Shown piece after piece: positions 1 through 60,201 of a stretch of DNA of 60,201 nucleotides. The translations under genes and the position numbers were made by a program. The notes beneath the pieces are model-generated. The model did no database searches and was not told where the DNA came from. It saw only the letters and a list, made by a program, of their open reading frames with translations. Location: NCBI GenBank assembly GCA_003056205.1, contig LSNS01000006.1, positions 1 to 60,201 on the forward strand, read 5' to 3'. This DNA comes from Parcubacteria group bacterium M6-OD1-4. GTDB lineage: Bacteria; Patescibacteriota; Patescibacteriia; Patescibacteriales; UBA12465. Numbering within the stretch: position 1 is the first letter of the stretch; every line of letters begins with the position of its first letter.

Positions 1-39
1 CCGACCACGCACACACTCAAGTTAAAATACCCCCTGGCG

Positions 40-603
40 ATGATTATTATTGTTATTGTTTTGGGGGCGGGAGTGGTTTGGGCAATTAATAATATGAATA
101 CTGGTTATAGATTAAATAAAGGAATTTCTGCCTTTCCTATAAACACTCCTAATGGCGGCGCTCTTGTTTCCAATAGTTCTGCCGGTAGTGACTATTTCGT
201 ACCTACTAAATATAGTAAGGGCTGGACTTCTTTTGTGCAAAATTGTCCTTCCAGCGTAACCATCCAACCAGCACTTTGTGTTGCTGGTACTTATTATGAC
301 GGTAGTCAACGTTGTACAGACACTTGCCTTACTTGCCCTGCTAATTATTATTGTAGTAGTGGAAATAAATATGCTTGTCCTAGCGGGACAACTTCTCCAG
401 CTGGTTCAACCTCTTTTAGTGCTTGTGTCCCAGCTGGAAATACATGCATACCACAACGGAGCTGTGCTAGTTTCGCATTTCAGGAGTGTGGTACTGATAG
501 TTGTGGCACAGCTTGTGGGCCAGCTTGTCCAGCCACAGAATTTTGTAATAATAAACATCAATGTATACCAAAATGCATTAATGATCCCTTAAACCCTTGT
601 TAA
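40..603 (+). CDS. Cys-rich secreted/membrane-anchored protein; frame is open to the window edge so the true start may lie upstream
   Basis: Hydrophobic N-terminal segment then CPANYYC/CPSG/CGxDxCG Cys repeats; no stop in frame from position 1. Confidence 0.7.
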   Translation: MIIIVIVLGAGVVWAINNMNTGYRLNKGISAFPINTPNGGALVSNSSAGSDYFVPTKYSKGWTSFVQNCPSSVTIQPALCVAGTYYDGSQRCTDTCLTCPANYYCSSGNKYACPSGTTSPAGSTSFSACVPAGNTCIPQRSCASFAFQECGTDSCGTACGPACPATEFCNNKHQCIPKCINDPLNPC

Positions 604-638
604 TACCCATTAATATTTTAATTTATTTTTCTTAATAT

Positions 639-678
639 AAAAAAGAGGCATTTGTTTTAATTAACAAATGCCTTTTTG
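639..678. terminator. Bidirectional intrinsic terminator between convergent genes
   Basis: aaaaagaggcatttgtt ... aacaaatgccttttt hairpin with A/T tracts on both sides. Confidence 0.7.
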
Positions 679-707
679 AGACTTATGTCTCCTCTTTAAA
701 CTAAACT

Positions 708-1709
708 CTAGTTTTTTACTAATCTTACCGAAAAGCCAGAGTCATATAGGTAAGCACCGCCGATATTAATAACATCCCAATTATACATAAAAACTGTCGT
801 CAAGGCGCTTTTGCCATCCGAGAAGAGAGTCGTTGTCCAGAAAACAGCATCTGTTCCCAGGTCTGTAAAAGTACCTAAACTTCCGTCTACTTTATCTCCC
901 CGATCACCAGCAGGTAGCGCGGTGAAGCCAGTAGTATTAGTTGCTCCGGTATTAGGAGCTTTCCAATGGTTAGTACCAGTTTCTTTAAAACTACCACCCA
1001 TATGGATGCTACTCCCCAAAGCTTTCGCCACGGCTATCCATTCATCAAAACTTGGTATATGCCAACCCTTCGGAGCAAGTCCTCGTGGATCTCTGACAGC
1101 ATAGAAGTTATACATAGCTCCGTAAATGGAGTCGTATTTAGCACTATCGTTATCATAATAGCAATAAGCGCCGATGGTGGAATTATGCCAAGCCATATTA
1201 GCAGTAATGTTGGCAATTTTGTCACCATTACGGTAATGGGTCACTTTCAGGTTTTCCACGGTAAAAATTTTTGGACCGATTTTAACAGTATGATAACCAT
1301 TGCCATCGACATCCATTAAACCGTAGGTCCAAATGCGTTTCTCTTTGCTATAATAACTATTACCGTCTTTAGTGACAGCATAAACCCGAACATAATATTT
1401 CGTGTTCGGTTGCAATCCGGTAATAGAAACTGTTGTTGTTCCAGTTAATGTACTGGCAGCAGTTTTAGAATTAGCCGTTGTGGGATATTTAGCAGTGCCG
1501 TAGCAAATACCAACAGCTGCAATATTTGATCCGTTAGTCACAATATTAATTTTTAAATCAATACTGCCTAATTTTAAATTTGACTGGCTAACAATAGTCA
1601 GCCCGGGTGGTACCGTCGGAATTGGTGTCGGGCTTGGCGGTTTCTTGCAGCCCGTCATAATAGCCATCGCCATGATGACTAAAACAAATAATTTTGCGAT
1701 TGCTTTCAT
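708..1709 (-). CDS. Lipoprotein with FN3-like domain and FISUMP (Fibrobacter succinogenes major paralogous) domain
   Basis: Lipobox IMTGC; ITGLQPNTKYYVRVYA (FN3); ENLKVTHYRNGD, YGAMYN, LAPKGWHIPS, GFTALPAG, GFSVRLVK motifs. Confidence 0.85.
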   Translation of the reverse strand: MKAIAKLFVLVIMAMAIMTGCKKPPSPTPIPTVPPGLTIVSQSNLKLGSIDLKINIVTNGSNIAAVGICYGTAKYPTTANSKTAASTLTGTTTVSITGLQPNTKYYVRVYAVTKDGNSYYSKEKRIWTYGLMDVDGNGYHTVKIGPKIFTVENLKVTHYRNGDKIANITANMAWHNSTIGAYCYYDNDSAKYDSIYGAMYNFYAVRDPRGLAPKGWHIPSFDEWIAVAKALGSSIHMGGSFKETGTNHWKAPNTGATNTTGFTALPAGDRGDKVDGSLGTFTDLGTDAVFWTTTLFSDGKSALTTVFMYNWDVINIGGAYLYDSGFSVRLVKN

Positions 1710-1831
1710 GATTTCTATTTTTTAAGTTTGTATTATTTCATTTAATTAACGATTAAAGCCACCTTTTAGGAGATGAATTTAATCGTTAATTAAATCAAAC
1801 TTATTTTTTAAAGTACTGTTATTATGATTAA

Positions 1832-1860
1832 ATTATATCATTCTTTATATTTTTTGTCAA
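1832..1860 (-). promoter_or_regulatory. Sigma70 promoter of the FISUMP gene
   Basis: Minus strand TTGACA-N17-TATAAT, perfect consensus with TG extension. Confidence 0.75.
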
Positions 1861-1884
1861 TAGTAGATAATGCTTGTTGATTAT

Positions 1885-4380
1885 TTAAGAAACTTTTCTG
1901 CTTTTTCTCAAGAATATTCCCGCACTTATTATTAAAATAATAGTTCCTAAAGAAAGTGCTGCAGACGCTTTTTCTTGTTTACTACTAGAAAATTTTAAAG
2001 TAGTGCTTCCCTTAGCAAAGACTAACATCTGCCCAGGAGTAACTTGATAGACCTCTTGATTTGGATCTTGACTACGCCAATCTGGGAAATAGGAAGCGTT
2101 AATAATAATTGGTCCTTGACCAGAAAAAGAAATTTTTTCATTTTGCCAAGCAATTGTTTTTATTATTGTTTTGGGGCTGTGTTTAGCTGATTTTTTATTT
2201 TTTTCTAAAATTGTTGCCAGTTTATTAAGAGCTGAATAGTTTGGAGCTCGAAGAATGCTCTGTCCGTAATAGGCGACAATCGGTTTAAAATCTTCAATTA
2301 ATTGAAAATCAGCGGGTAATTTAGTTCCTTGATATTTTTTAGTGGAGAGAACGACAATATTTTTGTGGAGTAGTTTTAAATTTTTGATTTCTGAGGAGGA
2401 TAGATTGTTCGCTTGAATGATAATCAAAGATATTTGCTGTAAATTATTTTTATTGATATTTTTGATAGTTTGTCCGTCATAGATAATGGGAAAATCTAGT
2501 TCAGTTTTCATCTTATACCAGCCTAGGCTAAAATTACGAAAACTCAACTTTTGATCTTCATTAATATATAAAGCAGGAAGATATTGAGGTGAACTAAGAT
2601 ATTTTCTGATCTTAGTTTTTATTTTGTATATTTTATAGGGAGCAATATTTTTTTTAGTTTTAATTATTTCCACTGAAGAAGTAGCTTGGTTTAAAAATAG
2701 CTGGGCTCGTTTATTGGCGATTAAATATTGGACATTAAATAGAGCAAGCTCTTGTAAAGCTTGAGTTGGACCTTGTAGAAGATATTCCCGATCTCCTAAG
2801 AGTGCTTCAATTTTTCCGTAGGCTAAATGATTTCGGCCTAAGTGTTCTATCGCGGGAAAGAGAAAGGGGACTTGGTAGGCAGATTCAGCATAGAGCCCTA
2901 ACAGGCTAGGGGTTTGGTCTTTGAGGGACAAGAAGGTATCGAAATAGTGGGCAGAACCAAAATTAATCATTGTAAAACGTCCGATCATATCGGGGACAAC
3001 TCGAGAATTAATTTTATGTTCTTGAAAATATTTTAAAATATTTTGACCTTGAGTGGCCTGCGGATACTTTTTTAATTTATTATAATATTGAATGGGAGAA
3101 GTATAAGAATCTAAAACTCGAGGCTTAATATTACGATCAGTATTTAAGAAATTAAAAAAATAAATCTGTTGGGCTAATAAAAAAATCAGAATTATTGCTA
3201 TTAACGAAGGAAGAAAAGGATCCTTTTGCCGTTTTAAATATCTAAAAAATTTCTGTAAGCCGTAAGCAGCAATCGTAAGATAAATGAAAAAAAGCAAAGC
3301 CATAATTCGGTAATAAGGGATTGGCCAACTTGGAAAAATCTTTAGCAAATAATTACGTGGTATCAAAATAAAAGGAATTAGGAATAAAGAAGGAACTAAG
3401 AAGTGTTGTTTTTTAAATAAAATAATTAGCCCACCTAAAAAAGCAATAAATATTAAAAACCAAATCCAATTGAACCCTAACAAATTACCTTGGAGTAGAT
3501 TATTAGGATCAAAGGCTAATAAGGGAAGTAGCGGGTCAGCGAAGTAAGCATAAGCACTGGCATTGGCGCCTGAACTGAAATTGAAATAAGCAACAAGAGG
3601 ATAGAGAATATAAGCCCCACTAAGTAATAAACCGATACTAAGAGCGAGTACTTTTTTTAAACTTTTCCAATTAAAATAGAATAGTAAAATTAAGCCGGCT
3701 AAGAAAGCAGTAAAAACCATTGATAAAATATGGGTATAGATGATTAGCGTGCCGAATATTAAAGCTAAATAGAAATCTTGATTTTTAAACAGTTGTTGAG
3801 AGTGATCAGTCAAGAGACGTTTAAAATAAGCCAGAAAAAAGAGGACAAAGTTCATGGCGAAAGTTTCAATTAAGAGACCAGCAGATAAAGCCCCACTCAG
3901 ACTAATGCCCAAATTGCCGTATTCATAAGGTTGATAAAAAAGATAAGCAAGAGCTAGGGCAAAAGTAATCAAAATAGATATTTTTTGTTTTGGGAGGAAA
4001 GAGCGAACGAAGAAATGAAAAGCGACTGGGACTAAAGATAAAGATAGTAATATAAATCCTTTAAAAATTAAAATCGGAGGAATCGTGGAGAAAATAAGAG
4101 CCACAGCACTCATTAGCCAAAAAGCCAAAGGGGGGTAAAAATAAAATAAAGGCATTCCTCCAAACCAGTTAAGTAGATATCCACGAAGTTCACCGTGTTG
4201 CAGAAGCTGAATACTTTGCAGAAAAGCATAATAGTGGCCTAAGGTATCCCAGCCAGGAAGAATGGTGTTGGTCGTAAATAGAGTTGGAAATTTTATTACC
4301 AGGATAATAACTGTAAGAAAAAAAATAAGAAAATATTCTTTTAAATTATTTTTAGACTTTAAAATTTTGCTTAATTTTAT
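1885..4380 (-). CDS. Polytopic membrane protein, PTPS-related / GT-C-like glycosyltransferase; start probably upstream of the ORF-track ATG at 4155
   Basis: Frame stays open to 4443 and encodes a TM helix plus GWDTLGH...WFGGMPLFYFYPPL; many TM helices; candidate ATA start at 4380. Confidence 0.7.
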   Translation of the reverse strand: MKLSKILKSKNNLKEYFLIFFLTVIILVIKFPTLFTTNTILPGWDTLGHYYAFLQSIQLLQHGELRGYLLNWFGGMPLFYFYPPLAFWLMSAVALIFSTIPPILIFKGFILLSLSLVPVAFHFFVRSFLPKQKISILITFALALAYLFYQPYEYGNLGISLSGALSAGLLIETFAMNFVLFFLAYFKRLLTDHSQQLFKNQDFYLALIFGTLIIYTHILSMVFTAFLAGLILLFYFNWKSLKKVLALSIGLLLSGAYILYPLVAYFNFSSGANASAYAYFADPLLPLLAFDPNNLLQGNLLGFNWIWFLIFIAFLGGLIILFKKQHFLVPSLFLIPFILIPRNYLLKIFPSWPIPYYRIMALLFFIYLTIAAYGLQKFFRYLKRQKDPFLPSLIAIILIFLLAQQIYFFNFLNTDRNIKPRVLDSYTSPIQYYNKLKKYPQATQGQNILKYFQEHKINSRVVPDMIGRFTMINFGSAHYFDTFLSLKDQTPSLLGLYAESAYQVPFLFPAIEHLGRNHLAYGKIEALLGDREYLLQGPTQALQELALFNVQYLIANKRAQLFLNQATSSVEIIKTKKNIAPYKIYKIKTKIRKYLSSPQYLPALYINEDQKLSFRNFSLGWYKMKTELDFPIIYDGQTIKNINKNNLQQISLIIIQANNLSSSEIKNLKLLHKNIVVLSTKKYQGTKLPADFQLIEDFKPIVAYYGQSILRAPNYSALNKLATILEKNKKSAKHSPKTIIKTIAWQNEKISFSGQGPIIINASYFPDWRSQDPNQEVYQVTPGQMLVFAKGSTTLKFSSSKQEKASAALSLGTIILIISAGIFLRKSRKVS

Positions 4381-4492
4381 AAATGAAATATAGTTATCTA
4401 GCTTAAGTATTAAATCTTGATAATTTTTATTATAACATAAAAATTAGATTTCAATATGCAGAATTTTTCATTTTGTTATATAATAATATTAT

Positions 4493-5272
4493 ATGAAATT
4501 TCTTTCTACTAAACGAAGACGTCGGAGGGCTTTAGTCTTGTTTATAATTATTGCTCTCTTGGCCATTTATTTGAATCGGGCTTATGCTCATATTTATAAT
4601 GAGATTGGACACGTTGCTTTACGTTCCAGCGATCACGTGGGAACTTATATGATTAAAGTTCAAACTACAAATCAAGACACTCGGCACCCGATAGTTTATA
4701 CTGCTTTAGGGGATAGTTTAACGGCTGGGGTTGGGGTGAAACAATATCAGGAGTCTTATCCTTATCTTTTAGCTCAAGATTTAGCACAAGCTGGACAGCC
4801 TATTATTTTAAAAGATCGGGCAATCCCTGGAGAGAGAACAGCCGGCTTGATTGCTAAACTATTGCCTCGCGCCATTAAAGATCAACCGCAGCTAATTACG
4901 GTGTTGATTGGCGTCAATGATATTCATGGGAACATTTCTGCTAAAGTTTTTCAACAGAATTATAATATTATTTTAAAACAATTAACAAACAAAACAAAAG
5001 CCCAGATTTATGTAATTAATTTACCTTATATTGGTTCTGATCGACTAGTTTTGCCACCTTATAATTATTTATTAGCGGCGCGAACCCAGGAATTCAATCG
5101 AATTATTAAGCGCTTAGCTCAACAATATTCTGTTCATTATATTGATTTATATACGCCCACAGTTTCTTTATTTAAAAGTTCCGGCAAATTTTATGCTGCC
5201 GATTCATTTCACCCCTCAGCCTTTGGTTATCGGTTGTGGGCCAAAATAATTTATGATCATCTCCATTACTAA
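4493..5272 (+). CDS. SGNH/GDSL hydrolase with N-terminal membrane anchor
   Basis: GDSLTAG, GVND and DSFHPS blocks. Confidence 0.9.
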   Translation: MKFLSTKRRRRRALVLFIIIALLAIYLNRAYAHIYNEIGHVALRSSDHVGTYMIKVQTTNQDTRHPIVYTALGDSLTAGVGVKQYQESYPYLLAQDLAQAGQPIILKDRAIPGERTAGLIAKLLPRAIKDQPQLITVLIGVNDIHGNISAKVFQQNYNIILKQLTNKTKAQIYVINLPYIGSDRLVLPPYNYLLAARTQEFNRIIKRLAQQYSVHYIDLYTPTVSLFKSSGKFYAADSFHPSAFGYRLWAKIIYDHLHY

Positions 5273-6377
5273 TCCGGTTCAATCTACTTTAATTTTTTCC
5301 GGAATCTTTTTTTTAGTTTTATTATTTTCTACTCGACGGCGACACTTGACTGAGTGGTTCCCGCTCTCTTTAACTACAGAACTAAAAGGTTTAGCAATCC
5401 TGATGATTGTTTTTTCGCATATTGGTTATTTTTTGGTTAACAATAATCAATTTATGTGGCCTTTATCTATTATGGCGGGTATTGGTGTTAATCTGTTTTT
5501 ATTGTTATCGGGTTATGGACTTACGGCTAGCCAATTACGCAAAAATTTAACGATTAAACAATTTTATAAACGTCGCTTAGCAAAATTATTTGTTCCTTTT
5601 TGGTTGATGCTAATTAGTTTTCTGAGTTTAGATTTTTTTATTCTTCATATCGTGCGACCAGATTGGTATGTTGGTCAAGCAATTTTTGGGGTATTTCTTC
5701 ATGCCGATTTATATCATGATATTAATGCGCCTCTATGGTATTTAACTTTTATTCTCGCTTACTATTTAATATTTCCGTTCTTGTGGTCTAAAAAAAGACC
5801 CTGGCTAACAGCCGGTATTTTATATTTGTTGGGCTATTTATTAATTCGCTGGAATCCTAGTTTCTTAGCTAATGTTTCTTATTTATATCGTGTCCATATC
5901 ATCGCTTTTCCTCTTGGTGTTTTGTTGGCTGGTTTTATTACTAAACTTAAAGCGCCGGCCATTTTAAATAAGTGGTCACAGCACTGGCGAGCTCTTTTCT
6001 ATTATTTAGGTTTAGCTGGCTTATTGGCAATTTTTGTTTATGCCAATATTCATTCGGGAATTGGCGTGAATCCCAATTTGGAACAAAACATGAGTACTAT
6101 TGCAGTCTTAGCTTTATTGGGAGTCTTTATTTTAAAGAAAATTAATTTTAAATTGTTTTACTGGTTTGGTTTGTATTCCTATGAAATTTATTTATTTCAT
6201 TGGCCAATTATGTATCGTTATGATTTTATTTATCGTTTTTTACCAGCCAACTTAGAATGGATTGGGGTCGGTTTATATTTAATATTCTTTCTTCTCCTTG
6301 GTTGGTTGATGTCTTGGTTGAGTAAATTAATTATTAATTATTTCTTACGAAAACCACGATTAGCAAAAGATACTTAG
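5253..6377 (+). CDS. Acyltransferase family 3 (OafA/OatA-like membrane O-acyltransferase)
   Basis: LKGLAILMIVFSH, GVNLFLLLSGYGL, FYKRRL, LWYL, SYEIYLFHWP motifs. Confidence 0.88.
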   Translation: MIISITNPVQSTLIFSGIFFLVLLFSTRRRHLTEWFPLSLTTELKGLAILMIVFSHIGYFLVNNNQFMWPLSIMAGIGVNLFLLLSGYGLTASQLRKNLTIKQFYKRRLAKLFVPFWLMLISFLSLDFFILHIVRPDWYVGQAIFGVFLHADLYHDINAPLWYLTFILAYYLIFPFLWSKKRPWLTAGILYLLGYLLIRWNPSFLANVSYLYRVHIIAFPLGVLLAGFITKLKAPAILNKWSQHWRALFYYLGLAGLLAIFVYANIHSGIGVNPNLEQNMSTIAVLALLGVFILKKINFKLFYWFGLYSYEIYLFHWPIMYRYDFIYRFLPANLEWIGVGLYLIFFLLLGWLMSWLSKLIINYFLRKPRLAKDT

Positions 6378-6430
6378 AAATTAGTAGTGTTAATATTTTT
6401 GTTATTTATTTAAATAAAATTTTTCTAACT

Positions 6431-6460
6431 AAAAACAGGATTTTAATCATCCTGTTTTTT
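6431..6460. terminator. Terminator hairpin downstream of the tRNA cluster and acyltransferase
   Basis: aaaaacaggat ... atcctgtttttt. Confidence 0.7.
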
Positions 6461-6461
6461 G

Positions 6462-6536
6462 TCGGGGTGGAGAGATTCGAACTCTCGATCTTCTGGTCCC
6501 AAACCAGACGCCTTAGACCAACTGGGCCACACCCCG
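6462..6536 (-). tRNA. tRNA-Pro(TGG)
   Basis: Cloverleaf CGGGGTG...; anticodon arm TCTGG-TTTGGGA-CCAGA; GTTCGAATC; CCA not encoded. Confidence 0.95.
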
Positions 6537-6546
6537 TGGACTTCTG

Positions 6547-6618
6547 TGCCTCGGGTCAGAATCGAACTGACGACACAAGGATTTTCAGTCCTTTGCTCTA
6601 CCACTGAGCTACCGAGGC
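6547..6618 (-). tRNA. tRNA-Phe(GAA)
   Basis: GCCTCGG acceptor; AAGGA-CTGAAAA-TCCTT anticodon arm. Confidence 0.95.
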
Positions 6619-6637
6619 TTGAGAATTCAAAATTTAG

Positions 6638-6710
6638 TTGCGGGGGTCGGATTCGAACCGACGACCTCTAGGTTATGGGCCTAGCGAGCTGCCAACTGCT
6701 CTACCCCGCG
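6638..6710 (-). tRNA. Initiator tRNA-fMet(CAT)
   Basis: CGCGGGG start with C1:A72 mismatch; CTAGG-CCCATAA-CCTAG arm. Confidence 0.92.
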
Positions 6711-6743
6711 ACAATAACACAATTCGCCAACTGGCGAATCAAG

Positions 6744-6817
6744 TGGGCAATGGTGGACTCGAACCACCGACCTCAACATTATCAGTGTTGCGCTCTAACC
6801 AGCTGAGCTAATTGCCC
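6744..6817 (-). tRNA. tRNA-Ile(GAT)
   Basis: GGGCAAT acceptor; CAACA-CTGATAA-TGTTG arm. Confidence 0.95.
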
Positions 6818-6865
6818 GATAGTTAAAAAAATTTTATGTTTTTTTAAGAATAAAATTCTGCCCAG

Positions 6866-6894
6866 ACTATAACAAATAATAAATAAAAAGGCAA
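6866..6894 (-). promoter_or_regulatory. Promoter of the tRNA cluster
   Basis: Minus strand TTGCCT-N17-TATAGT with TG extension, ~50 nt before tRNA-Ile. Confidence 0.6.
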
Positions 6895-6900
6895 GAGATT

Positions 6901-8225
6901 CGAATCAAATGGTGCAAAATATAACCATAAGACTTATAAAAATTAAGGTTTAAATCTATGGTTATTACAAAAATAAGTATGACCTCAAAAAGAAAGTATT
7001 TAGTCCGTCTTAAGCCCAGATATCTCAAGGCAAACAAAAAAACTAAGTCGGAAATGTTAGCAGAGTTTTGTCGGAATACTACTTATAACAATAAGTATGC
7101 GATTAGAATTCTGAGAGCCGGACATGAATATAAAATGAAAATCATTAATCGCAAAGGTCATTATACCTATAGCAATGAAGATATCTTCTGGCTCAAAAAA
7201 ATTTGGGAAATTATGGACTATTCTTGCGGACAAAGATTATCCCCACAACTTGAGGAAGTAATTTCTAAATTAGTGCTCTTTAAAGAATTAGATATCCCGC
7301 AAGCGAGCCAAGAAAGATTAAAACATATTTCTTCAACAACTATTGATAATCATCTACAAAGATTTAAACATGAACTTCGTTTAAAAATTAATTCCACTAC
7401 CAGACCAGGCAGTCTACTCAAAAAACAAATTTCCATTAGAACAGTGAGTTGGAACGAAACTAGAATTGGCTATTGCGAATTAGACACTGTCGCTCATTGT
7501 GGCGATAGTGCAGCTGGTGAATTCATTTCCAGCCTTGATTTAACGGACATTTTAACCCAATGGACAGAAACAGAGGCTCTGCTGGGTAAAGCCCAAAAGC
7601 GGGTCATTGCCGGTCTAGAAAATATCAAAAATCGTTTGCCTTTCCCACTATTAGCTATTGATCCGGATAATGGTAGTGAGTTCATTAATTGGCAATTATT
7701 TGAATACTGTCTGACGAGAACAATTGAATTTACTCGTGGTTGACCATACCATAAAAATGATAATGCTCATATCGAACAAAAGAATTGGACTCAAGTCAGA
7801 AAAGTATTTGGCTATAGGCGTCGAGAAACGGAAAAAGAACTAAATTTAATGAATGATTTATATCGGAATGAAATTAGATTGTATAAGAATTTCTTTATGG
7901 CTAACGTAAAATTAGCGCAGAAAAAAAGAGTCGGAAAAAACAAGGAAAAAATTAAACGTATTTATGATAGGGCGCAAACTCCCTATCAGCGCGTATTGGC
8001 CTGTGATCAAGTTAATAAAGAAGTCAAACAGAAACTCAGAGAACAATATGTCACACTTAATCCCGCTGAACTGAGAAGGCAAATCAAGCTTAAACTAGAG
8101 AAATTAAACAATATTAATAAAATAATTATTAACAAAATCATAGATCTAAAACCTGAGACCAAAGTTACATTCTTAGACCATAGAACGAAGTAGCTTACGG
8201 TTACATTCTTAGACGATTTGACACG
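6901..8225 (+). mobile_element. Insertion sequence (rve/DDE transposase, ISNCY-like) with imperfect terminal inverted repeats
   Basis: Left end cgaatcaaatggtgcaaaatataacc vs reverse complement of right end cgtgtcaaatcgtctaagaatgtaacc; subterminal gttacattcttagac repeated at 8164 and 8200. Confidence 0.75.
6958..8193 (+). pseudogene. Transposase (integrase catalytic domain) interrupted by in-frame TGA at 7741-7743
   Basis: ELDTVAHCG, DPDNGSEF, EFTRG*PYHKNDNAHIEQKNW; the two track ORFs are in one frame; the stop falls at the conserved Arg of SRPY (CGA>TGA). Confidence 0.85.
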
Positions 8226-8298
8226 GTTGGGTAAGTTCGTTCATATATTGCTTAAATTTACAAAATTTTAAGTCCTTTATTTTTCAGCTTTTTTTAGG

Positions 8299-9072
8299 TT
8301 ATTTCAAACGCTGTTCAATATAGGCTTTAAATTGCAACACTCTGAGGTCGTCATTTTGTTCAATTAAAAAAGATTTTACATCTTTGGCCATTGCCGCCAT
8401 ATCAAGGTTAGTTATAAAAGCTAAAAGCTTTTTCCGCAGCTCCATTTTATTCTTAATCCTTAATTTAAAATCTAAGTATTGGTAATTAAAATCGCTTATC
8501 CCTAAAAGATAGACCAGATCATAAAAATCACGCCCTTTAGTCCGTTTGCGGCCGAATATGGCCGCTGCTTTCATAGAAGAAATAATATCCGGCGGAGTTA
8601 ACTTTATATTTCTAAAAATATCAAATTTTTGCAGTAAAAAATTGTTTGGTTTATAGTTAAAATTATGGGGCGCCGTATCTACTTGAATTAGAATTTTCTC
8701 GTTAGACAGGGCACTTAAATTATTGTCTTTAAGTAGTTCGGGGATTTTAATACTGCAGCGGAACGCCCCTTTGAAAACATTTTTTATTTCAACTTTATAG
8801 CCTTCTAGTCCCAACTCTTTTTTAATAATTTCCGAAAGTTTAGTAAATTCAATTTTGCTTAATCCGAAGTTATCAAAATCTAGATCTTCAGAAAAACGGC
8901 GGCTGCCGTAAGCGATTTTTATGGCTGTTCCTCCTAAAAACGATAGTTTATTACTGAGTTCGTTCTTAAAAATTATATCTAAAATTTTGTATTGCAGGTA
9001 TTCACGTAAAATATTTTTATCAAATCCGGCGAGTCTCGGATAATATTTTTTTATTTCTTCTAGACTTAGCAT
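8299..9072 (-). CDS. abiEii: AbiEii-family nucleotidyltransferase toxin (type IV TA / abortive infection)
   Basis: FLGGTAI, RFSEDLDF, KGRDFYD motifs. Confidence 0.9.
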   Translation of the reverse strand: MLSLEEIKKYYPRLAGFDKNILREYLQYKILDIIFKNELSNKLSFLGGTAIKIAYGSRRFSEDLDFDNFGLSKIEFTKLSEIIKKELGLEGYKVEIKNVFKGAFRCSIKIPELLKDNNLSALSNEKILIQVDTAPHNFNYKPNNFLLQKFDIFRNIKLTPPDIISSMKAAAIFGRKRTKGRDFYDLVYLLGISDFNYQYLDFKLRIKNKMELRKKLLAFITNLDMAAMAKDVKSFLIEQNDDLRVLQFKAYIEQRLK

Positions 9073-9677
9073 AATATTTTGTTTAATTTTTTAATTTTAG
9101 CAGTTAAAGTGACGGAATTAAACAGCTTTAAATATTTTTCCATTTTTTTTACGTCTATTATTTCTTTAAATACATCCCGATTAATCCTTAATTCCTCTAA
9201 ATCATCTTTATTTTTCAGATCGCTTCGCAAATACAAAAAATCCAGCAGAGCTTTTTCTGGTTCGGCAATTTTAAAAGCCGTTTTGTTCAATTCTATAATT
9301 TTGTAAGCAAAGAATAAGGGGATTTTGACGGTCTGATATCGGAAGTTATGAAAGACGGTTTGGATAGTTTTAGTTTTTTTGGTAGTCACACTGGTTATTG
9401 AATAAACTATTTCCGGGATTAAATTATAATATCTTAAAGCATATTCTAGGCTCAGATAAGATGGTTCTAATAATTTATTGGCGATAAAACAGGTTTCGCT
9501 TTCGTTTGGGTTGTGGTCGGAAAAAATATAAAATGAATTAGTAAGTTTTTTGATATAGCCCTTTTTTTGCCATTCATAAAAACGCCGCGAATTAAAGTCA
9601 GGAAAAATATTTTTTACTTCTCTAATGTCAATAAGTGGACGATTTTTAAAAGTATTTTGAAAATTTATATATTTCAT
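9066..9677 (-). CDS. abiEi: AbiEi-family antitoxin / transcriptional regulator
   Basis: PSYLSLEYALRYYNLIPE and IAEPEKALLDFLY; overlaps the toxin start. Confidence 0.85.
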   Translation of the reverse strand: MKYINFQNTFKNRPLIDIREVKNIFPDFNSRRFYEWQKKGYIKKLTNSFYIFSDHNPNESETCFIANKLLEPSYLSLEYALRYYNLIPEIVYSITSVTTKKTKTIQTVFHNFRYQTVKIPLFFAYKIIELNKTAFKIAEPEKALLDFLYLRSDLKNKDDLEELRINRDVFKEIIDVKKMEKYLKLFNSVTLTAKIKKLNKILC

Positions 9678-9755
9678 TTCTTTATTTAGTTATTTTTAAC
9701 TAAAAACTGACTTAATTATGGCATAAAATAAAAATAATGGCAAGATGTTACACTC

Positions 9756-10057
9756 GTCCATGTTATAGTTGACACTATTAAAGTGTCTTATGAAAAAATA
9801 TAAAAGAAACTCCTGGGAAATTGATATTGGGCTAAAAATACCCTCAAAAAATGCTAATATAGACAGATTTAAAGAATTAATTAATAAATCTATCGATATT
9901 ATGCAAAATAAAGCAGAAATACCTTAGAAAACAGAATGAACGCCTAGCTAATTCTAGGAAGATAAAAAACAAGGATAAAATTGCCAAAATAATGGAACAA
10001 ATAGACTTAAAACTAGTCGGATCTTATAAATAAAAAGTGTCAATGATGTTCGTGGAC
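9756..10057 (+). mobile_element. Possible MITE/IS remnant with an interrupted ORF (9790-10033)
   Basis: Imperfect IRs gtccatgttatagttgacact and agtgtcaatgatgttcgtggac; internal frame broken by TAG at 9925. Confidence 0.3.
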
Positions 10058-10068
10058 TTGTACAGAGA

Positions 10069-11037
10069 TTAGAGACGAGAAATTAGGAGTGCTAATTCAG
10101 TTTTAATGTTCGTTCCTCCAGTTTTATTCAAAAAATCTAAATTTATTAATTGGTTTAAATAATCTTTTAAAATTTGGATATTAAAGTTTCTAGCCTGAGT
10201 AATCCCCTTTTTAATGATAAAAGGATGGAGTTTTAAAGCTGAAGCAATTTTAGTTAAATCCATTTTTTGATCTAAGGCGCTACGAATTTGTAATAAGATT
10301 TTAAATTGTCTAATCAGCATCGTCATTAAATACTCTTGACTGAGACCCGCCGCATATTGCTGTTCTAAAAGTTCAATAGCTAACTTTTTATCTCTGGCAC
10401 TTAGAGCGTCAGTGAGGGCAAAAATATTATCATCATTAATGCCAGTGACCATTTTTTTTACATCTTTAGCGAGAATGGTTTCTCCTTCAACATAGAAAGC
10501 CAATTTTTTAATAGAACTACTAATTACCCAGAGATCATTATTGGTTAAATTAATCAACAGAGAACTAGCGGTGCTACTTATTTTACGTTGGTAATTTTGG
10601 GCTTCTTTCTGGATAAAAACTAAGAGCTGTCTATTATTGAGGAGTGGGAATTCTTGAGAATAAGGTTGTTTTTTTAAAAAAGCCAATAATTTTTTAGTAG
10701 CTACTTTTCCGGTTTTATTTTTTTCAGTTAAATCACCATCATGGAAAATAATAATATTATTTTCATCAGCAGTAAATTTTTTTAGATAATTTGTTGAAGC
10801 ACTTAGTAACTGATCAGATTTATTCTGGAAAATATTTTTAATTATTACCAAACGTTTTTTTACAAATAATGATCCCGTGTTTATTTTTTCTCCTAAATCT
10901 TTCAGATTTATATTTTGGCCATCTAAAACACTTAGACTCAGGGCATTCGGGTCAATTTGTTTAATAAATTTATTTTTTAATTCTTGGAGAAAACGCTGAG
11001 AACGAAAAGTATCAGCACCTTGCAGGAAAATGATCAT
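10069..11037 (-). CDS. holA: DNA polymerase III delta subunit
   Basis: MIIFLQGADTF, SLFVKKRLVII, NIFALTDAL, LKLHPFIIKK pattern. Confidence 0.85.
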   Translation of the reverse strand: MIIFLQGADTFRSQRFLQELKNKFIKQIDPNALSLSVLDGQNINLKDLGEKINTGSLFVKKRLVIIKNIFQNKSDQLLSASTNYLKKFTADENNIIIFHDGDLTEKNKTGKVATKKLLAFLKKQPYSQEFPLLNNRQLLVFIQKEAQNYQRKISSTASSLLINLTNNDLWVISSSIKKLAFYVEGETILAKDVKKMVTGINDDNIFALTDALSARDKKLAIELLEQQYAAGLSQEYLMTMLIRQFKILLQIRSALDQKMDLTKIASALKLHPFIIKKGITQARNFNIQILKDYLNQLINLDFLNKTGGTNIKTELALLISRL

Positions 11038-13658
11038 AAATTTTTAATAGCTTTTTTAAATAAATTACCTTTTTCTTGAAAATTTTTAAATAAACTATAA
11101 CTTGGGGAGGCGGTTGATAATAAAACAACATGTCCAAGAGTGGTTTTCCGGGCAGCAAAAATCACGGCCTTCGTCATCTGCTTAGTTTCTAAAATATTAG
11201 GCAAAGGTTTAGTGCCGTAGATTTTTATTAATTCTTTTTTGATTTTTACTCCCGAGTCAGGAAAAAAGATAATATTAGCAATGTTTATTTTTTTTAATTT
11301 TTTAACCAATAGCTTAAAATTATAACCGCGGTCTTCACCCCCTAAAATAATAGTTTCTAATTTTTCTTGCAAATATTCAATTGCTACTAAAGTTGATTCG
11401 GGAGTTGTGGAAATTGCATCATCATAAAAATAGATACCATTTTTTGAGCTCACCAGTTCTAAGCGATGTTTTAAACCAGAAAAGTTTTTTGTCCCTTGCC
11501 ATAGTGCCGTCAGTGGAATTTTGAGAACTTTTAAAACCGTAGCAGCGGCGGTGATATTTTTTAAATTATGTTTTCCCAGTAATTTGATTTCTGCTAAAGG
11601 CATTAATATTTTATTTTCATAAAGAAAATTGTCTTTTTTAATGGACCATTTTTGAGAATAATCAATTTGCTGAGCTTGAGTTTTATTCGCTAATTTTTTA
11701 ATCAGCGAAAATTCACCATTATATATAAAATAATCTTGTGGTGTTTGCCAACGAGTGATATTTGCTTTCGCTTGATAATAATTTTGAAACCCAGCATGAT
11801 AGGGGAGATGATCTGGAAAAATATTTATTATAATTGCTAAGTGGGGACTGATTTTTAGATTTTCCAATTGGTAACTAGATAATTCGTAGACAAAATAATC
11901 TTTTTTAGTTGAACTATCCAAATATTTTAAGGGATTCTCCCCAATATTACCGATTAGATAGACTGTTTTTCCAGCTGCTTTCAAAGAGCGATAAATTAAG
12001 GTCGCGGTCGTACTTTTGCCTTTAGTGCCAGTCACACCAATAATTGTCCCCTGACAATTTTCTAGAAATATCTCTGTAATTGAAGTGAATCTAATGCCTT
12101 TTTGTTTGGCTAAGGCTATTTCTGGGATTTGCTGAGAAATTCCGGGACTCTTAATAATTAAATCAAAACTTTCTAAATTTTTTAAATAATTCTTCCCAGT
12201 TGAAACCAGACAATATTTATTGGGAGCTTTAATTTGTCGAGTATCGGCAATCCACACTTTAGTATGTGGATTTTTTTGACGCCAATAATTGAAGGCAAAG
12301 TGTCCTTCTTGTCCAAAACCTAAAAAAAGAGTTTTCTTAAATTGAGATGGTATAGCTTGCTCTTCGTTGGCAGATAATTCGGCGAGTAATAATTTTTCAC
12401 GTCCTTTGATTTTTGGTAAGATATTTTTTCGGAAATATTTGACGATATAAAACTTCTGCCAAGCAACATTTTTACTAAGCAACATTAAAGCCATTTGGGT
12501 CTCGGTGGGTGTCCCCACACAATCGAAGGGTTTAATTTTTTCTTCACCCCATAATTCTTGAAAAAGGGGTAATAATTTTTTATTATTTAATAAATTAGTA
12601 TTGAATATTTTTTTTAAAGCAGTTGGACTATTCCAAGCACTGAAAATAGCAAAAGAAAAAGCACATTTTGGACACTCTCCACACCAACGCTGAGAATGTT
12701 TCTGAGAATTTTTGTTATTAATTTTAAAGTTTTTATTACAGCTAGAAAAAGCAGAAAAATATTGAGTGTAACGAGAAAAATCATGAGCGATTTTCAATTC
12801 TGAATAAGGACGTAGTAAACTAAAGTATTCTAAATCAGGTGTTAGGAAATTATGTAAATAATTAGCAAAATCAGTTTCAAATTCAAAACTTTTACTATAT
12901 TGATGGTTTATTTCTTTACCTAAATATTTCACGTTGCCAAAATTTGCACTATGTTCATTAGAAAAAATAATATATTTATAATCACTTAAGATGGCGGCGA
13001 CCACACTAACCCAAGAATAGATTGCGGAAATTGGAATATGACCATTATTAGCACCTTTTTTATTTAAATCGAAAAGTTGAGGATCCATTTTTCGGCCGAT
13101 GATTAATCGCGGAGCACCAATTATTTTTGCAGTATCTTGTTGGACTTTACTATCCCGTAAACTAATTAGAGAAAAGGTCTGTCCTAGTTCTTTCAATTTT
13201 TCTGCACTTAGGCAAGAGTCTTTCCCGCCACCAATCGGTAATAAACAACGATCTTTAAATTTAATTCGGATTGGTTTTAGTGTTGAATTATCAATAGGGA
13301 ATTTTATTAAATTATGAAAATTTATTTTATGACGATAAAAAAATTCACCGAGTCCACGTTCATATAATTTATTCCAAAATTTTGCTTGCGTAGAATTTAA
13401 TTTTCCACTCTGAATTTCAATTTTTTTTGGACAATAAACTTTATAATAACCGACACCTAGAGCCAGGTGAAGATTAAATAAAGCGCGTTCTAATAGTCTA
13501 TTATTTAATTTCTTAGTATTAATTTGACAAGCAGAAAAATCTAAAGTTTCTTGGAAATTAATTTTGTTATCAAAAGAATAGTAAAAAGTAGCCTGCCCGG
13601 TTTTATGATTAAAGGCATAGCGTTGAAAGATAAAAATTTTTGCTTGATCTAATTTCAT
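11034..13658 (-). CDS. murL-murD: Fused MurL epimerase (UDP-MurNAc-L-Ala-L-Glu) + MurD2-type ligase
   Basis: N-half: GGGKDS, NGHIPISA, SNEHSA, NHQYSKS, WCGECPKC, KPFDCVG. C-half: GVTGTKGKST, YELSSYQL, HRLE, DDAISTTPES. Likely start ATG at 13658. Confidence 0.88.
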   Translation of the reverse strand: MKLDQAKIFIFQRYAFNHKTGQATFYYSFDNKINFQETLDFSACQINTKKLNNRLLERALFNLHLALGVGYYKVYCPKKIEIQSGKLNSTQAKFWNKLYERGLGEFFYRHKINFHNLIKFPIDNSTLKPIRIKFKDRCLLPIGGGKDSCLSAEKLKELGQTFSLISLRDSKVQQDTAKIIGAPRLIIGRKMDPQLFDLNKKGANNGHIPISAIYSWVSVVAAILSDYKYIIFSNEHSANFGNVKYLGKEINHQYSKSFEFETDFANYLHNFLTPDLEYFSLLRPYSELKIAHDFSRYTQYFSAFSSCNKNFKINNKNSQKHSQRWCGECPKCAFSFAIFSAWNSPTALKKIFNTNLLNNKKLLPLFQELWGEEKIKPFDCVGTPTETQMALMLLSKNVAWQKFYIVKYFRKNILPKIKGREKLLLAELSANEEQAIPSQFKKTLFLGFGQEGHFAFNYWRQKNPHTKVWIADTRQIKAPNKYCLVSTGKNYLKNLESFDLIIKSPGISQQIPEIALAKQKGIRFTSITEIFLENCQGTIIGVTGTKGKSTTATLIYRSLKAAGKTVYLIGNIGENPLKYLDSSTKKDYFVYELSSYQLENLKISPHLAIIINIFPDHLPYHAGFQNYYQAKANITRWQTPQDYFIYNGEFSLIKKLANKTQAQQIDYSQKWSIKKDNFLYENKILMPLAEIKLLGKHNLKNITAAATVLKVLKIPLTALWQGTKNFSGLKHRLELVSSKNGIYFYDDAISTTPESTLVAIEYLQEKLETIILGGEDRGYNFKLLVKKLKKINIANIIFFPDSGVKIKKELIKIYGTKPLPNILETKQMTKAVIFAARKTTLGHVVLLSTASPSYSLFKNFQEKGNLFKKAIKNL

Positions 13659-13660
13659 AA

Positions 13661-16435
13661 TTATTTTAATTCTCCCCAATTCTCTCCCACACTTTCATTG
13701 ACAATAATGGGAACTTTTAATTTTATAACATTTTCCATGATATTTTTAATACTTGGTAAATAAGTTTCTAGTTTATCTTTTTTGATTTCAAAAATCAACT
13801 CGTCGTGGACTTGGAGTAGCAGGCGAATTTCTTGGTGATGATTAGTAATGAGATTATTAATTTTAATCATGGCGAGTTTAATAATATCCGCTGCTGTTCC
13901 TTGAATAGGAGTATTGATTGCCATTCGTTCAGCGCTTTTTCGGACAAAGACTAAGGTGGAATTAATTTCTGGTAATAAGCGTTTTCGACCAAAAAGCGTT
14001 AAAACATATCCTTGTTGCTGAGCCTGGTGAATAGAATCCTCCATCATTTTTTTAATATTTGGATAAGAGATAAAATATTCTTTAATGAATTCTTGCGCTT
14101 GCCAGTAGGGAATATGAGCATTTTGACTAAGGCCGTGGACTCCTTGTCCATATAAAATACCAAAGTTTATTGCTTTTGCTTCTTGACGCATTTTGGGAGT
14201 CACCGCCCCTAAGGAAACATTATTAATTTCGGCGGCGGTTGTCTGGTGAATATCAATTCTATTTCGAAAAGACTGAATCATTTTTTTGTCTTGAGACATA
14301 TGAGCGGCTAAGCGTAATTCAATTTGAGAATAGTCAAAGCTTGCTAAATAGAATCCCTTTTCAGCAACAAATGCTCGACGAATTTCTTGTCCTTCTTCGG
14401 TTTTACTAGGAATATTTTGTAGGTTAGGATCGCTAGAAGAGAGACGACCCGTCGCCGTGATGGTTTGGTTAAAATTAGTATGAATCCTTTTAGTATGTGA
14501 ATTAATGAGCTGGGGGAGAGCAGTTAAATAAGTTGAAGACAGTTTCTTTAACTCCCGATAATTTTGTAGTAAAGGAATAATGGGATGACGCTCTCGTAAT
14601 TTTTCTAATTCTTTCTCGGCAGTTGAAAAACCAGTTTTAGTTTTTTTAATGTTTATAGTCGGAATGGCCATTTTTTCAAAAAGTATTTCTCGTAATTGTT
14701 TAGGAGAATTAATATTAAAATCTTGACCAGCTAATTGTTGAATATTTTTTTCCAAAATTGTTAATTTTTTTTCTACTTTTTTGTTTAAGCTTTTTAAGGG
14801 GGCGGTTTGTAATTTAATACCATTATTTTCCATTTCTCCTAAGACTCTTATTAGAGGAACTTCAATGTCGGTAAATAATTTCCAAAGCTTTTCTTTTTTC
14901 AACTTTTTCTCTAATATTTTTACCAGTCGATTAGTGAAATCAGCGTCCTCACTAGAATAAAGATTTAATTTCTCAGAATCTAAGCTAGCAAAATCTAAAC
15001 TTAATTGTTGTGCTGAACCTTGAGCTAAATCATTTTTGTTTATTTTTTCAAAACCGAGTTCGGTAAAAACAACGGAATCTAAATTGTGTTGTCGATTGCT
15101 CGGGTTTAAGAGATAAGAGGCGAGCATGGTATCAAAATAAATTCCTTGTAAATTTACGTTTTGATTTTTTAATTCTTTAAAATCAAATTTTAAATTATGC
15201 CCACATTTTTTTATTTTTTTATTTTCCAAAATTACTTTGAGTTTTTCTAAACGTTGGGGGGTAATTATAACAAAATAGGCTTCACCCTTTTTCCAAGAGA
15301 AACTTAGGCCGATTAACTTGGCACGGAGAGTGTCTAATCCCGAAGTTTCACTATCAACGGTAAAGATCTGTTGGCGAAGTAATTTTTTATAAAAAGAATT
15401 AAATTCTCGATCAGTATTGATTAATTGATAGTTAAATTTTCTTTTATTTCGCTTAAATTTATCTTCGGATTGAGGATTGCTTTTCTTTTCTTCAGGACTT
15501 TGATTTTCAATATTGTTTTTCCCCTGGTTTTTATTTAATTGATCACGTAAATTTTTAACTTTATTTAGTAGGGATTGAAATTCTAATTTACTAAACAAAC
15601 TAATAACTTTTTCCAACCTAAAATTGGAATATTTAGTATCTTCTAGAACGAATTTAATGGGTGCGGATAAATCAATAGTTGCTAATTGTTGGCTTAAATA
15701 AGCGTCAGATTGATATTTCTTCAATAAATCCAGAAGACGTTCACGAATTTTAGGACTCTTTGCCTTAACTGCTTGATAAACTCCATCTAAAGTTTGAAAA
15801 TTATTTAATAGTTCAATTGCTGTTTTTTCACCAATTCCTTTCACTCCTGGTAAATTATCGCTGGGATCGCCACGAAGAGCTTTATAATCAATAATTTGTT
15901 GCGGGCTGAGGTTGTAGCGCTTTTGAACTTGTTTAATATCATAGAGAATACTATCGGCTAAACCGCGACTCATGGTATAGACTTTTGTTTGTTCGTTTAC
16001 TAATTGCAAAGTGTCTAAGTCGCCAGTGATTATTATTTTTTCTAATTTCTTATTATTTTGAGTTTGTTGGCAAATAGTGCCAATTAAATCATCAGCTTCA
16101 AAACCACTCTGTTCAAAAATTGGAATATTAAAAGCGCTGGCAATTTCTTTAATCAACGGAATTTGTTCAAATAATTCTGGAGGTGTTTTAGCGCGAGTAG
16201 CTTTGTAATCGGTATAGGCCCGATGGCGGAAAGTTGGTCCTTTTCGATCTAAGGTTAAAACCACATAATCTGGATGAAATTCATTGAGGGCTTTTAATAA
16301 AAAGGAGGTAAAACCATAAACAGCATTAACTAATAAACCACTCTTGGTGCGAATTGTTGGTGGTAAAGCATGAAAACTGCGATAGATTAGAGCATAGCCA
16401 TCAATGATTATCAATTTGGGTTTAGTTTTAGACAT
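13661..16435 (-). CDS. polA: DNA polymerase I (5'-3' exonuclease, 3'-5' exonuclease-like, polymerase domains)
   Basis: GDPSDNLPGVKGIGEKTA, TGRLSSSDPNLQNIP, DYSQIELR, LQVHDEL. Confidence 0.97.
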   Translation of the reverse strand: MSKTKPKLIIIDGYALIYRSFHALPPTIRTKSGLLVNAVYGFTSFLLKALNEFHPDYVVLTLDRKGPTFRHRAYTDYKATRAKTPPELFEQIPLIKEIASAFNIPIFEQSGFEADDLIGTICQQTQNNKKLEKIIITGDLDTLQLVNEQTKVYTMSRGLADSILYDIKQVQKRYNLSPQQIIDYKALRGDPSDNLPGVKGIGEKTAIELLNNFQTLDGVYQAVKAKSPKIRERLLDLLKKYQSDAYLSQQLATIDLSAPIKFVLEDTKYSNFRLEKVISLFSKLEFQSLLNKVKNLRDQLNKNQGKNNIENQSPEEKKSNPQSEDKFKRNKRKFNYQLINTDREFNSFYKKLLRQQIFTVDSETSGLDTLRAKLIGLSFSWKKGEAYFVIITPQRLEKLKVILENKKIKKCGHNLKFDFKELKNQNVNLQGIYFDTMLASYLLNPSNRQHNLDSVVFTELGFEKINKNDLAQGSAQQLSLDFASLDSEKLNLYSSEDADFTNRLVKILEKKLKKEKLWKLFTDIEVPLIRVLGEMENNGIKLQTAPLKSLNKKVEKKLTILEKNIQQLAGQDFNINSPKQLREILFEKMAIPTINIKKTKTGFSTAEKELEKLRERHPIIPLLQNYRELKKLSSTYLTALPQLINSHTKRIHTNFNQTITATGRLSSSDPNLQNIPSKTEEGQEIRRAFVAEKGFYLASFDYSQIELRLAAHMSQDKKMIQSFRNRIDIHQTTAAEINNVSLGAVTPKMRQEAKAINFGILYGQGVHGLSQNAHIPYWQAQEFIKEYFISYPNIKKMMEDSIHQAQQQGYVLTLFGRKRLLPEINSTLVFVRKSAERMAINTPIQGTAADIIKLAMIKINNLITNHHQEIRLLLQVHDELIFEIKKDKLETYLPSIKNIMENVIKLKVPIIVNESVGENWGELK

Positions 16436-16560
16436 AAGTAAATTTTATCATTTTTAAGGCTGATGAGCAATTTGTTGGATAGATGTGTTTTGTTAGAATT
16501 TTGAAGTAATTAATTAGCCGACAACCTCTTGCTTTTAGGCAGAGGTCTTTTTATCTTCAT

Positions 16561-16602
16561 AAAAAGAAAAAAGCAATAGAATTGAATATTATTCTATTGC
16601 TT
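16561..16602 (-). terminator. Intrinsic terminator directly after the tRNA-like RNA
   Basis: 12-bp stem aagcaatagaat/attctattgctt followed on the minus strand by TTTTCTTTTT. Confidence 0.75.
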
Positions 16603-16702
16603 GGTACCAAGGGAAGGAGTCGAACCTTCGCGGAATCATTAGTTTACCGCATACCGCATTGTGTTTTACATTGCGATCACCACAATGTTTTTTTTCCTTG
16701 GC
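16602..16702 (-). ncRNA. tRNA-like small RNA (acceptor stem, T-arm and encoded CCA; no canonical anticodon arm)
   Basis: GCCAAGG...GAAGG-TTCGACT-CCTTC-CCTTGGT-A-CCA; has its own promoter and terminator. Confidence 0.7.
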
Positions 16703-16720
16703 GTTTGATGAACTATAAGT

Positions 16721-16749
16721 ATTATAACATTTTATGTTTTATCTGTCAA
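16721..16749 (-). promoter_or_regulatory. Consensus sigma70 promoter for the tRNA-like RNA
   Basis: TTGACA (16749-16744)-N17-TATAAT (16726-16721) with TG extension. Confidence 0.8.
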
Positions 16750-17037
16750 TGGTAAGTAGTGAAATTTTAGATGATTAGTTTCTTCTAAGATTTCAATCGT
16801 CGCTTTTACCGACGGATTATATGATGGTTTTAGATAGAAGTTATTTGCATATTCTTTTTGTAATGGTGATAAAAATTCATCCCCCCAAGAAGGTGAGAAA
16901 GTATTTACCCCCAAAAAATCAATAATAATTTTTTCAGTATTATTTTTAGGAAGTCGCGAACGTATTGCCGCTAAAGCTTCTTTTCCTAGTTGGCGAGATA
17001 TTAGCAAATCACCAAATTTTTTTAATTCAATTAACAT
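16732..17037 (-). CDS. STAS-like (DUF4325-type) protein
   Basis: LISRQLG...IIIDFLGVNTFSPSWGDEF pattern; follows the HATPase gene. Confidence 0.75.
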   Translation of the reverse strand: MLIELKKFGDLLISRQLGKEALAAIRSRLPKNNTEKIIIDFLGVNTFSPSWGDEFLSPLQKEYANNFYLKPSYNPSVKATIEILEETNHLKFHYLPLTDKT

Positions 17038-17047
17038 ATTTTGCAGT

Positions 17048-17806
17048 TTAAAAAGAAATTAATGCTAAACAACCCCTAAATTTGGTCGTACTGGGTCGTA
17101 CCTCTAATTTATTAGTAGTTTCATCTAAAATTAAATAAGCACTCCCAGATTGGAAATATAATTTTAAAGCTATATCCTTTTTAATATCTATAATTACTTT
17201 TTTGACATATTTGAGTCCATTTCCTCTATTCTCTGGCGCTCGTCCCGAGAGTTTTTCTGTAAAGGAAACTAATAAGGCTTCTTGGTCATTGGTTAACGTG
17301 GATCGCACCCTCTGCAAAGTCGTTAAAATGCCCTGTCCCCGATCAGCCAAAGCTATTTGTCGTTTATATAAATTATAAGCAAAAAATATTCCGCGAATAT
17401 CTGGCCAAGACCCTAAATTATGATCAAAAGAATTATTGCCAATTTCTCCAACAACAGAAGTTATTAAAGAAAAATCTTTTTTTAATTCAGGAATTTCTAA
17501 CATCATTTTTTCTAAATATTGGAGTCTGGTTTGAAAAGTTGGACTATCTAAACAAAAAAATTCATTTTTTAATCCACGATTATTTGTTAGATTAGAAATA
17601 GATTTTGAAACCCATTCTTCTGCCAAAGAAAAAATATTATTTCCGATTAATTGAATATCAGAGAGTTTATAATAACGATATCCGTCATGATTGAAGCGAA
17701 TTGCCCGAAGTCGGCCAGATTTATCCCAACGTCTCAAGGTTTGCATTGAAATATTAAGTATTCTCGCTGCTTCGCTGATTTTTATTAAGCCCTCATTATC
17801 TATCAT
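17048..17806 (-). CDS. MerR-type HTH fused to a HATPase_c (anti-sigma-kinase-like) domain
   Basis: ISEAARILNISMQTLRRWD...GYRYY; EIGNNSFDH, ADRGQGI, RGNGL boxes. Confidence 0.8.
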   Translation of the reverse strand: MIDNEGLIKISEAARILNISMQTLRRWDKSGRLRAIRFNHDGYRYYKLSDIQLIGNNIFSLAEEWVSKSISNLTNNRGLKNEFFCLDSPTFQTRLQYLEKMMLEIPELKKDFSLITSVVGEIGNNSFDHNLGSWPDIRGIFFAYNLYKRQIALADRGQGILTTLQRVRSTLTNDQEALLVSFTEKLSGRAPENRGNGLKYVKKVIIDIKKDIALKLYFQSGSAYLILDETTNKLEVRPSTTKFRGCLALISF

Positions 17807-18057
17807 GCTAATTTATAAATAGTATTAAATTATACAAAATTATACATTTTTATGTCAATATATACATTATAATCCTCTAAATAAAAATGTCAATACTTGT
17901 AACGGTGCTTATTATTATAAAAACCATTGTTCAAAGTGTAAAACTTTTTGTCCTCACGTCCCAAAAGTATTTACAAAAATTATAAAAAGTGTTATTATGT
18001 TTTCTGAATAGAATATTATTAAAATAATAAAATCATTAGATTGATTAATATTTTTAT

Positions 18058-20685
18058 ATGTTAACAGAAGACAATATTTTTAAAATTAATCTTGACAATC
18101 ATGATGAGGATGATCTTTTGAAGAATAAATCAGAAACCAATATAAAACCTAATGAAGAAGGGGCAACAAAACATTCCGCAGAATGGTGGAAAAAGCAAGA
18201 TCAAGCATCTGAAGGGGCTGACAGTTTTTATAAATTAATCAAAGATAAAAATTTAAATACGATTTGGGATGAAAATTATAAACATAATCCTCTATCTTTT
18301 TTTGAGGATGAGAATTTTGAATATCTCAATCAACTTGAAGTTGGTGAACGTCTTAATTTATTGGCCATGTCTGCTACCTCGCTACTTATTACTCCCCAGT
18401 CAGCAGAAAAATATTTTGAAAGATTCCCTGATGATTTATTAGCAGTAGATAGCATTTTTTCATTTGTAAGGTTTGAGGATATTAATTACAGAAATTATCA
18501 TTTATTTTCTATATGTGCTTTGCAAATGGATCCTGGCGATTTAAGAGTTTCTAACAATGGTAGCTATCAGCAGCTTGAGGGGAAATTAGAACAATTTTAT
18601 AATATTGCCCTTCGTCGACGGGAAGCTCCTAAATTTTTATTAAGTAATTTTAATAATTTGGACATCAAAGATAATTTTGCCGAATTTGGAAAGGCCGCTT
18701 CAGGATTATTTGAAGTTTTAAATAAGGCTGATGATCAGAATACTAGACTAGATACATCTCCAATGTTTTCGAATGAATATCAAAAGTTATCAGAAGATAA
18801 AAAATCACTCTTTTTAAGAAAATGTTTAGCGCAACTTCAATATTCTTTATTATTTACAGAAACTTTTAATAGCCGTTTTACTGCCGAATCAACCGCTTAT
18901 TATGATGCTCACATCGAAGATCATTATAATGTAGCGCATTCCATGATTTTTAAAACATATCAACCTCGTTCATCCTACAATATTGATCAAAGTTATTTTA
19001 GACATGAAATGGATTGGACGGTTGAAACTGGTGGTGATGTTGAAGAGTATGCTGATCATAAAATGCTTCTTGCTGTTTTAGAAGAATTTCAAGACTTGAA
19101 AGCTGATCAAGATGAAAATACGGAATTGCTTGTTGAATTTTGGAATAAAAATCGTAATCCTATTTTTATTAATTCCGTTTCTCGGGCACTGTCTAAACAA
19201 AACGTTAACTTAGCGGCTTCGCGATTATTAGAAAATTTACAATCCGAAAAAGATAAGAAAGAGCCAATTAGTGCTATGCTATATCGCTTGGAGTTTGGTA
19301 AAGTTGGAATTTCAGAAGATGGAATCAAATATTTAGAGAAAATATATGATTTAGGTCAATATAATAAATCAGAGTTTTGTGCTAGTCGTTTAACAGCTAA
19401 TGGAGAAATAGGTATTTTTAATGAAGAGCTTGAATTAATTAAATATTTTCATCTTGGTCAACTTGATAGTCCGGAAAAAAGAATGAAAGCGGAAGTTTTA
19501 GATTTTACCTACGACACTCTTTTCATTGGGGATAAAAATGAAACCAAAGAAGAAAGACAAGAAAGAGAAATCTATCTTGAAGAATTCAAAAAAAATTATT
19601 ACCGCATTTCCGAAGAAGAAATATTCAAAAATACTGATACTAGACTTAATAATCTTTCTTTTAAGGAACAAGGCTGGTTTTTAATTTATTTTAATCAAGT
19701 TAGTCAGAAAGACAAAGAACAATTGCGCAATTTTATTGCTACTTATCGTGAAAATGGTGTGAAGAGTTTTTTATCTCTAGAGGCCAACCAAAAATTAGGA
19801 AATAAAATAGTAGAATTAGGGAATAAATTAGATCGAGATTCTGGACAAATTATTTTTCATAAAATTTCTGAAATTATCGATTTAGCGGAGAAGGAAAATC
19901 AAGAACTTGAACAGTTATTTTTAACAGATCAGATTGATATTGATTTTGATTGGAAAGATATTCGTTTATCCTTATTGAATAAAACACAAAATATTATTGT
20001 AGATTTTAATAAATCATTCAAGGGAAAAAATGAAACAAAACAGATCTCTAAGTTATTAAGTGATTTAGAAAAAAGTCAGGCGGACATGTTATTACTGACA
20101 CAAGTTTTAAAAGCTACTAAAAAAGAAAGAGAAAAGATTCCTCTCGAAATAATTAGGGACTTAACTCTAGAAAAAAAAGTGATTGATAATCACCATCGAA
20201 AAGTTTTAACTGTGACCGAGAAAAAACAACTAGTAAAAATTGCTGAAGAAAATTATCAAAATTTATTTTTACAGAAAAATAAAAATTATAATCCTGAAGC
20301 CTATCACCGAATTATTTCTAATTTTAAAAAAGAATTAGAAAATATTGATGGGCAAATGATATATATTTTAAAATATAAAGGTAACATTATTTGTTTTAGT
20401 AAATTCAAAAAGATTTCTGCCGAAGCGGTTGCTGGTGGATCTTTTAATGTTTCTCAAGATGTTCAAGGTTTGGCTCTTGGGGGAGCTTTTCTTAATAAAG
20501 TTTTAAGTGAAATTTCTAAATATTATGATGTTCATATTGTGAGTCGAAAAGATAATCTGGCCAACAATTACTATCAACGTAGTGGATTTATTATTACTGA
20601 AGAATATCGAGAGAAAGATGGAGTTGATTATTATCGAATGCTTAAACCCTCCGATTCGGCTCGGCTCTTAAAAAAGGCTAGTTAA
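18058..20685 (+). CDS. Large acidic hypothetical protein with C-terminal GNAT-like domain
   Basis: 875-aa ORF; SFNVSQDVQGLALGGAFL and ANNYYQRSGF resemble GNAT motifs A and B. Confidence 0.65.
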   Translation: MLTEDNIFKINLDNHDEDDLLKNKSETNIKPNEEGATKHSAEWWKKQDQASEGADSFYKLIKDKNLNTIWDENYKHNPLSFFEDENFEYLNQLEVGERLNLLAMSATSLLITPQSAEKYFERFPDDLLAVDSIFSFVRFEDINYRNYHLFSICALQMDPGDLRVSNNGSYQQLEGKLEQFYNIALRRREAPKFLLSNFNNLDIKDNFAEFGKAASGLFEVLNKADDQNTRLDTSPMFSNEYQKLSEDKKSLFLRKCLAQLQYSLLFTETFNSRFTAESTAYYDAHIEDHYNVAHSMIFKTYQPRSSYNIDQSYFRHEMDWTVETGGDVEEYADHKMLLAVLEEFQDLKADQDENTELLVEFWNKNRNPIFINSVSRALSKQNVNLAASRLLENLQSEKDKKEPISAMLYRLEFGKVGISEDGIKYLEKIYDLGQYNKSEFCASRLTANGEIGIFNEELELIKYFHLGQLDSPEKRMKAEVLDFTYDTLFIGDKNETKEERQEREIYLEEFKKNYYRISEEEIFKNTDTRLNNLSFKEQGWFLIYFNQVSQKDKEQLRNFIATYRENGVKSFLSLEANQKLGNKIVELGNKLDRDSGQIIFHKISEIIDLAEKENQELEQLFLTDQIDIDFDWKDIRLSLLNKTQNIIVDFNKSFKGKNETKQISKLLSDLEKSQADMLLLTQVLKATKKEREKIPLEIIRDLTLEKKVIDNHHRKVLTVTEKKQLVKIAEENYQNLFLQKNKNYNPEAYHRIISNFKKELENIDGQMIYILKYKGNIICFSKFKKISAEAVAGGSFNVSQDVQGLALGGAFLNKVLSEISKYYDVHIVSRKDNLANNYYQRSGFIITEEYREKDGVDYYRMLKPSDSARLLKKAS

Positions 20686-20702
20686 AGATTAATGCTGAGT
20701 TT

Positions 20703-21491
20703 TCAGGAAGCTGAGCTTGAAGTTTTTTTCTCTCCAGCCTCATTCCAGAGAGAATTAAAAATAAATTTATTTATTTCATAAATATTCTTATTTTCAATAA
20801 TAATTGAAACCAGGTGTTCTTTATTGATGACTTGGAAAGATACTTTATTATCATAAATTTGAATTGCAGACTTGAATTGCACTAAATGCTTATTAAGATA
20901 ACGAATGTTCGTTATTTTTTTGTAGTCTAAATTGCTATTAGGTTCGTGAAACGGATCGGCACCAATTCTGATAATTCTTTTTGGTATTCCAAGTTGTTCG
21001 CGTCGGTTTTTGTACCAGGAATTTATTTTTCTAAATTCTTCTTCTTTTTGTAAAGCGCTTTTGTCAAGTAATAGACAAATTTCTGTTTTACTAGTTAAAG
21101 TATCTTCTAAAACTCTCCTAAAACCATCTTGACCTTCATAGAATTTAACCCCAGGTTTATTATTAATTAAATTATAACTGGAGATTAAATCTGGTAAAGA
21201 AGCTGTGAATTCTCTTTTAGTCTTATTAAGTTCTTTCTCACGATATTCCAAAACTTTTTCAAGATTTGCGGGATGTTCGACAATAAACAAAGTTACACTT
21301 GACTTACTTTCTTTTTTTGAAATCAAGCCCAAATCAATCAATTCTTCCAGCCCCTTATAGGTCACGCCCCGGGGTCTTTTTGTTTTTCTAGCAATATCAC
21401 TAGCCTTTAAAGGACCATTTTGTAGTAGGCAATCAAATATCTCAGCCTGAACATTAGTTAAACCGAGTTTGAGAAGTATTTTTTTATCCAT
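20703..21491 (-). CDS. TrmB-family transcriptional regulator (HTH + PLD-like sensor domain)
   Basis: LGLTNVQAEIFDCLLQNG...RGVTYKGLEELIDLGL; KPGVKFYEG; IQIYDNKV. Confidence 0.85.
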   Translation of the reverse strand: MDKKILLKLGLTNVQAEIFDCLLQNGPLKASDIARKTKRPRGVTYKGLEELIDLGLISKKESKSSVTLFIVEHPANLEKVLEYREKELNKTKREFTASLPDLISSYNLINNKPGVKFYEGQDGFRRVLEDTLTSKTEICLLLDKSALQKEEEFRKINSWYKNRREQLGIPKRIIRIGADPFHEPNSNLDYKKITNIRYLNKHLVQFKSAIQIYDNKVSFQVINKEHLVSIIIENKNIYEINKFIFNSLWNEAGEKKTSSSAS

Positions 21492-21660
21492 ATTATTTAA
21501 TTTTAATGTTTTTTAATATCTTCAATTATTTTTTTTCTGCTTAATTCTTACAAAATATCTGGTATTCTCTCTGTCTATACCAGAGTATAAATTGTGGATA
21601 ACTTTACAAGACTTAGATTTTGTTGTGTTAGCCACTCAAGTAGTTCTTGTTTATATCACT

Positions 21661-21689
21661 ACTATAGCAAAATAAAATATGTTTGTCAA
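21661..21689 (-). promoter_or_regulatory. Promoter of the trmB-like gene
   Basis: TTGACA-N17-TATAGT on the minus strand; overlaps palindrome ttgtca-N10-tgacaa (21683-21704). Confidence 0.65.
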
Positions 21690-21785
21690 CTTTAATAATG
21701 ACAAAATTAATAAATAAATATACTTGTTTTATACAGTATTGTCAGATGTTTTATTAACAATTATCAATAAATGTCCTAATTAGTA

Positions 21786-21814
21786 TTGACAGATATGTCA
21801 AGCTATGATATACT
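21786..21814 (+). promoter_or_regulatory. Promoter of the RNA-rich operon with a palindromic operator over the -35 box
   Basis: TTGACA-N17-TATACT with TG extension; TTGACA-gata-TGTCAA palindrome at 21786-21801. Confidence 0.75.
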
Positions 21815-21820
21815 GTCAGT

Positions 21821-22390
21821 ATTAAAAGTGAGAAAAACGAAAGGATGATGATTAAATCGTTCTCCTAAATAGATTAAGGAATAATCTATAGTGTACGTAA
21901 ATAATTTAAAGTGATTATGACAGTTTCAGGAGATTAAGATGAATTAACATCTACTTCTTTCTTAAAAAATAAGAAAGGAGTTAGGGAGAGAGTTCATTTC
22001 CTGAGGCTAGCAAGCACTTATTTGTTTGCTTTCATCTTCAGTCTTTGACTCAAGTTGAAATAAACGTTTGGTCGAGCTGATCCGAAGATTACGTTGCAAA
22101 CCGTAATCTCAGGCGCAGGCGATCTTAGTATCTTGTAACCGTATTTCCGCAAGGAGAAAAGGTTCGGAGAAAAGCGACCCAACGTGACCGTCTCTTATGA
22201 GGAGATCGGCTGAGCCCCTAAACCTTGAACAAGTTTAAGACTCAGGAATTTCCTCAGAAAAGAAAAAAAGAGGGAAAGTTCTTTGTCAAAAAAAATATTA
22301 AAATTTTTTTATTCTTTGAAAGGCATTATTCAGAGTATCCTGTTAGCGCATTATTAATTAGATGGGCGATAGAATACTCCGGACAATGTT
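21821..22390 (+). ncRNA. Long structured leader or ncRNA of unknown class
   Basis: About 11 near-contiguous stems with G-U pairs favouring the + strand, e.g. 21922-21934/21996-22008 and 22064-22074/22175-22185. Confidence 0.65.
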
Positions 22391-22414
22391 GCGAGGAGAG
22401 AAAAAACTAAGTCG

Positions 22415-22810
22415 ATGAAAAGTGTAAAATTTTTTGCCAGCCTGGGAGTAGTCTCTGGGTATGGGCATAAAAATGTAACCGCTACCAGCGCGGTTAATAT
22501 AGCTGGAAAAGCTTGGCAGAAAGCCGCTGCCGAGGTAGCCACCAAGAACGGGGGCACCTATGTTGGTGCGGTGATTACTCCAGCGCGAGTAATTTATCAT
22601 ATTGACTGGGGTTGCCCGGTCGGCGGAGAAATTGCAGTCGCCATTACTGGCGAATGCAATCCAGAGTATACTAAATTGGCAGCATATAAGGCTGCCGTAT
22701 TGACAACATTGAAAAGGGCCGCGTTGGCTCTTGGACAAAAGACAACTCAGTTGACCTTCCAGGAGGTCGAATTTGAGTACTTAGATTTTCGTCCTAAAGG
22801 AAAAAAATAG
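22415..22810 (+). CDS. Hypothetical protein (131 aa, WGCPVGGE motif)
   Basis: ATG ORF, first gene after the leader; higher GC than the host genes. Confidence 0.75.
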   Translation: MKSVKFFASLGVVSGYGHKNVTATSAVNIAGKAWQKAAAEVATKNGGTYVGAVITPARVIYHIDWGCPVGGEIAVAITGECNPEYTKLAAYKAAVLTTLKRAALALGQKTTQLTFQEVEFEYLDFRPKGKK

Positions 22811-22905
22811 AGGCAACTATAAACCGTGTACCAAGGCTACGTGAATGTTTTGGAACTCAAAAGGTAGAGTTAAAATTACCTATATATTAGTTAAAATTTT
22901 CGAAA

Positions 22906-23229
22906 ATGGAAAATTTAATTAATATGACTCCCCACCCGATTAATATTATCAAGGAAGGTCAGCCAACCAAAACCATCCCTATTTCAGGGAAATTGATTCG
23001 GTTGAAAACCTCCACAATATTAACGGGGGTTGAGGTCAATGGTGTGCGTTTATCTAAAACTGTTTTTGGTGAGCCCGAAGGGCTCCCGAAAGAAGTTGAA
23101 GGAACTTACATTATTGTTTCTCAGCTCGTGAAGTCAGCTTTGCCGCAACGTTCGGACCTTCTGGTCCCTGCTGAAGTGGTGAGGGATAACCAGGGACACA
23201 TCTTAGGATGTCGTTCTTTGGGAATCTAG
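22906..23229 (+). CDS. Hypothetical protein (107 aa, NxTPH ... IVSQLV ... VRD.QG.ILGC)
   Basis: ATG ORF in the operon; motif pattern recalled from phage-like uncharacterised proteins, not verified. Confidence 0.75.
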   Translation: MENLINMTPHPINIIKEGQPTKTIPISGKLIRLKTSTILTGVEVNGVRLSKTVFGEPEGLPKEVEGTYIIVSQLVKSALPQRSDLLVPAEVVRDNQGHILGCRSLGI

Positions 23230-23380
23230 GTTGATTTACGGAGGAGCCTGAACAGGATTCGGGGTGTTAAACAAACACCTGGCAACAGAATAAATAGTTT
23301 CCCGAATAGTAGAAAAATGGGTTAATAAGTCACTACGAAGTTCAAACAAAATCTGGATAACTATTGTTCAAATAGTTATC

Positions 23381-23433
23381 CTCCCTCTCGAAATGTGTGT
23401 TTCGACTGATGAGTCCAAAAGGACGAAAGGGAG
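23381..23433 (+). ncRNA. Hammerhead ribozyme, type III; predicted cleavage after C23387 (CUC triplet)
   Basis: ctccc-UC / stem I tcgaaa-tgtgtg-tttcga / CTGATGA / stem II gtcc-aaaa-ggac / GAAA / gggag: full core and three perfect stems. Confidence 0.92.
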
Positions 23434-23628
23434 TTGTTCATTTAAAATTAAGATAAATTAAATCTTTCATTTTTCTATTTTAATTTAATAATTCAAATAT
23501 TTTAATTCTTATTTTTAGTATTTTCTCAAAAAAGATATTAGAAATGAGAATTAAAATAATTTGTTAACTTTAAAAAAGGAGACCTAATGTGAGATTGATG
23601 AAAATCAAGGTAAGCGTTAGGAAGAAAG

Positions 23629-24867
23629 ATGAAAAAGGTTATTGTTTGTGGTCCGCCCCACTCTGGCAAATCGGTGTTTTTGGCCAATATCATGGCTAAA
23701 ATACCGTGTGATCAATATATATTGATCTATGGGTGTCCCGATGGTGAGGGACATTGGTCAAATATTGCCAACCAAAATGTAGCCCAGGCAATTAGACAGA
23801 AAGGTGTTTTTGACGCCACTTTTCTAAATTTCATTACGAAGTCCATCCGAAATGCCGAGCAACGCTTGGTGTTAGTAGATGTTGGAGGACGTCGCTCTTC
23901 TGAGAATGAAATTATTTTTCGCGAGTGCGAAGGGTATATTATTCTTTCGTCTTCGCCAGAAGAAATTTCGGCTTGGCGACAATTCGGTGATGGGCTGGGA
24001 CTGCAATGTCTAGCTGAACTGGATTCGCGGCTAAGTACAGAGGAGTCTGTTCTTTATCCCAACCAAGGTGATGGAATCCTGAGGGGTTTGGTTGTCGGGT
24101 TAGAACGGGGGACCTTCGTAAACTCGGTTGTAATTGATGTTTTAGTCAAACGATTCAAAGCAATAATTACAGCTAATAGCCAGATGACGCTGGCTGAAAA
24201 AGAAGCGGATATTTCTGGGATTCAATTAGCTGACAAGATTGGCATTGAAGACCGGACCGACCCATTCTTAGGTTATCGCCCCTGGCATTTAATGCCAGCT
24301 TTGAAGGCGGTAAAACGTCTGTATTCTAAAAAGATAATTCGCATTTGGAACATTCGCTCTTTTTGGACGGCATCAGCGATGGTTATTGCTTTCCAAAAAT
24401 CACTTGTGGAATTGTTTGATGTTTCTAATGGTTACATCGCAATTCCGAGTTTGAAACCAAAGAAGTCTGGGTCAGAAATTGGAATTGACTGGAGAGTAAA
24501 TGAATTTGACGATTTTACCATCGTTAACTTCAGGATTAATGGTGATATATTTGATATATCTACCTTACGGAAAGTGTACCCACCGGCCGTTAATCAAGCA
24601 AAAGGGGTGATAATTTCAGGTAGAGGACCGATTGTTTTAGGGGCGACTATTGCTCGTGCCTACAGCAATGGCAAACATCCGTTTATTGCGATGTTTGCTG
24701 CGGCAGAATCGGGCCGTAAACAGCTTTCTTTAAATGGTCAAAAATGGGATGAAGTCTATCCTGTTTGTGGCCCATGTGTGGAAATTGCCGGCCAGAATAT
24801 CGGACGGCTAATTCCTGTGAATACAGAAAATCTTAAATTTGAGGTCAAGGAGGACCCTATAAAATGA
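23629..24867 (+). CDS. csx3: P-loop NTPase fused to Csx3 (Crn3 ring-nuclease-like) domain(s)
   Basis: GPPHSGKS, CPDGEG, LVDVGG; C-terminal PPAVNQAKGVIISGRGPIVL matches the Csx3 signature. Confidence 0.8.
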   Translation: MKKVIVCGPPHSGKSVFLANIMAKIPCDQYILIYGCPDGEGHWSNIANQNVAQAIRQKGVFDATFLNFITKSIRNAEQRLVLVDVGGRRSSENEIIFRECEGYIILSSSPEEISAWRQFGDGLGLQCLAELDSRLSTEESVLYPNQGDGILRGLVVGLERGTFVNSVVIDVLVKRFKAIITANSQMTLAEKEADISGIQLADKIGIEDRTDPFLGYRPWHLMPALKAVKRLYSKKIIRIWNIRSFWTASAMVIAFQKSLVELFDVSNGYIAIPSLKPKKSGSEIGIDWRVNEFDDFTIVNFRINGDIFDISTLRKVYPPAVNQAKGVIISGRGPIVLGATIARAYSNGKHPFIAMFAAAESGRKQLSLNGQKWDEVYPVCGPCVEIAGQNIGRLIPVNTENLKFEVKEDPIK

Positions 24868-25358
24868 AAGAATTAAATTGGAAGTTAGCTGATGGTACTC
24901 TGGTTATTGATCGGAAAAATAGCCATCTAGCTAGCCATTTAAAGACTTACCCTTTATTGAGTGAGGCCTTGCCATTGGCTTTAGCTCAAATTGCTCCCCT
25001 TCATCAGAAAAATTTTCATCTCCAAGAAGTGAAGATGGATAAGGTTGTTGGTGAATCTATTTGTGTCGCTACTAATAAGAACGATGAAATTGTTTACGCC
25101 AAACGACCAAATCGTGAGGGGTTAACGCGATTCGTTAAGAATCGTGTCGCTGAAGAAAGTAACAAAATATCCGTCATCCTTAAGAAAGGTGAGGGATGTT
25201 ATATCCTTTTGTCCGCTTTTGTCGGTGGACTGACTCCTCCCGAGCCCTGGGACGAGCATGCCACTCCGGAGAGTTTTACGTTCTGGAACGAACATGCCCT
25301 AATTTGGGGTTGCGAAGAAATTGTTCCCGGGACTGAAACCCGAGATTGCCCTTGGTAG
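24864..25358 (+). CDS. Hypothetical protein (164 aa)
   Basis: ATGA overlap with the upstream gene; AGGAGG at 24848-24853. Confidence 0.75.
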   Translation: MKELNWKLADGTLVIDRKNSHLASHLKTYPLLSEALPLALAQIAPLHQKNFHLQEVKMDKVVGESICVATNKNDEIVYAKRPNREGLTRFVKNRVAEESNKISVILKKGEGCYILLSAFVGGLTPPEPWDEHATPESFTFWNEHALIWGCEEIVPGTETRDCPW

Positions 25359-25559
25359 TCTAAATCTCAAAGTTTAAGCGAATGATTTGTTTATATCATT
25401 CGCTTTCTTTCCAAGCTCGTCATTCGTGGCGGTTTTTGAGAGGAATTGCTCTCATTGTTCTTTTTTAATCTAATATTAATTGGTTGTCATTTACCATTAG
25501 TTTTTTGGTTTTATTGGTTGCTTATTTAAGGCGCTCAATAAAACCAAAAAACTGTAAAA

Positions 25560-28500
25560 ATGAAAAAATTAAAAAAATTACCCATCGATGCCTTTAAAAA
25601 TGAAATTTTAGAGTGTATTGAAAAGAACCCGGTTTCAATAATTGTGGCCGAAACTGGTGCCGGTAAATCTACTCGTGTACCACAATTTCTTTTAGAATCC
25701 ACGGATTGGCAAATTGTCGTTACGCAACCACGTCGTGTGGCTGCTAAAGCTATAGCCAAGCGTGTTGCTGAAGAAATGAATTGTCCATTTGGAGACCTAG
25801 TTGGTTTTCGAACGGCAATTGAGCATCGGGATAGTTCTGAAACCAGGTGTCTTTTTGTCACTGATGGTTTACAGCTCGTTCGTGAGCTGGTTAAGACCAA
25901 AGCATCAATAAGCGGCGGAATTTGTCTTCTTATTGATGAGGTCCATGAGTGGAATCTCAATATTGAGACTCTTGTGGCCTGGGCAAAGAGACATCTTCTC
26001 TCTGGCACTGATATTAAAGTTGTTTTAATGTCAGCTACATTAGATTTTAAAGAATTATCAAAATTTTTTGATGATGCTCCCGTAATTCAAGTCCCAGGAC
26101 GCTGTTTTCCAGTACTAGGTTCGCCTACACATCCAAATGGCATTATTCAGAAAGGATCTTATGAGATGCTCACTGAAATCCAGAGACTAATCGCCGAAGG
26201 TGCGAATTCACTTGTTTTTTTACCTGGTAAAGGTGAAATAAAACAAATGGAAAGAGAGCTAAAGCAAAGCAATCCGAAGGCGGAAATTTTACCATTACAT
26301 GGCGATGTTGATTCGAATCAACAAGAATTAGTCTTCAAATCCTTTGCTCAACCGAAGGTGGTGTTGGCAACTAATATTGCCCAGACATCATTAACAATTC
26401 CGGATATCGATGCTGTTGTTGATTCGGGCTTAGAGCGCAGAGTTGAACTCATTAATGGCGTCGAGACCTTGTTGCTGGCAAATGTTTCTCAGGCCGATTG
26501 TCGCCAAAGAGCTGGACGGGCCGGGAGAGTTAAAGAAGGTCAATATGTTTTATGTAATAATAAAGCATACGATTCTTTTTCAACCTTTCCAATACCAGAA
26601 ATTCAGCGTTCTTTGTTGGATCAAATGGTATTACGTTTAGCTGGTGCTAATTTAAATGTTTTAGAGCTTTCCTTTTATCATCAACCAGAAAAGCAAATTC
26701 TAGTTGATGCTAAAAAACTGCTTTATGCAATTGAAGCTCTTGATCTAAACGGAGAAATAACAAAACTGGGGCGAAAAATTAATCGTTTTCCAGTGAATGT
26801 TATGTTTGCTCGCATGATGTTGGAAGCACTGGAGCGTAAATGTTTGGCGCCAATACTCAGTATTGTAGCTATTTTAGGAACTCGCTATGGTTCCATTCGC
26901 CGCAGACAACGGGATAACGACCCAGAAACCTACCAGTCTTGGGAAAAACTTATCGATTCTGATAAAGAATATCACTCTGATCTTCTATTAGAATATGATT
27001 TGTTCAAAATAGCTCGCTTCATGAAAAGGAGTGAATTAGCTAAGAAAGGTATTGATCCGAAAGGTTTTCGGACGGCAGTTGAAATTCGGGAGCGGATAAA
27101 AACTGCAATTCACCATCTTGGATATCAGAACCAAGACCATAGCCGGAACAAAACAAATGAAGAAGAAATTCTGAAATGTATTGCTTCTGGAATGTTGGTT
27201 CATTTATACCAGCATGCGGGCGGTAATGAATATGTAAATGGGGAAACGCGCACTTTAGCTCGTGAATCCATTATTCAAAATCTTCCTAGTAATCCAGAAT
27301 GGATTGTCGGGGAACCATTGAATATAGACATTGTTAACCGACGTGGTCGGGCACAAACCATTGCCTTAGTTAAGAGTTGTACAGTGGTTGATCCCCTGTG
27401 GTTTATCAAAATTGCCCCGCACTTAGTGGAGCAAAAAATTGAGAACTTACGTTATGATGGGGAATTAATGGGTATAGTTGAAGATCATTTCGTGCTTTTT
27501 AACGGTGTTGAAATTGCCCGGAAGAAGAAGTTGGCAGACTATCGCCTAGAAGTGCTTGATAAATTCAGTTCGGCGTTAGCTCATCATTATTTTCCAAGTG
27601 ATTCTACTTGGCAACAGATTAGCGATGCTAATGAAGCCAATTTAGCAAAATACCGTAAATTTCGGATAAGAAGTGGTGGAATAATTGAGAATTTAGATTC
27701 ATCATTTTTATCCAATCACTATCAAAACGTGCTTGAGAAAGCCGTAAAAGATAAGAAAATAAAAAACTTATCTTTGCCGGTGATTGAGGCAACATTAGGT
27801 GGATTATCTTCGCTTTATTTACCGCTTGATTCGTATCTTTCGGCAGAAGAGGAAAATCGCATCAAACGCGAAAACCCCGATACTGTTGAAATAGCTGGTC
27901 AAGAGTATCCTGTTACTTATGGTCAATCAAGTAATGAATTCTATGCCCAGCTTTCAGTTGATAAGAAATTTATTCAAGAAACTAATCTGGAGCGGATCAA
28001 TCTTCCCAATGGTCGTGAGCTTGTGATTGAGTGCGAAAATTATTCAGGAACTTTTTCTGAAATTCGTATTAAATTTCAGGAACAAATGATCAATAACTTC
28101 AAAGCTGAAATTTCTCAGTTTATTGTCATTCCGCAAGAAGAACCGTTTCAGCGGAATAATTGGACATGGCAACTCACTGAGTTCGGACAAACTCTACAAA
28201 AATATTTTAATCAAATTCAAGTTGAAATTATTGAGAATTTAAATTCTGATAATCAGACGGAATTAATTGAAATAGTTAAGAGAAAAACTGAAGAAAAGAA
28301 AAAGAATCTTCTTATTGGATATGAAAAAGCCAATATTTTAATTAAAAATGAAGAGGATGATTTGGAAAAAACTTTAGTTGAATTTAATATGGAGTTTGCT
28401 CAAGAGGAAGTTCACCAAATTCGTAATCAGTTTATAGAAGTAAAATCGTTTTTGCAAAAAGCGAAATTTACAGAAATAAATAATTACTGTCGTGAGATAG

Positions 28501-28904
28501 AAAAAAGGATTACAGAATTAAAGCCGATGGTAGCAAAGCGGAAAAAAGAACGGGAAGATGTAGTCAAAAAAAATAATATTCCCAATTATCTTTTATCTGC
28601 CTTCGGTGGAGACTTGAGCCGCACCACCCAATTTCTGGCTAATGTTTCCAAGATTCAGACTTGGAGATTGGATGAACATGAAATCACTTGCGGTCGTTCT
28701 CGGGCGAGCCAGAATATCAAAGAAGCCTGGACTGCGATGAGAGAGAAGTCTGATTTCTTTTGTGGGGCTGATCCAAATGATGTTAAGTATTATGTACACG
28801 AATATCATTTTGGAAATAGTCAAAACGAAGAAGATGAATCAGAAATCGATTCATCCAGTGACGCTATGTTTGAGGCTTTGCGTCGGGCTGGTCTAGTCGA
28901 ATAG
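25560..28904 (+). CDS. DEAH/RHA-family RNA helicase (HrpA/HrpB-like) with long C-terminal extension
   Basis: AETGAGKST, TQPRRVAA, DEVH, MSAT, ATNIAQTSLTI, QRAGRAGR; HA2-like region. Confidence 0.9.
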   Translation: MKKLKKLPIDAFKNEILECIEKNPVSIIVAETGAGKSTRVPQFLLESTDWQIVVTQPRRVAAKAIAKRVAEEMNCPFGDLVGFRTAIEHRDSSETRCLFVTDGLQLVRELVKTKASISGGICLLIDEVHEWNLNIETLVAWAKRHLLSGTDIKVVLMSATLDFKELSKFFDDAPVIQVPGRCFPVLGSPTHPNGIIQKGSYEMLTEIQRLIAEGANSLVFLPGKGEIKQMERELKQSNPKAEILPLHGDVDSNQQELVFKSFAQPKVVLATNIAQTSLTIPDIDAVVDSGLERRVELINGVETLLLANVSQADCRQRAGRAGRVKEGQYVLCNNKAYDSFSTFPIPEIQRSLLDQMVLRLAGANLNVLELSFYHQPEKQILVDAKKLLYAIEALDLNGEITKLGRKINRFPVNVMFARMMLEALERKCLAPILSIVAILGTRYGSIRRRQRDNDPETYQSWEKLIDSDKEYHSDLLLEYDLFKIARFMKRSELAKKGIDPKGFRTAVEIRERIKTAIHHLGYQNQDHSRNKTNEEEILKCIASGMLVHLYQHAGGNEYVNGETRTLARESIIQNLPSNPEWIVGEPLNIDIVNRRGRAQTIALVKSCTVVDPLWFIKIAPHLVEQKIENLRYDGELMGIVEDHFVLFNGVEIARKKKLADYRLEVLDKFSSALAHHYFPSDSTWQQISDANEANLAKYRKFRIRSGGIIENLDSSFLSNHYQNVLEKAVKDKKIKNLSLPVIEATLGGLSSLYLPLDSYLSAEEENRIKRENPDTVEIAGQEYPVTYGQSSNEFYAQLSVDKKFIQETNLERINLPNGRELVIECENYSGTFSEIRIKFQEQMINNFKAEISQFIVIPQEEPFQRNNWTWQLTEFGQTLQKYFNQIQVEIIENLNSDNQTELIEIVKRKTEEKKKNLLIGYEKANILIKNEEDDLEKTLVEFNMEFAQEEVHQIRNQFIEVKSFLQKAKFTEINNYCREIEKRITELKPMVAKRKKEREDVVKKNNIPNYLLSAFGGDLSRTTQFLANVSKIQTWRLDEHEITCGRSRASQNIKEAWTAMREKSDFFCGADPNDVKYYVHEYHFGNSQNEEDESEIDSSSDAMFEALRRAGLVE

Positions 28905-29059
28905 TTTTTTGTCTTCCCTCGACATAAAATTGGGCGCTTTAATCCCTAAGAGCGAAATTCAGATGGGAATAAACTTAAAATTGCGAACAGGCTCGTTTAA
29001 CCTGTTCGCTTCTTTCCCGAAGATATCATTGAAAATGGTGTTTTCAGCAGAGAAATAAT

Positions 29060-29200
29060 AAAATCCACTAGCAATTTGTTGGGTGCTAAAATAAACATTC
29101 ATATTTAAATTAAACTCTCTCCTTTAAATAAATGTTTATTTCTAATAATTTTGCATTTCGATGCAAAATAAGCCCAGACAAACTATTAGTGGATTTTTAT
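29060..29200 (+). ncRNA. Three-way-junction structure / terminator at the operon 3' end
   Basis: Closing stem aaaatccactag/ttagtggatttt encloses two hairpins, one attttgcat-TTCG-atgcaaaat. Confidence 0.5.
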
Positions 29201-29297
29201 TATAGTCGCTAAATCTAATATTTTATTAATAATAATTTATGGTAAACTTGTAATTTAATTTTAAAAAAATATTTTTATTAAAATTCTTAGTGATGTC

Positions 29298-29330
29298 AAA
29301 AAAAGACTTGGTAAATATCAAGTCTTTTTT
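29298..29330. terminator. Terminator downstream of tRNA-Ala (bidirectional)
   Basis: aaaaaaagacttg ... caagtctttttt. Confidence 0.75.
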
Positions 29331-29331
29331 G

Positions 29332-29405
29332 TGGACCCTAAGGGATTCGAACCCTTGACCCCCTGCTTGCAAAGCAGGTGCTCTGACCAGCTGAGCTAAG
29401 GGCCC
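29332..29405 (-). tRNA. tRNA-Ala(TGC)
   Basis: GGGCCCT/AGGGTCC acceptor with G3:U70; CCTGC-TTTGCAA-GCAGG. Confidence 0.95.
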
Positions 29406-29458
29406 GGCTAATTCATTTTGAGATTATCAGTTATTTATTTAATCGTCAATAGACTTTT

Positions 29459-29707
29459 TTATTTATTATATTTCATTAGCGGACCCAACAACCAAGCCAT
29501 TAAGGCCTGGCCACTACCAGTCATGACAATGATGCCGACAACTAAAAATAAAATACCAATTAGTTTATAACCTAAACGTGATCCGCCCTCTGATCCTAAT
29601 TTATCCTCAAACCAGGCAATACGTCCAAAATTGTTTAAAAACCATTCGGTTTTCACGACTAAAAAAGCACCGATAACGGTTATTAATAGTCCAGTTAAAA
29701 TAAACAT
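29459..29707 (-). CDS. Small two-TM membrane protein
   Basis: 82-aa ORF; TM-FGRIAWFEDKLGSEGGSR-TM. Confidence 0.7.
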   Translation of the reverse strand: MFILTGLLITVIGAFLVVKTEWFLNNFGRIAWFEDKLGSEGGSRLGYKLIGILFLVVGIIVMTGSGQALMAWLLGPLMKYNK

Positions 29708-29741
29708 AAGATTAGAATTAATTATAATTAGAAATTAGCTT

Positions 29742-31109
29742 TTAGCGAACATAGTTTAATGGATTCCGTCTAATACCATTAACTAAAACTTCAAAATGTA
29801 GGTGGGGACCAGTAGAATTGCCAGTAGAGCCCATCAGGGCAATAGTTTGTCCGCGTTTAACATATTCTCCAGGACGTACTAATAATCGAGAAGCGTGTCC
29901 ATAACGAGTTTCAATTCCATTACCATTATTTAATAAAACAGTATTACCATAACCACCGTTCCAGCCTCCTTGGGCGATAATTACTCGACCACTAGCGGCA
30001 GCAAAAATTGGGGTGCCAATGCGATTAGCAATATCAACTCCGTGGTGGTGCCAAGAATAATACTGGGTGATAACATGACCAACTGTTGGCCAAATTAAAC
30101 CCGAAGAACTGACACGAGTGTGAGAAGTTCTAATTAAATTATGAATTGTTGATAAACCAGTATAGCTAGTATTAATAGCAGAGCGGGTTGTGCGACGAGT
30201 AGTGGCGACATAGCGCCTAATATATCGTCCACCAGGAATGATAATTTTTTGACCAATTTTTAGACCAGCACTTAAATCATTAGCCGCTAATATTTTATTC
30301 GCTACTACTTTATAGCGTGCCGATAGACCACTAATAGTATCGCCAGATTGGGCAGTATATAATACTCCACTAGTTGGTAAAATTGATAATTTATCACCCG
30401 GGCGAATCAGACTATAAGCGGTTAAATGATTAGCCCATAAAATAGTATTAATACTAATTCCAAAATAACGAGCAATAGCACTAATAGTGTCTCCACTTTT
30501 AATAGTGTAACTAATAATTCTTTGTCGTTTAATAGTTGCGCCTTGATTATAATTTTGTGGATTATAACTAGAAGCGTTATTAATAATAATTGGCTTAAAG
30601 ACTAAATTATTATTTTTATTAAAAATTGTTAACTGTTCTTGATTAGCAATTTTTCCAAATGGTGATGGTGATTTTTTATCAAGAATAGCTTGTTGATAAA
30701 GACGTTTATCTCTCTGAGCTTGAAGAACTTTATTAGGAATCGCTGTTTCAGTAATTAAAATTTCACGAGGATTAGTATTAATATCGGACGGTATTAGATG
30801 GGCTAAAATAGTTTGAGAAAGATCACGACTAGAAAAATTTGGATTAATTGGACTACTTAAATTATTGATAATAAAACCAGTGGCCAAAGTGAGAATAAAT
30901 AAATAAGCTAATTGATTATGGCTAATTTCTCTTACGACTTTTTTAGTTAAGTCGTCTTTTTTTAAACGGAAGATGCTATAGTAAATCTTTGCTAGTATTC
31001 CATAAAAAATATCTTTTAAAATCAATCTTAAAAAACCAATGACTAAGCTAAATAGCTGAGAAATCAATTTATTTATTAGGCGTAGAAATTTAATACCAAT
31101 TAAGCCCAA
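29742..31109 (-). CDS. LysM + M23 metallopeptidase (start uncertain)
   Basis: Two LysM repeats (YTIKSGDTISAIA); HHGVDIA, YGHAS, STGPHLHFEV. Confidence 0.9.
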   Translation of the reverse strand: MGLIGIKFLRLINKLISQLFSLVIGFLRLILKDIFYGILAKIYYSIFRLKKDDLTKKVVREISHNQLAYLFILTLATGFIINNLSSPINPNFSSRDLSQTILAHLIPSDINTNPREILITETAIPNKVLQAQRDKRLYQQAILDKKSPSPFGKIANQEQLTIFNKNNNLVFKPIIINNASSYNPQNYNQGATIKRQRIISYTIKSGDTISAIARYFGISINTILWANHLTAYSLIRPGDKLSILPTSGVLYTAQSGDTISGLSARYKVVANKILAANDLSAGLKIGQKIIIPGGRYIRRYVATTRRTTRSAINTSYTGLSTIHNLIRTSHTRVSSSGLIWPTVGHVITQYYSWHHHGVDIANRIGTPIFAAASGRVIIAQGGWNGGYGNTVLLNNGNGIETRYGHASRLLVRPGEYVKRGQTIALMGSTGNSTGPHLHFEVLVNGIRRNPLNYVR

Positions 31110-31250
31110 TTCAATAATGATCTTTTTAGATTGTTGTCCAATTGTTTGCTTGATATAGTTTTTATTAAACTTGACCTTATACTATCATTTTTCAACTTTT
31201 ATCGTCAATTTATGTTATAATGGAAATAATTAATATTTACAATTTGTGTT

Positions 31251-31994
31251 ATGTATAAAATAGTCTTGCTTCGTCATGGAGAAAGTGTCTGGAATAAAAA
31301 AGGCTTGTTTACAGGCTGGACTGACGTTGGCTTAACATTGCGGGGACGTTCTGAGGCTCGGGAAGCGGGTCAAAAACTTAAAAATAAGGGTTTTATTTTT
31401 GATTTAGCCTATACCTCATTATTAAAAAGAGCTTCAACTACTTTAGATTTAGTTTTAAAAGAATTAGACCAAGAACAAATTCCTATTAAAATTGATTGGC
31501 GATTAAACGAGCGCCATTATGGCAATTTACAAGGTTTGAATAAAACTGCTACCGCTAAAAAATTTGGTCTTCAGCAAGTCCTGTTATGGCGCCGTTCTTA
31601 TGCTGTGCGTCCACCAGAAATTACTCCGCAAAATCCCTATAATCAAGAACATGATGCGAAATATAAAAATATTAAAGTTCCTAAGTCTGAAAGCTTAAAA
31701 GATGTTGTCGCCCGTGTTGTTCCTTTTTGGCAACAAGAAATTATTCCTAAATTAAAAAATCACCAACGAATTATTATTACTGCCAGCGGTAATAGTTTAC
31801 GAGCTTTAATTAAGCACTTAGATCGGATTAGCCCTCAGAAGATTGCGCAATTAAATATTCCAACTGGTATTCCCTTGATTTATGAATTTAATAGCAAAAT
31901 GCAAATTCAGCGACATTATTATTTAGCGGATTCTAAAAAATTGAAATTAGCCGTAAATCGTGTTAAAGAACAGGTTCAGCAATCTACAAAATAA
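31251..31994 (+). CDS. gpmA: 2,3-BPG-dependent phosphoglycerate mutase
   Basis: LLRHGESVWN, LNERHYG, LNIPTGIP. Confidence 0.93.
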   Translation: MYKIVLLRHGESVWNKKGLFTGWTDVGLTLRGRSEAREAGQKLKNKGFIFDLAYTSLLKRASTTLDLVLKELDQEQIPIKIDWRLNERHYGNLQGLNKTATAKKFGLQQVLLWRRSYAVRPPEITPQNPYNQEHDAKYKNIKVPKSESLKDVVARVVPFWQQEIIPKLKNHQRIIITASGNSLRALIKHLDRISPQKIAQLNIPTGIPLIYEFNSKMQIQRHYYLADSKKLKLAVNRVKEQVQQSTK

Positions 31995-31996
31995 TT

Positions 31997-32917
31997 TTAA
32001 TTTACAATTATCGGAAAGGGTTTTTTTTGTCCGTAGGGGCGAACGCCTTCTTTACAAAATTTAGCAAGATGTCTCTTAAAATAAGGAGTTTTGACAGCTT
32101 GTATTTTACCCACTAAATAATAACTAGCCGCCATCATCAAGGCATAAGTCGCAGAACTTGGAACCACTATTTCCCAACGGCTACTAGGATTTCCAAAATA
32201 TTTATTTTCTCCAAAACTAATTACCAGTTCTTTTTTCCAAGGATGAACAAATTTAGCATGTCGGGCTTCACCAAAAGTAAAAGCACGAATAGAGAGATAG
32301 GGTCCAAAGAGTTCATCTTTTTTAATTCTGAGCATTTCCACAATCGCTTCAAATTTATCGGGAAGAATAAAAGTATAAGCGAGATAGTTTTTATAATCTC
32401 TTAATAGTCGTGGGAGAGTTAATTTTTCAATAAAGATTTTAATATCTTGAGCTTTTTCCGTGCTACTACTCAGGAACATTCCTAAGTAGGTAGAAATATT
32501 ATAAGTATAAGGTTCGGGTACTTTTTGATAAGCGAATACTTGATCAGCAATTTGAGCGGCCGGAGAATTAGGACTGCAAGTTAAGAGGGTGGTTTTTAAT
32601 TTATATTTTTTCGCCAATTGTAATTCCCAGACTGAATCTTTTTCTCCCGAAGCGGAAATTATCAAAGCTTGATCAATGTTTTTATTCTTAATGCTTTTTT
32701 GATAATTTTTAATAATTTGTGCGAAACTACTTTCATTAGCAATTACCGCTGGTCGCTTAGCAAAGAGAGCTTGCGCAGTGTGATAGGCATTACCACTACC
32801 CACCACCAAAGGAAATTTAAATTTTTGTAGTTGAAGATGAACTGGTGGATTTTTAATAAAGAAATTAAGGGCCGCCATAACACTAGCGTCTAGATTGGGT
32901 AAATTTTTAGTATTCAT
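31997..32917 (-). CDS. SIS-domain sugar-phosphate isomerase-like protein
   Basis: VVGSGNA, IISASGEKDS, GEARHAK. Confidence 0.65.
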   Translation of the reverse strand: MNTKNLPNLDASVMAALNFFIKNPPVHLQLQKFKFPLVVGSGNAYHTAQALFAKRPAVIANESSFAQIIKNYQKSIKNKNIDQALIISASGEKDSVWELQLAKKYKLKTTLLTCSPNSPAAQIADQVFAYQKVPEPYTYNISTYLGMFLSSSTEKAQDIKIFIEKLTLPRLLRDYKNYLAYTFILPDKFEAIVEMLRIKKDELFGPYLSIRAFTFGEARHAKFVHPWKKELVISFGENKYFGNPSSRWEIVVPSSATYALMMAASYYLVGKIQAVKTPYFKRHLAKFCKEGVRPYGQKKPFPIIVN

Positions 32918-33085
32918 AAGATTTATTTTATTTGATAAATATTAAATTTGAGAATGTTTATGAATCAAGAAAGTCTTCAATCTTCCTTATTCTATTCATA
33001 TTTTTATTATAATTCATCTTGATTTTTATTTCAATTTAAGTTAGGATGGATTTAAGCTCTGGTTAATTATTTAAAATGTTTTTCT

Positions 33086-33805
33086 ATGTCTGGACATTCT
33101 AAATGGGCGACAACTCACCGTCAGAAAGAATTAGTGGATGCAAAACGGGGGGTAGTTTTTACCAAGTTCGCCAATATAATTAGCATTGCTGCTCGTCAAG
33201 GTGGCGATCCCGATAGCAATCCTGCTTTGCGCTCCGCCATTGATCGTGCCCGAGCGGTTAGTATGCCCAAAGATAATATTTTACGAGCGATTAAAAAAGG
33301 AACTGGAGAACTCGGTGGCGAACAAGTTGAGGAATTATTCTATGAAGGAATTTTACCTGGTGGTATTCAAGTGGTTGTCAAGTGCTTAACAGATAATAAG
33401 AATCGGAGTGCTGCAGCCGTTCGTCATTTATTTACTAAAAATGGTGGTTCCTTTAGTTCAGTTCTCTGGAATTTTTCTCAACTGGGTGTTATCCGTTTAG
33501 CAACTGCGGAAATAGCTAGTCAAAAATTAAATCATGAAGAATTAGAGTTAGAGCTTATTGATCAACAAATAGTAGATTTTATTAAAGAGCCAGAAGGAAT
33601 TAGTATTTATACTGAAGTGGTTAATTTTCAGAAAATTAATGATTTTTTGGAGAAAAAAGGCTTACACTCAGAAAGTGCTGAAATTGAATATGTCGCTAAA
33701 GATAAAATTGAATTAAATTCTGAACACTCGGAAAAAATGAATAAATTTTTTGCCGAACTTGATGACAACGAAGATGCTAGTACTTATTATTCCAATTTAC
33801 TTTAA
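33086..33805 (+). CDS. yebC: YebC/PmpR family protein
   Basis: MSGHSKWAT, LTDNKNRS. Confidence 0.93.
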   Translation: MSGHSKWATTHRQKELVDAKRGVVFTKFANIISIAARQGGDPDSNPALRSAIDRARAVSMPKDNILRAIKKGTGELGGEQVEELFYEGILPGGIQVVVKCLTDNKNRSAAAVRHLFTKNGGSFSSVLWNFSQLGVIRLATAEIASQKLNHEELELELIDQQIVDFIKEPEGISIYTEVVNFQKINDFLEKKGLHSESAEIEYVAKDKIELNSEHSEKMNKFFAELDDNEDASTYYSNLL

Positions 33806-33817
33806 GGATTGATTTAT

Positions 33818-34309
33818 ATGTCTCAAATTATTTTAGGAGTTGATCCGGGTTTAGCTGATACCGGTTATGGCGTGATTCAAGAAAATCATGGCCAATTAAC
33901 TTGTTTAGTCTATGGATCAATTAAAACTCCGGCGGGAACGAGTCTAGTTTCTCGTTTAGAAATGCTTCATCGAGAATTAAAAAAAATAATCAAGAAATAT
34001 CAGCCACAATTATCTGCCGTCGAACAGTTATTTTTTAATAAGAATGTCCGGACCGCTTTAATTGTCGCCCAAGCTCGAGGAGTAATTCTTCTCACTCTTC
34101 AAGAAAATAAAATACCCTTATTAGAGTTTACCCCCGCTCAAGTTAAAAGAGCGGTTACTGCTTATGGGCAAGCTCCGAAGATTCAAGTTCAAAAGATGAT
34201 TAAACGAATTTTTAAATTATCCCAATTACCACAACCTGATGATGCCGCCGATGCTTTAGCCTTAGCAATTTGTGCAATAAATTCTAGAATTTTATGTCTA
34301 AAAAATTAA
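33818..34309 (+). CDS. ruvC: Holliday junction resolvase
   Basis: ILGVDPG, AVEQLFF, PDDAADALA. Confidence 0.95.
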   Translation: MSQIILGVDPGLADTGYGVIQENHGQLTCLVYGSIKTPAGTSLVSRLEMLHRELKKIIKKYQPQLSAVEQLFFNKNVRTALIVAQARGVILLTLQENKIPLLEFTPAQVKRAVTAYGQAPKIQVQKMIKRIFKLSQLPQPDDAADALALAICAINSRILCLKN

Positions 34310-35760
34310 AAATCGTCCAAATCGCTTCCGAAGTTGCTCCTTTTTCTAAGACTGGAGGCTTGGGAGATGTCAGTCGTAGCTTGTCTAAAGCTTTAGAGAG
34401 ATTGGGGCACGAAGTGATAATTATTACCCCACTCTATGGTCGAGTTATTGATAAATCAGCTTATAAATTAAAGTTAATTTTTTCTAATGTTAATTTACGT
34501 TTAAATTCCAGTGAACAAATTAAAGTTAATTATTGGCGAGCCTATTTAATGCCCGATTTGCCGGTTTATTTCGTGGAGTGTAAACATTTCTTCTCAAAAC
34601 ATAAACGTCTTTATGGCTCGGGAAAAGAAAATGCTCGTTTTTTAGTTTTTGATGTAGCAGCCTTAAAATTACTATCACTATTAAAATTTTCTGCGGATAT
34701 TATTCAGTGTCATGATTGGCAAACTGGTTTGATTCCTTATTATCTAAAAACAGATTTTCGTTATTCTAAAACTTTAACCAAGGCCAAGGTTATTTTTACT
34801 ATTCATAATTTAATTTTCCAATTTGGCCATAATTGGTGGCTGACTACTTTAGAGCATAAAGATTATGGGCATAGTCGTCTGCCACATTTAGATGATCCGC
34901 GTTTAGAGTATATTAATTTTGCGAAGCGCGCTATTTTATCTGCCGATTTTATCAATACAGTTAGCGAACAGTATCGGGAAGAAATTATGACTAAAAAATT
35001 TGGTCAAGATTTACATCGTATTTTAAAAAATCGGGCTGACCGTTTAGTGGGTATTATTAATGGCATTGATTATAATATTTATAATCCGGCTGATGACCCT
35101 GGTCTCTTTAAAAATTATTCTTTTAAGAATTCCGAATTAAAAAATACGAATAAAGAATATTTACAAAAGATTTTTAACTTACCAATTAATAAAGAAATCC
35201 CTATTTTTTGTACAACTTCCCGAGTTACTTTTCAAAAAGGTTTTGAATTGCTCATTAAATTATTTCCACAATTATTAGAAATTGATTTACAATTTATTGT
35301 TATTGGTTCGGGCGATAAGAAATATATTCAATCTTTGCGTAAAATTGCTCATAAATATCCGGATAAATTAGTGGTTATCCCTTCGCATTTTGCTAATCAA
35401 AAATATGAAACCCTAGTTTATGCGGGAACGGATTTTTTTGTTTTGCCCTCCAACCATGAGCCCTGCGGTATTAATCAATTAATTGCGATGCGCTATGGTT
35501 GTGTGCCGATTGTTCGAGAAATCGGGGGCTTATATGATACAGTGGAAAATTTTTCTCCAGCGACGAAGACTGGAACTGGCTTTACTTTTAAAAATGAAGA
35601 TGAGTTCTCATTATATAATGCTATTATTCGGGCCTTAGAGAATCATAAAAATAGTAAAATTTGGGCAAACTTAATTAAGAGTGTTATGATTCAGTCTCAC
35701 GGTTGGGAAATTCCCGCGAAAAAATATTTGGAATTATATAAACGAGTTCTGAAGAGTTAA
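34294..35760 (+). CDS. glgA: Glycogen/starch synthase (GT5)
   Basis: KTGGLGDV, HDWQTG, FTIHNL, EPCGINQL. Confidence 0.92.
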   Translation: MSKKLKIVQIASEVAPFSKTGGLGDVSRSLSKALERLGHEVIIITPLYGRVIDKSAYKLKLIFSNVNLRLNSSEQIKVNYWRAYLMPDLPVYFVECKHFFSKHKRLYGSGKENARFLVFDVAALKLLSLLKFSADIIQCHDWQTGLIPYYLKTDFRYSKTLTKAKVIFTIHNLIFQFGHNWWLTTLEHKDYGHSRLPHLDDPRLEYINFAKRAILSADFINTVSEQYREEIMTKKFGQDLHRILKNRADRLVGIINGIDYNIYNPADDPGLFKNYSFKNSELKNTNKEYLQKIFNLPINKEIPIFCTTSRVTFQKGFELLIKLFPQLLEIDLQFIVIGSGDKKYIQSLRKIAHKYPDKLVVIPSHFANQKYETLVYAGTDFFVLPSNHEPCGINQLIAMRYGCVPIVREIGGLYDTVENFSPATKTGTGFTFKNEDEFSLYNAIIRALENHKNSKIWANLIKSVMIQSHGWEIPAKKYLELYKRVLKS

Positions 35761-35789
35761 ACAGAAATAATCTATTAAGAAAAGACGAT

Positions 35790-36992
35790 ATGTTGTGGCT
35801 CAATTTTTTACATTTTTATCAACCAGCTAATACCGAATTCTATCATATTCAGATTGCTCTTAATAAAAGCTATTGGCGTTTGTTGCGTCTTCTTGAGGAA
35901 CATCCTCGTTTACGGATGACTTGGAATGTTACTGGTTGTTTATTGGATCGCTTAACTGAAACTGATGAGGGCCAGGCTTTTATTAAACGTCTCGGTAGCT
36001 TACTCCAAGAAGGGCGAATTGAATTAACGGGCTCAGCCGCTTATCATGGTTTTTTACCATTATTGCCCGATCAAGAGATTATTTTACAAATTCAAGAGAA
36101 TGAAAAAATTTTGAAAAAATATTTTGGTCAAAATTTAAAACTTCCAGGATTTTTTATTCCGGAAATGGCTTACAATCAACGAGTCGCTAAGATTATTAAA
36201 AAACTCGGTTATTCTTGGATTATTCTTGATGAAATTTCTTATAGTGGTGCTAGTCGACGACGACCACATTGGGGTCAATTCTATTTAGATGCTCGTAGTG
36301 GTCTTCAAGTTATTTTTCGTGATCGGCGACTTTCTAGTGTTTATCCTCCCGATAAATTACAAGAGAATATTCAACACTTAACAACTCAGCAAGCTTCTCT
36401 TACTAACAAAATCTATTTAACAGCGACCGATGCTGAATTGTATGGTTTACGGCATGAAGACCCTAGTGGAGAACTAGAAAAATTTGTTAATTTAAAATCT
36501 TTAAGCAGCACCACTATTTCTGATTTTTGGCGCTCATCTGAACAAAAAAACTTAGAAAAAATTAATTTATTTGCTTCTTCCTGGGAGACTAGTCGACAGG
36601 AAATAGAACAGGGGACTCCTTATTGTTTATGGCGAGATCAAAAGAATAAAATTCAATTGGATTTGTGGAAATTAGCCAAGTTCGCTCTTCATCTTCATGA
36701 TCAATTTAAAACTGATCCAAATTTTTATTGGTATCGTTGGCATTTAGTTCGGGGTTTAGCTAGCTGTACTTTCTGGTGGGCAAGTGGACGAAATTTTGCT
36801 AAGATTTTTGGGCCCGATGCTTGGAGTCCTGATGATATTGAACGGGGCTTAGAAGATTTGATTCGGGCGGTTCGCTCTTTATCTAGTCCGCAAAGCAAGT
36901 CGGCTAAATTGCAGGCAGAAAAATATTATTTACAGATTAAAAAACAAATTTGGTCGGAGCATTGGCAGAAGCATTGGCTAAAAGTTATTTAA
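35790..36992 (+). CDS. Glycoside hydrolase family 57 protein
   Basis: LHFYQP, YHGFLPLL, FFIPEMAY, TDAELYG, SCTFWW. Confidence 0.85.
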   Translation: MLWLNFLHFYQPANTEFYHIQIALNKSYWRLLRLLEEHPRLRMTWNVTGCLLDRLTETDEGQAFIKRLGSLLQEGRIELTGSAAYHGFLPLLPDQEIILQIQENEKILKKYFGQNLKLPGFFIPEMAYNQRVAKIIKKLGYSWIILDEISYSGASRRRPHWGQFYLDARSGLQVIFRDRRLSSVYPPDKLQENIQHLTTQQASLTNKIYLTATDAELYGLRHEDPSGELEKFVNLKSLSSTTISDFWRSSEQKNLEKINLFASSWETSRQEIEQGTPYCLWRDQKNKIQLDLWKLAKFALHLHDQFKTDPNFYWYRWHLVRGLASCTFWWASGRNFAKIFGPDAWSPDDIERGLEDLIRAVRSLSSPQSKSAKLQAEKYYLQIKKQIWSEHWQKHWLKVI

Positions 36993-37008
36993 ATTATTTA
37001 GAAATATT

Positions 37009-38031
37009 ATGAGTAGGAATAAAATTTTACCTTTGTTTAATCAGCAATTTGTTTTAGATTTATTTCGACGAGAGATTCTCCCACATTATCCAGAATTCAG
37101 TAGTATTAGTCATTTAAACATTAAACCTTATAAAGAATTAGTCTGGGAGACTACTTATCATGTCGTGATTGGTTTTGAAACTTATTTTGTCAAGAAGGAT
37201 GGTTCGGAAACTAAAATTTTAATAGTTTGTTCAGCACATAGTGGCGAACCTCGTGAAAATGTTTATTCGGCTTTAAAATATTTATGGTCGGTAGATTTTC
37301 CTAATGAATTTATTAGTTTGCCAGAGCCTTTGTTTTACTCTTCAGAATTTCGTGGTACCTTTTATCGAGGCTTAGCTGGCGAAAATCTTTTATATTATAT
37401 TCAACATAAAGAGTTTTCTATCGTGGAAGAGGTTATTGTAAATAGTGCGAAACTTTTTGCTCGTCTTCATTCTTTAGGGAATCTTCAACAAGTTAATTTT
37501 AACCCTGAGAGTTCACGTATTCGAACTGTTATCCCTGGGGTAGAAGCTATTTATCAAAAAATGAAGCGCCATTATCACGGTAAGTATAATGATGATTTAG
37601 TTAAAATTTATAGTTATTTTTTAGATGAAGAAGAAAAATATTTTTCTAGTAATTCCTCTTTAGTCTTGATTCATGGCGATGCTCACCCGGAAAACATTAT
37701 TTATATTTCCCCCCAGCACTTAGGTTTAATTGATTTTACTGATCTTTGCCTAGGAGATCGAGCTCGAGATTTAGGAACTTTCATCCAACAGTTAAAATAT
37801 AAGTTTGTAGCTAGTGACCAAGAACGAGCTCAGAACATGGTTAATTTGTTTTTATCTACTTATTTAAAAACCCTTGGCTTAAAATTAAGCCCTGAACTTC
37901 AGGCTCGAATTAATTTATATTATAATTGGACGGCGGTGCGGACAGCTATTTATTGGTTTTTAAAGTCCGATCGGGAAGAAGAACGAGCACAAATTTTACT
38001 AGCACAAGTTAAACGAAATTTGAAATTATAG
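37009..38031 (+). CDS. APH/choline-kinase-fold phosphotransferase
   Basis: LIHGDAHPEN, LIDF, RDLG. Confidence 0.8.
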   Translation: MSRNKILPLFNQQFVLDLFRREILPHYPEFSSISHLNIKPYKELVWETTYHVVIGFETYFVKKDGSETKILIVCSAHSGEPRENVYSALKYLWSVDFPNEFISLPEPLFYSSEFRGTFYRGLAGENLLYYIQHKEFSIVEEVIVNSAKLFARLHSLGNLQQVNFNPESSRIRTVIPGVEAIYQKMKRHYHGKYNDDLVKIYSYFLDEEEKYFSSNSSLVLIHGDAHPENIIYISPQHLGLIDFTDLCLGDRARDLGTFIQQLKYKFVASDQERAQNMVNLFLSTYLKTLGLKLSPELQARINLYYNWTAVRTAIYWFLKSDREEERAQILLAQVKRNLKL

Positions 38032-38142
38032 TTATTATTTATTTTTCATTTATTTTTGGAACACTTTTTTAATAGATTTAGCTATGATATAATCTAAAAA
38101 TAGTCATTTTTTATTAATTTTTGTTTTTAATTTCATCAGCTT

Positions 38143-40695
38143 ATGGGTCGTCGACGGAAAAAAAAATCTAATCCTCGAGATTATCTCAGTCTGCCAGAAT
38201 TTAATCTTAGCCAACATGCTAGGCGGAGTATTTTATTATTAATAGTGCTTGTCTTTAGTGCTATTAGTTTTTTAGGTTTATTTAATTTGGCCGGACATTT
38301 TGGTGAATTTGTAGCAGAGTGGTTAAAATTAATCTTTGGTTATGGTCAATGGTTAATTCCTCTTATTTTCTTATATTGGGCTCTATTAATTGTCCGCCGA
38401 ATCAAAAGCTCTTTAAAATTTACTGATTATCTTGGTTTATTTTTATTCTTTATTTCTTATCAAACTTTGTTTCATTTTTTTATTAATCCTCTTCATTGGA
38501 AAAGCGTGGCGGCAGCTGGACGGGGTGGCGGTTATCTCGGTTTTTATTTAAGTAAGCTATTCTTTTATCTCTTTGGTTTTTGGGGTGGGGTGGCGGTTCT
38601 TTTTACTCTCCTTCTAATTGCTCTGGTTTTAATTTTAAATACTTCGCTAGCGAGAATAATTGGCCGAGAAAGTTGGTTGGCTAAAATATTAGATTTACTT
38701 CGTCTATTTTTTCGAAATTTATTTTCTGACACTGAAGAAGAAAATAGTGCTGGCTCTCCTTCAGAAAATGAAGGTCAAAAATATGTTAGTGAGGCTCGAG
38801 AAGAAATCCTTGATGCTTGGCAAGAAAAAACTATTCCCGCTAAGTTAGAGAAAGTTACCGAAGAGCAAGAATCTGTAGAAGACGACAATGAAGAAAAGCA
38901 TTCTCTAATTTCTGCCATTACCAAGAAGAACCGACCCACGGTTCAAGAGAAAATTATTTGGCCCAAACGGAATATTAAAATTGATATGCCACTGGAGCTA
39001 CTCAATAATAAATTTAGTAAAGCGCACGGTGGAGATATTGCCGCTAACCGTCTACGAATTCAGCAAACTTTAGAAAAATTTGGTATTGAAGTGGAAATGG
39101 GAGAAAGCAAGGTTGGTCCGACCGTTACCCAATATACTTTTCGTCCCGCAGCGGGAATTAAATTATCACGGATTACCACTCTCAGCAATGATTTAAGTTT
39201 AGCCTTAGCTGCGCATCCGATTCGAATTGAAGCTCCAATTCCTGGAAAATCTTTGGTGGGTATTGAAGTTCCAAATCATACTAAAGCGATTGTTGGTTTA
39301 CGAGAAATTTTGGAAGATGATAATTTTAAAAAACGTCAGAATAATTTATATCTTGCTCTCGGAAAAGATGTTTCGGGAACGGCGTGGTTATATAATTTAG
39401 CACGGATGCCTCATTTACTTGTCGCCGGAGCCACTAATTCTGGAAAATCTGTTTGTTTAAATTCAATTATTGTCAGTTTATTATATCAAAACAATCCCGC
39501 AGATTTACGTTTTATTATGGTTGATCCCAAACGTGTTGAATTACCAGTTTATAATGGTATTCCTCATTTATTAACCCCCGTTATTACTGATGCTAATAAA
39601 ACGATTAATGCTCTTCGTTGGTGTTTAAATGAGATGGAGCGTCGCTATGACGTTTTAAGTAAGGCACATAAACGAAATATTCAATCTTATAATGCTAGTA
39701 GCTCAGAGCGTTTACCTTATATTGTTTTCATTATTGATGAGTTAGCTGATTTTATGATGACTTCTGGAAAAGACATGGAGGCGGCGATTATTCGTTTAGC
39801 GCAAATGTCACGAGCGATTGGAATACACCTAATCTTAGCTACCCAACGTCCTAGTGTAGATGTGATTACGGGTTTGATTAAAGCTAACATCCCGACCAGA
39901 ATTGCTTTTTCAGTTGCCTCCTTAGTTGATTCCAAGACAATTTTAGATTCTTCTGGAGCTGAGAAATTGTTAGGACGAGGTGATATGCTTTTTATGTCAC
40001 CAGAGTTTTCTAAACCCAAGAGAATCCAAGGTGCCTATCTTAGCGATGAAGAAATTAATGACGTTGTTAACTATATTAAGGAACAAAGTGGTCCTGCTGA
40101 TTATTTAGAAGGAATAACGGATCGTCAAAAAGTGAGTGGTAATGCGGGGGTTGGTTTAGATGGTAATCATGGTGATGAAGATGAATTATTTGAAGCGGCT
40201 CAAGCCTTGATTGTGAAAGCCAGGAAGGCTTCCACTTCAATGCTTCAACGGCGTCTCTCAATTGGTTATGGTCGGGCGGCTAAAATTTTAGATATGCTAG
40301 AAGAAGAGGGAATTATTGGTCCTAGTAATGGTTCTAAACCTCGAGAAGTTTTTCTAACTCTTGAACAATATGAAGCCCGTGCAAATGGTGGTCTCAGCTC
40401 TATTCCGATTCACGATCGAAAAAGTTCCATTGCTCCTGACAGTTATTTAAATCAATCCGCGGAAGATGTTGACGAAGAAGATAATGTCTTAGTTTTTAAA
40501 AAATCATCTGAATCAGATCAAACCGTTGAATCACCTCCAGAGCTAGCAGACGATTCTTCGGAGTCTCCGACTTCTTCAGCTGATCGGCAACTCGGAAAAG
40601 AAGAAGTGCTGGACACTAAAAATGAAAAACCATCTTCTTCAGAGAAATCCACAAAAATTGGTGATGAAGAAGATTCAGATCGATCAATCCGATGA
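38143..40695 (+). CDS. ftsK: DNA translocase FtsK
   Basis: 4TM N-terminus; PHLLVAGATNSGKS, IDELAD, ATQRPSVDV; gamma domain LQRRLSIGYGRAA. Confidence 0.95.
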   Translation: MGRRRKKKSNPRDYLSLPEFNLSQHARRSILLLIVLVFSAISFLGLFNLAGHFGEFVAEWLKLIFGYGQWLIPLIFLYWALLIVRRIKSSLKFTDYLGLFLFFISYQTLFHFFINPLHWKSVAAAGRGGGYLGFYLSKLFFYLFGFWGGVAVLFTLLLIALVLILNTSLARIIGRESWLAKILDLLRLFFRNLFSDTEEENSAGSPSENEGQKYVSEAREEILDAWQEKTIPAKLEKVTEEQESVEDDNEEKHSLISAITKKNRPTVQEKIIWPKRNIKIDMPLELLNNKFSKAHGGDIAANRLRIQQTLEKFGIEVEMGESKVGPTVTQYTFRPAAGIKLSRITTLSNDLSLALAAHPIRIEAPIPGKSLVGIEVPNHTKAIVGLREILEDDNFKKRQNNLYLALGKDVSGTAWLYNLARMPHLLVAGATNSGKSVCLNSIIVSLLYQNNPADLRFIMVDPKRVELPVYNGIPHLLTPVITDANKTINALRWCLNEMERRYDVLSKAHKRNIQSYNASSSERLPYIVFIIDELADFMMTSGKDMEAAIIRLAQMSRAIGIHLILATQRPSVDVITGLIKANIPTRIAFSVASLVDSKTILDSSGAEKLLGRGDMLFMSPEFSKPKRIQGAYLSDEEINDVVNYIKEQSGPADYLEGITDRQKVSGNAGVGLDGNHGDEDELFEAAQALIVKARKASTSMLQRRLSIGYGRAAKILDMLEEEGIIGPSNGSKPREVFLTLEQYEARANGGLSSIPIHDRKSSIAPDSYLNQSAEDVDEEDNVLVFKKSSESDQTVESPPELADDSSESPTSSADRQLGKEEVLDTKNEKPSSSEKSTKIGDEEDSDRSIR

Positions 40696-40804
40696 TGAAG
40701 AAGATTAATTCAGATTCCGATGATAAAGAAGATTTAGATTCTAACGTTTCTCATCCTCTTGATGATAATGATGAAATGTTTTTTGCTAAATAGTTTTTTG
40801 AATT

Positions 40805-42229
40805 ATGTTGGAAAAACTAAAAAAAATTATTCCTTGGAAAATTCTCCAACCCATCTACCATTTTTTAATGGCCTGGTTGGCAGCTTTGATTTATTATTTT
40901 CCCAGTAATAAATTAATTGTTATTGGCGTTACAGGAACAGCTGGAAAAACTTCTACGGTTTATTTAATTGCTCAAATGCTTAATGAGGCTGGTTATAAAA
41001 CCGGCTTTACTTCCACTACCATCTTTTCTGATGGTAATCGAGAATGGCTGAATAATAAAAAGATGACCATGCCTGGTCGTTTTTTTATTTCTAAACTATT
41101 AGCTCGGATGCTTAAAAATAATTGTCGTTATGCGATTGTTGAAACTACTTCTGAAGGTATTAAACAATTTCGTCATCGTTTTCTTAACTATGATTTATTA
41201 GTTTTTACTGGACTTTATCCAGAACATTTAGAAGCTCATGGTGGTTTTGAAAATTATAAGAAAGCCAAAGGAAAACTATTTGCTCATCTTCAACGTTGTC
41301 GGACGAAATATATTAACGATGAACGCCGGGTTGTTAAACCAAGTAGTCAGTTTAAAAAGCTTGATCTCCATCGCGTCGTTAAAACTATTATTATTAATGG
41401 AGATGATCAACAGGTCGATTATTTTTTAAATTTTTGGAGTGAAGCTAAAGTGGTTTATTCTACTCAGCCCCAGTTAGATGATGAATTTTTTATTAAAAAA
41501 TTAACTGCCGACAACTTCGTAAAGGATTTTTTATTAGTTATCGGAAAAAAGATTGAGGCGAGTTCAACTGGGACCACTTTCTTTATCAATGAGCAAAAAA
41601 TTAATTTAAAATTATTAGGAGAATTTAATGCTCGTAATGCCTTGGCCGCGAGTGCAGTTGGTCTTAATCAGGGTTTATCTCTAGAGATTATTAAATCCAG
41701 TTTAGAAGCGGTGCGTAGTTTGGCGGGTAAGTTAGAGTTAATCAACGCTGGTCAGGATTTTACAGTTATTGTTGATTATTCTTTTGAGCCCCAAGCTTTA
41801 GAAAAATTATATAATTTATTGAGTCTTATTCCTCATCAACGGATTATTCATCTTTTAGGATCAACGGGTGGAGGGAGAGATAAAACTCGTCGACCCCTTT
41901 TAGGTAAAATAGCGGGAACTAAAGCCGATGTGGTGATTGTGAGCAATGAAGACCCTTATGATGAAGACCCGATGATAATTATTAACGCAGTTGCTCACGG
42001 GGCGGAGTTAGCTGGTAAAAAGCTAAATAAAACTTTGTTTAAAATTTTAGATCGTCGAGAAGGAATTAAGAAAGCTTTAGAATTAGCTAAAAAAGATGAT
42101 TTAGTCCTTTTCACTGGAAAAGGCGCTGAACAGTTCATTTGTGTGGCTAATGGAGAGAAAATACCCTGGGATGAACGAACAATTACTCGTGAAGAGATTG
42201 TGGATAAGCTGTGTATTGACAAAAAATAA
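40805..42229 (+). CDS. murE: MurE-like Mur ligase
   Basis: GVTGTAGKTS, ETTSEG, EHLEAHG, GGGRD, GKGAE. Confidence 0.85.
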   Translation: MLEKLKKIIPWKILQPIYHFLMAWLAALIYYFPSNKLIVIGVTGTAGKTSTVYLIAQMLNEAGYKTGFTSTTIFSDGNREWLNNKKMTMPGRFFISKLLARMLKNNCRYAIVETTSEGIKQFRHRFLNYDLLVFTGLYPEHLEAHGGFENYKKAKGKLFAHLQRCRTKYINDERRVVKPSSQFKKLDLHRVVKTIIINGDDQQVDYFLNFWSEAKVVYSTQPQLDDEFFIKKLTADNFVKDFLLVIGKKIEASSTGTTFFINEQKINLKLLGEFNARNALAASAVGLNQGLSLEIIKSSLEAVRSLAGKLELINAGQDFTVIVDYSFEPQALEKLYNLLSLIPHQRIIHLLGSTGGGRDKTRRPLLGKIAGTKADVVIVSNEDPYDEDPMIIINAVAHGAELAGKKLNKTLFKILDRREGIKKALELAKKDDLVLFTGKGAEQFICVANGEKIPWDERTITREEIVDKLCIDKK

Positions 42230-42244
42230 TAAATGTAATATTAT
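42199..42244 (+). promoter_or_regulatory. rpoBC promoter with adjacent DnaA box
   Basis: TGTGGATAA at 42199-42207; TTGACA (42216)-N17-TATTAT. Confidence 0.6.
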
Positions 42245-42418
42245 AGGTGTATCTTAACACTTTTTCATTTAAAAAGTGATTTATCAAAAAAACAATTAAT
42301 TGAATAAGTTTTGTAACTCAGACCAGGCGGAATGAGCATTTTTTTGTTGGATGAACCTTTCCTTGCGGTTTTTTTTCTATTTTAAATTTTAATTTTTTCT
42401 ATTTTAAAATATATTTAT

Positions 42419-45400
42419 ATGCCTAAACGAAAATCGTTTTCTAAGATAGGGAAGCCGAGGTCTGTACCGAATTTAATAGAAATTCAGACTGACAGTTATC
42501 GTTGGTTTTTAAAAGAGGGTTTAGAAGAATTGTTTGATGAAATTAATCCAGTTGTTGATTTCATTGGTCGTGATTTGGAATTATATTTTGAAGATTATTA
42601 TTTAGATGAGCCAAAATTTTCTGAATTAGAAAGTCGTCAAAAAAATATTACCTATGAGGCTCCTTTACGAGTTAAAATGCGCCTCCTTAATAAGAAAAGT
42701 AAAAGATCTCTTAACCAAGAGGTCTTTCTTGGTGATTTTCCCCTCATGACTGATCGGGGGACTTTTATTATTAATGGTAATGAGCGGGTAGTTGTTTCGC
42801 AGTTAATCCGTAGTGCGGGGGTAATGTTTACTGCAGAATTTATCAAAGGTAAAAAATGTTACGGTGCTAAAATTATTCCTAATCGTGGTGCCTGGTTAGA
42901 AATTGAAACTGATTTTAATAAGGTAATGTGGGTGCGGATTGATCGTAAACGAAAAGTAGCGGTAACTTCTTTATTACGAGCTTTTGGTTATGAGACTGAT
43001 GAAGAATTAATTAAATTATTTGCCGATGTTGATTTGGTGAAAGATTCTTCCGAAAAATCTTTCTTAGAAGCGACGATTGAAAAAGATGCGGCCCAAAATG
43101 AAGCCGAGGGCTTACAAGAAATTTATCGACGAATTCGACCAGGAGATTTAGCTTCGGTTGATAATGCTCGGCAATTAATTCATGCCATGTTTTTTCGTTT
43201 TGACCGTTATGATTTTGGACGAGTCGGTCGCTATAAATTGAATCGGCGTTTTAATTTAGATTTAGCAGTTAATCAGAAGGAAAACCGTATTCTCCGCAAA
43301 GAAGATTTAGTTTTAATTATTAAAGAAATTATTAGATTAAATATCACAAAAGAACCCGAGGATGATATTGATCACTTAGGAAATCGTCGAATTCGTGCTG
43401 TTGGTGGTTTAATTCAAAATCGTTTTCGAGTTGGTTTAGCCCGAATGGAACGAATTATTCGGGATCGAATGTCTACCTCCGATGTAGCTTCTTTAACTCC
43501 TTCCAAATTAATTAATGCCCGACCAGTGATTGGTGTTGTTCGGGAGTTTTTTATGTCTTCTCAGTTATCACAGTTTATGGACCAGACTAATCCTTTAGCA
43601 GAATTGGAACATAAACGTCGTTTATCGGCGATGGGACCGGGCGGTTTAACTCGTGAACGAGCGGGTTTTGATGTTCGTGATGTGCACACCACACACTATG
43701 GGCGAATTTGTCCGATTGCTACTCCCGAAGGACCAAATATTGGTTTAGTTGGGCATTTAGCTAGTTATGCTTATTTAAATAGTTATGGGTTTTTAGAAAC
43801 TCCTTATCGTCAAGTTGTTCATGACAAGAAAGGAAGCCGGGTAACAGATAAGATTGTTTATTTAGATGCCTTTGAAGAGGAAAAATATATTACTGTGGAT
43901 GCCACTATTCCGATGAACAAAAACGGTTATTTTATTGTTAATAAACACGAAGTTCGTAAGTATGGTCAACCTGGTATGTCAGTCGTTGATAAAATTGATT
44001 TTGTTGGGGTTGCTCCAAATCAAATTATTTCTATTGCCACTTCCTTAATCCCTTTTATGGAACATAATGATGGTCAGCGATCTTTAATGGGAACTAATAT
44101 GCAACGGCAGGCAGTTCCTTTGGTAAAGAGTGAGTCGCCAATTGTCGGCACCGGGATGGAGGGCGAAGCTGCTCGCTATAGTGGTCATTTAGTTATTGCT
44201 CCTGCTGATGGAATAATTACTAAAATGGATGCGAGACATATTGAATTTCAGGATAAGAAAGGTCAAATTATTGACTACCAATTAAATAAATTTTTACGCT
44301 CTAATGCTTCAACTTGCATTAATCAACATCCGACAGTGGAAGTTGGGCAGAAAGTTAAAAAAGGTGATATTTTATCCGATGGCCCAGCAATTGATGATGG
44401 CGAATTATCTCTGGGGCGTAATGTCTTGGTGGCTTTTATGACTTGGGAGGGTTTTAATTATGAGGATGCTATTATTATTTCTCAACGTATGGTTCGTGAT
44501 GATATTTTTTCTTCTGTCCATATTGAAAATTATAAAATTGATGTCCGTGATACAAAATTAGGGCCAGAATTAATCACTAATGATATTCCGAATATTAGTG
44601 AGGAAAAATTAAAAAATTTAGATGAAGAGGGCATTATCAATGTTGGCGCTGAAGTCTCTAGTGGTGATATTTTAGTTGGTAAGATTACCCCCAAAGGAGA
44701 AACCACTTTGTCGGCGGAAGAAAAATTATTACGTGCGATATTTGGAGAAAAAGCTAAAGATGTTCGAGATTCTTCTTTATATTTAGAGCATGGAGAGCAT
44801 GGTAAAGTAGTTGATATTAAAATATTTTCTCGAGAAAACGGTGATAAATTATCCGCAGGAGTTTTAAAATCTATTCAAATTGCCGTTGCTAATCTTCGTA
44901 AAATTCAAGTCGGTGATAAGATGTCTGGTCGGCATGGAAATAAAGGAGTTATTTCTCGAGTTGTCCCTAGTGAAGATATGCCTTTTATGGCTGACGGTAC
45001 TCCAGTTGATGTTCTTCTCTCTCCCTTAGGAATTATTTCCAGAATGAACCTTGGACAGCTATTAGAAACTCACATGGGTTTTGCCGCTCATAAATTAAAT
45101 TATAAAGTAGTTACTCCCGCTCTTGATGGTATTACTGAAGAACAGATTAAGGGCGAATTAAAAGCGGCGGGTTTACCAGAAAACGGGAAAGTTACTTTAT
45201 ATAATGGTAAAACTGGTTTGCCTTATGATCATCAAATTACTGTTGGTCATAAATATTTATTAAAACTTAACCACATGGTGGATGATAAAATTCACCAGCG
45301 AGCCATTGGTCCTTATTCTTTAATTACTCAACAACCTTTAGGAGGAAAAGCTCAATTTGGTGGACAGCGCTTTGGTGAAATGGAAGTTTGGGCTTTAGAA

Positions 45401-45685
45401 GGTTATGGTGCCGCCCATACTCTACAAGAAATGTTAACGATTAAATCTGATGATGTTCCGGGCCGTAGCAAAGCTTATGAAGCCATTATTAAAGGAGAAG
45501 AGATTGAAAAATTGAATGTTCCAGAATCCTTTAATGTTTTAATTAGAGAATTGAAAGGTCTTGGTTTAAATGTTGAACTTCTTAATGAGGGAAGCGATCA
45601 AGCCGCCTCAGAAGTTATTACCGATGTTGATGTTGAGATACAAAAAGAAGAAAAATTAATTAAAAGTGAAGAGCAGTCGGAATAA
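42419..45685 (+). CDS. rpoB: RNA polymerase beta subunit
   Basis: SQLSQFMDQTNPL, GDKMSGRHGNKG, GGQRFGEMEVWALE. Confidence 0.99.
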   Translation: MPKRKSFSKIGKPRSVPNLIEIQTDSYRWFLKEGLEELFDEINPVVDFIGRDLELYFEDYYLDEPKFSELESRQKNITYEAPLRVKMRLLNKKSKRSLNQEVFLGDFPLMTDRGTFIINGNERVVVSQLIRSAGVMFTAEFIKGKKCYGAKIIPNRGAWLEIETDFNKVMWVRIDRKRKVAVTSLLRAFGYETDEELIKLFADVDLVKDSSEKSFLEATIEKDAAQNEAEGLQEIYRRIRPGDLASVDNARQLIHAMFFRFDRYDFGRVGRYKLNRRFNLDLAVNQKENRILRKEDLVLIIKEIIRLNITKEPEDDIDHLGNRRIRAVGGLIQNRFRVGLARMERIIRDRMSTSDVASLTPSKLINARPVIGVVREFFMSSQLSQFMDQTNPLAELEHKRRLSAMGPGGLTRERAGFDVRDVHTTHYGRICPIATPEGPNIGLVGHLASYAYLNSYGFLETPYRQVVHDKKGSRVTDKIVYLDAFEEEKYITVDATIPMNKNGYFIVNKHEVRKYGQPGMSVVDKIDFVGVAPNQIISIATSLIPFMEHNDGQRSLMGTNMQRQAVPLVKSESPIVGTGMEGEAARYSGHLVIAPADGIITKMDARHIEFQDKKGQIIDYQLNKFLRSNASTCINQHPTVEVGQKVKKGDILSDGPAIDDGELSLGRNVLVAFMTWEGFNYEDAIIISQRMVRDDIFSSVHIENYKIDVRDTKLGPELITNDIPNISEEKLKNLDEEGIINVGAEVSSGDILVGKITPKGETTLSAEEKLLRAIFGEKAKDVRDSSLYLEHGEHGKVVDIKIFSRENGDKLSAGVLKSIQIAVANLRKIQVGDKMSGRHGNKGVISRVVPSEDMPFMADGTPVDVLLSPLGIISRMNLGQLLETHMGFAAHKLNYKVVTPALDGITEEQIKGELKAAGLPENGKVTLYNGKTGLPYDHQITVGHKYLLKLNHMVDDKIHQRAIGPYSLITQQPLGGKAQFGGQRFGEMEVWALEGYGAAHTLQEMLTIKSDDVPGRSKAYEAIIKGEEIEKLNVPESFNVLIRELKGLGLNVELLNEGSDQAASEVITDVDVEIQKEEKLIKSEEQSE

Positions 45686-45700
45686 TTTAAAATAATTTTT

Positions 45701-48700
45701 ATGTTAAATCCTATCAAAACTAGCGATTTTTCCGCTATCCGTCTCCGTTTAGCCAGTCCTGAAGAAATTCTGGCTTGGTCACATGGTGAGGTTACTCGAC
45801 CAGAGACTATTAATTATCGGACCCAGAAACCAGAGAAAGATGGTTTATTTTGTGAAAAAATATTTGGTCCAATTAAAGACTGGGAATGTGCTTGTGGTAA
45901 ATATAAAAAAATCCGTTACAAAGGCATTGTTTGTGATAAATGTGGTGTTGAGGTGACACGCAGTATTGTGCGTCGAGAACGTCTGGGGCATATTCGTTTA
46001 CGTGTTCCCGTTTCTCATATTTGGTTTTTACGAGGTTTATCTTCTAAAATTGGTTTACTGTTAGGATTAGGAATTCAATCTTTAGAAAAAGTGATTTATT
46101 ACGCCAGTTTTATTGTGACTGAGGTTGACGAAGATTTAAAACAAGCGACGATTGAACAAGTGAAAACGGAATATAAAGCCAAAATAAAAAGCATTAATAA
46201 TGACTATAATTTACAAATTAAAAAGATTAAAGATAATTCCAATAAAGATCAGCAAAATGCTGGAGAAATTAAGGAATTAAATAAATTAAAAGAAGAACGC
46301 TTAGAACGTTTAGAAGAAGACTTTTCTGGCGTTCAAAAAGGATTAAAAGATTTAAAACCACTCTTGATTTTATCTGAACAACAATATCAAGAGTTAAGCA
46401 AAAAGTTTGGTCATATTTTTGAAGCTTTAATTGGCGCTGAAGCTATTCGTTTATTACTATCTAAAATTGATTTAGACGTCAGTATTCAGCAGTTAGAGGA
46501 AAAATTAAAGACCTCTATTGAATCTAAAAAAGAGAGATTAATAAAACGTTTGAAACTTTTAAAAGGTTTCCGCAATAATAATATTAGACCAGAATGGATG
46601 ATTATGACCGTTATTCCTGTGGTCCCTCCCGATTTACGACCGATGGTGGCTTTAGACGGAGGACGTTTTGCCGCTTCTGATTTGAATGATTTATATCGCC
46701 GAATTATTAATCGTAATAATCGTTTACAACAACTTATTGATCTTAATGCTCCTGAAGTTATCTGTCGAAACGAAAAAAGAATGCTCCAAGAGGCAGTTGA
46801 TGCTTTAATTGATAATAGTGCTCGGCATACTAAAACAGTTACTGCTTCCACGGGACAAAAACGGCAATTGAAATCCTTAGCCGATACTTTAAAAGGAAAA
46901 CAGGGGCGTTTCCGTCAGAATTTATTAGGAAAAAGAGTTGATTATTCTGGTCGGTCAGTAATTGTGGTTAATCCTCATCTAAATTTAGATCAGTGTGGTT
47001 TACCAAAATTAATGGCTTTAGAGTTATTTAAGCCTTTTGTTATTTCACAATTGATTAAACGAGAAATTGTTCATAATGTTCGTAGTGCTTCCCGTTATAT
47101 GGAAGCTGGTCATGATGAAGTTTGGGATATTCTAGAAGAAATTGTGAAGGGTGCCTATGTTTTATTAAATCGGGCTCCAACCCTACATCGTTTAGGGATT
47201 CAGGCTTTTAAACCAATTTTAATTGAAGGTAAAGCGATCCAAATTCACCCCTTAGTTTGTACGGCGTTCAACGCTGATTTTGATGGGGACCAAATGGCAG
47301 TTCATGTTCCTTTAACTAAAGAGGCTCGACATGAAGCTGAGACCTTAATGCTTTCTTCTCATAATTTGTTAAAACCGGCGACCGGCGAACCGATTATTGT
47401 CCCTGGGCAAGATATTGTTTGGGGTACCTATTACCTAACCTTAGTGGAAAAAGAATATGAACAAAAATCAAAAAATGATTTACACCATTTCTATAGTTTT
47501 GATGAAGCCTTTTTAGCTTATGAAAATAATGGCATTGATCTCCATCAGGCAATTATGGTGCGTTATGACGGAGAAATGTTGAAAACCACTATTGGACGTT
47601 TAATTCTTAATTCTTTATTACCAAAAAAACTTCGGTATTTAAATGAGGTGGTTGGCAAAAGTAAACTTCGGGATTTAATTCGGGAATGTTTAAGAATTTA
47701 TGGCGAAGAAGAAACTGTTAAATTTATTGATGGTTTAAAAAATCGTAGTTTCGATTTCATTACTAAATCTGGTTTATCTTGGGGTTTTGGTGATTTACCA
47801 AGTTTACCAGAGAAGGATAAGTTAATTAGTGCTACTAATAAAAAAGTGGAAACTATTCAAGAACAGTATAATGAAGGATTATTAACCGATAGTGAACGTT
47901 ATGCTAAAATTATTGAAGAGTGGACCAATACTAAAGATAAGATTGCGGAAATCTGTAAGCAAGGTCTGTTAAATGTTTTACCAGTTTATTCTATGATTGA
48001 CTCTGGTGCTCGTGGTTCTTGGGCTCAGCCAGTACAAATTTTAGGGATGAAGGGTTTGGTAACGTCTCCTTCTGGAGCAATTTTTGAATTGCCTGTAAAA
48101 GGTAACTTTAAAGAAGGTTTTGGTGTTTTGGAATATTTCATTTCTACCCATGGTGTTCGTAAAGGTTTGTCCGATACTGCTTTAAGAACTGCCAATGCTG
48201 GGTATTTAACTCGTCGTCTTGTTGATGTTTCTCAGGATGTAATTATTTCTAAAGATGATTGTGGCGATACCGTCGGCTTAGATTTAAACCGAACTGAAGT
48301 GGAAGATAATGGCGAAGATTTCTTAAAACGAATTGGTGGTCGCTATTTAGCTAAAGATTTAAAAGACAAGAAATCAAAAATCATTCTAAAAGCCGGAGCG
48401 CTCTTAGATGAAGAAAATATTAAATTAGTAGAGAGTAAAAATGTTGAAGATATTTGCGTCCGCTCTGTTTTAAGCTGTCATCTTCATAAAGGAATTTGTG
48501 CCAAATGTTATGGTTGGGATTTAGCCTATAATCGAGAAGTTAAAATGGGAGCAACTGTTGGTGTCATTGCTGCTCAATCTATTGGTGAACCAGGAACGCA
48601 GTTAACGATGAGAACCTTCCACTCTGGTGGAGTTGCTGGTTCGGATGATATTACTCAAGGTTTACCACGAGTTGAAGAAATTTTTGAAGCCCGTTCTCCT

Positions 48701-49633
48701 AAAAAGAAAGCTTTAATTTCTGACGTGACCGGACGAATTAAAATTGAATTTGCTCAAAAGATTATTAAAGATAAAGATGGCAAAGAAATTTCTGTTGACA
48801 ATCCTCAAGCTAAAATTCTTAGCATCCATTATCAAGGAGAAGATGATAATAAATATTATTTTTCTGAGAAAATTAATGAACTAAAATTAGCTAGTGGTCT
48901 CACTGCCAAAGATACTAAAAAATTAGTTGTTAAGGTCTTAGTAAAAGATGGTCAACAAGTTGTGAAAAATGCTGAACTATTTAAAGTTGGTAGCGAAATA
49001 GTGCAAACTAAAATTGCTGGACGAATATCTTTAAACGATAAGTATGTTAATGTTATTGCTGAAGTAGAAAAGATTAAGGAGTTTTCTATTTTGAAAGGAA
49101 CAATGTTAATGGTGGAGGACGGTGAACAAATTGAACGGGGCCGACAATTAACTGAAGGTAGTCTGGATTTACGAGAACTTTATAAATTACAAGGACGTTT
49201 AGCGACCCAAAAATATATTATTAAAGAAATTCAGTATGTTTATGGTTCCCAGGGGCAGCCTTTAAATGATAAGCATGTCGAAATTATTGCTCGTCAGATG
49301 TTTTCTCGTTATTTAGTTACGACTTCTGGAGATACTAATTTATTACCAGGAGAAACTATTGAAGAAGAGGTTTTGGGACAGGCCAATAAAGGTTTAAAAA
49401 ATCCGGCTCAAGCCGATCGGCTATTATTGGGAATTACTAAAGCTTCATTAACTACTGATAGTTTCCTATCATCGGCTTCTTTCCAAGAAACCTCACGAGT
49501 TCTAATTGAGGCGGCGGTTAATGGTAAAATCGATTATTTAGAGGGTCTGAAAGAGAATGTTATTATTGGTTGTTTAATTCCCGCTGGAACTGGTTATCAA
49601 GGGCATAAGAAACGCTTTGACTATAAACAATAG
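45701..49633 (+). CDS. rpoC: RNA polymerase beta' subunit
   Basis: NADFDGDQMAVH, Zn ribbon, GEPGTQLTMRTFH. Confidence 0.99.
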   Translation: MLNPIKTSDFSAIRLRLASPEEILAWSHGEVTRPETINYRTQKPEKDGLFCEKIFGPIKDWECACGKYKKIRYKGIVCDKCGVEVTRSIVRRERLGHIRLRVPVSHIWFLRGLSSKIGLLLGLGIQSLEKVIYYASFIVTEVDEDLKQATIEQVKTEYKAKIKSINNDYNLQIKKIKDNSNKDQQNAGEIKELNKLKEERLERLEEDFSGVQKGLKDLKPLLILSEQQYQELSKKFGHIFEALIGAEAIRLLLSKIDLDVSIQQLEEKLKTSIESKKERLIKRLKLLKGFRNNNIRPEWMIMTVIPVVPPDLRPMVALDGGRFAASDLNDLYRRIINRNNRLQQLIDLNAPEVICRNEKRMLQEAVDALIDNSARHTKTVTASTGQKRQLKSLADTLKGKQGRFRQNLLGKRVDYSGRSVIVVNPHLNLDQCGLPKLMALELFKPFVISQLIKREIVHNVRSASRYMEAGHDEVWDILEEIVKGAYVLLNRAPTLHRLGIQAFKPILIEGKAIQIHPLVCTAFNADFDGDQMAVHVPLTKEARHEAETLMLSSHNLLKPATGEPIIVPGQDIVWGTYYLTLVEKEYEQKSKNDLHHFYSFDEAFLAYENNGIDLHQAIMVRYDGEMLKTTIGRLILNSLLPKKLRYLNEVVGKSKLRDLIRECLRIYGEEETVKFIDGLKNRSFDFITKSGLSWGFGDLPSLPEKDKLISATNKKVETIQEQYNEGLLTDSERYAKIIEEWTNTKDKIAEICKQGLLNVLPVYSMIDSGARGSWAQPVQILGMKGLVTSPSGAIFELPVKGNFKEGFGVLEYFISTHGVRKGLSDTALRTANAGYLTRRLVDVSQDVIISKDDCGDTVGLDLNRTEVEDNGEDFLKRIGGRYLAKDLKDKKSKIILKAGALLDEENIKLVESKNVEDICVRSVLSCHLHKGICAKCYGWDLAYNREVKMGATVGVIAAQSIGEPGTQLTMRTFHSGGVAGSDDITQGLPRVEEIFEARSPKKKALISDVTGRIKIEFAQKIIKDKDGKEISVDNPQAKILSIHYQGEDDNKYYFSEKINELKLASGLTAKDTKKLVVKVLVKDGQQVVKNAELFKVGSEIVQTKIAGRISLNDKYVNVIAEVEKIKEFSILKGTMLMVEDGEQIERGRQLTEGSLDLRELYKLQGRLATQKYIIKEIQYVYGSQGQPLNDKHVEIIARQMFSRYLVTTSGDTNLLPGETIEEEVLGQANKGLKNPAQADRLLLGITKASLTTDSFLSSASFQETSRVLIEAAVNGKIDYLEGLKENVIIGCLIPAGTGYQGHKKRFDYKQ

Positions 49634-49645
49634 ATATTAAATTTT

Positions 49646-49680
49646 AAAAAGAGGGGGGCTTAATAGACCCCTCTTTTTTT
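49646..49680 (+). terminator. Intrinsic terminator after rpoC
   Basis: aaaaagagggg ... cccctcttttttt. Confidence 0.8.
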
Positions 49681-49714
49681 ATTGTTGAAAATATCGTAAA
49701 ATAGAAGTAATTAT

Positions 49715-51220
49715 ATGTTAAAATCGTCTTTTATTTTACAGTTAAGCAAATATTGGTCTCAGAGTTCGTGGTTATTTAAATTACGTTTGTTTTTGGGTTT
49801 AATCATTGGAGTTTTGGTATTGATTTTATTTTATTTTAAGATTGTTCCTAGTGGTCAAATTACCTATCAACGCACTTGGCCTCGAAGCCACTATTCGGGG
49901 CAAGGGTTTATTAGTAGTTTTAAACCAGACAATCGTTTGGATTTAAGTCAAAAATCCGAGCCCAAGATAATTGCGAACCCTGTTTATTTTTCAGTTTTTA
50001 CTCCACGTCGTTTTAATACCGCTCTGGTCACTGTTACTTATCAAAATCATTTGAGTTCCAGCACCCCAATTATTGAATTAGGGGTTCTGAAGGGACAGCT
50101 AGCTAGTTCTTATGATTTACAGCCTCTGCAGAATAATATTTTGGATTATTGGCGGAGCAAATGGTCGTCCTTAAAAACTGCTCCGCCGCTTCTCATTCTT
50201 CAAGCCACTCCGAGCTATTCGTCGGCAAAAAAATTCCTTAGTGATTTACGATTAGGGAATTTAAAAAATTGTTCAAAGGGTTTATTATCTTGTTTGGCGG
50301 TTTATAATTATACAGTTCAAAACAATTATTCTTTAAAGCTTCCCACTAGTCGACAAGTGCTATCAATTACCCAACCCTTACGTGGCGCTCATCAATTTTA
50401 TTTATATCTTGATCGACCAGACTGGTATCTTGATTTTGAATTTACTTATTTACGTCAAGATTCTAAACCAGATCCGATTACAGTTAATATTTGGTTTAAA
50501 AATAAGTTGGTGATGACTAAAACTATTCCAGATCATGGTTCAGTAGAAAAAGATCCGCGTCATTTACAAGTTACCGATTTAAATTTTAGTGGTCGTCACC
50601 AGCCGACCGGGGTTTATAAGGTAGAGGTTAAAATTAATCGTGATGTGGTTATTAAAAGAATAAAAAGTTCTACTGATAAATTAGTAGTTATTCATCAAAT
50701 TTGGCCAGTCTCCAGTTCTCACCCTTTAACTCTCTTTACTGATGCTCAACACTTACGAGTGCAAACCTCTAATCCGCGTAGTTTGGGAAAGATAGTTTTT
50801 GGTAAGCAAAAGTTTAATTTACAACAGACTTATCAACCTGTTGATTATTTTACTTCCCAAAAAAACCCTATCATTCAACTCTCTAAAGATGATATAATCT
50901 TAACAGATGCTGGTGTTTTTTCTTTTAGTGCTGCTAGTTTATTTAATCCCGAATTTACTAAGATTAATCGCTATTTCCAAGACCGCCCTAATATTAAATA
51001 TTTAATTGCTAATTATCAGTCGCCAATTCAGCGGGGACAATTAAAAATTGCTCAGGCTAAATTTAATCTATTGGGGGCCAATCGTTCTCAGGGGCGTTAT
51101 ACTTTTGTTATTTCCATCCCCGGGCTAGAGCAACATCTTGGAACTGACAATTATCTCCAGATTAAGAAAATAACTATTAGTTTAAGTGGCAAAACTCTAT
51201 GGCAAAAAATTTGGCCTTAA
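49715..51220 (+). CDS. Hypothetical membrane-anchored extracellular protein
   Basis: 501-aa ORF with a single N-terminal TM helix. Confidence 0.7.
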   Translation: MLKSSFILQLSKYWSQSSWLFKLRLFLGLIIGVLVLILFYFKIVPSGQITYQRTWPRSHYSGQGFISSFKPDNRLDLSQKSEPKIIANPVYFSVFTPRRFNTALVTVTYQNHLSSSTPIIELGVLKGQLASSYDLQPLQNNILDYWRSKWSSLKTAPPLLILQATPSYSSAKKFLSDLRLGNLKNCSKGLLSCLAVYNYTVQNNYSLKLPTSRQVLSITQPLRGAHQFYLYLDRPDWYLDFEFTYLRQDSKPDPITVNIWFKNKLVMTKTIPDHGSVEKDPRHLQVTDLNFSGRHQPTGVYKVEVKINRDVVIKRIKSSTDKLVVIHQIWPVSSSHPLTLFTDAQHLRVQTSNPRSLGKIVFGKQKFNLQQTYQPVDYFTSQKNPIIQLSKDDIILTDAGVFSFSAASLFNPEFTKINRYFQDRPNIKYLIANYQSPIQRGQLKIAQAKFNLLGANRSQGRYTFVISIPGLEQHLGTDNYLQIKKITISLSGKTLWQKIWP

Positions 51221-51381
51221 TTTGGAAAGAAGTTTTTTATTTTTTCAGTTGGGCACTTATCATTGCGCTCCTGTTAGAACTTTTTTGGCCAAAAATCATT
51301 TTGGTTTATTTTAATCTAAATTATTTAGTAATTTTATGGTTAGTTAGTGCCTTAATTATTTTATTTAAAAAACAACATTAA
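51199..51381 (+). CDS. Small two-TM membrane protein
   Basis: 60-aa hydrophobic ORF filling the operon gap. Confidence 0.6.
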   Translation: MAKNLALIWKEVFYFFSWALIIALLLELFWPKIILVYFNLNYLVILWLVSALIILFKKQH

Positions 51382-51385
51382 TTAT

Positions 51386-53371
51386 ATGTCTCTAAAATAT
51401 TTTTTTAATCCGCAAGCCGTAGCGGTTATTGGGGCTTCTACTAAGCCTAAGAAGCTTGGCCGGCAAATTTTGGATAATATTATTAAAAATAATTTCCGTG
51501 GTCAGATTTTTCCAATTAACCTCAAAGCTTCACGAGTAGCTGGTTTAACGGCTTATCAGGATTTGGCCCAATTACCCTTAAAAAAATGGTCTGCTCTATT
51601 AGTAGTGATTGCGATTCCTGCAAAATTTGTGTTAGCAGAACTACAAAAATGTGTTAGTTTAGGAATCAAAAATATTATTATTATTACAGCGGGATTTAAA
51701 GAAGATGGCGGAATAGGGAAAAAGATGGAAGAAGAGATTGTTAAGTTAGCAAAACAGCACCAGTTAAATATTCTCGGACCAAATTGTTTAGGATTGATTA
51801 ATACTTGGCAGGGCTTAAATGCTACTTTTGCTCGGGCCGACACCGAGACTGGTAATAGTGCTTTACTCTCACAATCGGGAGCAATTGGGGCGGCGGCCTT
51901 AGACTGGCTGAAGATTAAAGATTTTAATTTCGGATATTTTATTAGTTTAGGTAACCAAGCGGTTATCAATGAGAATCAAGTTTTAGCTTACCTCGGGAAA
52001 GACCCCCGAATTGATTTAATTGCTGCTTATTTAGAAGAGATTAAAGACGGACAAAAATTTATGGAGATAGTCTCCCGTCTGGCTCGACACAAGCCTGTTG
52101 CTATTTTGAAATCTGGCTTAAGTTCAGCTGGTAGTAAATTAGCGCAATCTCATACTGGATCTTTAGCGGGTTCGGCGGCCGCTGTCCGAGTTGGCGCAGA
52201 ACGAGCCGGAGCGATTTGGTTAGAAAATTTAGAAGAATTATTTAATTTATTGCTTTTATTTCGTAAAGAGTCTTGGCATAATACTGGTCGACAAGAATTA
52301 TATATTATTACTAATGCTGGTGGAGTAGCGGTTTTGACCGCTGATGCTATTAGCCGTCAGAATTTACCATTTGGATCTAGTCAAGACTTGTTAGGTGATG
52401 CCGATGCTCAACGTTATCAATTAGCGCTAGAGAAAGCCTTAAAAAAGAAAAAAGTTAATAATCTTTTAGTCCTTTTAACCCCGCAGACTTCCACTGAGCC
52501 TTTAAAAACTGCCCAAACAATTATTACTCTGGCTCAAAAATATCCCCATAAATTAATTATGGCTAGTTTTGTTGGTGGTCAAGAATTAAAATCTGCCCGA
52601 GCTTTATTTGCTAAACACAATATTCCTAGTTTTGATTATCCCGGAGAAGCGATTCGGAGTTTTAAAAAATTAATTGATTATAAAACTGTTTTAAAAGAAG
52701 TTCAACCTTACCATCGGCCCCTGATGGAGATTGGTAATAAAATTACTAGTGGTGACTATCTTGATTCTTTTAAACTTCTTAAACAATATCAGATTCCGAT
52801 CTTGAAAATCCAACGTTTTTCCAGCTCTGCTTTAAAAAAATATCATTATCCTGTTGTCTTAAAAATTACTGGTCCTGATTTTTCGCACAAGACTGATTCG
52901 GGAGGAGTAGTAGTTAATTTACAGACTGCCAAAGAATTGCGTTTGGCAGTTCAACGTTTTGAGAAAAAATATCGATCCTATCTCAAACCTTCACGAAATT
53001 ATCTTGTGGTTCAAGAACAAGCTGCTAAATTTCAAGAAATTATTTTAGGTTTTAAACGCGATCAAGCTTTTGGTCCGTTAATGATGGTTGGCCAAGGAGG
53101 GATTTATACTGAAGTTTTTAAAGATTTTCAATTAGCCATTAGTGATTTAGATCAAGCTCGAGCTCTAAAATTAATTCGTTCTCTTAAAATTTATCCAATT
53201 TTAAATGGGGCTCGTGGACAAAAAAAGTATGATATTTCTGCTCTCGCCAAAGCTCTGGTTAATCTTGCCCGATTAGCCAATGACCATCCTGAGATTTTGG
53301 AATTAGATATCAATCCCTTATTTGTTTTTGAGCATGGTGTGCGGGCTGGCGATGTTCGGGTTATCTTATAA
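51386..53371 (+). CDS. Acetate-CoA ligase (ADP-forming), fused alpha/beta
   Basis: AVIGAS, GPNCLG, SQSGA, SHTGSLAG, HKTDSGGV, ELDINPL. Confidence 0.9.
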   Translation: MSLKYFFNPQAVAVIGASTKPKKLGRQILDNIIKNNFRGQIFPINLKASRVAGLTAYQDLAQLPLKKWSALLVVIAIPAKFVLAELQKCVSLGIKNIIIITAGFKEDGGIGKKMEEEIVKLAKQHQLNILGPNCLGLINTWQGLNATFARADTETGNSALLSQSGAIGAAALDWLKIKDFNFGYFISLGNQAVINENQVLAYLGKDPRIDLIAAYLEEIKDGQKFMEIVSRLARHKPVAILKSGLSSAGSKLAQSHTGSLAGSAAAVRVGAERAGAIWLENLEELFNLLLLFRKESWHNTGRQELYIITNAGGVAVLTADAISRQNLPFGSSQDLLGDADAQRYQLALEKALKKKKVNNLLVLLTPQTSTEPLKTAQTIITLAQKYPHKLIMASFVGGQELKSARALFAKHNIPSFDYPGEAIRSFKKLIDYKTVLKEVQPYHRPLMEIGNKITSGDYLDSFKLLKQYQIPILKIQRFSSSALKKYHYPVVLKITGPDFSHKTDSGGVVVNLQTAKELRLAVQRFEKKYRSYLKPSRNYLVVQEQAAKFQEIILGFKRDQAFGPLMMVGQGGIYTEVFKDFQLAISDLDQARALKLIRSLKIYPILNGARGQKKYDISALAKALVNLARLANDHPEILELDINPLFVFEHGVRAGDVRVIL

Positions 53372-53374
53372 CTT

Positions 53375-54100
53375 ATGTATCAGTCACAAAAAATTATTGT
53401 AGTTTTACCAGCCTATAATGCTGTTCGGACCTTAAAAAAAACGGTCCAAGATTTACCAGCGATGGTTGATGAAATCATTCTTGTCGATGATGCTAGTAAT
53501 GACCAAACCGTTGAGCTTGCTCAACAACTTGGATTGTTTATTGCTGTTCATCAACAGAATGCGGGCTATGGTGCTAATCAAAAAACTTGTTATACTTTAG
53601 CTTTAGAACATGGTGCGGATATTATTGTCATGATTCATCCCGATTATCAATATGATCCTAAATTAGTAAAATATTTATCAGAATTTATTATTGATGATTA
53701 TTTTGATGTCATGTTGGGGAGTAGAATCCGTAGTCGTCGGGAAGCTTTAGCGGGAGGCATGCCTCTTTACAAATATTTAGCCAATCGTTTTTTAACTATT
53801 TTTGAAAATTTAATTAGTGGGCAAAATTTATCAGAGTGGCATACTGGCTTACGAGCTTATCGTCGTCAAGTTTTAGAAACGATTAATTGGTCACAAAATT
53901 CTGATGATTTTGTTTTTGACAGCCAAGTGTTATTTCAAATTATTGCCCAGGGTTATCGCCTAGGCGAAATACCTGTCCCAGTTCGTTATTTTCCCGAAGC
54001 ATCTTCAATAAATTTTAGGCGGAGTTTAAAATATGGCTTGGAAACTCTGGGAGTGGCTTGCCAATATTTAGTAAGTTCTAAGAAGAATTTAAAGTTTTAG
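53375..54100 (+). CDS. GT2 glycosyltransferase (polyprenol-phosphate glycosyltransferase-like)
   Basis: [23 protein letters not shown]. Confidence 0.88.
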
Positions 54101-54145
54101 AAAATTCATTGTATTAAAAATTATTTTTAAAGATAAAAGTTAAAC

Positions 54146-55639
54146 ATGTTTAATAATTTATCACTTGAGAAAAAAAATTGGTCGCACTTAAAAAGTTGGC
54201 GACCCTATTTTATTATTTTAGTTATTGGTTTTTTATTATATAGTCCGAGTTTAGGATTTTATTTTACTTATCTTGATGATAATGTTTTAATTTTGCAGCA
54301 TCTTCATATTTTAGAACATTTTCAGAATATTATTCATCTTTTTTCCACCGACGTCTTTCTGTCCGTTGTCGGTAGTCGTTTTTATTATCGTCCTTTATTA
54401 AATTTATCTTTTATGTTCGGAGCCCATTGGGGCGGGGCTCAAGCTTATTTTTATCATCTTAATAATATTTTATTACATCTTATTGCCTCTGGCTTAGTTT
54501 TTTATTTATTATCTTTTTTAACTAGAAAAAGAACTTTAGCCTTCTTTTTATCTTTGATTTTTCTAGTTCATCCAGTTTTGCTTCAAGCAGTGGTTTGGAT
54601 TCCAGGACGGAATAATTCTTTATTAGCTATTTTTGTTTTTTTGGCTTTTTTGTTTTTCTTAAAGTTTTTGAAGCAAGCCAAACTTTTTCACTATTTGTTT
54701 TATCTTTTCTTCTTCTTTTTAGCTTTGTTAACTAAAGAAAGTGCAATTGTTTTACCTTTGTTAATAATTTTTTATTTTGCATTTATTGATACTGGACAAT
54801 CTTCCAGAACGGACCGTTGGCTGTTGGTTTTTGGCTCTGTGGCGGTTGATTTTATTTGGTTTTTAATGCGGTCTTTAGCCCTGGGGAGCGAAACAATTAA
54901 TTATTCCACAACTTTTTGGGATACTATTCATAGTTGGTCGGCAATTTTCATTTATTTAGGAAAATTATTATTTCCAATTCATCTTTCAGTCCTACCAATT
55001 ATTCCCGACTCCACTTTGGTGTTTGGTGTTATTACTTTAATTCTCTTGGCGGTGGCCTGGATATTTTCTAAACAAAAACGAAATAATTATTTAATTTTTG
55101 CCTCTCTCTGGTTTCTTCTTTTTTTACTACCATCGTTTATCAATTTTGATGGTCGTCCTTATTTTTTAGAACATCGTCTTTATTTACCATTTTTTGGTTT
55201 TTTACTTTTTTTAGCAGAACTAGACTGGATCAAGAAATTAAATTTCCAGAAGCGACAAGTGCAAATCGCTGGACTATTAATTCTACTTATTTTGGCTGGA
55301 ATTACTATTAAACACAGCCAGAACTTCAAAAATCGTTTAACTTTTTGGGAGTCAGCTGTGGAAACTTCACCGCACTCTTCTTTGGCCCAAAAGAATTTAG
55401 GAGCGATGTATTATTTTAGTGGTGAGTATTCTCGAGCAATTAAACACGATCAATTGGCTTTAGATTTAAATAGCCAAGAAGCAATGGTCCATAATAATCT
55501 GGGAGTAATTTATATGAATCAACAGAAATATTCTTTAGCTAAAAAAGAGTTTAGAATTGAGTTAAAAATTAATCCCCATTATCGTCCGGCCTTGAATAAT
55601 CTTCAGATTTTGTCTCAGCGCCAAAAGTTGTTAAAATAA
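54146..55639 (+). CDS. TMTC-like GT-C membrane glycosyltransferase with C-terminal TPRs
   Basis: YLDD, YYRPL, HPVLLQAVVWIPGR, TKE, EHRLYLP; TPR motif HNNLGVIY. Confidence 0.8.
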   Translation: MFNNLSLEKKNWSHLKSWRPYFIILVIGFLLYSPSLGFYFTYLDDNVLILQHLHILEHFQNIIHLFSTDVFLSVVGSRFYYRPLLNLSFMFGAHWGGAQAYFYHLNNILLHLIASGLVFYLLSFLTRKRTLAFFLSLIFLVHPVLLQAVVWIPGRNNSLLAIFVFLAFLFFLKFLKQAKLFHYLFYLFFFFLALLTKESAIVLPLLIIFYFAFIDTGQSSRTDRWLLVFGSVAVDFIWFLMRSLALGSETINYSTTFWDTIHSWSAIFIYLGKLLFPIHLSVLPIIPDSTLVFGVITLILLAVAWIFSKQKRNNYLIFASLWFLLFLLPSFINFDGRPYFLEHRLYLPFFGFLLFLAELDWIKKLNFQKRQVQIAGLLILLILAGITIKHSQNFKNRLTFWESAVETSPHSSLAQKNLGAMYYFSGEYSRAIKHDQLALDLNSQEAMVHNNLGVIYMNQQKYSLAKKEFRIELKINPHYRPALNNLQILSQRQKLLK

Positions 55640-55646
55640 ATAAGTT

Positions 55647-57296
55647 ATGACTTTAAAAACTCTTTTTAAGAAACAAATTAATAATATCACTGTGGCCGCC
55701 GCTTTAGTGGCCGTCTCGTCTTTGGCTTCCCGTTTTTTAGGTTTGTTGCGAGACCGAATTTTAGCTGGTCAATTTGGTGCTGGACGTTCATTAGATATTT
55801 ATTATGCTGCTTTTCGAATTCCCGATTTAGTCTTTAATATTATCGTTCTGGGGGCTTTATCAGCAGGGTTTATTCCGATTTTTACTTCGGTTATTAAAGA
55901 TTTTAAATGTGAGTTTGCTGATCACAAATCTGGACAAGCCAAAAACTCTGAAGCTTGGAGTTTAGTTAATAATGTTTTAAATATTTTATTTTTAGCCCTC
56001 TTAGGACTCTCCATTATTGGCATCATTTTTGCTCCGGCTCTGACACGAGTTATTGCTCCGGGCTTTTCATTGGCCGCCCAAGCCCGGACTGCCCAGCTCA
56101 CCAGAATTATGTTTCTTTCTCCGTTATTTTTAGGAATTTCGGGTATTCTGGGGGGAATTTTACAATCTTTCAAGAGATTTTTAATTTATTCTTTAGCCCC
56201 AATTTTTTATAATTTAGGAATTATTATCGGTGCTTTATATTTTGTCCAGTGGTGGGGTTTATATGGTTTAGCCTGGGGAGTGGTTTTAGGTGCTATTTTA
56301 CACATGAGTATTCAATTGCCAACTATTCGTCATCTTGGTTTCCGTTATCAATTTAAGTTTAATTGGCGAGATTTGAATACCAGAAAAATTGGTCGGATGA
56401 TGGTTCCTCAAACTTTGAGTTTAGGAGTTTTACAGATTAATTTAGTGATTGTGACAATCATCGCTTCTCGTTTAGCTCATGGTTCTTTAACCATTTTTAA
56501 CCTTGCCAATAATTTACAATCTTTTCCGATTGGAATTTTTGGTTTTTCCTTTGCAATTGCTGCCTTTCCAGTCTTAGCAGCGAATGCTTTCAATCGTGAA
56601 CAGTTGATTAAGACTTTTTCACAAACTTTTCGCAAAATTTTATTTTTTATTATTCCGGCCACAGTTTTAATTATTGCTTTACGAGCGCAAATTATTAGGG
56701 TAATATTAGGTTCTGGGAAATTTAATTGGTCGGATACGGTTTTGACGATGAATACTTTAGGATTCTTCGCCCTTAGTCTATTCGCCCAGGCCACAGTTCC
56801 TTTAATTGTCCGAGTTTTTTATGCTCGTCATGATTCCACCACTCCTTTTTATGTGAGTTTAGTGACGGTAGCTGTTAATACCATCTTAGCGATTATTCTT
56901 GCCCCTCGTTTAGGAGTCACTGGTTTAGCTTTAGCTTTTTCGGTGGCGAGTATTTTAGAATTTGTAATGCTTTGGATTTGGTTGTCAATTATTATTGGTA
57001 ATTTAGATTTAAATCGGACCCTATGGGCGGTTATTAAATTAACTATTAGTGCTATTGCTGGTGGAGCGGCGGCGCAAATTATGAAAGCTTTAATTTGGCC
57101 GTTTATTAATATGAGTAAATTTAGTGGAGTTTTTATTCAATTAGTGAGTGCGGGATTTATCGGAGTAGTTGTCTATCTCGCTTTTTGTTATTTATTAAAG
57201 AGTGAAGAACTTCTAGAATTTATTGCTTCTTTAAACAAGCGCTGGCCTTTCAGAAAAGTTAAAGTTGGTGATCAAGGTGAAGCTCGGGGTCTTTAG
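55647..57296 (+). CDS. murJ: Lipid II flippase
   Basis: SRFLGLLRD, AFRIPD, GALSAGFIPIF. Confidence 0.93.
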   Translation: MTLKTLFKKQINNITVAAALVAVSSLASRFLGLLRDRILAGQFGAGRSLDIYYAAFRIPDLVFNIIVLGALSAGFIPIFTSVIKDFKCEFADHKSGQAKNSEAWSLVNNVLNILFLALLGLSIIGIIFAPALTRVIAPGFSLAAQARTAQLTRIMFLSPLFLGISGILGGILQSFKRFLIYSLAPIFYNLGIIIGALYFVQWWGLYGLAWGVVLGAILHMSIQLPTIRHLGFRYQFKFNWRDLNTRKIGRMMVPQTLSLGVLQINLVIVTIIASRLAHGSLTIFNLANNLQSFPIGIFGFSFAIAAFPVLAANAFNREQLIKTFSQTFRKILFFIIPATVLIIALRAQIIRVILGSGKFNWSDTVLTMNTLGFFALSLFAQATVPLIVRVFYARHDSTTPFYVSLVTVAVNTILAIILAPRLGVTGLALAFSVASILEFVMLWIWLSIIIGNLDLNRTLWAVIKLTISAIAGGAAAQIMKALIWPFINMSKFSGVFIQLVSAGFIGVVVYLAFCYLLKSEELLEFIASLNKRWPFRKVKVGDQGEARGL

Positions 57297-57336
57297 TTTA
57301 TTAATTAAGGACTATAAATTTGTTTAATTTATTATT

Positions 57337-59172
57337 ATGTTGGATATCAATAAAATTAGAAATTTTTGCATCATTGCTCATATTGACCATGGTAAATCTA
57401 CCCTGGCCGATCGGATGTTAGAGATTACGGGAACGGTCGAAAAACGTAAGATGAAAGAACAGATATTAGATGGTTTAGATATTGAGCGAGAGCGGGGGAT
57501 TACAATTAAACTCCAGCCTGTCAGTATGAATTATCAGGGATATCAATTAAATCTTATTGATACGCCGGGACATGTTGATTTTTCTTATGAGGTTTCTCGT
57601 TCTTTAGCAGCGGTGGAAACTGCTGTGTTGCTAGTGGATTGTACTCAAGGGATTCAAGCTCAAACTTTAGCTAATCTTTATTTAGCTTTAGAACAAAATT
57701 TAACAATTATTCCCGTTGTTAATAAAATAGATTTACCAGCGGCTGACGTTGATAAAACCAAACAAGAAATAATTGAACTTTTGGGCTGTGCCCCTGAAGA
57801 AATCATTTGTAGTTCTGGTAAAACTGGGGTGGGTGTTCAAGAAATATTAGCAGCAGTTATGAGCCGTGGTCAACGTCCGATTGAACCCTTGGAGAGTAAA
57901 AAAACTGGAGATAAACATGATTATTTACGTGCTTTAATTTTTGATTCTAAATATGATACCTACCGGGGAGTAGTGGCCTACATTCGTTTGTTTAATGGCT
58001 CATTGAAAATTGGTGATAAAATTAAATTGCTCTCTAATCAAGCGGAAAGTGAGGTTTTGGATTGTGGAATTTTTAAACCCGATTATGTTTCTACGGGAAA
58101 ATTACAAAGTGGCGAAATTGGCTATGTCATTACGGGATTTAAAGAACTGAGTGATTGTCGGGTTGGTGATACTCTAACTCTTAGCACTGATTATTCTCAG
58201 ACTCCCACCATGAATCCTTTACCTGGCTATCAAGAGGTGCGCCCTATGGTTTTTGCGGGAATTTTTCCTCGGGAAGGAAATGATTTTAAAGAATTACGGG
58301 AAGCTTTGGCAAAGTTAAAGTTAAATGATGCCGCTCTCTCTTATGAACCAGAACAATCTGATGCGCTTGGCTTTGGTTTTCGTTGTGGTTTTTTAGGTCT
58401 TCTGCATTTAGAAATTTTTCAAGAAAGATTACGTCGAGAATATAATTTAAATTTAATTGTCACGGTGCCTAGTGTTGCTTATCAAGTTTTTAAAAGTAAT
58501 GGCGAAGAACTTATCATTCGCACCCCGCAACGCTTACCAGATCCGACCCAGATTGTCCGGATTGAAGAACCTTGGGTGAAATTAGATATCATTACTCCCA
58601 AAAAATATCTTGGCAATGTTATTAAACTTGCTCAAGAAAAGAAAGGTCTTTATAAAAATACGGAATATATTTCTACCAGCACTGACGATAGTCGAGTTTT
58701 ATTACACTATGAAATTCCTTTGTCAGAGATTTTAACTGATTTTTATGATAAGATAAAAAGTGTTTCAGCGGGCTATGCTTCCATTAATTATGATTATTTA
58801 GATTATCGCCCGGCTCGTGTAGTGAAGATGAATATTTTAGTTGCCGAAGAAATTATTGAAGCCTTAGCGATTATTGTTCCGATTGATGATGCTTATCGTG
58901 AAGGTCGCAAGATTGTGGAAATCTTAAAGCATAATTTAACTCGACAAATGTTTGCAGTGAAGATTCAAGCAGCGCTTAATGGAAAAATTATTGCTGCTGA
59001 AACTCTCTCGGCACGGCGTAAAGATGTCACCGCTAAATTGTATGGTGGTGATGTGACTCGGAAAAGAAAATTATTAGAAAAACAGAAAAAAGGTAAGAAA
59101 AAAATGATGTTGGCTGGTAAGGGCAGTGTGGATATTTCTCCCGAGACTTTTGTCAAAATTTTAAAAAGATAA
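57337..59172 (+). CDS. lepA: Elongation factor 4
   Basis: AHIDHGKSTLADR, GFRCGFLGLLH, LYGGDVTRKRKLL. Confidence 0.97.
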   Translation: MLDINKIRNFCIIAHIDHGKSTLADRMLEITGTVEKRKMKEQILDGLDIERERGITIKLQPVSMNYQGYQLNLIDTPGHVDFSYEVSRSLAAVETAVLLVDCTQGIQAQTLANLYLALEQNLTIIPVVNKIDLPAADVDKTKQEIIELLGCAPEEIICSSGKTGVGVQEILAAVMSRGQRPIEPLESKKTGDKHDYLRALIFDSKYDTYRGVVAYIRLFNGSLKIGDKIKLLSNQAESEVLDCGIFKPDYVSTGKLQSGEIGYVITGFKELSDCRVGDTLTLSTDYSQTPTMNPLPGYQEVRPMVFAGIFPREGNDFKELREALAKLKLNDAALSYEPEQSDALGFGFRCGFLGLLHLEIFQERLRREYNLNLIVTVPSVAYQVFKSNGEELIIRTPQRLPDPTQIVRIEEPWVKLDIITPKKYLGNVIKLAQEKKGLYKNTEYISTSTDDSRVLLHYEIPLSEILTDFYDKIKSVSAGYASINYDYLDYRPARVVKMNILVAEEIIEALAIIVPIDDAYREGRKIVEILKHNLTRQMFAVKIQAALNGKIIAAETLSARRKDVTAKLYGGDVTRKRKLLEKQKKGKKKMMLAGKGSVDISPETFVKILKR

Positions 59173-59200
59173 AAATTAATTAAAATAATTAGTCAAAAAT

Positions 59201-59299
59201 ATGAAAAGAAAAAAAATAGTGAAGGTTTTGTGGATTATTATTTCTTTTATTGTAGTGGTTTCTATGGTGATGGTCTTTAGTGGTGGCTTTATGTCTTAA
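59201..59299 (+). CDS. 32-aa single-TM microprotein (not in the ORF track)
   Basis: MKRKKIVKVLWIIISFIVVVSMVMVFSGGFMS*; fills the lepA-recJ gap. Confidence 0.55.
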   Translation: MKRKKIVKVLWIIISFIVVVSMVMVFSGGFMS

Positions 59300-59303
59300 A
59301 CTT

Positions 59304-60201
59304 ATGAAAATTTGGAAAATTTTACCGCCAGTTAGTCCTGAGTTTTTAACTGCTCATTCTGAGATTCATCCTCTTTTGCTACAATTAATGTTTAATCGGG
59401 GTCTAAAAGAAACTGCGGATCTCGAGTTAATTATGCAGGATGCTGATTTTTATGATCCTTTTTTGTTTAAGAACATGTCGGCAGCAGTTGATTTAATTAT
59501 TAAACATTTATCGGCTGGTAATAAGATTATGGTTTATGGTGACTATGATGCTGATGGTGTTACCTCGTCCGTTATTTTATTAGAAACTCTGAAAATTTTA
59601 CATGGTCAAGCAGAAGTTTATTTACCAGATAGAACTTCTGAAGGTTATGGTTTAAATCGATTAGCGATTGATCGTTTTGTCCAGGATGGTTTTAAGCTAA
59701 TTATTACCGTTGATAATGGTATTAGAAATAAAGAGGAAGTTCTCTATGCTCAAGAGATGGGTTTAGAAGTACTTATTACCGACCATCATATTCTACCAAA
59801 AAAAGAAGATTTACCTTCTTGTTTGTATCTTGATCCTGCAGACCCTGAAGATAATTATCCTTGGAAGTATTTAGCTGGTGTCGGTGTCGCTTTTAAATTA
59901 ATCAGCGGCTTATTGGCCAAAGCAAAACTATCAGCGACACAAAAAAAATTAATTCAAGATAAAGCTCTGGATTTGGTAGCGGTGGGAACTATTGCTGATT
60001 TGGTAAATATCTTGGGAGAAAATCGATACTTAGTTAAAAAGGGTTTAGAAGTTTTAAACAAGACAAAACGTCTTGGTTTGCGAGAGTTAATTAAAGTGGC
60101 TAAAATTAATCGTGGACGTCCGCTAGAATCTTGGAATGTTGCTTGGCAGATTGGGCCTCGCCTTAATGCTGCTAGCCGTTTGGCTCATGCCAATAGCGCT
60201 T
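59304..60201 (+). CDS. recJ: ssDNA exonuclease RecJ (runs off the window end)
   Basis: YGDYDADGVTS, EGYGL, ITVDNG, TDHH, LAGVGVAFK, GPRLNAASR. Confidence 0.93.
   Translation, partial: MKIWKILPPVSPEFLTAHSEIHPLLLQLMFNRGLKETADLELIMQDADFYDPFLFKNMSAAVDLIIKHLSAGNKIMVYGDYDADGVTSSVILLETLKILHGQAEVYLPDRTSEGYGLNRLAIDRFVQDGFKLIITVDNGIRNKEEVLYAQEMGLEVLITDHHILPKKEDLPSCLYLDPADPEDNYPWKYLAGVGVAFKLISGLLAKAKLSATQKKLIQDKALDLVAVGTIADLVNILGENRYLVKKGLEVLNKTKRLGLRELIKVAKINRGRPLESWNVAWQIGPRLNAASRLAHANSA

Follow-up and report, generated by a model that had tools for sequence, protein, structure and literature searches.

A putative horizontally exchanged expression platform in Patescibacteria with cargo predicted to degrade immune second messengers

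Described systems closest to the locus

Signal-destroying anti-CRISPR enzymes are known from CRISPR loci as well as from phages and plasmids. In phages and plasmids, anti-defence genes such as those for AcrIII-1 and Acb1 form clusters. The locus described here lies in Parcubacteria group bacterium M6-OD1-4 (contig LSNS01000006.1), and the window is the whole stretch of 60,201 nucleotides that was analysed. It resembles these clusters in joining genes for several predicted signal-destroying enzymes to a strong promoter in a genome without the targeted system. In contrast to them, it is chromosomal in a cellular bacterium of episymbiont type, has its own regulator, a long leader, and ribozyme junctions, and carries no integrase or phage genes. 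Ribozyme-punctuated arrays are known as such; in the literature searched, no paper on ribozyme-punctuated bacterial operons was found.

The described relatives of the individual parts come from several sources. SAM-AMP lyases are represented by the enzyme of a C. botulinum type III-B/CorA system and by a phage AcrIIIB4 candidate, with Y48, W64, C66, E71, N81, Q108, T110, and Y122 as the named residues, and a phage SAM lyase lacks W64/C66 (PMC12255297). In an E. coli test, CorA immunity required SAM-AMP breakdown and was not opposed by it (PMC12255297). Crn4b (Unk01) is a ring nuclease of short, b-type length (PMC12830947; PDB 9r7b). Crn4 can trigger the type II Panoptes defence (PMC13577387), and such enzymes can therefore backfire. 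Crn3/Csx3 and the Csx3-ATPase fusion C3a67 (PMC7371418; PADLOC) share the Csx3 fold and a cA4-contact motif with the NTPase protein of the locus, and Cami1 (PDB 8phb) is a CARF-RelE effector. The literature searched, which held few subscription papers, yielded no paper linking Patescibacteria/CPR with ring nucleases, cyclic oligoadenylate, or hammerheads, and passages of PMC13059738 gave nothing on anti-CRISPR.

A constant regulatory and RNA platform

Every part listed for the operon in a preliminary description is present in the source genome (G000) at the position claimed, and the ORFs, of 131, 107, 412, 164, and 1114 aa, are all on the + strand as proposed. The operon belongs to an insertion (16436..29330) between polA and the tRNA-Ala(TGC) gene (29332..29405, - strand); the latter marks the right border and is a hot spot for insertions. 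Besides trmB and the operon, the insertion holds a MerR/DUF4325 pair and a gene for an 875-aa protein with a C-terminal GNAT domain (18058..20685, + strand; PF13673, E 1.3e-5) that is convergent with trmB, a slot occupied by a large, variable gene in 12/12 genus carriers. In the sister genome G090, just 97 bp separate polA from tRNA-Ala, representing the empty site. The insertion of the source genome (16436-29330) yielded neither an integrase nor phage genes, and neither an att duplication nor, at its left border, a duplicated tRNA end was found. Of the hallmarks of a prophage or integrative element, the locus thus shows uneven occurrence and a relative with an empty site, without an integrase or att duplication.

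The regulator (20703..21491, - strand) is of the TrmB family (PF01978, E 1.8e-11) and comprises an HTH half and an exchangeable C-terminal half, a putative sensor; the two halves are decoupled (90% vs 26% for the N- and C-halves of G013/G086). As had been described, it is divergent from a strong promoter with a palindrome. The sigma70-type promoter of the operon (TTGACA-17-TATACT, 21786..21814, + strand), found in 12/12 genus carriers, and a promoter-like site for trmB (TTGACA-17-TATAGT, 21661..21689, - strand) each have 11/12 consensus matches. The palindrome TTGACA-N4-TGTCAA (6-4-6; 21786-21801), read directly in the sequence over the -35 box, is a candidate operator and is kept in 6/12 carriers (G000, G013, G014, G018, G020, and G086). 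TrmB would gate the operon from this near-consensus promoter, with the swappable C-terminal half setting the trigger.

The ~590-nt leader (21821-22414) is structured, as proposed, with an MFE of -171.9 and a z of -6.2 (0/100 shuffles as low). Its conserved core, made up of domains A and B (21922..22290, + strand), ends in a T-rich motif that we take to resemble boxA. Two-sided change affects 29/63 predicted pairs in the leader alignment (A4), and domain B has 15 compensatory cells (0/500 shuffles). A long 5′-UTR hairpin (22291..22414, + strand; z -4.4) precedes the first gene, and a 5′ module of the longer leaders of relatives is missing from the source genome. The leader has no match in Rfam up to E 5, and thus none to a known leader or riboswitch family; T-box, group I/II intron, and RNase P identities were dropped on inspection by eye, their motifs being missing. 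The platform yields an uncatalogued, covarying leader RNA of ~370 nt. By analogy with the logic of rrn leaders, the leader and boxA-like motifs may let the polymerase pass internal terminator-like stems.

The type III hammerhead ribozyme (about 23380-23434, + strand) is present as described, with a full core and 9/4/5 pairs in stems I/II/III; its RF00008 score (40.6 bits, E 3.2e-6) is below the gathering score of 48.5, which is reached in 0/69 genus genomes. Cleavage is predicted after C23387 (CUC). A hairpin with a GTTCAA loop (23355..23381, + strand) abuts the ribozyme, and a similar loop is found upstream of 35/36 distinct hammerheads. Equally, 35/36 distinct copies have the CUGANGA...GAAA core, three stems, and an NUH site. 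These features and a covarying stem I are shared with RF00008 type III hammerheads, but the copies here score below gathering, occupy repeated intergenic junctions with a fixed upstream hairpin, and have CCGAUGA in 7/36 cases. One further pattern match (C10) is not a hammerhead. Given the sense-strand motif, the ribozymes would cut the transcript between cassettes, so that upstream pieces end in a hairpin and a 2′,3′-cyclic phosphate and downstream pieces start with a 5′-OH. Each cassette would then become a separate, probably stabilised mRNA, and the platform would be a natural case of ribozyme-insulated cassettes.

The statement that most spacers are rich in hairpins holds in part: 6/11 segments have z <= -3, but J1 (+0.2) and J2a (+0.1) are at chance level and 13/60 control intergenic regions (best strand) are equally low. 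The structured segments include a long, AT-rich hairpin upstream of the NTPase gene, in its 5′ UTR (23495..23561, + strand; 30-nt arms, 83% complementary; segment z -7.9), and a spacer (25359..25559, + strand; z -8.7) that holds both a stem resembling a terminator (25417-25432) and a hairpin of 18 perfectly paired bp (25499-25553). The 3′ structured element (28905..29100, + strand; z -3.2) was correctly recognised; G013 and G014 conserve it, at 77% over 171 nt and 79% over 190 nt, respectively. It has a junction-type hairpin (28983-29009) and a pyrimidine run without a hammerhead.

Interchangeable cargo and its predicted activities

The two small ORFs on the + strand are, on sequence grounds, homologues of a SAM-AMP lyase and of Crn4b. 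The lyase homologue (131 aa; 22415..22810; PADLOC Mvol_0529-fam; PDB 9lqd/9gad, E 4e-17) is PII-like, with homology covering residues 2-123. Its Y49, W65, C67, E72, N82, Q108, T110, and Y122 are invariant in 7/7 copies, and it keeps the residues named in PMC12255297, including the catalytic Glu and the equivalents of W64/C66. It is thus alike to the C. botulinum lyase and the AcrIIIB4 candidate in sequence family, catalytic Glu and Gln, and T-loop W/C, but it has two substitutions (T112->Q and S50->G), its gene lies next to ring-nuclease genes on the chromosome of a cell, and there is no RAMP in its genome or CorA in its operon.

The Crn4b homologue (107 aa; 22906..23229; PDB 9r7b, E 3.4e-13) has the short b-type length and T8, H10, and R103, the equivalents of T13/H15/R112. 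Unlike Crn4b/Unk01, it is not part of a CRISPR locus, a phage, or a recognised plasmid, some of its relatives are fused to NrN, and the catalytic Arg varies among relatives, being Lys or Gln in 6/6 other stand-alone copies examined. The stacking of enzymes at this locus is unlike that of a CRISPR locus, since a further ring nuclease is present in only ~4% of the CRISPR loci that have one at all (PMC12409355). The genes for the predicted signal-destroying enzymes are under purifying selection (dN/dS 0.05-0.17, or dS saturated). From homology and the catalytic residues present, the lyase would split SAM-AMP and Crn4 would open cA3/cA4 rings.

The NTPase-Csx3 fusion (412 aa; 23629..24867, + strand; PADLOC C3a67, E 8e-51) is confirmed and carries two tandem Csx3-fold domains behind a SIMIBI/MinD-like P-loop NTPase. 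Its predicted structure (pLDDT 94) matches Csx3 (Foldseek to 6yud, E 1.8e-5, TMt 0.82) and MinD/ParA/GPN structures and, weakly, SAVED domains. The proposed degradation of cA4 by the Csx3 part is not supported, judging by the residues in place of the Crn3 set H57/H60/D69/R71, which are I253/Q256/D264/S266 in the first domain and R/S/A/A in the second; the set is kept in domain 1 of 11/60 aligned homologues. The SGRGPI cA4-contact motif is retained in the second domain. Compared with Crn3/Csx3 and C3a67 (PMC7371418), the protein has a second Csx3 domain, has lost His/His/Arg, contains a SIMIBI-like rather than an AAA+ NTPase, and has a putative BECR-fold partner.

This partner is ORF4 (164 aa; 24864..25358, + strand), formerly listed as an ORF without known identity, which overlaps the stop codon of the NTPase-Csx3 gene and has a putative BECR/RelE-like (DUF3228-like) fold. 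Judged by its sequence, it is the split-off C-terminal domain of the NTPase-Csx3 protein, given that a BECR-fold tail is fused to the latter in 48/120 homologues and in G071. Structure comparison gives Z 8.1 (rmsd 2.2, 82 aligned) to 5e3e CdiA-CT, Z 7.6 (rmsd 3.4, 136 aligned) to 2pd0, Z 5-6 to RelE, and Z 4.0 to the RelE part of Cami1, with a best Foldseek E of only 3e-3; by sequence, no PDB or Pfam family matches, and the Atlas recognition (2188) is below trust level. Cami1 pairs a signal-binding domain with a RelE/BECR-type domain, as the present proteins may do, but here Csx3 takes the place of CARF, an NTPase is added, and the nuclease part matches at only Z 4.0. In view of the catalytic loss, the pair may bind, and not cut, such signals.

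The HrpA/HrpB-like DEAH helicase (1114 aa; 25560..28904, + strand) was rightly named, although its TIGR01967 match (E 9e-92) is below the cut-off of that model. It is optional late cargo, encoded in 6/12 carriers, with G018 a partial match, and the notion of a fixed six-gene RNA-processing machine is therefore abandoned: the platform is constant and its cargo is interchangeable. With 65/75 listed cargo ORFs scanned, 10/12 carriers have at least one gene for a lyase, Crn4, AcrIII-1, or NrN. By family, these are lyase in seven, NrN/DHH_CorA in five (two fused to Crn4), stand-alone Crn4 in three, and AcrIII-1 (PF08960) in two; none is among the ORFs scanned in carriers G072 and G083 or in the leader genomes G329 and G403 of other families. 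Much of the cargo is unrelated to signal destruction (MoxR/VWA, glycosyltransferase, and radical SAM), and DHH and HD hydrolases occur on the platform as well. A protein with "FSRH" at locus L089, which looks Csx20-like, had no HMM match and was left out of the counts.

Distribution and competing readings

A TrmB orthologue (at least 50% identity) and the leader mark exactly the same 12/69 genus genomes, and RF00008 matches occur in 10 of these 12 and in 0/57 others. The parts therefore co-occur as a co-inherited unit, contrary to the proviso that homologues might never be found together. The lyase is found in 7/316 order genomes and Crn4 in 5/69 genus genomes, all of them carriers; in a 401-genome draw from the class, Crn4 is present in six further families. 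In other families, G505, G435, and G460 have Crn4 behind the big gene, TrmB, and promoter, and G545 has a set of Crn4, lyase, and an NTPase/Csx3/BECR fusion. One contig scan for relatives returned only G013 and G014, and another returned none. On a quick rpoB tree covering 65/69 genomes (no match came from G035 and G061, and only fragments from G081 and G091), carriers are scattered, with 12 changes for 12 carriers against a shuffled mean of 11.2. Vertical inheritance in a single clade is rejected by this tree; islands unassembled in drafts could inflate the patchiness. In a comparison of the TrmB and rpoB trees that left out G403, an AU test rejects the G000+G074 grouping (p 0.0002), a result confounded by C-terminal domain swaps.

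The setting is free of CRISPR, as proposed: no RAMP, Cas1, or repeat array was found in the source genome (96% complete), which sets the locus apart from type III CRISPR ancillary loci, and no mCpol or SMODS gene was found there either. RAMP genes are absent from 12/12 carriers (drafts 92-98% complete) and from 5/5 other Crn4 genomes tested, which also lack mCpol and SMODS; in the genus they occur in 1/69 genomes, the non-carrier G061, on a small contig of GC ~0.47. A synthase for the immune signals was looked for in the genome without success, and their most likely source is therefore the host cell to which the bacterium is attached.

The favoured reading, with a probability of about 0.5 and drawn from sequence comparison, is that Patescibacteria have a horizontally exchanged "expression platform" whose leading cargo would remove the immune second messengers of other organisms. 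The operon itself is best read as a horizontally exchanged, self-processing counter-signalling operon of predicted activity. Removal of signals from an attached host cell would blunt host dormancy or suicide; against this host-directed view, the cytoplasmic enzymes of an epibiont must reach host signals. The carriers lacking such enzymes, the unrelated cargo, the variable Arg of Crn4, the two lyase substitutions, and the published CorA and Panoptes results also weigh against it. The earlier idea of a conflict or counter-defence module is strengthened by the identity of the two small ORFs, which it had not included, and gets no support from the non-catalytic Csx3 part or as a fixed set of cargo. 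Such enzymes are here stacked on chromosomes of episymbiont-type bacteria with no matching synthase found, and, were the favoured reading true, small messengers would pass between host and epibiont, with a bearing on the intimacy of their contact, and host abortive defence would act on cellular parasites. More tentatively, Patescibacteria might have a regulated organ dedicated to counter-immunity: an array of cassettes, punctuated by a leader and ribozymes and fitted with a swappable sensor, which would silence host alarms during attachment. Four unrelated folds (SAM-AMP lyase, NrN, Crn4, and AcrIII-1) would have been captured into it repeatedly, along with a cOA-binding NTPase-RNase. A cell, and not a virus, would then be turning anti-CRISPR on its host cell, and the uncharacterised cargo would be a source of new proteins that degrade or bind signals.

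The operon could instead belong to a mobile element, as an early region for anti-defence that protects this element on entering CRISPR-bearing bacteria, with the Patescibacterium a mere carrier. The scattered carriers and empty sister site agree with this, as do the use of two insertion sites by the platform, the presence in G008 of a serine-recombinase-like element at this tRNA, a cargo GC3 of 0.38-0.44 (genome mean 0.24), the published occurrence of Crn4, lyase, and AcrIII-1 on phages and plasmids, and a 272-kb viral contig with Csx3-like and lyase genes ~6.5 kb apart. It appears rather unlikely, however, given an insertion devoid of integrase, att duplication, and phage genes, a leader pattern found in 17 metagenome stretches and 0 viral contigs, genome-like GC in TrmB and the large gene, the lack of tblastn matches to the lyase or NTPase-Csx3 in annotated phages, and the confinement of all platforms examined in genomes to one class, the only one searched. 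A sensing or defence module of the Patescibacterium's own is unlikely: the NTPase-Csx3-Csx3/BECR pair would act as a cyclic-oligoadenylate-switched, Cami1-like RNase that eavesdrops on host alarms and triggers dormancy or detachment, with the lyase and Crn4 as reset. The link between a non-catalytic fold of signal-binding type and one of RNase type, the retained SGRGPI motif, and the weak SAVED and Cami1 (Z 4.0) matches suit such a module, but the pair occurs in just 4/12 carriers and degrading enzymes occur without it in six, the similarity to BECR folds is moderate (Z 8.1) and function cannot be read from a common fold, and no SAM-AMP effector was recognised among the cargo.

Quite improbable is a role of the enzymes in metabolism or clean-up, in which they would salvage host-imported adenylates or SAM derivatives or trim damaged RNA and would be tied to immunity through their history. 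To our knowledge, Patescibacteria lack nucleotide synthesis. The radical-SAM, DHH, and HD hydrolase cargo, the slow cutting of poly(A) by Crn4a, the first description of Csx3 as a deadenylase, and the drift of catalytic residues in several copies point the same way. Conversely, the phage SAM-AMP lyase that has been characterised left SAM uncleaved (PMC12255297), and lyase, NrN, Crn4, and AcrIII-1 are unrelated folds gathered repeatedly whose shared known trait is the destruction of type III signals. Under the favoured reading, the platform could serve as a guilt-by-association screen of cargo sharing the same slots, with the BECR-fold domain, a 143-aa gene beside NrN, and a lyase-like membrane protein as candidates for new messenger-degrading or -binding proteins.

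Architecture of the constant platform

The genome of Parcubacteria group bacterium M6-OD1-4 (G000) is 785 kb long and 96% complete, and the window spans its entire contig C12. Each element that the preliminary description names can be located: a minus-strand trmB gene, divergent promoters, the leader, five ORFs on the plus strand, a type III hammerhead, and a 3′ element that is conserved. The leader comprises 594 nt and has a folding z of −6.2 relative to shuffles. The proposed richness of the spacers in hairpins holds for six of 11 segments (z ≤ −3); two show no more folding stability than their shuffled versions, and the same threshold is reached by 13 of 60 control intergenic regions. The palindrome over the −35 element is likewise real, but it is kept in only 6 of 12 carriers, and its operator role is therefore a candidate only.

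The 12 carriers among the 69 genus genomes share one layout: a large variable gene, convergent trmB, promoter, leader, and cargo. Leader and regulator are co-inherited. A model of leader domain B finds a single copy in each of these 12 genomes, from which it was built, the informative part being the 57 misses, and TrmB at ≥50% identity recovers the same 12. The leader matches no Rfam family. Two-sided change occurs in 29 of its 63 predicted pairs, and 15 compensatory cells are counted in domain B versus 5.7 in shuffles, a difference inflated by the relatedness of the sequences. RF00008 matches are found in 10 of 12 carriers and none of the 57 other genus genomes; the two remaining carriers have hammerheads by sequence pattern. 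In the loci scanned, three stems and an NUH site are present in 35 of 36 distinct hammerheads, with stem I varying in sequence while its pairing is maintained, and a hairpin with a GTTCAA-like loop lies upstream of 35 of the 36. Every hammerhead in the genus loci is on the sense strand of the operon.

The two halves of TrmB are decoupled: identity over the HTH half is 90% between G013 and G086 and 93% between G014 and G083, against 26% and 33%, respectively, over the C-terminal half. This pattern in the sequences suggests that sensor domains may have been swapped. The C-terminal half (window 20703-21158, compared with the carriers) falls into a few types, independent of the HTH half. In every case the position convergent with trmB is taken by a gene of 700–1400 aa that resembles a polymorphic effector in having a variable enzymatic tail, either GNAT or weak cyclodipeptide-synthase matches under cut-off (window 18058-20685; in the compared loci, L005:241-4428, L006:3182-6829, L076:4570-8049, L081:2614-5190, and L074:12143-14356).

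Cargo genes and their catalytic residues

ORF1 (22415-22810, plus strand) matches the SAM-AMP lyase of C. botulinum (E 4e-17). PMC12255297 names 11 residues of the binding site; eight are identical here and invariant in all seven lyase copies, F84 is replaced by Tyr, and S50 and T112 differ. ORF2 (22906-23229, plus strand) matches Crn4b (E 3.4e-13) and has the Crn4 Thr, His, and Arg in place, as these residues are given in PMC12830947. A motif 3′ of crn4 (window 23245-23295; L005, the G013 locus, about 8100-8155) is kept between G000 and G013, yet folds no better than chance.

ORF3 (23629-24867, plus strand; PADLOC C3a67) is predicted to combine a MinD/ParA/GPN-like NTPase with a Csx3 fold (pLDDT 94), and two tandem Csx3 domains are seen in an alignment of 60 of the 120 homologues listed. 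Crn3 residues H57, H60, D69, and R71 are essential or absolutely conserved according to PMC7371418; at these positions, the first Csx3 domain of ORF3 has I/Q/D/S. The full H/H/D/R set is present in the first domain of 11 of the 60 aligned homologues, and in the second domain the first His is missing from at least 59 of the 60 and the Asp likewise from at least 59. The earlier statement that Csx3 degrades cA4 is thus unsupported for ORF3, whose Csx3 domains lack the Crn3 catalytic set. Three genomes have a small conserved hairpin motif, a possible translational operator, immediately 5′ of the start codon of NTPase-Csx3 (window 23575-23631; L005 about 8305-8358; L006 about 9965-10022). ORF4 overlaps the stop codon of ORF3 and is fused to the ORF3 C-terminus in 48 of the 120 homologues listed and in G071. 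Structurally, the ORF4 model (pLDDT 95) comes nearest to DUF3228 (Z 7.6) and, ahead of it, a CdiA-CT domain (Z 8.1); toxins of the RelE type follow, and all of these scores are middling. ORF5 is an HrpA/B-like helicase that scores under curated cut-offs.

The cargo scan covered 65 of 75 listed ORFs in 11 relatives, excluding the helicase, MoxR/VWA, and flanking ORFs, a duplicate entry, and a single G083 ORF that contains Ns. Among the scanned ORFs of the 12 carriers, G000 included, a lyase occurs in seven carriers, NrN-type DHH_CorA in five (two of them Crn4-fused), stand-alone Crn4 in three, AcrIII-1 (PF08960) in two, and NTPase-Csx3 in four. At least one degrading enzyme occurs in 10 of 12 carriers; G072 and G083 have none among the ORFs scanned. 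More than one ring nuclease is found in just about 4% of ring-nuclease-positive CRISPR loci (PMC12409355). Gene order differs, being lyase-Crn4 in G000 and G013 and Crn4-lyase in G014. Scanning metagenomes yielded 17 stretches, of which at least four duplicate genomes already in the set; L074 and L076 repeat the lyase-Crn4-hammerhead-NTPase/Csx3 order, and L085 holds Crn4, lyase, and NrN together.

A class-wide draw of 401 genomes places Crn4 in six further families. It lies behind the big gene/trmB/promoter layout in G505, G435, and G460, G545 has a promoter, Crn4, lyase, and an NTPase-Csx3-ORF4 fusion, and no clear platform is visible in the Crn4-bearing G617 or G440. PF08960 occurs in three of the 401, each time shortly 3′ of a TTGACA promoter, with one match under cut-off. 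Two results count against a shared signal-degrading theme of the cargo: the lyase profile matches only the seven lyase-bearing carriers among 316 order genomes, and neither of the two leader matches in 150 genomes of other families carries a degrading enzyme among its scanned ORFs.

Several further genes accompany the platform. In two loci (L033:9237-10358, L034:13-1071), the C-terminus of an NrN-type phosphodiesterase continues into a Crn4 domain without the catalytic Arg; such a fusion would be a single protein against two signal types. A 143-aa unannotated gene immediately 5′ of the NrN-type gene (L030:4246-4677, L031:15544-15975, L085:7526-7957) is a candidate partner or new signal-degrading protein. 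Recurrent genes include radical-SAM, unknown, and membrane-anchored lyase-like types (L037:13788-15845, L078:2251-4265, L089:4494-5865), the last with a weak Mvol_0529 match in G074 only. The 113-aa protein of L089:3951-4292 may be Csx20/Csx16-like, although it has no PADLOC or Pfam match. On a 272-kb viral contig, a stand-alone gene judged Csx3-like by eye lies about 6.5 kb from one for a SAM-AMP lyase homologue (L054:1183-1479, 7989-8372).

The component families are known. No description of their arrangement or of the host range was found in the literature searched; the homologue lists supplementing PMC12830947, PMC12255297, and PMC12409355 could include Patescibacteria. In a cyanobacterial Crn3-ATPase fusion, the domain order is reversed relative to ORF3 (PMC8284326).

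Signal source and competing explanations

RAMP genes are found in none of the 12 carriers and none of five other Crn4 genomes, mCpol and SMODS in none of the five genomes tested, and neither Cas1 nor CRISPR arrays in G000. This lack of a signal synthase falls short of proof because the drafts are 92–100% complete. One non-carrier has RAMP genes on a small contig with a GC of about 0.47 (G061:C105, L043-L046), which may be binning contamination. Purifying selection acts on the cargo (dN/dS 0.05–0.17, dS often saturated).

We give a probability of about 0.5 to a counter-signalling mechanism as a whole, in which SAM-AMP and cOA come from the host. TrmB would control the operon, the leader, with a motif we take to be boxA-like, would act in antitermination, and the hammerheads would cleave the transcript into separate mRNAs; the cargo enzymes would be active on signals presumed to originate in the host. 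In an archaeal pair, host CRISPR spacers are reportedly directed against the episymbiont (PMC12133352, citing Esser et al. 2023). Two published findings complicate a simple anti-defence role: SAM-AMP breakdown is required for CorA immunity in E. coli (PMC12255297), and type II Panoptes is set off by Crn4 (PMC13577387).

That the operon is cargo of a mobile element is the least improbable alternative, though an unlikely one. Slightly less probable still is an eavesdropping effector of the Cami1 type, accompanied by reset enzymes. Salvage or clean-up by the enzymes is the most doubtful reading.

Insertion site

Carriers are scattered on the rpoB tree (12 changes vs a shuffled mean of 11.2). The polA-tRNA-Ala gap is 97 bp in the sister genome G090 and 13 kb in G000. 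GC3 of the four short cargo genes (0.38–0.44) exceeds the genome 99th percentile of 0.37, trmB being genome-like, and neither an integrase nor an att repeat was found. The platform is inserted at tRNA-Ala in four carriers and upstream of ftsK in seven; the G013 contig ends. In G008 the same tRNA-Ala site is occupied by another element, which includes a gene judged by eye to be serine-recombinase-like (L156:4818-6413). We infer that platforms may be exchanged via transformation and recombination between repeated junctions. The left border (window about 16601-16702, minus strand) is marked by a tRNA-like remnant, about 100 nt long, that has an acceptor stem, T-arm, and ACCA end but no Rfam match at gathering score. 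The insertion also holds a MerR-HTH/ATPase-like and DUF4325 (STAS-like) gene pair (window 16732-17806, minus strand), which is found upstream of the platform in G018 as well.

Follow-up and report, generated by a model that had tools for sequence, protein, structure and literature searches.

HK022 put and Bacillus EAR are RNA-based processive antiterminators in which a structured cis RNA lies upstream of a long operon, an arrangement also found at the locus described here; neither of these RNAs is known to base-pair with downstream tags. The early regions of lambdoid phages have a divergent HTH regulator, as this locus does. For the rRNA operons, the part of PMC10250234 used here describes an antitermination complex of boxB-boxA-boxC RNA, NusA/B/E/G and SuhB, together with a leader-trailer helix, and states as its model that the tethered leader pairs with the later trailer. 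Clustered hammerheads that flank variable genes in prophage operons and cut the operon messages are described in the sections of Perreault et al. 2011 (PMC3088659) drawn on here. Counter-defence genes of phages and plasmids, among them AcrIII-1, Crn4b and the candidate AcrIIIB4, are covered by the cited parts of PMC12830947 and PMC12255297.

We analysed a window of 60,201 nucleotides from Parcubacteria group bacterium M6-OD1-4 (contig LSNS01000006.1), in which a leader RNA forms the 5′ start of a long cassette-built operon in an ultra-small bacterium (Table 1). As in the rrn and lambda nut systems, boxA-like sites follow the leader and each processing site and NusB is present; as in the rrn operons, an element of the leader would pair with a much later sequence. 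Relative to what the used part of PMC10250234 describes, the predicted contact is a loop-tag pairing of 6-8 bp at several sites and not one helix of more than 17 bp, the cuts would be made by hammerheads, and the leader is a pseudoknotted RNA of 0.5-1.1 kb. Also unlike the E. coli rrn complex, no match to the Rho RNA-binding domain or the SuhB family was found in this 96%-complete genome. With the prophage operons of Perreault et al. the locus shares several type III hammerheads between variable genes, anti-defence ones included (ardA there); those operons, in the sections drawn on, are described without leader RNA, tag or boxA, and the loci here are chromosomal. The leader resembles GOLLD, ROOL and OLE, as presented in the consulted portion of PMC12286853, in its size, its many helices and its loop-mediated long-range pairing, and differs from them in lacking an Rfam match, in being part of an mRNA and in having the partner of its loop in the downstream message. 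The enzyme families are those of phage and plasmid counter-defence, and the two window proteins compared with the cited parts of that literature retain the catalytic residues; what differs is that a chromosomal island of a Patescibacterium brings several of the families together. The string 'Patesci' is absent from the main texts of PMC12830947 and PMC12255297, and the main text of a preprint on noncoding clusters, in the portion available, mentions neither boxA nor CPR. A literature search that covered few subscription journals found no account of the leader RNA, of a loop-tag system or of Patescibacteria operons with hammerheads, and it turned up no bacterial leader that base-pairs with a co-evolving tag repeated at several distant places in the same message.

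Table 1. Features of the leader RNA and its operon, in window coordinates
Feature	Coordinates	Strand	Support
TrmB-family HTH regulator gene, divergent	20703..21491	-	Pfam TrmB, E 1.8e-11
Promoter-like site for the TrmB gene	21661..21689	-	11/12 consensus matches
Sigma70-type promoter, TTGACA-17-TATACT with TG; predicted start near 21821	21786..21814	+	
5′ hairpin	21869..21889	+	
Module A: 13-bp closing helix and junction with conserved GGAGAGAG (21985-21992)	21922..22008	+	94.6% paired; 4 pairs with two-sided change
PK1: GUUUGC (22024-29) with loop GCAAAC (22096-101)	22024..22101	+	Covariation
Core domain: P1, three-way junction, P2-P3 arm, GCAA-tetraloop arm	22064..22185	+	
3′ module: two alternative helices of strand 22198-206, back (hairpin 22188-22209) and forward (to 22248-56)	22188..22256	+	
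Hairpin P7; loop CUUGAACAA (22224-22232), putative guide complementary to downstream tags	22210..22245	+	
GAGGGAA, third partner (pairs with 22249-56), then boxA-like GTTCTTTGTCAA (22278-89)	22270..22289	+	
Gene-proximal hairpin and ribosome-binding site; separate cassette element	22322..22400	+	z -3.9
SAM-AMP lyase homologue, first gene	22415..22810	+	PDB 9gad, E 4.7e-17; profile E 3.9e-35
Crn4 ring-nuclease homologue, second gene	22906..23229	+	PDB 9r7b, E 3.4e-13
Tag GTTCAA (23340-45), then hairpin 23355-81	23340..23381	+	
Type III hammerhead (23380-23434), predicted cut after 23387; boxA-like GTTCATTTAAAA (23436-47)	23380..23447	+	
ATPase fused to Csx3/Crn3-like domain, third gene	23629..24867	+	Pfam Cas_csx3, E 4.3e-6; PDB 6yud, E 2.3e-6
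HrpA-like DEAH RNA helicase, last gene of the unit	25560..28904	+	
End module: hairpin (loop CGTTTAA, imperfect tag) and hammerhead-less helix	28983..29054	+	Same module in 6/21 homologous loci

The 570-nt leader (21821-22390), pointed out in an initial annotation of this DNA, folded at -164.8 kcal/mol on the + strand, with a z-score of -6.64 and none of 100 shuffles as good; the - strand also folds well (z -5.53), and sub-domains within the leader gave z-scores from -5.5 to -0.4. We read the + strand as the RNA, in line with that annotation, because of the conserved G-U pairs, the sigma70 promoter and a hammerhead on the same strand. The longest + strand open reading frame, 61 aa from a TTG start, bears out the earlier statement that the leader holds no credible ORF, and the hairpins then listed all lie where they had been placed or within 1-2 nt. 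Rfam 15 gave no match at its gathering threshold within 21821-22390; at E values up to 10 the only overlaps were a 21-bit snoRNA and a 15-bit IS009 match, neither credible, and the homologous leaders matched no Rfam family. The leader is not RNase P or tmRNA, the motifs of the former lying on contig C8 of this genome and the latter on contig C6, nor does it qualify as a group I or group II intron, having no Rfam match, an intergenic position and its own promoter. The earlier exclusion of known riboswitch, RNase P, tmRNA and intron families thus held. Resemblances to twister, HDV-like and hairpin ribozymes, glycine and c-di-GMP riboswitches and group II domain V, judged against consensus motifs, were dropped because other defining elements were absent. 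Of what marks a riboswitch, mutually exclusive conserved pairings are present and a consistent downstream pathway is not, the cargo being variable. On comparative grounds, the leader is a real, order-wide structured RNA outside every catalogued family.

Homologues of the leader are chromosomal and occur in Patescibacteria. By BLAST, 12 of the genus's 69 genomes, this one included, have the core, as do, by covariance model, 12 of the 151 sampled from the order; the covariance model of the 3′ module matched 15 of 148 family and 26 of 151 order genomes, then 4 of 151 in the class and 3 of 151 in the phylum, one of these likely by chance. A match in genome G500 (E 1.4e-4) was discarded as chance. 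Pattern scans returned 23 stretches from metagenomes, of which 18 were kept as members, and 19 from genomes, of which 11 were kept; the 13 discarded stretches lacked the core motif, and the seven of them that were viewed looked chance-like. Among rows found in this way the invariance of two motifs is by construction, because the pattern fixed both. The kept records are labelled Patescibacteria or Ca. Falkowbacteria, apart from four that carry the conflicting label 'uncultured Gammaproteobacteria'. Viral contigs gave no leader match in one search and a single chance match in coding DNA in another, and the phages and plasmids searched gave none. The window's leader is the shortest seen, with 413 nt from the -35 to the anchor versus 574-1034 nt in homologues; the longer leaders carry GGAGAGAG-loop hairpins that the window's leader does not have, and a terminator-like hairpin occurs in 10 of the 18 leaders scanned and not in the window's own. 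In the 5′ extensions (e.g. L069, L073, L046) there are three to five GGAGAGAG motifs per leader, one of them in a hairpin loop complementary to the 5′ arm CUCUCUCC of the terminator-like hairpin, a pair that is a possible attenuator, absent from the window. Locus L143 (genome G164) has two copies of the 3′ module in a tandem unit with its own promoter, and L101 (G114) has a second, shortened copy about 120 nt downstream.

The fold is established by comparison of 21 distinct homologous sequences. An 80-pair model was paired in 92.2% of 1652 cells, versus 82.3% in shuffles and 34-50% in slid controls, and two-sided change affected 41 of the 80 pairs versus 26.2 in shuffles (0/500 reached it), so that the covariation looked for since the first reading is present. 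(Alignment A2 omitted the truncated loci L040, L045, L052 and L059 and the near-duplicate L050.) Most of the elements first drawn by eye survive: the closing helix acgtttggtcg/cgacccaacgt is P1 (22064-74/22175-85) and is supported by covariation, as are the GNRA-capped helix ttcc-GCAA-ggag and hairpin 22210-22245, and all seven pairs of gattacg/cgtaatc show two-sided change. Two survive in part. The 87-nt rod keeps its 13-bp outer helix and loses its inner arm, which is variable and a junction in homologues, and hairpin 22188-22209 is retained at 92.9% paired with no two-sided change in the 21-homologue set. The helices tccgaa/ttcgga (60.5% of cells paired) and agcaagca/tgtttgct (78%) were given up; jointly they are paired in 70.5% of cells, versus 70.2% in shuffles. 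A pseudoknot had been suspected in this domain and there is one, formed by PK1 and not by the long-range pair then proposed. All 21 close homologues have PK1 in unvaried form. In 13 of 29 distant loci the hexamers match perfectly, five distinct pairs being represented in all, with the replacements ACGAAC/GUUCGU, GCGAAC/GUUCGC, ACAUAC/GUAUGU and UCGAAC/GUUCGA; a permutation gave 13 versus a mean of 3.3, a comparison that is partly circular because the 13 loci were chosen for a match. The GCAA-tetraloop arm also holds a bulged U and an AGUA/GAA motif (22127-30/22169-71) that we take to be loop-E-like. A long-range pairing of GGAGAGAG with UCUCUU, present in close homologues, was rejected after its loss in two distant ones inspected. 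At both 22094-22101 and 22224-22232 the long-range contact joins a loop ending in ...AAC to a GUU... strand, which hints at one reused motif.

The second of these loops, that of P7, is complementary to a tag of 6-8 nt that stands before the hairpin(+hammerhead) modules of the operon. A hairpin precedes most downstream hammerheads, and GTTCAA, the complement of the P7 loop UUGAAC, stands before the hairpin and is often repeated in its loop; in the window, the loop of hairpin 23355-81 repeats the tag as TTGTTCAA (23364-71), giving 8 bp with the P7 loop. GTTCAA occurs in 29 of 33 hammerhead modules of the UUGAAC group, versus 1.8% of 25,290 genome windows. In intergenic DNA (12.9 kb, 14 loci) it was counted 32 times versus none for the opposite-strand word; only this intergenic count is used, because the whole-region strand count (83 vs 32) may reflect coding-strand bias. 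When the loop varies the tag follows it (UUGAAU/AUUCAA, UUGAACC/GGUUCAA, UGAACC/GGUUCA, UAACCC/GGGUUA). Across nine lineage groups, the cognate loop-tag score was 51.9 versus 42.2 +/- 3.0 over all permutations (p 4e-4, which is optimistic because the nine groups are related), and two groups, G166 and G164, fail, with only 4 bp, no better than background. A first version of the test, with the wrong loop for the window and a narrower region, had given p 0.015 and 0.155, and the region and score were altered afterwards. In 27 distant loci there were 37 complements versus 12 controls in 41 kb of intergenic DNA, the complements often directly before a pyrimidine-tailed hairpin with or without a hammerhead. 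Two genomes outside those that shaped the loop-tag idea behave alike: G551 has GTTCAA in 3/3 hammerhead modules, and in G527, whose loop is UUAACCC, the sequence GGTTAA precedes a hairpin that lies where the helicase gene ends. These comparisons establish the loop-tag match; judged from sequence, the leader shows a covarying guide-tag relation to its own operon. The initial annotation, which had delimited the leader at 21821-22390, missed the partner elements beyond these limits (tags, hammerhead, boxA) and had taken several separable modules as one unit.

The hammerhead that follows the tag scored 40.6 bits against RF00008 (E 7.7e-7), below the gathering score of 48.5. On inspection of the alignment its CUGAnGA and GAAA core, three stems and NUH site are intact, and it would be expected to cleave itself. 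A hammerhead-less module (tag, hairpin and a conserved helix like TTCTTTCC(C)GA...CAG(A)GAAGAA) occupies the hammerhead slot at 28983-29054 of the window, in L069, L072, L073, L077, L080 and L046, and also in L161; its helix may be a nuclease site or a ribozyme of a new kind. The intergenic hairpins may not be terminators, because their tails are mostly C-rich and not U-rich. BoxA-like sites, established by a matrix built from 25 post-hammerhead sites, follow the leader and most hammerheads; 39 of 49 loci have one 45-195 nt past the 3′ module that exceeds the 90th percentile of background, and the other 10 lack it. They are like the organism's own rrn boxA: the 23S leader site of this genome scores 9.0 with the matrix, and of four 16S leader sites from relatives only two reach the same threshold. 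NusB is encoded in the genome (E 3.1e-37). On contig C10 (about 117750-118700, - strand) two more genes have a boxA-like AGTTCATTAAAAATTGA in their 5′ regions and no leader, one of them preceded by GTTCAA, and on contig C6 the 16S and 23S rRNA genes are unlinked, about 64 kb apart.

These elements can be joined in a scheme that we put forward tentatively, holding it at somewhat less than even confidence, in which the leader works in cis as a scaffold carried along by RNA polymerase, its guide loop recognising each downstream stop-and-cut module. A TrmB-family protein would repress the promoter until some signal; NusB/S10 would then bind the boxA-like site and, in the way proposed for rRNA operons, keep the 3′ module close to where the RNA leaves the polymerase; each emerging tag would pair over 6-8 bp with P7, so that folding of the terminator-like hairpin would be delayed or redirected and the polymerase would read through; the hammerhead would split the message into individual mRNAs, and the Nus factors would be reloaded at the following boxA-like site. 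Because one loop matches the tag before downstream modules, the leader likely steers read-through and cutting of the long message. The idea of a new large ncRNA or antitermination scaffold, raised at the outset, agrees with the missing Rfam match, the covariation, the boxA-like sites and NusB; antitermination itself, with processive read-through of terminators, would be the leader's putative task. Against the scaffold counts the lack of a Rho RNA-binding domain or SuhB match in this 96%-complete genome, SuhB being in the E. coli complex, and the scheme leaves the need for a large pseudoknotted core unexplained.

The promoter of the unit is near consensus and conserved in homologues, and its predicted start lies 594 nt before the first gene (22415). 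A palindrome, TTGACA-N4-TGTCAA, overlaps it and is found in 9 of 19 leaders as a possible operator. The leader had been placed downstream of the TrmB gene; it is in fact upstream of it and divergent. A divergent TrmB homologue stands upstream in 33 of 50 loci, and the TrmB-family protein likely represses the unit. Among other homologous loci, L106 (genome G049) has first cargo genes that by eye we take to resemble a PRTRC/ubiquitin-E2-type cluster; MoxR-vWA, radical SAM and glycosyltransferase genes also occur, and the Rfam DUF805b motif scores above its gathering score inside the homologous operons of L074 (10778-10812) and L102 (13926-13960). Elsewhere in the window (16732-17806, - strand) a MerR-type HTH protein gene adjoins a STAS-like DUF4325 gene, a similar HTH gene lying upstream in L069.

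Gene families of the cargo are established by sequence matches, on which all assignments rest; atlas searches returned unnamed clusters only, largely viral. The SAM-AMP lyase homologue keeps the catalytic Glu (E72) and Q108, the key residues being taken from the cited part of PMC12255297, and T8/H10 and R93 of the Crn4 homologue align with the catalytic residues given in the cited part of PMC12830947; both proteins are predicted to be active. Sister loci carry NrN (E 7e-31) and STIV B116-like, AcrIII-1-family genes. In this genus the cargo includes homologues of enzymes that break down the second messengers of type III CRISPR. Of the 22 close loci, 17 have at least one of SAM-AMP lyase, Crn4, Csx3, NrN and AcrIII-1-like genes, a share that drops to only 2 of 28 among distant loci, which makes the RNA framework older and wider than the CRISPR-signal cargo. 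Gene content and order are shuffled at module borders. In one sequencing run, other contigs break or join at these borders (29268 to 23478, 29274 to 25556), the sites within the window being 22285, 23478-23519, 25555 and 29268-29274; this suggests co-existing strains with shuffled cassettes, in a single run of unknown kind, possibly from the source sample.

The cargo bears on a second account, in which the leader acts after transcription by capturing the tagged 3′ ends of hammerhead-released mRNAs, as a closed loop or in trans, and would stabilise them, gather them in bundles or export them, perhaps into the host cell, the place where the CRISPR-signal enzymes would act. The tags do lie about 15-50 nt upstream of the predicted hammerhead cut, close to the new 3′ ends, the hammerhead-less end modules are tagged too, and the cargo is similar to enzymes that counter a defence for which a Cas10/Cmr2 search of the organism's own 96%-complete genome came back empty. 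A contact of 6-8 bp would nevertheless be weak in trans, and outside the genus the CRISPR-signal cargo is confined to those two loci; we regard such docking as unlikely.

The alternative pairings of the 3′ module allow a further account. This module (22182-22261) is the most conserved part of the leader though its folding z is only -1.1, and its support is therefore covariation and not energy. The forward helix encloses hairpin P7 and shows two-sided change in 6 of 10 pairs among 20 sequences spanning the order, and the whole module in 14 of 20 pairs. A GAGGGAA-type duplex at or below -5 kcal/mol can form in 15 of 21 loci. The 3′ strand motif of the gene-proximal hairpin, further on, recurs in 8 of 20 homologous loci. 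One strand thus has two exclusive partners, and one of these has a third partner just before boxA, as would suit a switch in which a ligand or protein bound by the core flips the 3′ module between two pairings, hiding or exposing boxA and the guide loop; unpaired residues at the core junction are also conserved. The cargo differs between lineages, however, so no common metabolite is implied, the junction sequence drifts among distant homologues, and a switch by itself leaves the tags unexplained. We consider it a rather poor prospect.

The internal guides of self-splicing RNAs offer a parallel for P7 in the EBS loop of group II introns. The leader might accordingly be a new ribozyme with a catalytic core that uses P7 as an internal guide to join or circularise the hammerhead products; the loop-tag covariation is of guide-substrate style, the leader occupies the pre-boxA slot filled elsewhere by hammerheads, and no RtcB match was found in the 96%-complete genome. 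Yet the RNA shows no recognisable catalytic core of a known kind, conservation peaks in the 3′ module and not in the core, and the relevant section of Perreault et al. (PMC3088659) reports no spliced or circular products from clustered hammerheads, which makes this reading improbable. That the elements are cassette or recombination signals at the DNA level, or the decayed remains of hairpins that share no function, would fit the shuffling at module borders and the folding of the - strand but is very hard to credit: the tags are strand-specific, the pseudoknot covaries, G-U pairs are conserved, there are GNRA loops and the hammerheads lie on the same strand, all of which indicate RNA, and the conservation spans an order.

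The cis-acting scaffold that reads tags as the polymerase proceeds is therefore the account we carry forward. In a broader form, possible to our minds and held with low confidence, the leader would be an RNA-guided reader, a programmable loop that together with a matching tag at every border controls read-through, ribozyme release or mRNA packaging, and in one genus it would supply, in phage-like fashion for a symbiont, enzymes that silence the type III CRISPR alarm of the host. If the pairing controls read-through or processing, it would provide a sequence-programmable way of running a long, freely shuffled operon. The pool of SAM-AMP lyase, NrN, Crn4, Csx3 and AcrIII-1-like genes, in a genome without a Cas10 match, raises the question of how cargo enzymes or mRNAs would reach the CRISPR signal and, with it, whether host-dependent Patescibacteria dampen the immunity of their hosts.

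Follow-up and report, generated by a model that had tools for sequence, protein, structure and literature searches.

A type III hammerhead ribozyme as one copy of a repeated unit in a Parcubacteria operon family

We analyzed a window of 60,201 nucleotides, which is the whole stretch of DNA presented here, from contig LSNS01000006.1 of Parcubacteria group bacterium M6-OD1-4. The window contains a plus-strand operon with a divergent regulator gene at its head and a hammerhead ribozyme between two of its cargo genes. The features of the operon are given below.

20703..21491 (-): TrmB-type regulator, divergent; next to the leader in the 13 operons mapped in genomes
21786..21814 (+): near-consensus sigma-70 promoter by sequence (11 of 12, extended -10), facing the operon
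21915..22260 (+): conserved structured leader RNA, ~350 nt, with covarying stems, a likely GUUUGC/GCAAAC pseudoknot and the terminal loop CUUGAACAA
22415..22810 (+): 131-aa unknown protein, in 7 of 148 family genomes; nearest Atlas clusters hypothetical and phage-rich
22906..23229 (+): Crn4b-family ring nuclease, 107 aa (PDB 9r7b, E 3.4e-13)
23338..23346 (+): linear AAGUUCA motif just 5' of the hairpin, conserved in most units
23355..23381 (+): 11-bp hairpin with a GUUCA loop (folding, pair probabilities, conservation)
23381..23433 (+): type III hammerhead ribozyme
23436..23447 (+): boxA-like motif 3 nt past stem III, predicted NusB-S10 site (conservation)
23462..23626 (+): 5' UTR of the downstream piece, a long AU-rich hairpin followed by a small internal-loop motif (folding, comparison)
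23629..24867 (+): P-loop NTPase with a Csx3/Crn3-like domain, 412 aa (sequence matches; SGRG motif kept)
24864..25358 (+): 164-aa phage-type protein, phrog_23674, fused to NTPase-Csx3 in genome G150
25377..25445 (+): second unit, a hairpin then a motif B stem (~25408-25445) instead of a hammerhead (pattern, fit to RNase III rules)
25560..28904 (+): DEAH/HrpA-like helicase, the last cargo gene (sequence match)
28983..29054 (+): terminal unit at the operon end, a hairpin and a motif B stem (~29015-29054) (pattern, fit to RNase III rules)

The hammerhead is intergenic, 152 nt past the Crn4 stop codon, with the NTPase-Csx3 gene downstream. A sequence-only reading, made without database searches, had described it as a complete type III ribozyme inside a protein-coding operon. 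Its position between plus-strand genes of the operon was right; that it lies in an intergenic region is the correction. Its parts on the plus strand, as read from the sequence, are the following.

23381-23386 (+): 5' strand of stem III
C23387 (+): predicted cleavage nucleotide C17, triplet CUC
23388-23393 / 23400-23405 (+): stem I, 6 bp, loop UGUGUG
23406-23412 (+): core CUGAUGA
23413-23416 / 23421-23424 (+): stem II, 4 bp, loop AAAA
23425-23428 (+): core GAAA
23428-23433 (+): 3' strand of stem III

These parts make up an intact, canonical type III hammerhead core. Both core strands (CUGANGA and GAAA) and an NUH triplet are present, stem III is the open stem, and the stems covary among homologues. 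The predicted cut after C23387 stands as first placed. The search with the Rfam hammerhead model that had been suggested gave a whole-model match: Hammerhead_3 (RF00008) aligned full-length to 23380-23434 with 40.6 bits (E 1.8e-6), yet this copy scores below the gathering score of 48.5 bits, which is a curation threshold. Because 40.6 bits is less than 48.5, an Rfam scan of the window at the gathering threshold missed the hammerhead and returned tRNAs only. At 48.5 bits, no genome of this group has an RF00008 match (0/61 and 0/151). The hammerhead is the sole RF00008 match across the 784,737-base genome. All core nucleotides, the three stems and the NUH triplet are as in the RF00008 class, and so is the signature of U in loop 1 and A in loop 2. 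The hammerhead differs in the sub-cut-off score, as do all matches in relatives and in the phylum, and in the conserved GUUCA hairpin that stacks on stem III. The RNA at 23381-23433 belongs to the known hammerhead class, and every sequence and structure feature compared agrees except the Rfam cut-off.

Folding of 23345-23450 gave z = -3.48, and 1 of 200 shuffled sequences was equally stable. The three stems and the upstream hairpin dominate the fold ensemble in contexts of up to 600 nt. Pair probabilities of the stems were 0.72-0.97 in four such contexts, the exception being the outermost pair of stem III, and stems I (6 bp) and II (4 bp) stand as first drawn. Stem III had been drawn as 5 bp plus the core U-A pair. 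The U-A pair and 4 bp hold, and the outermost pair is lost to the hairpin, since C23381 is common to both helices and favours the hairpin (p 0.77-0.87 vs. 0.12-0.23 for stem III). Stem III is therefore effectively 4 bp plus the core U-A. A strict descriptor matched once in the real 785-kb genome vs. no match in 40 simulated genomes, and a loose descriptor matched once vs. five times in the 40 simulated genomes. A contig from one DNA run, possibly of the source sample, spans the hammerhead, and no alternative letter is listed within it. Among RNA runs, none was listed as containing the sequence, which speaks neither for nor against transcription.

Rfam matches to the hammerhead were found in 4 of 36 same-genus genomes. 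A total of 26 hammerheads came from 11 of the operons fetched, and genome G020 has a further one of different structure. We aligned 24 of the 26, leaving out an identical duplicate and a copy with a long stem II insertion. In these 24 homologues, 99.2% of the stem cells are paired, and both sides have changed in 9 of 15 pairs. Neither the pairing nor the covariation score was reached by any of 500 shuffles of the 24 homologues, which are from kin rather than independent genomes, and kinship inflates such tests. In these homologues a U at the 5' end and a pyrimidine at the last position but one are kept in loop 1, and the final nucleotide of loop 2 is A. This is the sequence signature of the tertiary contact as described in the available part of PMC2632901, and it bears out the proposed interaction of loops 1 and 2 at the level of sequence.

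Variants of the core occur in 4 of the 26 units (U4C in three, C3U together with U4C in one). Otherwise intact units with these core variants were seen at L011:7299, L011:17993, L021:10846, L039:4810 and L208:7660-7714. The accessible text of PMC3088659 gives U4C as lowering hammerhead activity in vitro, and 4 of 18 consensus-conforming hammerheads as inactive in vitro. The ribozymes of these core-variant units may be tuned or decaying. Relatives also have one partial hammerhead copy and one with mismatches.

In an even draw of 150 other Patescibacteria genomes from across the phylum, matches were found in 12, all below the Rfam cut-off, and a descriptor applied to the 13 loci of this draw recovered 12 hammerheads. 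These type III hammerheads, in at least 12 of the 150 genomes and all sub-cut-off, suggest an overlooked reservoir. Viral contigs L023, L024 and L025 carry phage type III hammerheads, with three in a row at L024:2977-4527. Each of these follows a strong hairpin with a T-loop-like UUCAAA loop that ends 6 nt before the cut. At L028:4149-6097, on a Saccharibacteria-titled contig, four type III hammerheads in tandem lie between small genes, without the conserved leader.

Comparison of the operons showed that the hammerhead is one copy of a repeated unit, which consists of a GUUCA-loop hairpin, a cutting site and a boxA-like motif. The hairpin ends 5-7 nt before the cut in 26/26 operon units. Its stem sequence is variable. 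Its loop contains RUUY in each of the 16 units that were found by other means than the GUUCA pattern; loop counts were restricted to these 16 because the GTTCA-plus-hammerhead pattern selects GUUCA by construction. In the unbiased phylum sample, a hairpin stands 5-8 nt before the cut in 9 of 12 hammerheads, with mostly different loops. The position of the hairpin is therefore general, and the GUUCA loop is largely family-specific. In the modelled product, the hairpin at 23355-23381 would terminate the upstream piece and be followed by a 6-nt pyrimidine tail. The conserved position agrees with the protective role that had been proposed for this hairpin. Two other readings of the hairpin were rejected. 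A mimic of the tRNA T-arm fits some phage and non-Parcubacteria copies, and this copy is without a G-C closing the loop. An antisense terminator is called on the minus strand here, but the A-run is absent from some units.

A boxA-like motif of the form GUUCAUUUAAA lies 2-6 nt into the sequence scanned downstream of the hammerhead, in 23 of 26 units vs. 4.4% of random and 6.2% of AT-rich windows, an enrichment that is overstated because the pattern was derived from the same unit sequences. The same motif occurs 150-160 nt before the 16S gene in the rRNA leaders of 2/2 same-genus genomes. The B. subtilis boxA is AUGAUCUUUGAAA in the available text of PMC13753749. NusB was found in 4 of 5 genomes. 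With its resemblance to the organism's own rrn boxA and with NusB present, the motif is a putative boxA. Among the phylum-wide hammerheads, a boxA-like site follows only 3 of 12. No Rho was found over the cut-off in five genomes, where matches were at the ATPase level only, and a Rho-dependent reading of boxA was rejected on this ground. boxA would therefore act against intrinsic terminators. According to the part of PMC13753749 at hand, the boxA antitermination complex also interferes with intrinsic termination.

A hairpin scan of the operons showed that slots without a hammerhead often hold a second stem, here called motif B. The motif B set has 19 copies, namely 18 of 24 pattern matches and the copy at locus L077; the six matches dropped were five without a preceding hairpin and one weak fit. 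Motif B has a pyrimidine-purine lower stem, a C-G pair (19/19), a C.A mismatch (17/19) and an upper stem of 12-13 bp, which makes about one helical turn above the predicted cut. An A-U pair three pairs up and another eleven up are found in 19/19 copies, and a U.G nine up in 17/19. In the available text of PMC6212723, RNase III in vivo prefers a C-G or G-C pair between its cuts, with A-U at D and a G at J. With the C-G set as position A, a register chosen by us, motif B fits all three. The enrichment at the lower positions is overstated because the search pattern constrained positions 0-4 in part; it left positions 9 and 11 free. RNase III was found in 5/5 genomes. nusB and rnc (RNase III) are adjacent in the four genomes where both were found (G000:C6:23730-24976, G014, G016 and G150). 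Outside this operon, the same filter gave one more motif B match in the rest of the genome. E-value Rfam scans of the window and seven loci assigned motif B to no credible family. Motif B as a new ribozyme was rejected for now, as it is a plain stem obeying RNase III rules.

The two kinds of site occupy the same slot. After the Crn4 gene and a homologous 3' UTR, a hammerhead follows in genomes G000 and G013 and motif B in L077, whose hairpin is nearly identical to that of G013. The comparison thus shows that the hammerhead and the predicted RNase III-type stem interchange in one slot. As the ribozyme is replaceable by a nuclease site, it is most simply a processing site. The operon family is a natural experiment in this respect, in which the same slot, hairpin and upstream gene go with a hammerhead in one case and with a predicted RNase III site in another. 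If it is true that both cut equivalently, the ribozyme's job would be plain mRNA processing that gives defined, protected ends.

The conserved part of the operon is its head, which consists of regulator, promoter and leader, and the cargo is almost wholly variable. TGTCA...TGACA-type palindromes at 21786-21801 and ~21686-21704 overlap both divergent promoters and are candidate operators for the TrmB-type regulator. The leader shows two-sided changes in 30 of 64 predicted pairs. Of 316 genomes searched in the order, 13 have the leader at E below 1e-5, and another 23 matches, weak and short, were taken as chance. E-value Rfam scans of the window and seven loci gave no credible family for the leader. 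A boxA-like site follows the leader at 22278. One leader helix buries AGGAG...AUG, and a GGAGAGAG bulge, two alternative GAGGAG pairings and a near-invariant terminal loop were also seen. Leaders of relatives have up to 1.5 kb extra with several GGAGAGAG hairpins, and this genome has the short form. A CsrB-like sponge formed by the GGAGAGAG repeats was rejected because CsrA was found in 0/5 genomes. The leader pattern matched four stretches in viral contigs and 120 in metagenomes (13 of 64 parts scanned), of which a profile search confirmed only L077.

A hammerhead is present in 12 of the 13 genome operons, with one to five copies each, and the thirteenth operon stops at a contig edge after one motif B. 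Several hammerheads thus flank variable genes across the operons, with one only in this window. Records of the operon and unit elsewhere are mostly from Patescibacteria or Parcubacteria. Chromosomal genes, among them polA, ftsK and tRNA genes, flank the operons, the operon ORF maps showed no integrase, and a prophage or integrase context was not found for these operons. A low-sensitivity viral search with two cargo proteins gave no locus. An integron-like DNA cassette model is unsupported, as contigs of one DNA run showed no gene-skipping joints, though contigs drop rare forms. Among the cargo of the different operons are MoxR-vWA pairs, a glycosyltransferase and a radical SAM protein, besides many unknowns. 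The cargo resembles phage hypothetical proteins.

Such phage-like cargo would fit a relic, that is, a hammerhead that arrived with phage-derived genes and whose transcription and cleavage were then lost, and so would the partial and mismatched copies in relatives. The core and stems of this copy are perfect, however, the stems covary across 11 operons, the promoter is near consensus, and the geometry with the hairpin and boxA-like site is fixed. We regard decay to a relic as very improbable.

Ring-nuclease families (Crn4, Csx3-like and DUF1874) are present in 5 of 13 operons. The Crn4b protein of the window is a predicted ring nuclease by sequence likeness, and the family Thr, His and Arg, including the catalytic His and Arg, are aligned. 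These residues are named in the accessible part of PMC12830947, where Crn4b is also given as known from phages and plasmids. In the Csx3-like domain, H57, H60 and D69 are aligned to R, S and A, so that the catalytic residues are missing. In Csx3, H60 and D69 are required and H57 is conserved, as stated in the portion of PMC7371418 available. With the catalytic residues replaced, the domain is more likely a binder than a nuclease. The NTPase-Csx3 and phrog_23674 proteins are a single 573-aa ORF at L022:4418-6139, and this fusion suggests that the two proteins work together. DUF1874 (STIV B116 / AcrIII-1-like) cargo genes were found at L022:3775-4086 and L043:6171-6452. The operon family therefore has three ring-nuclease families without a type III CRISPR system found; the RAMP family was found in 0/5 genomes, which are 96-98% complete.

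Long hairpins that open with a U-rich UUUCAUUUUU-type block precede cargo genes at 22304-22402 and 23462-23575 (+). A covarying two-stem motif with a UGAGA / GGUAAG internal loop (23583-23620, +) adjoins the NTPase-Csx3 start and occurs in 3 of 4 NTPase-Csx3 loci. It is possibly an autoregulatory site or small aptamer. The motif was also seen at L011:7971 and L013:6309. A DUF805b RNA motif (RF02914, above cut-off) lies directly 5' of cargo genes at L208:9266-9300 and L046:2574-2608.

We think it likely that the hammerhead cuts its own transcript after C23387, as one of several interchangeable sites that make separately protected pieces. A single transcript would start at the promoter at 21786-21814. 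The cut after C23387 would be co-transcriptional and protein-free. The 3' end of the Crn4 piece would then consist of the 11-bp hairpin and a 6-nt tail with a 2',3'-cyclic phosphate. The 5'-OH of the NTPase-Csx3 piece would sit immediately at stem I, which as a terminal hairpin would hinder RNase J; stem I was computed to fold alone as the 5'-terminal hairpin of this piece. The boxA-like site 3 nt downstream would reload NusB-S10 antitermination, so that the polymerase passes later U-tailed hairpins. If true, the boxA-like site shows how cutting coexists with processive transcription. RNase III would make equivalent cuts at ~25410 and ~29015. Clustered hammerheads cut polycistronic RNAs of ~2 kb in vitro and in E. 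coli, as reported in the available text of PMC3088659.

The processing model is least certain about what becomes of the downstream piece. RNase J was found in 5/5 genomes and RNase E in 0/5, and the 5'-OH piece could therefore be degraded instead of protected. This leads to the leading rival of processing, in which the active ribozyme is an attenuator: RNase J degrades the exposed 5'-OH piece, as after glmS cleavage, and lowers expression of the downstream genes relative to the upstream ones. RNase J1 is the nuclease that degrades glmS mRNA after cleavage. The occurrence of core variants of differing strength also fits attenuation. In the type III topology, however, the downstream piece begins with stem I, which has 6-7 bp and is 99% paired. 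In genome G150, hammerheads (5 units) precede nearly every gene block, and the whole cargo would be silenced. A ligand-binding domain is not evident. Cleavage of glmS followed by RNase degradation is a precedent given in the consulted part of PMC6765202. On balance, we consider attenuation unlikely.

The hammerheads could also act in pairs. Each pair would release a gene unit, the ends of which would form a hammerhead again and be ligated to give a circular mRNA, as in retrozymes. Cross-pairing of stem III is possible in 10 of 15 consecutive hammerhead pairs, and two copies in genome G018 are identical. However, the same stem III test passes between genomes in 214 of 504 pairs. This window has a single hammerhead, and the piece downstream of it is bounded by an RNase III-type stem. 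RtcB was found in 0/5 genomes, and two compatible hammerheads around a unit together with a ligation route were not found. In the accessible text of PMC3088659, Perreault et al. detected no circles. Circular mRNA therefore seems very unlikely. Retrozymes and viroid-type tandem hammerheads, as covered in the available part of PMC6765202, share with the operon units the type III fold, direct orientation and position flanking a stretch. In the operon, by contrast, terminal repeats are absent, RtcB was not found, the genome has one copy only and the cross-compatibility of stem III is unreliable. The same part of that source describes the purpose of self-cleaving ribozymes between bacterial and phage genes as unresolved.

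Processing into separate pieces has closer counterparts. In the available text of Perreault 2011 (PMC3088659), clustered hammerheads lie between variable prophage genes including anti-restriction ardA, with cleavage shown and processing proposed. Several hammerheads amid changing genes are common to both systems, and so is an anti-defence gene (ardA there, ring-nuclease families here). Those clusters are in prophage as described there, whereas ours are in a chromosomal operon whose regulator, promoter and ~350-nt leader are fixed and whose ORF maps showed no integrase. Compared with that text, this operon family also has a 3'-protecting hairpin and a boxA-like motif per site, and an RNase III-type stem as alternative. 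The RNase III intergenic stems in the consulted portion of PMC6212723 share with motif B, with its 12-13-bp upper stem, the preferred A, D and J pairs. The difference is that the predicted stem here alternates with a ribozyme behind one conserved hairpin. The rrn boxA (NusB-S10; PMC13753749, as far as its available text goes) resembles the present case in that a boxA-like motif follows the leader and the processing sites and NusB is present. Here, in contrast, the cargo is protein-coding, the motif is repeated per gene block and Rho was not found. We found no paper on this Patescibacteria system in the open-access literature. T7 early RNA is a polycistronic RNA with RNase III processing stems between its genes. 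For a boxA-like motif at the transcript start, the lambda N leader is the comparison from antitermination.

Orphan ring-nuclease genes in a host-dependent bacterium, with type III CRISPR not found, raise the question of interference with host defence signalling. A speculative and improbable extension of the processing model is that the operon is a phage-style host-takeover cassette of a parasitic CPR bacterium. Its antiterminated transcript would be cut by ribozymes and RNase III into unit mRNAs for ring nucleases and other effectors. The GUUCA 3' tags would dock by loop-loop pairing on the leader UUGAAC loop, which would bundle messages or products and blunt the cyclic-oligonucleotide defence signalling of the host. 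In operons with AUUCA hairpins, a compensating leader change was not found. The GUUCA hairpin and the near-invariant leader UUGAAC loop have 6-bp complementarity, extending to 8 bp for this copy. The sole leader loop variant seen, UUGAAU in genome G141, keeps the complementarity through a G.U pair.
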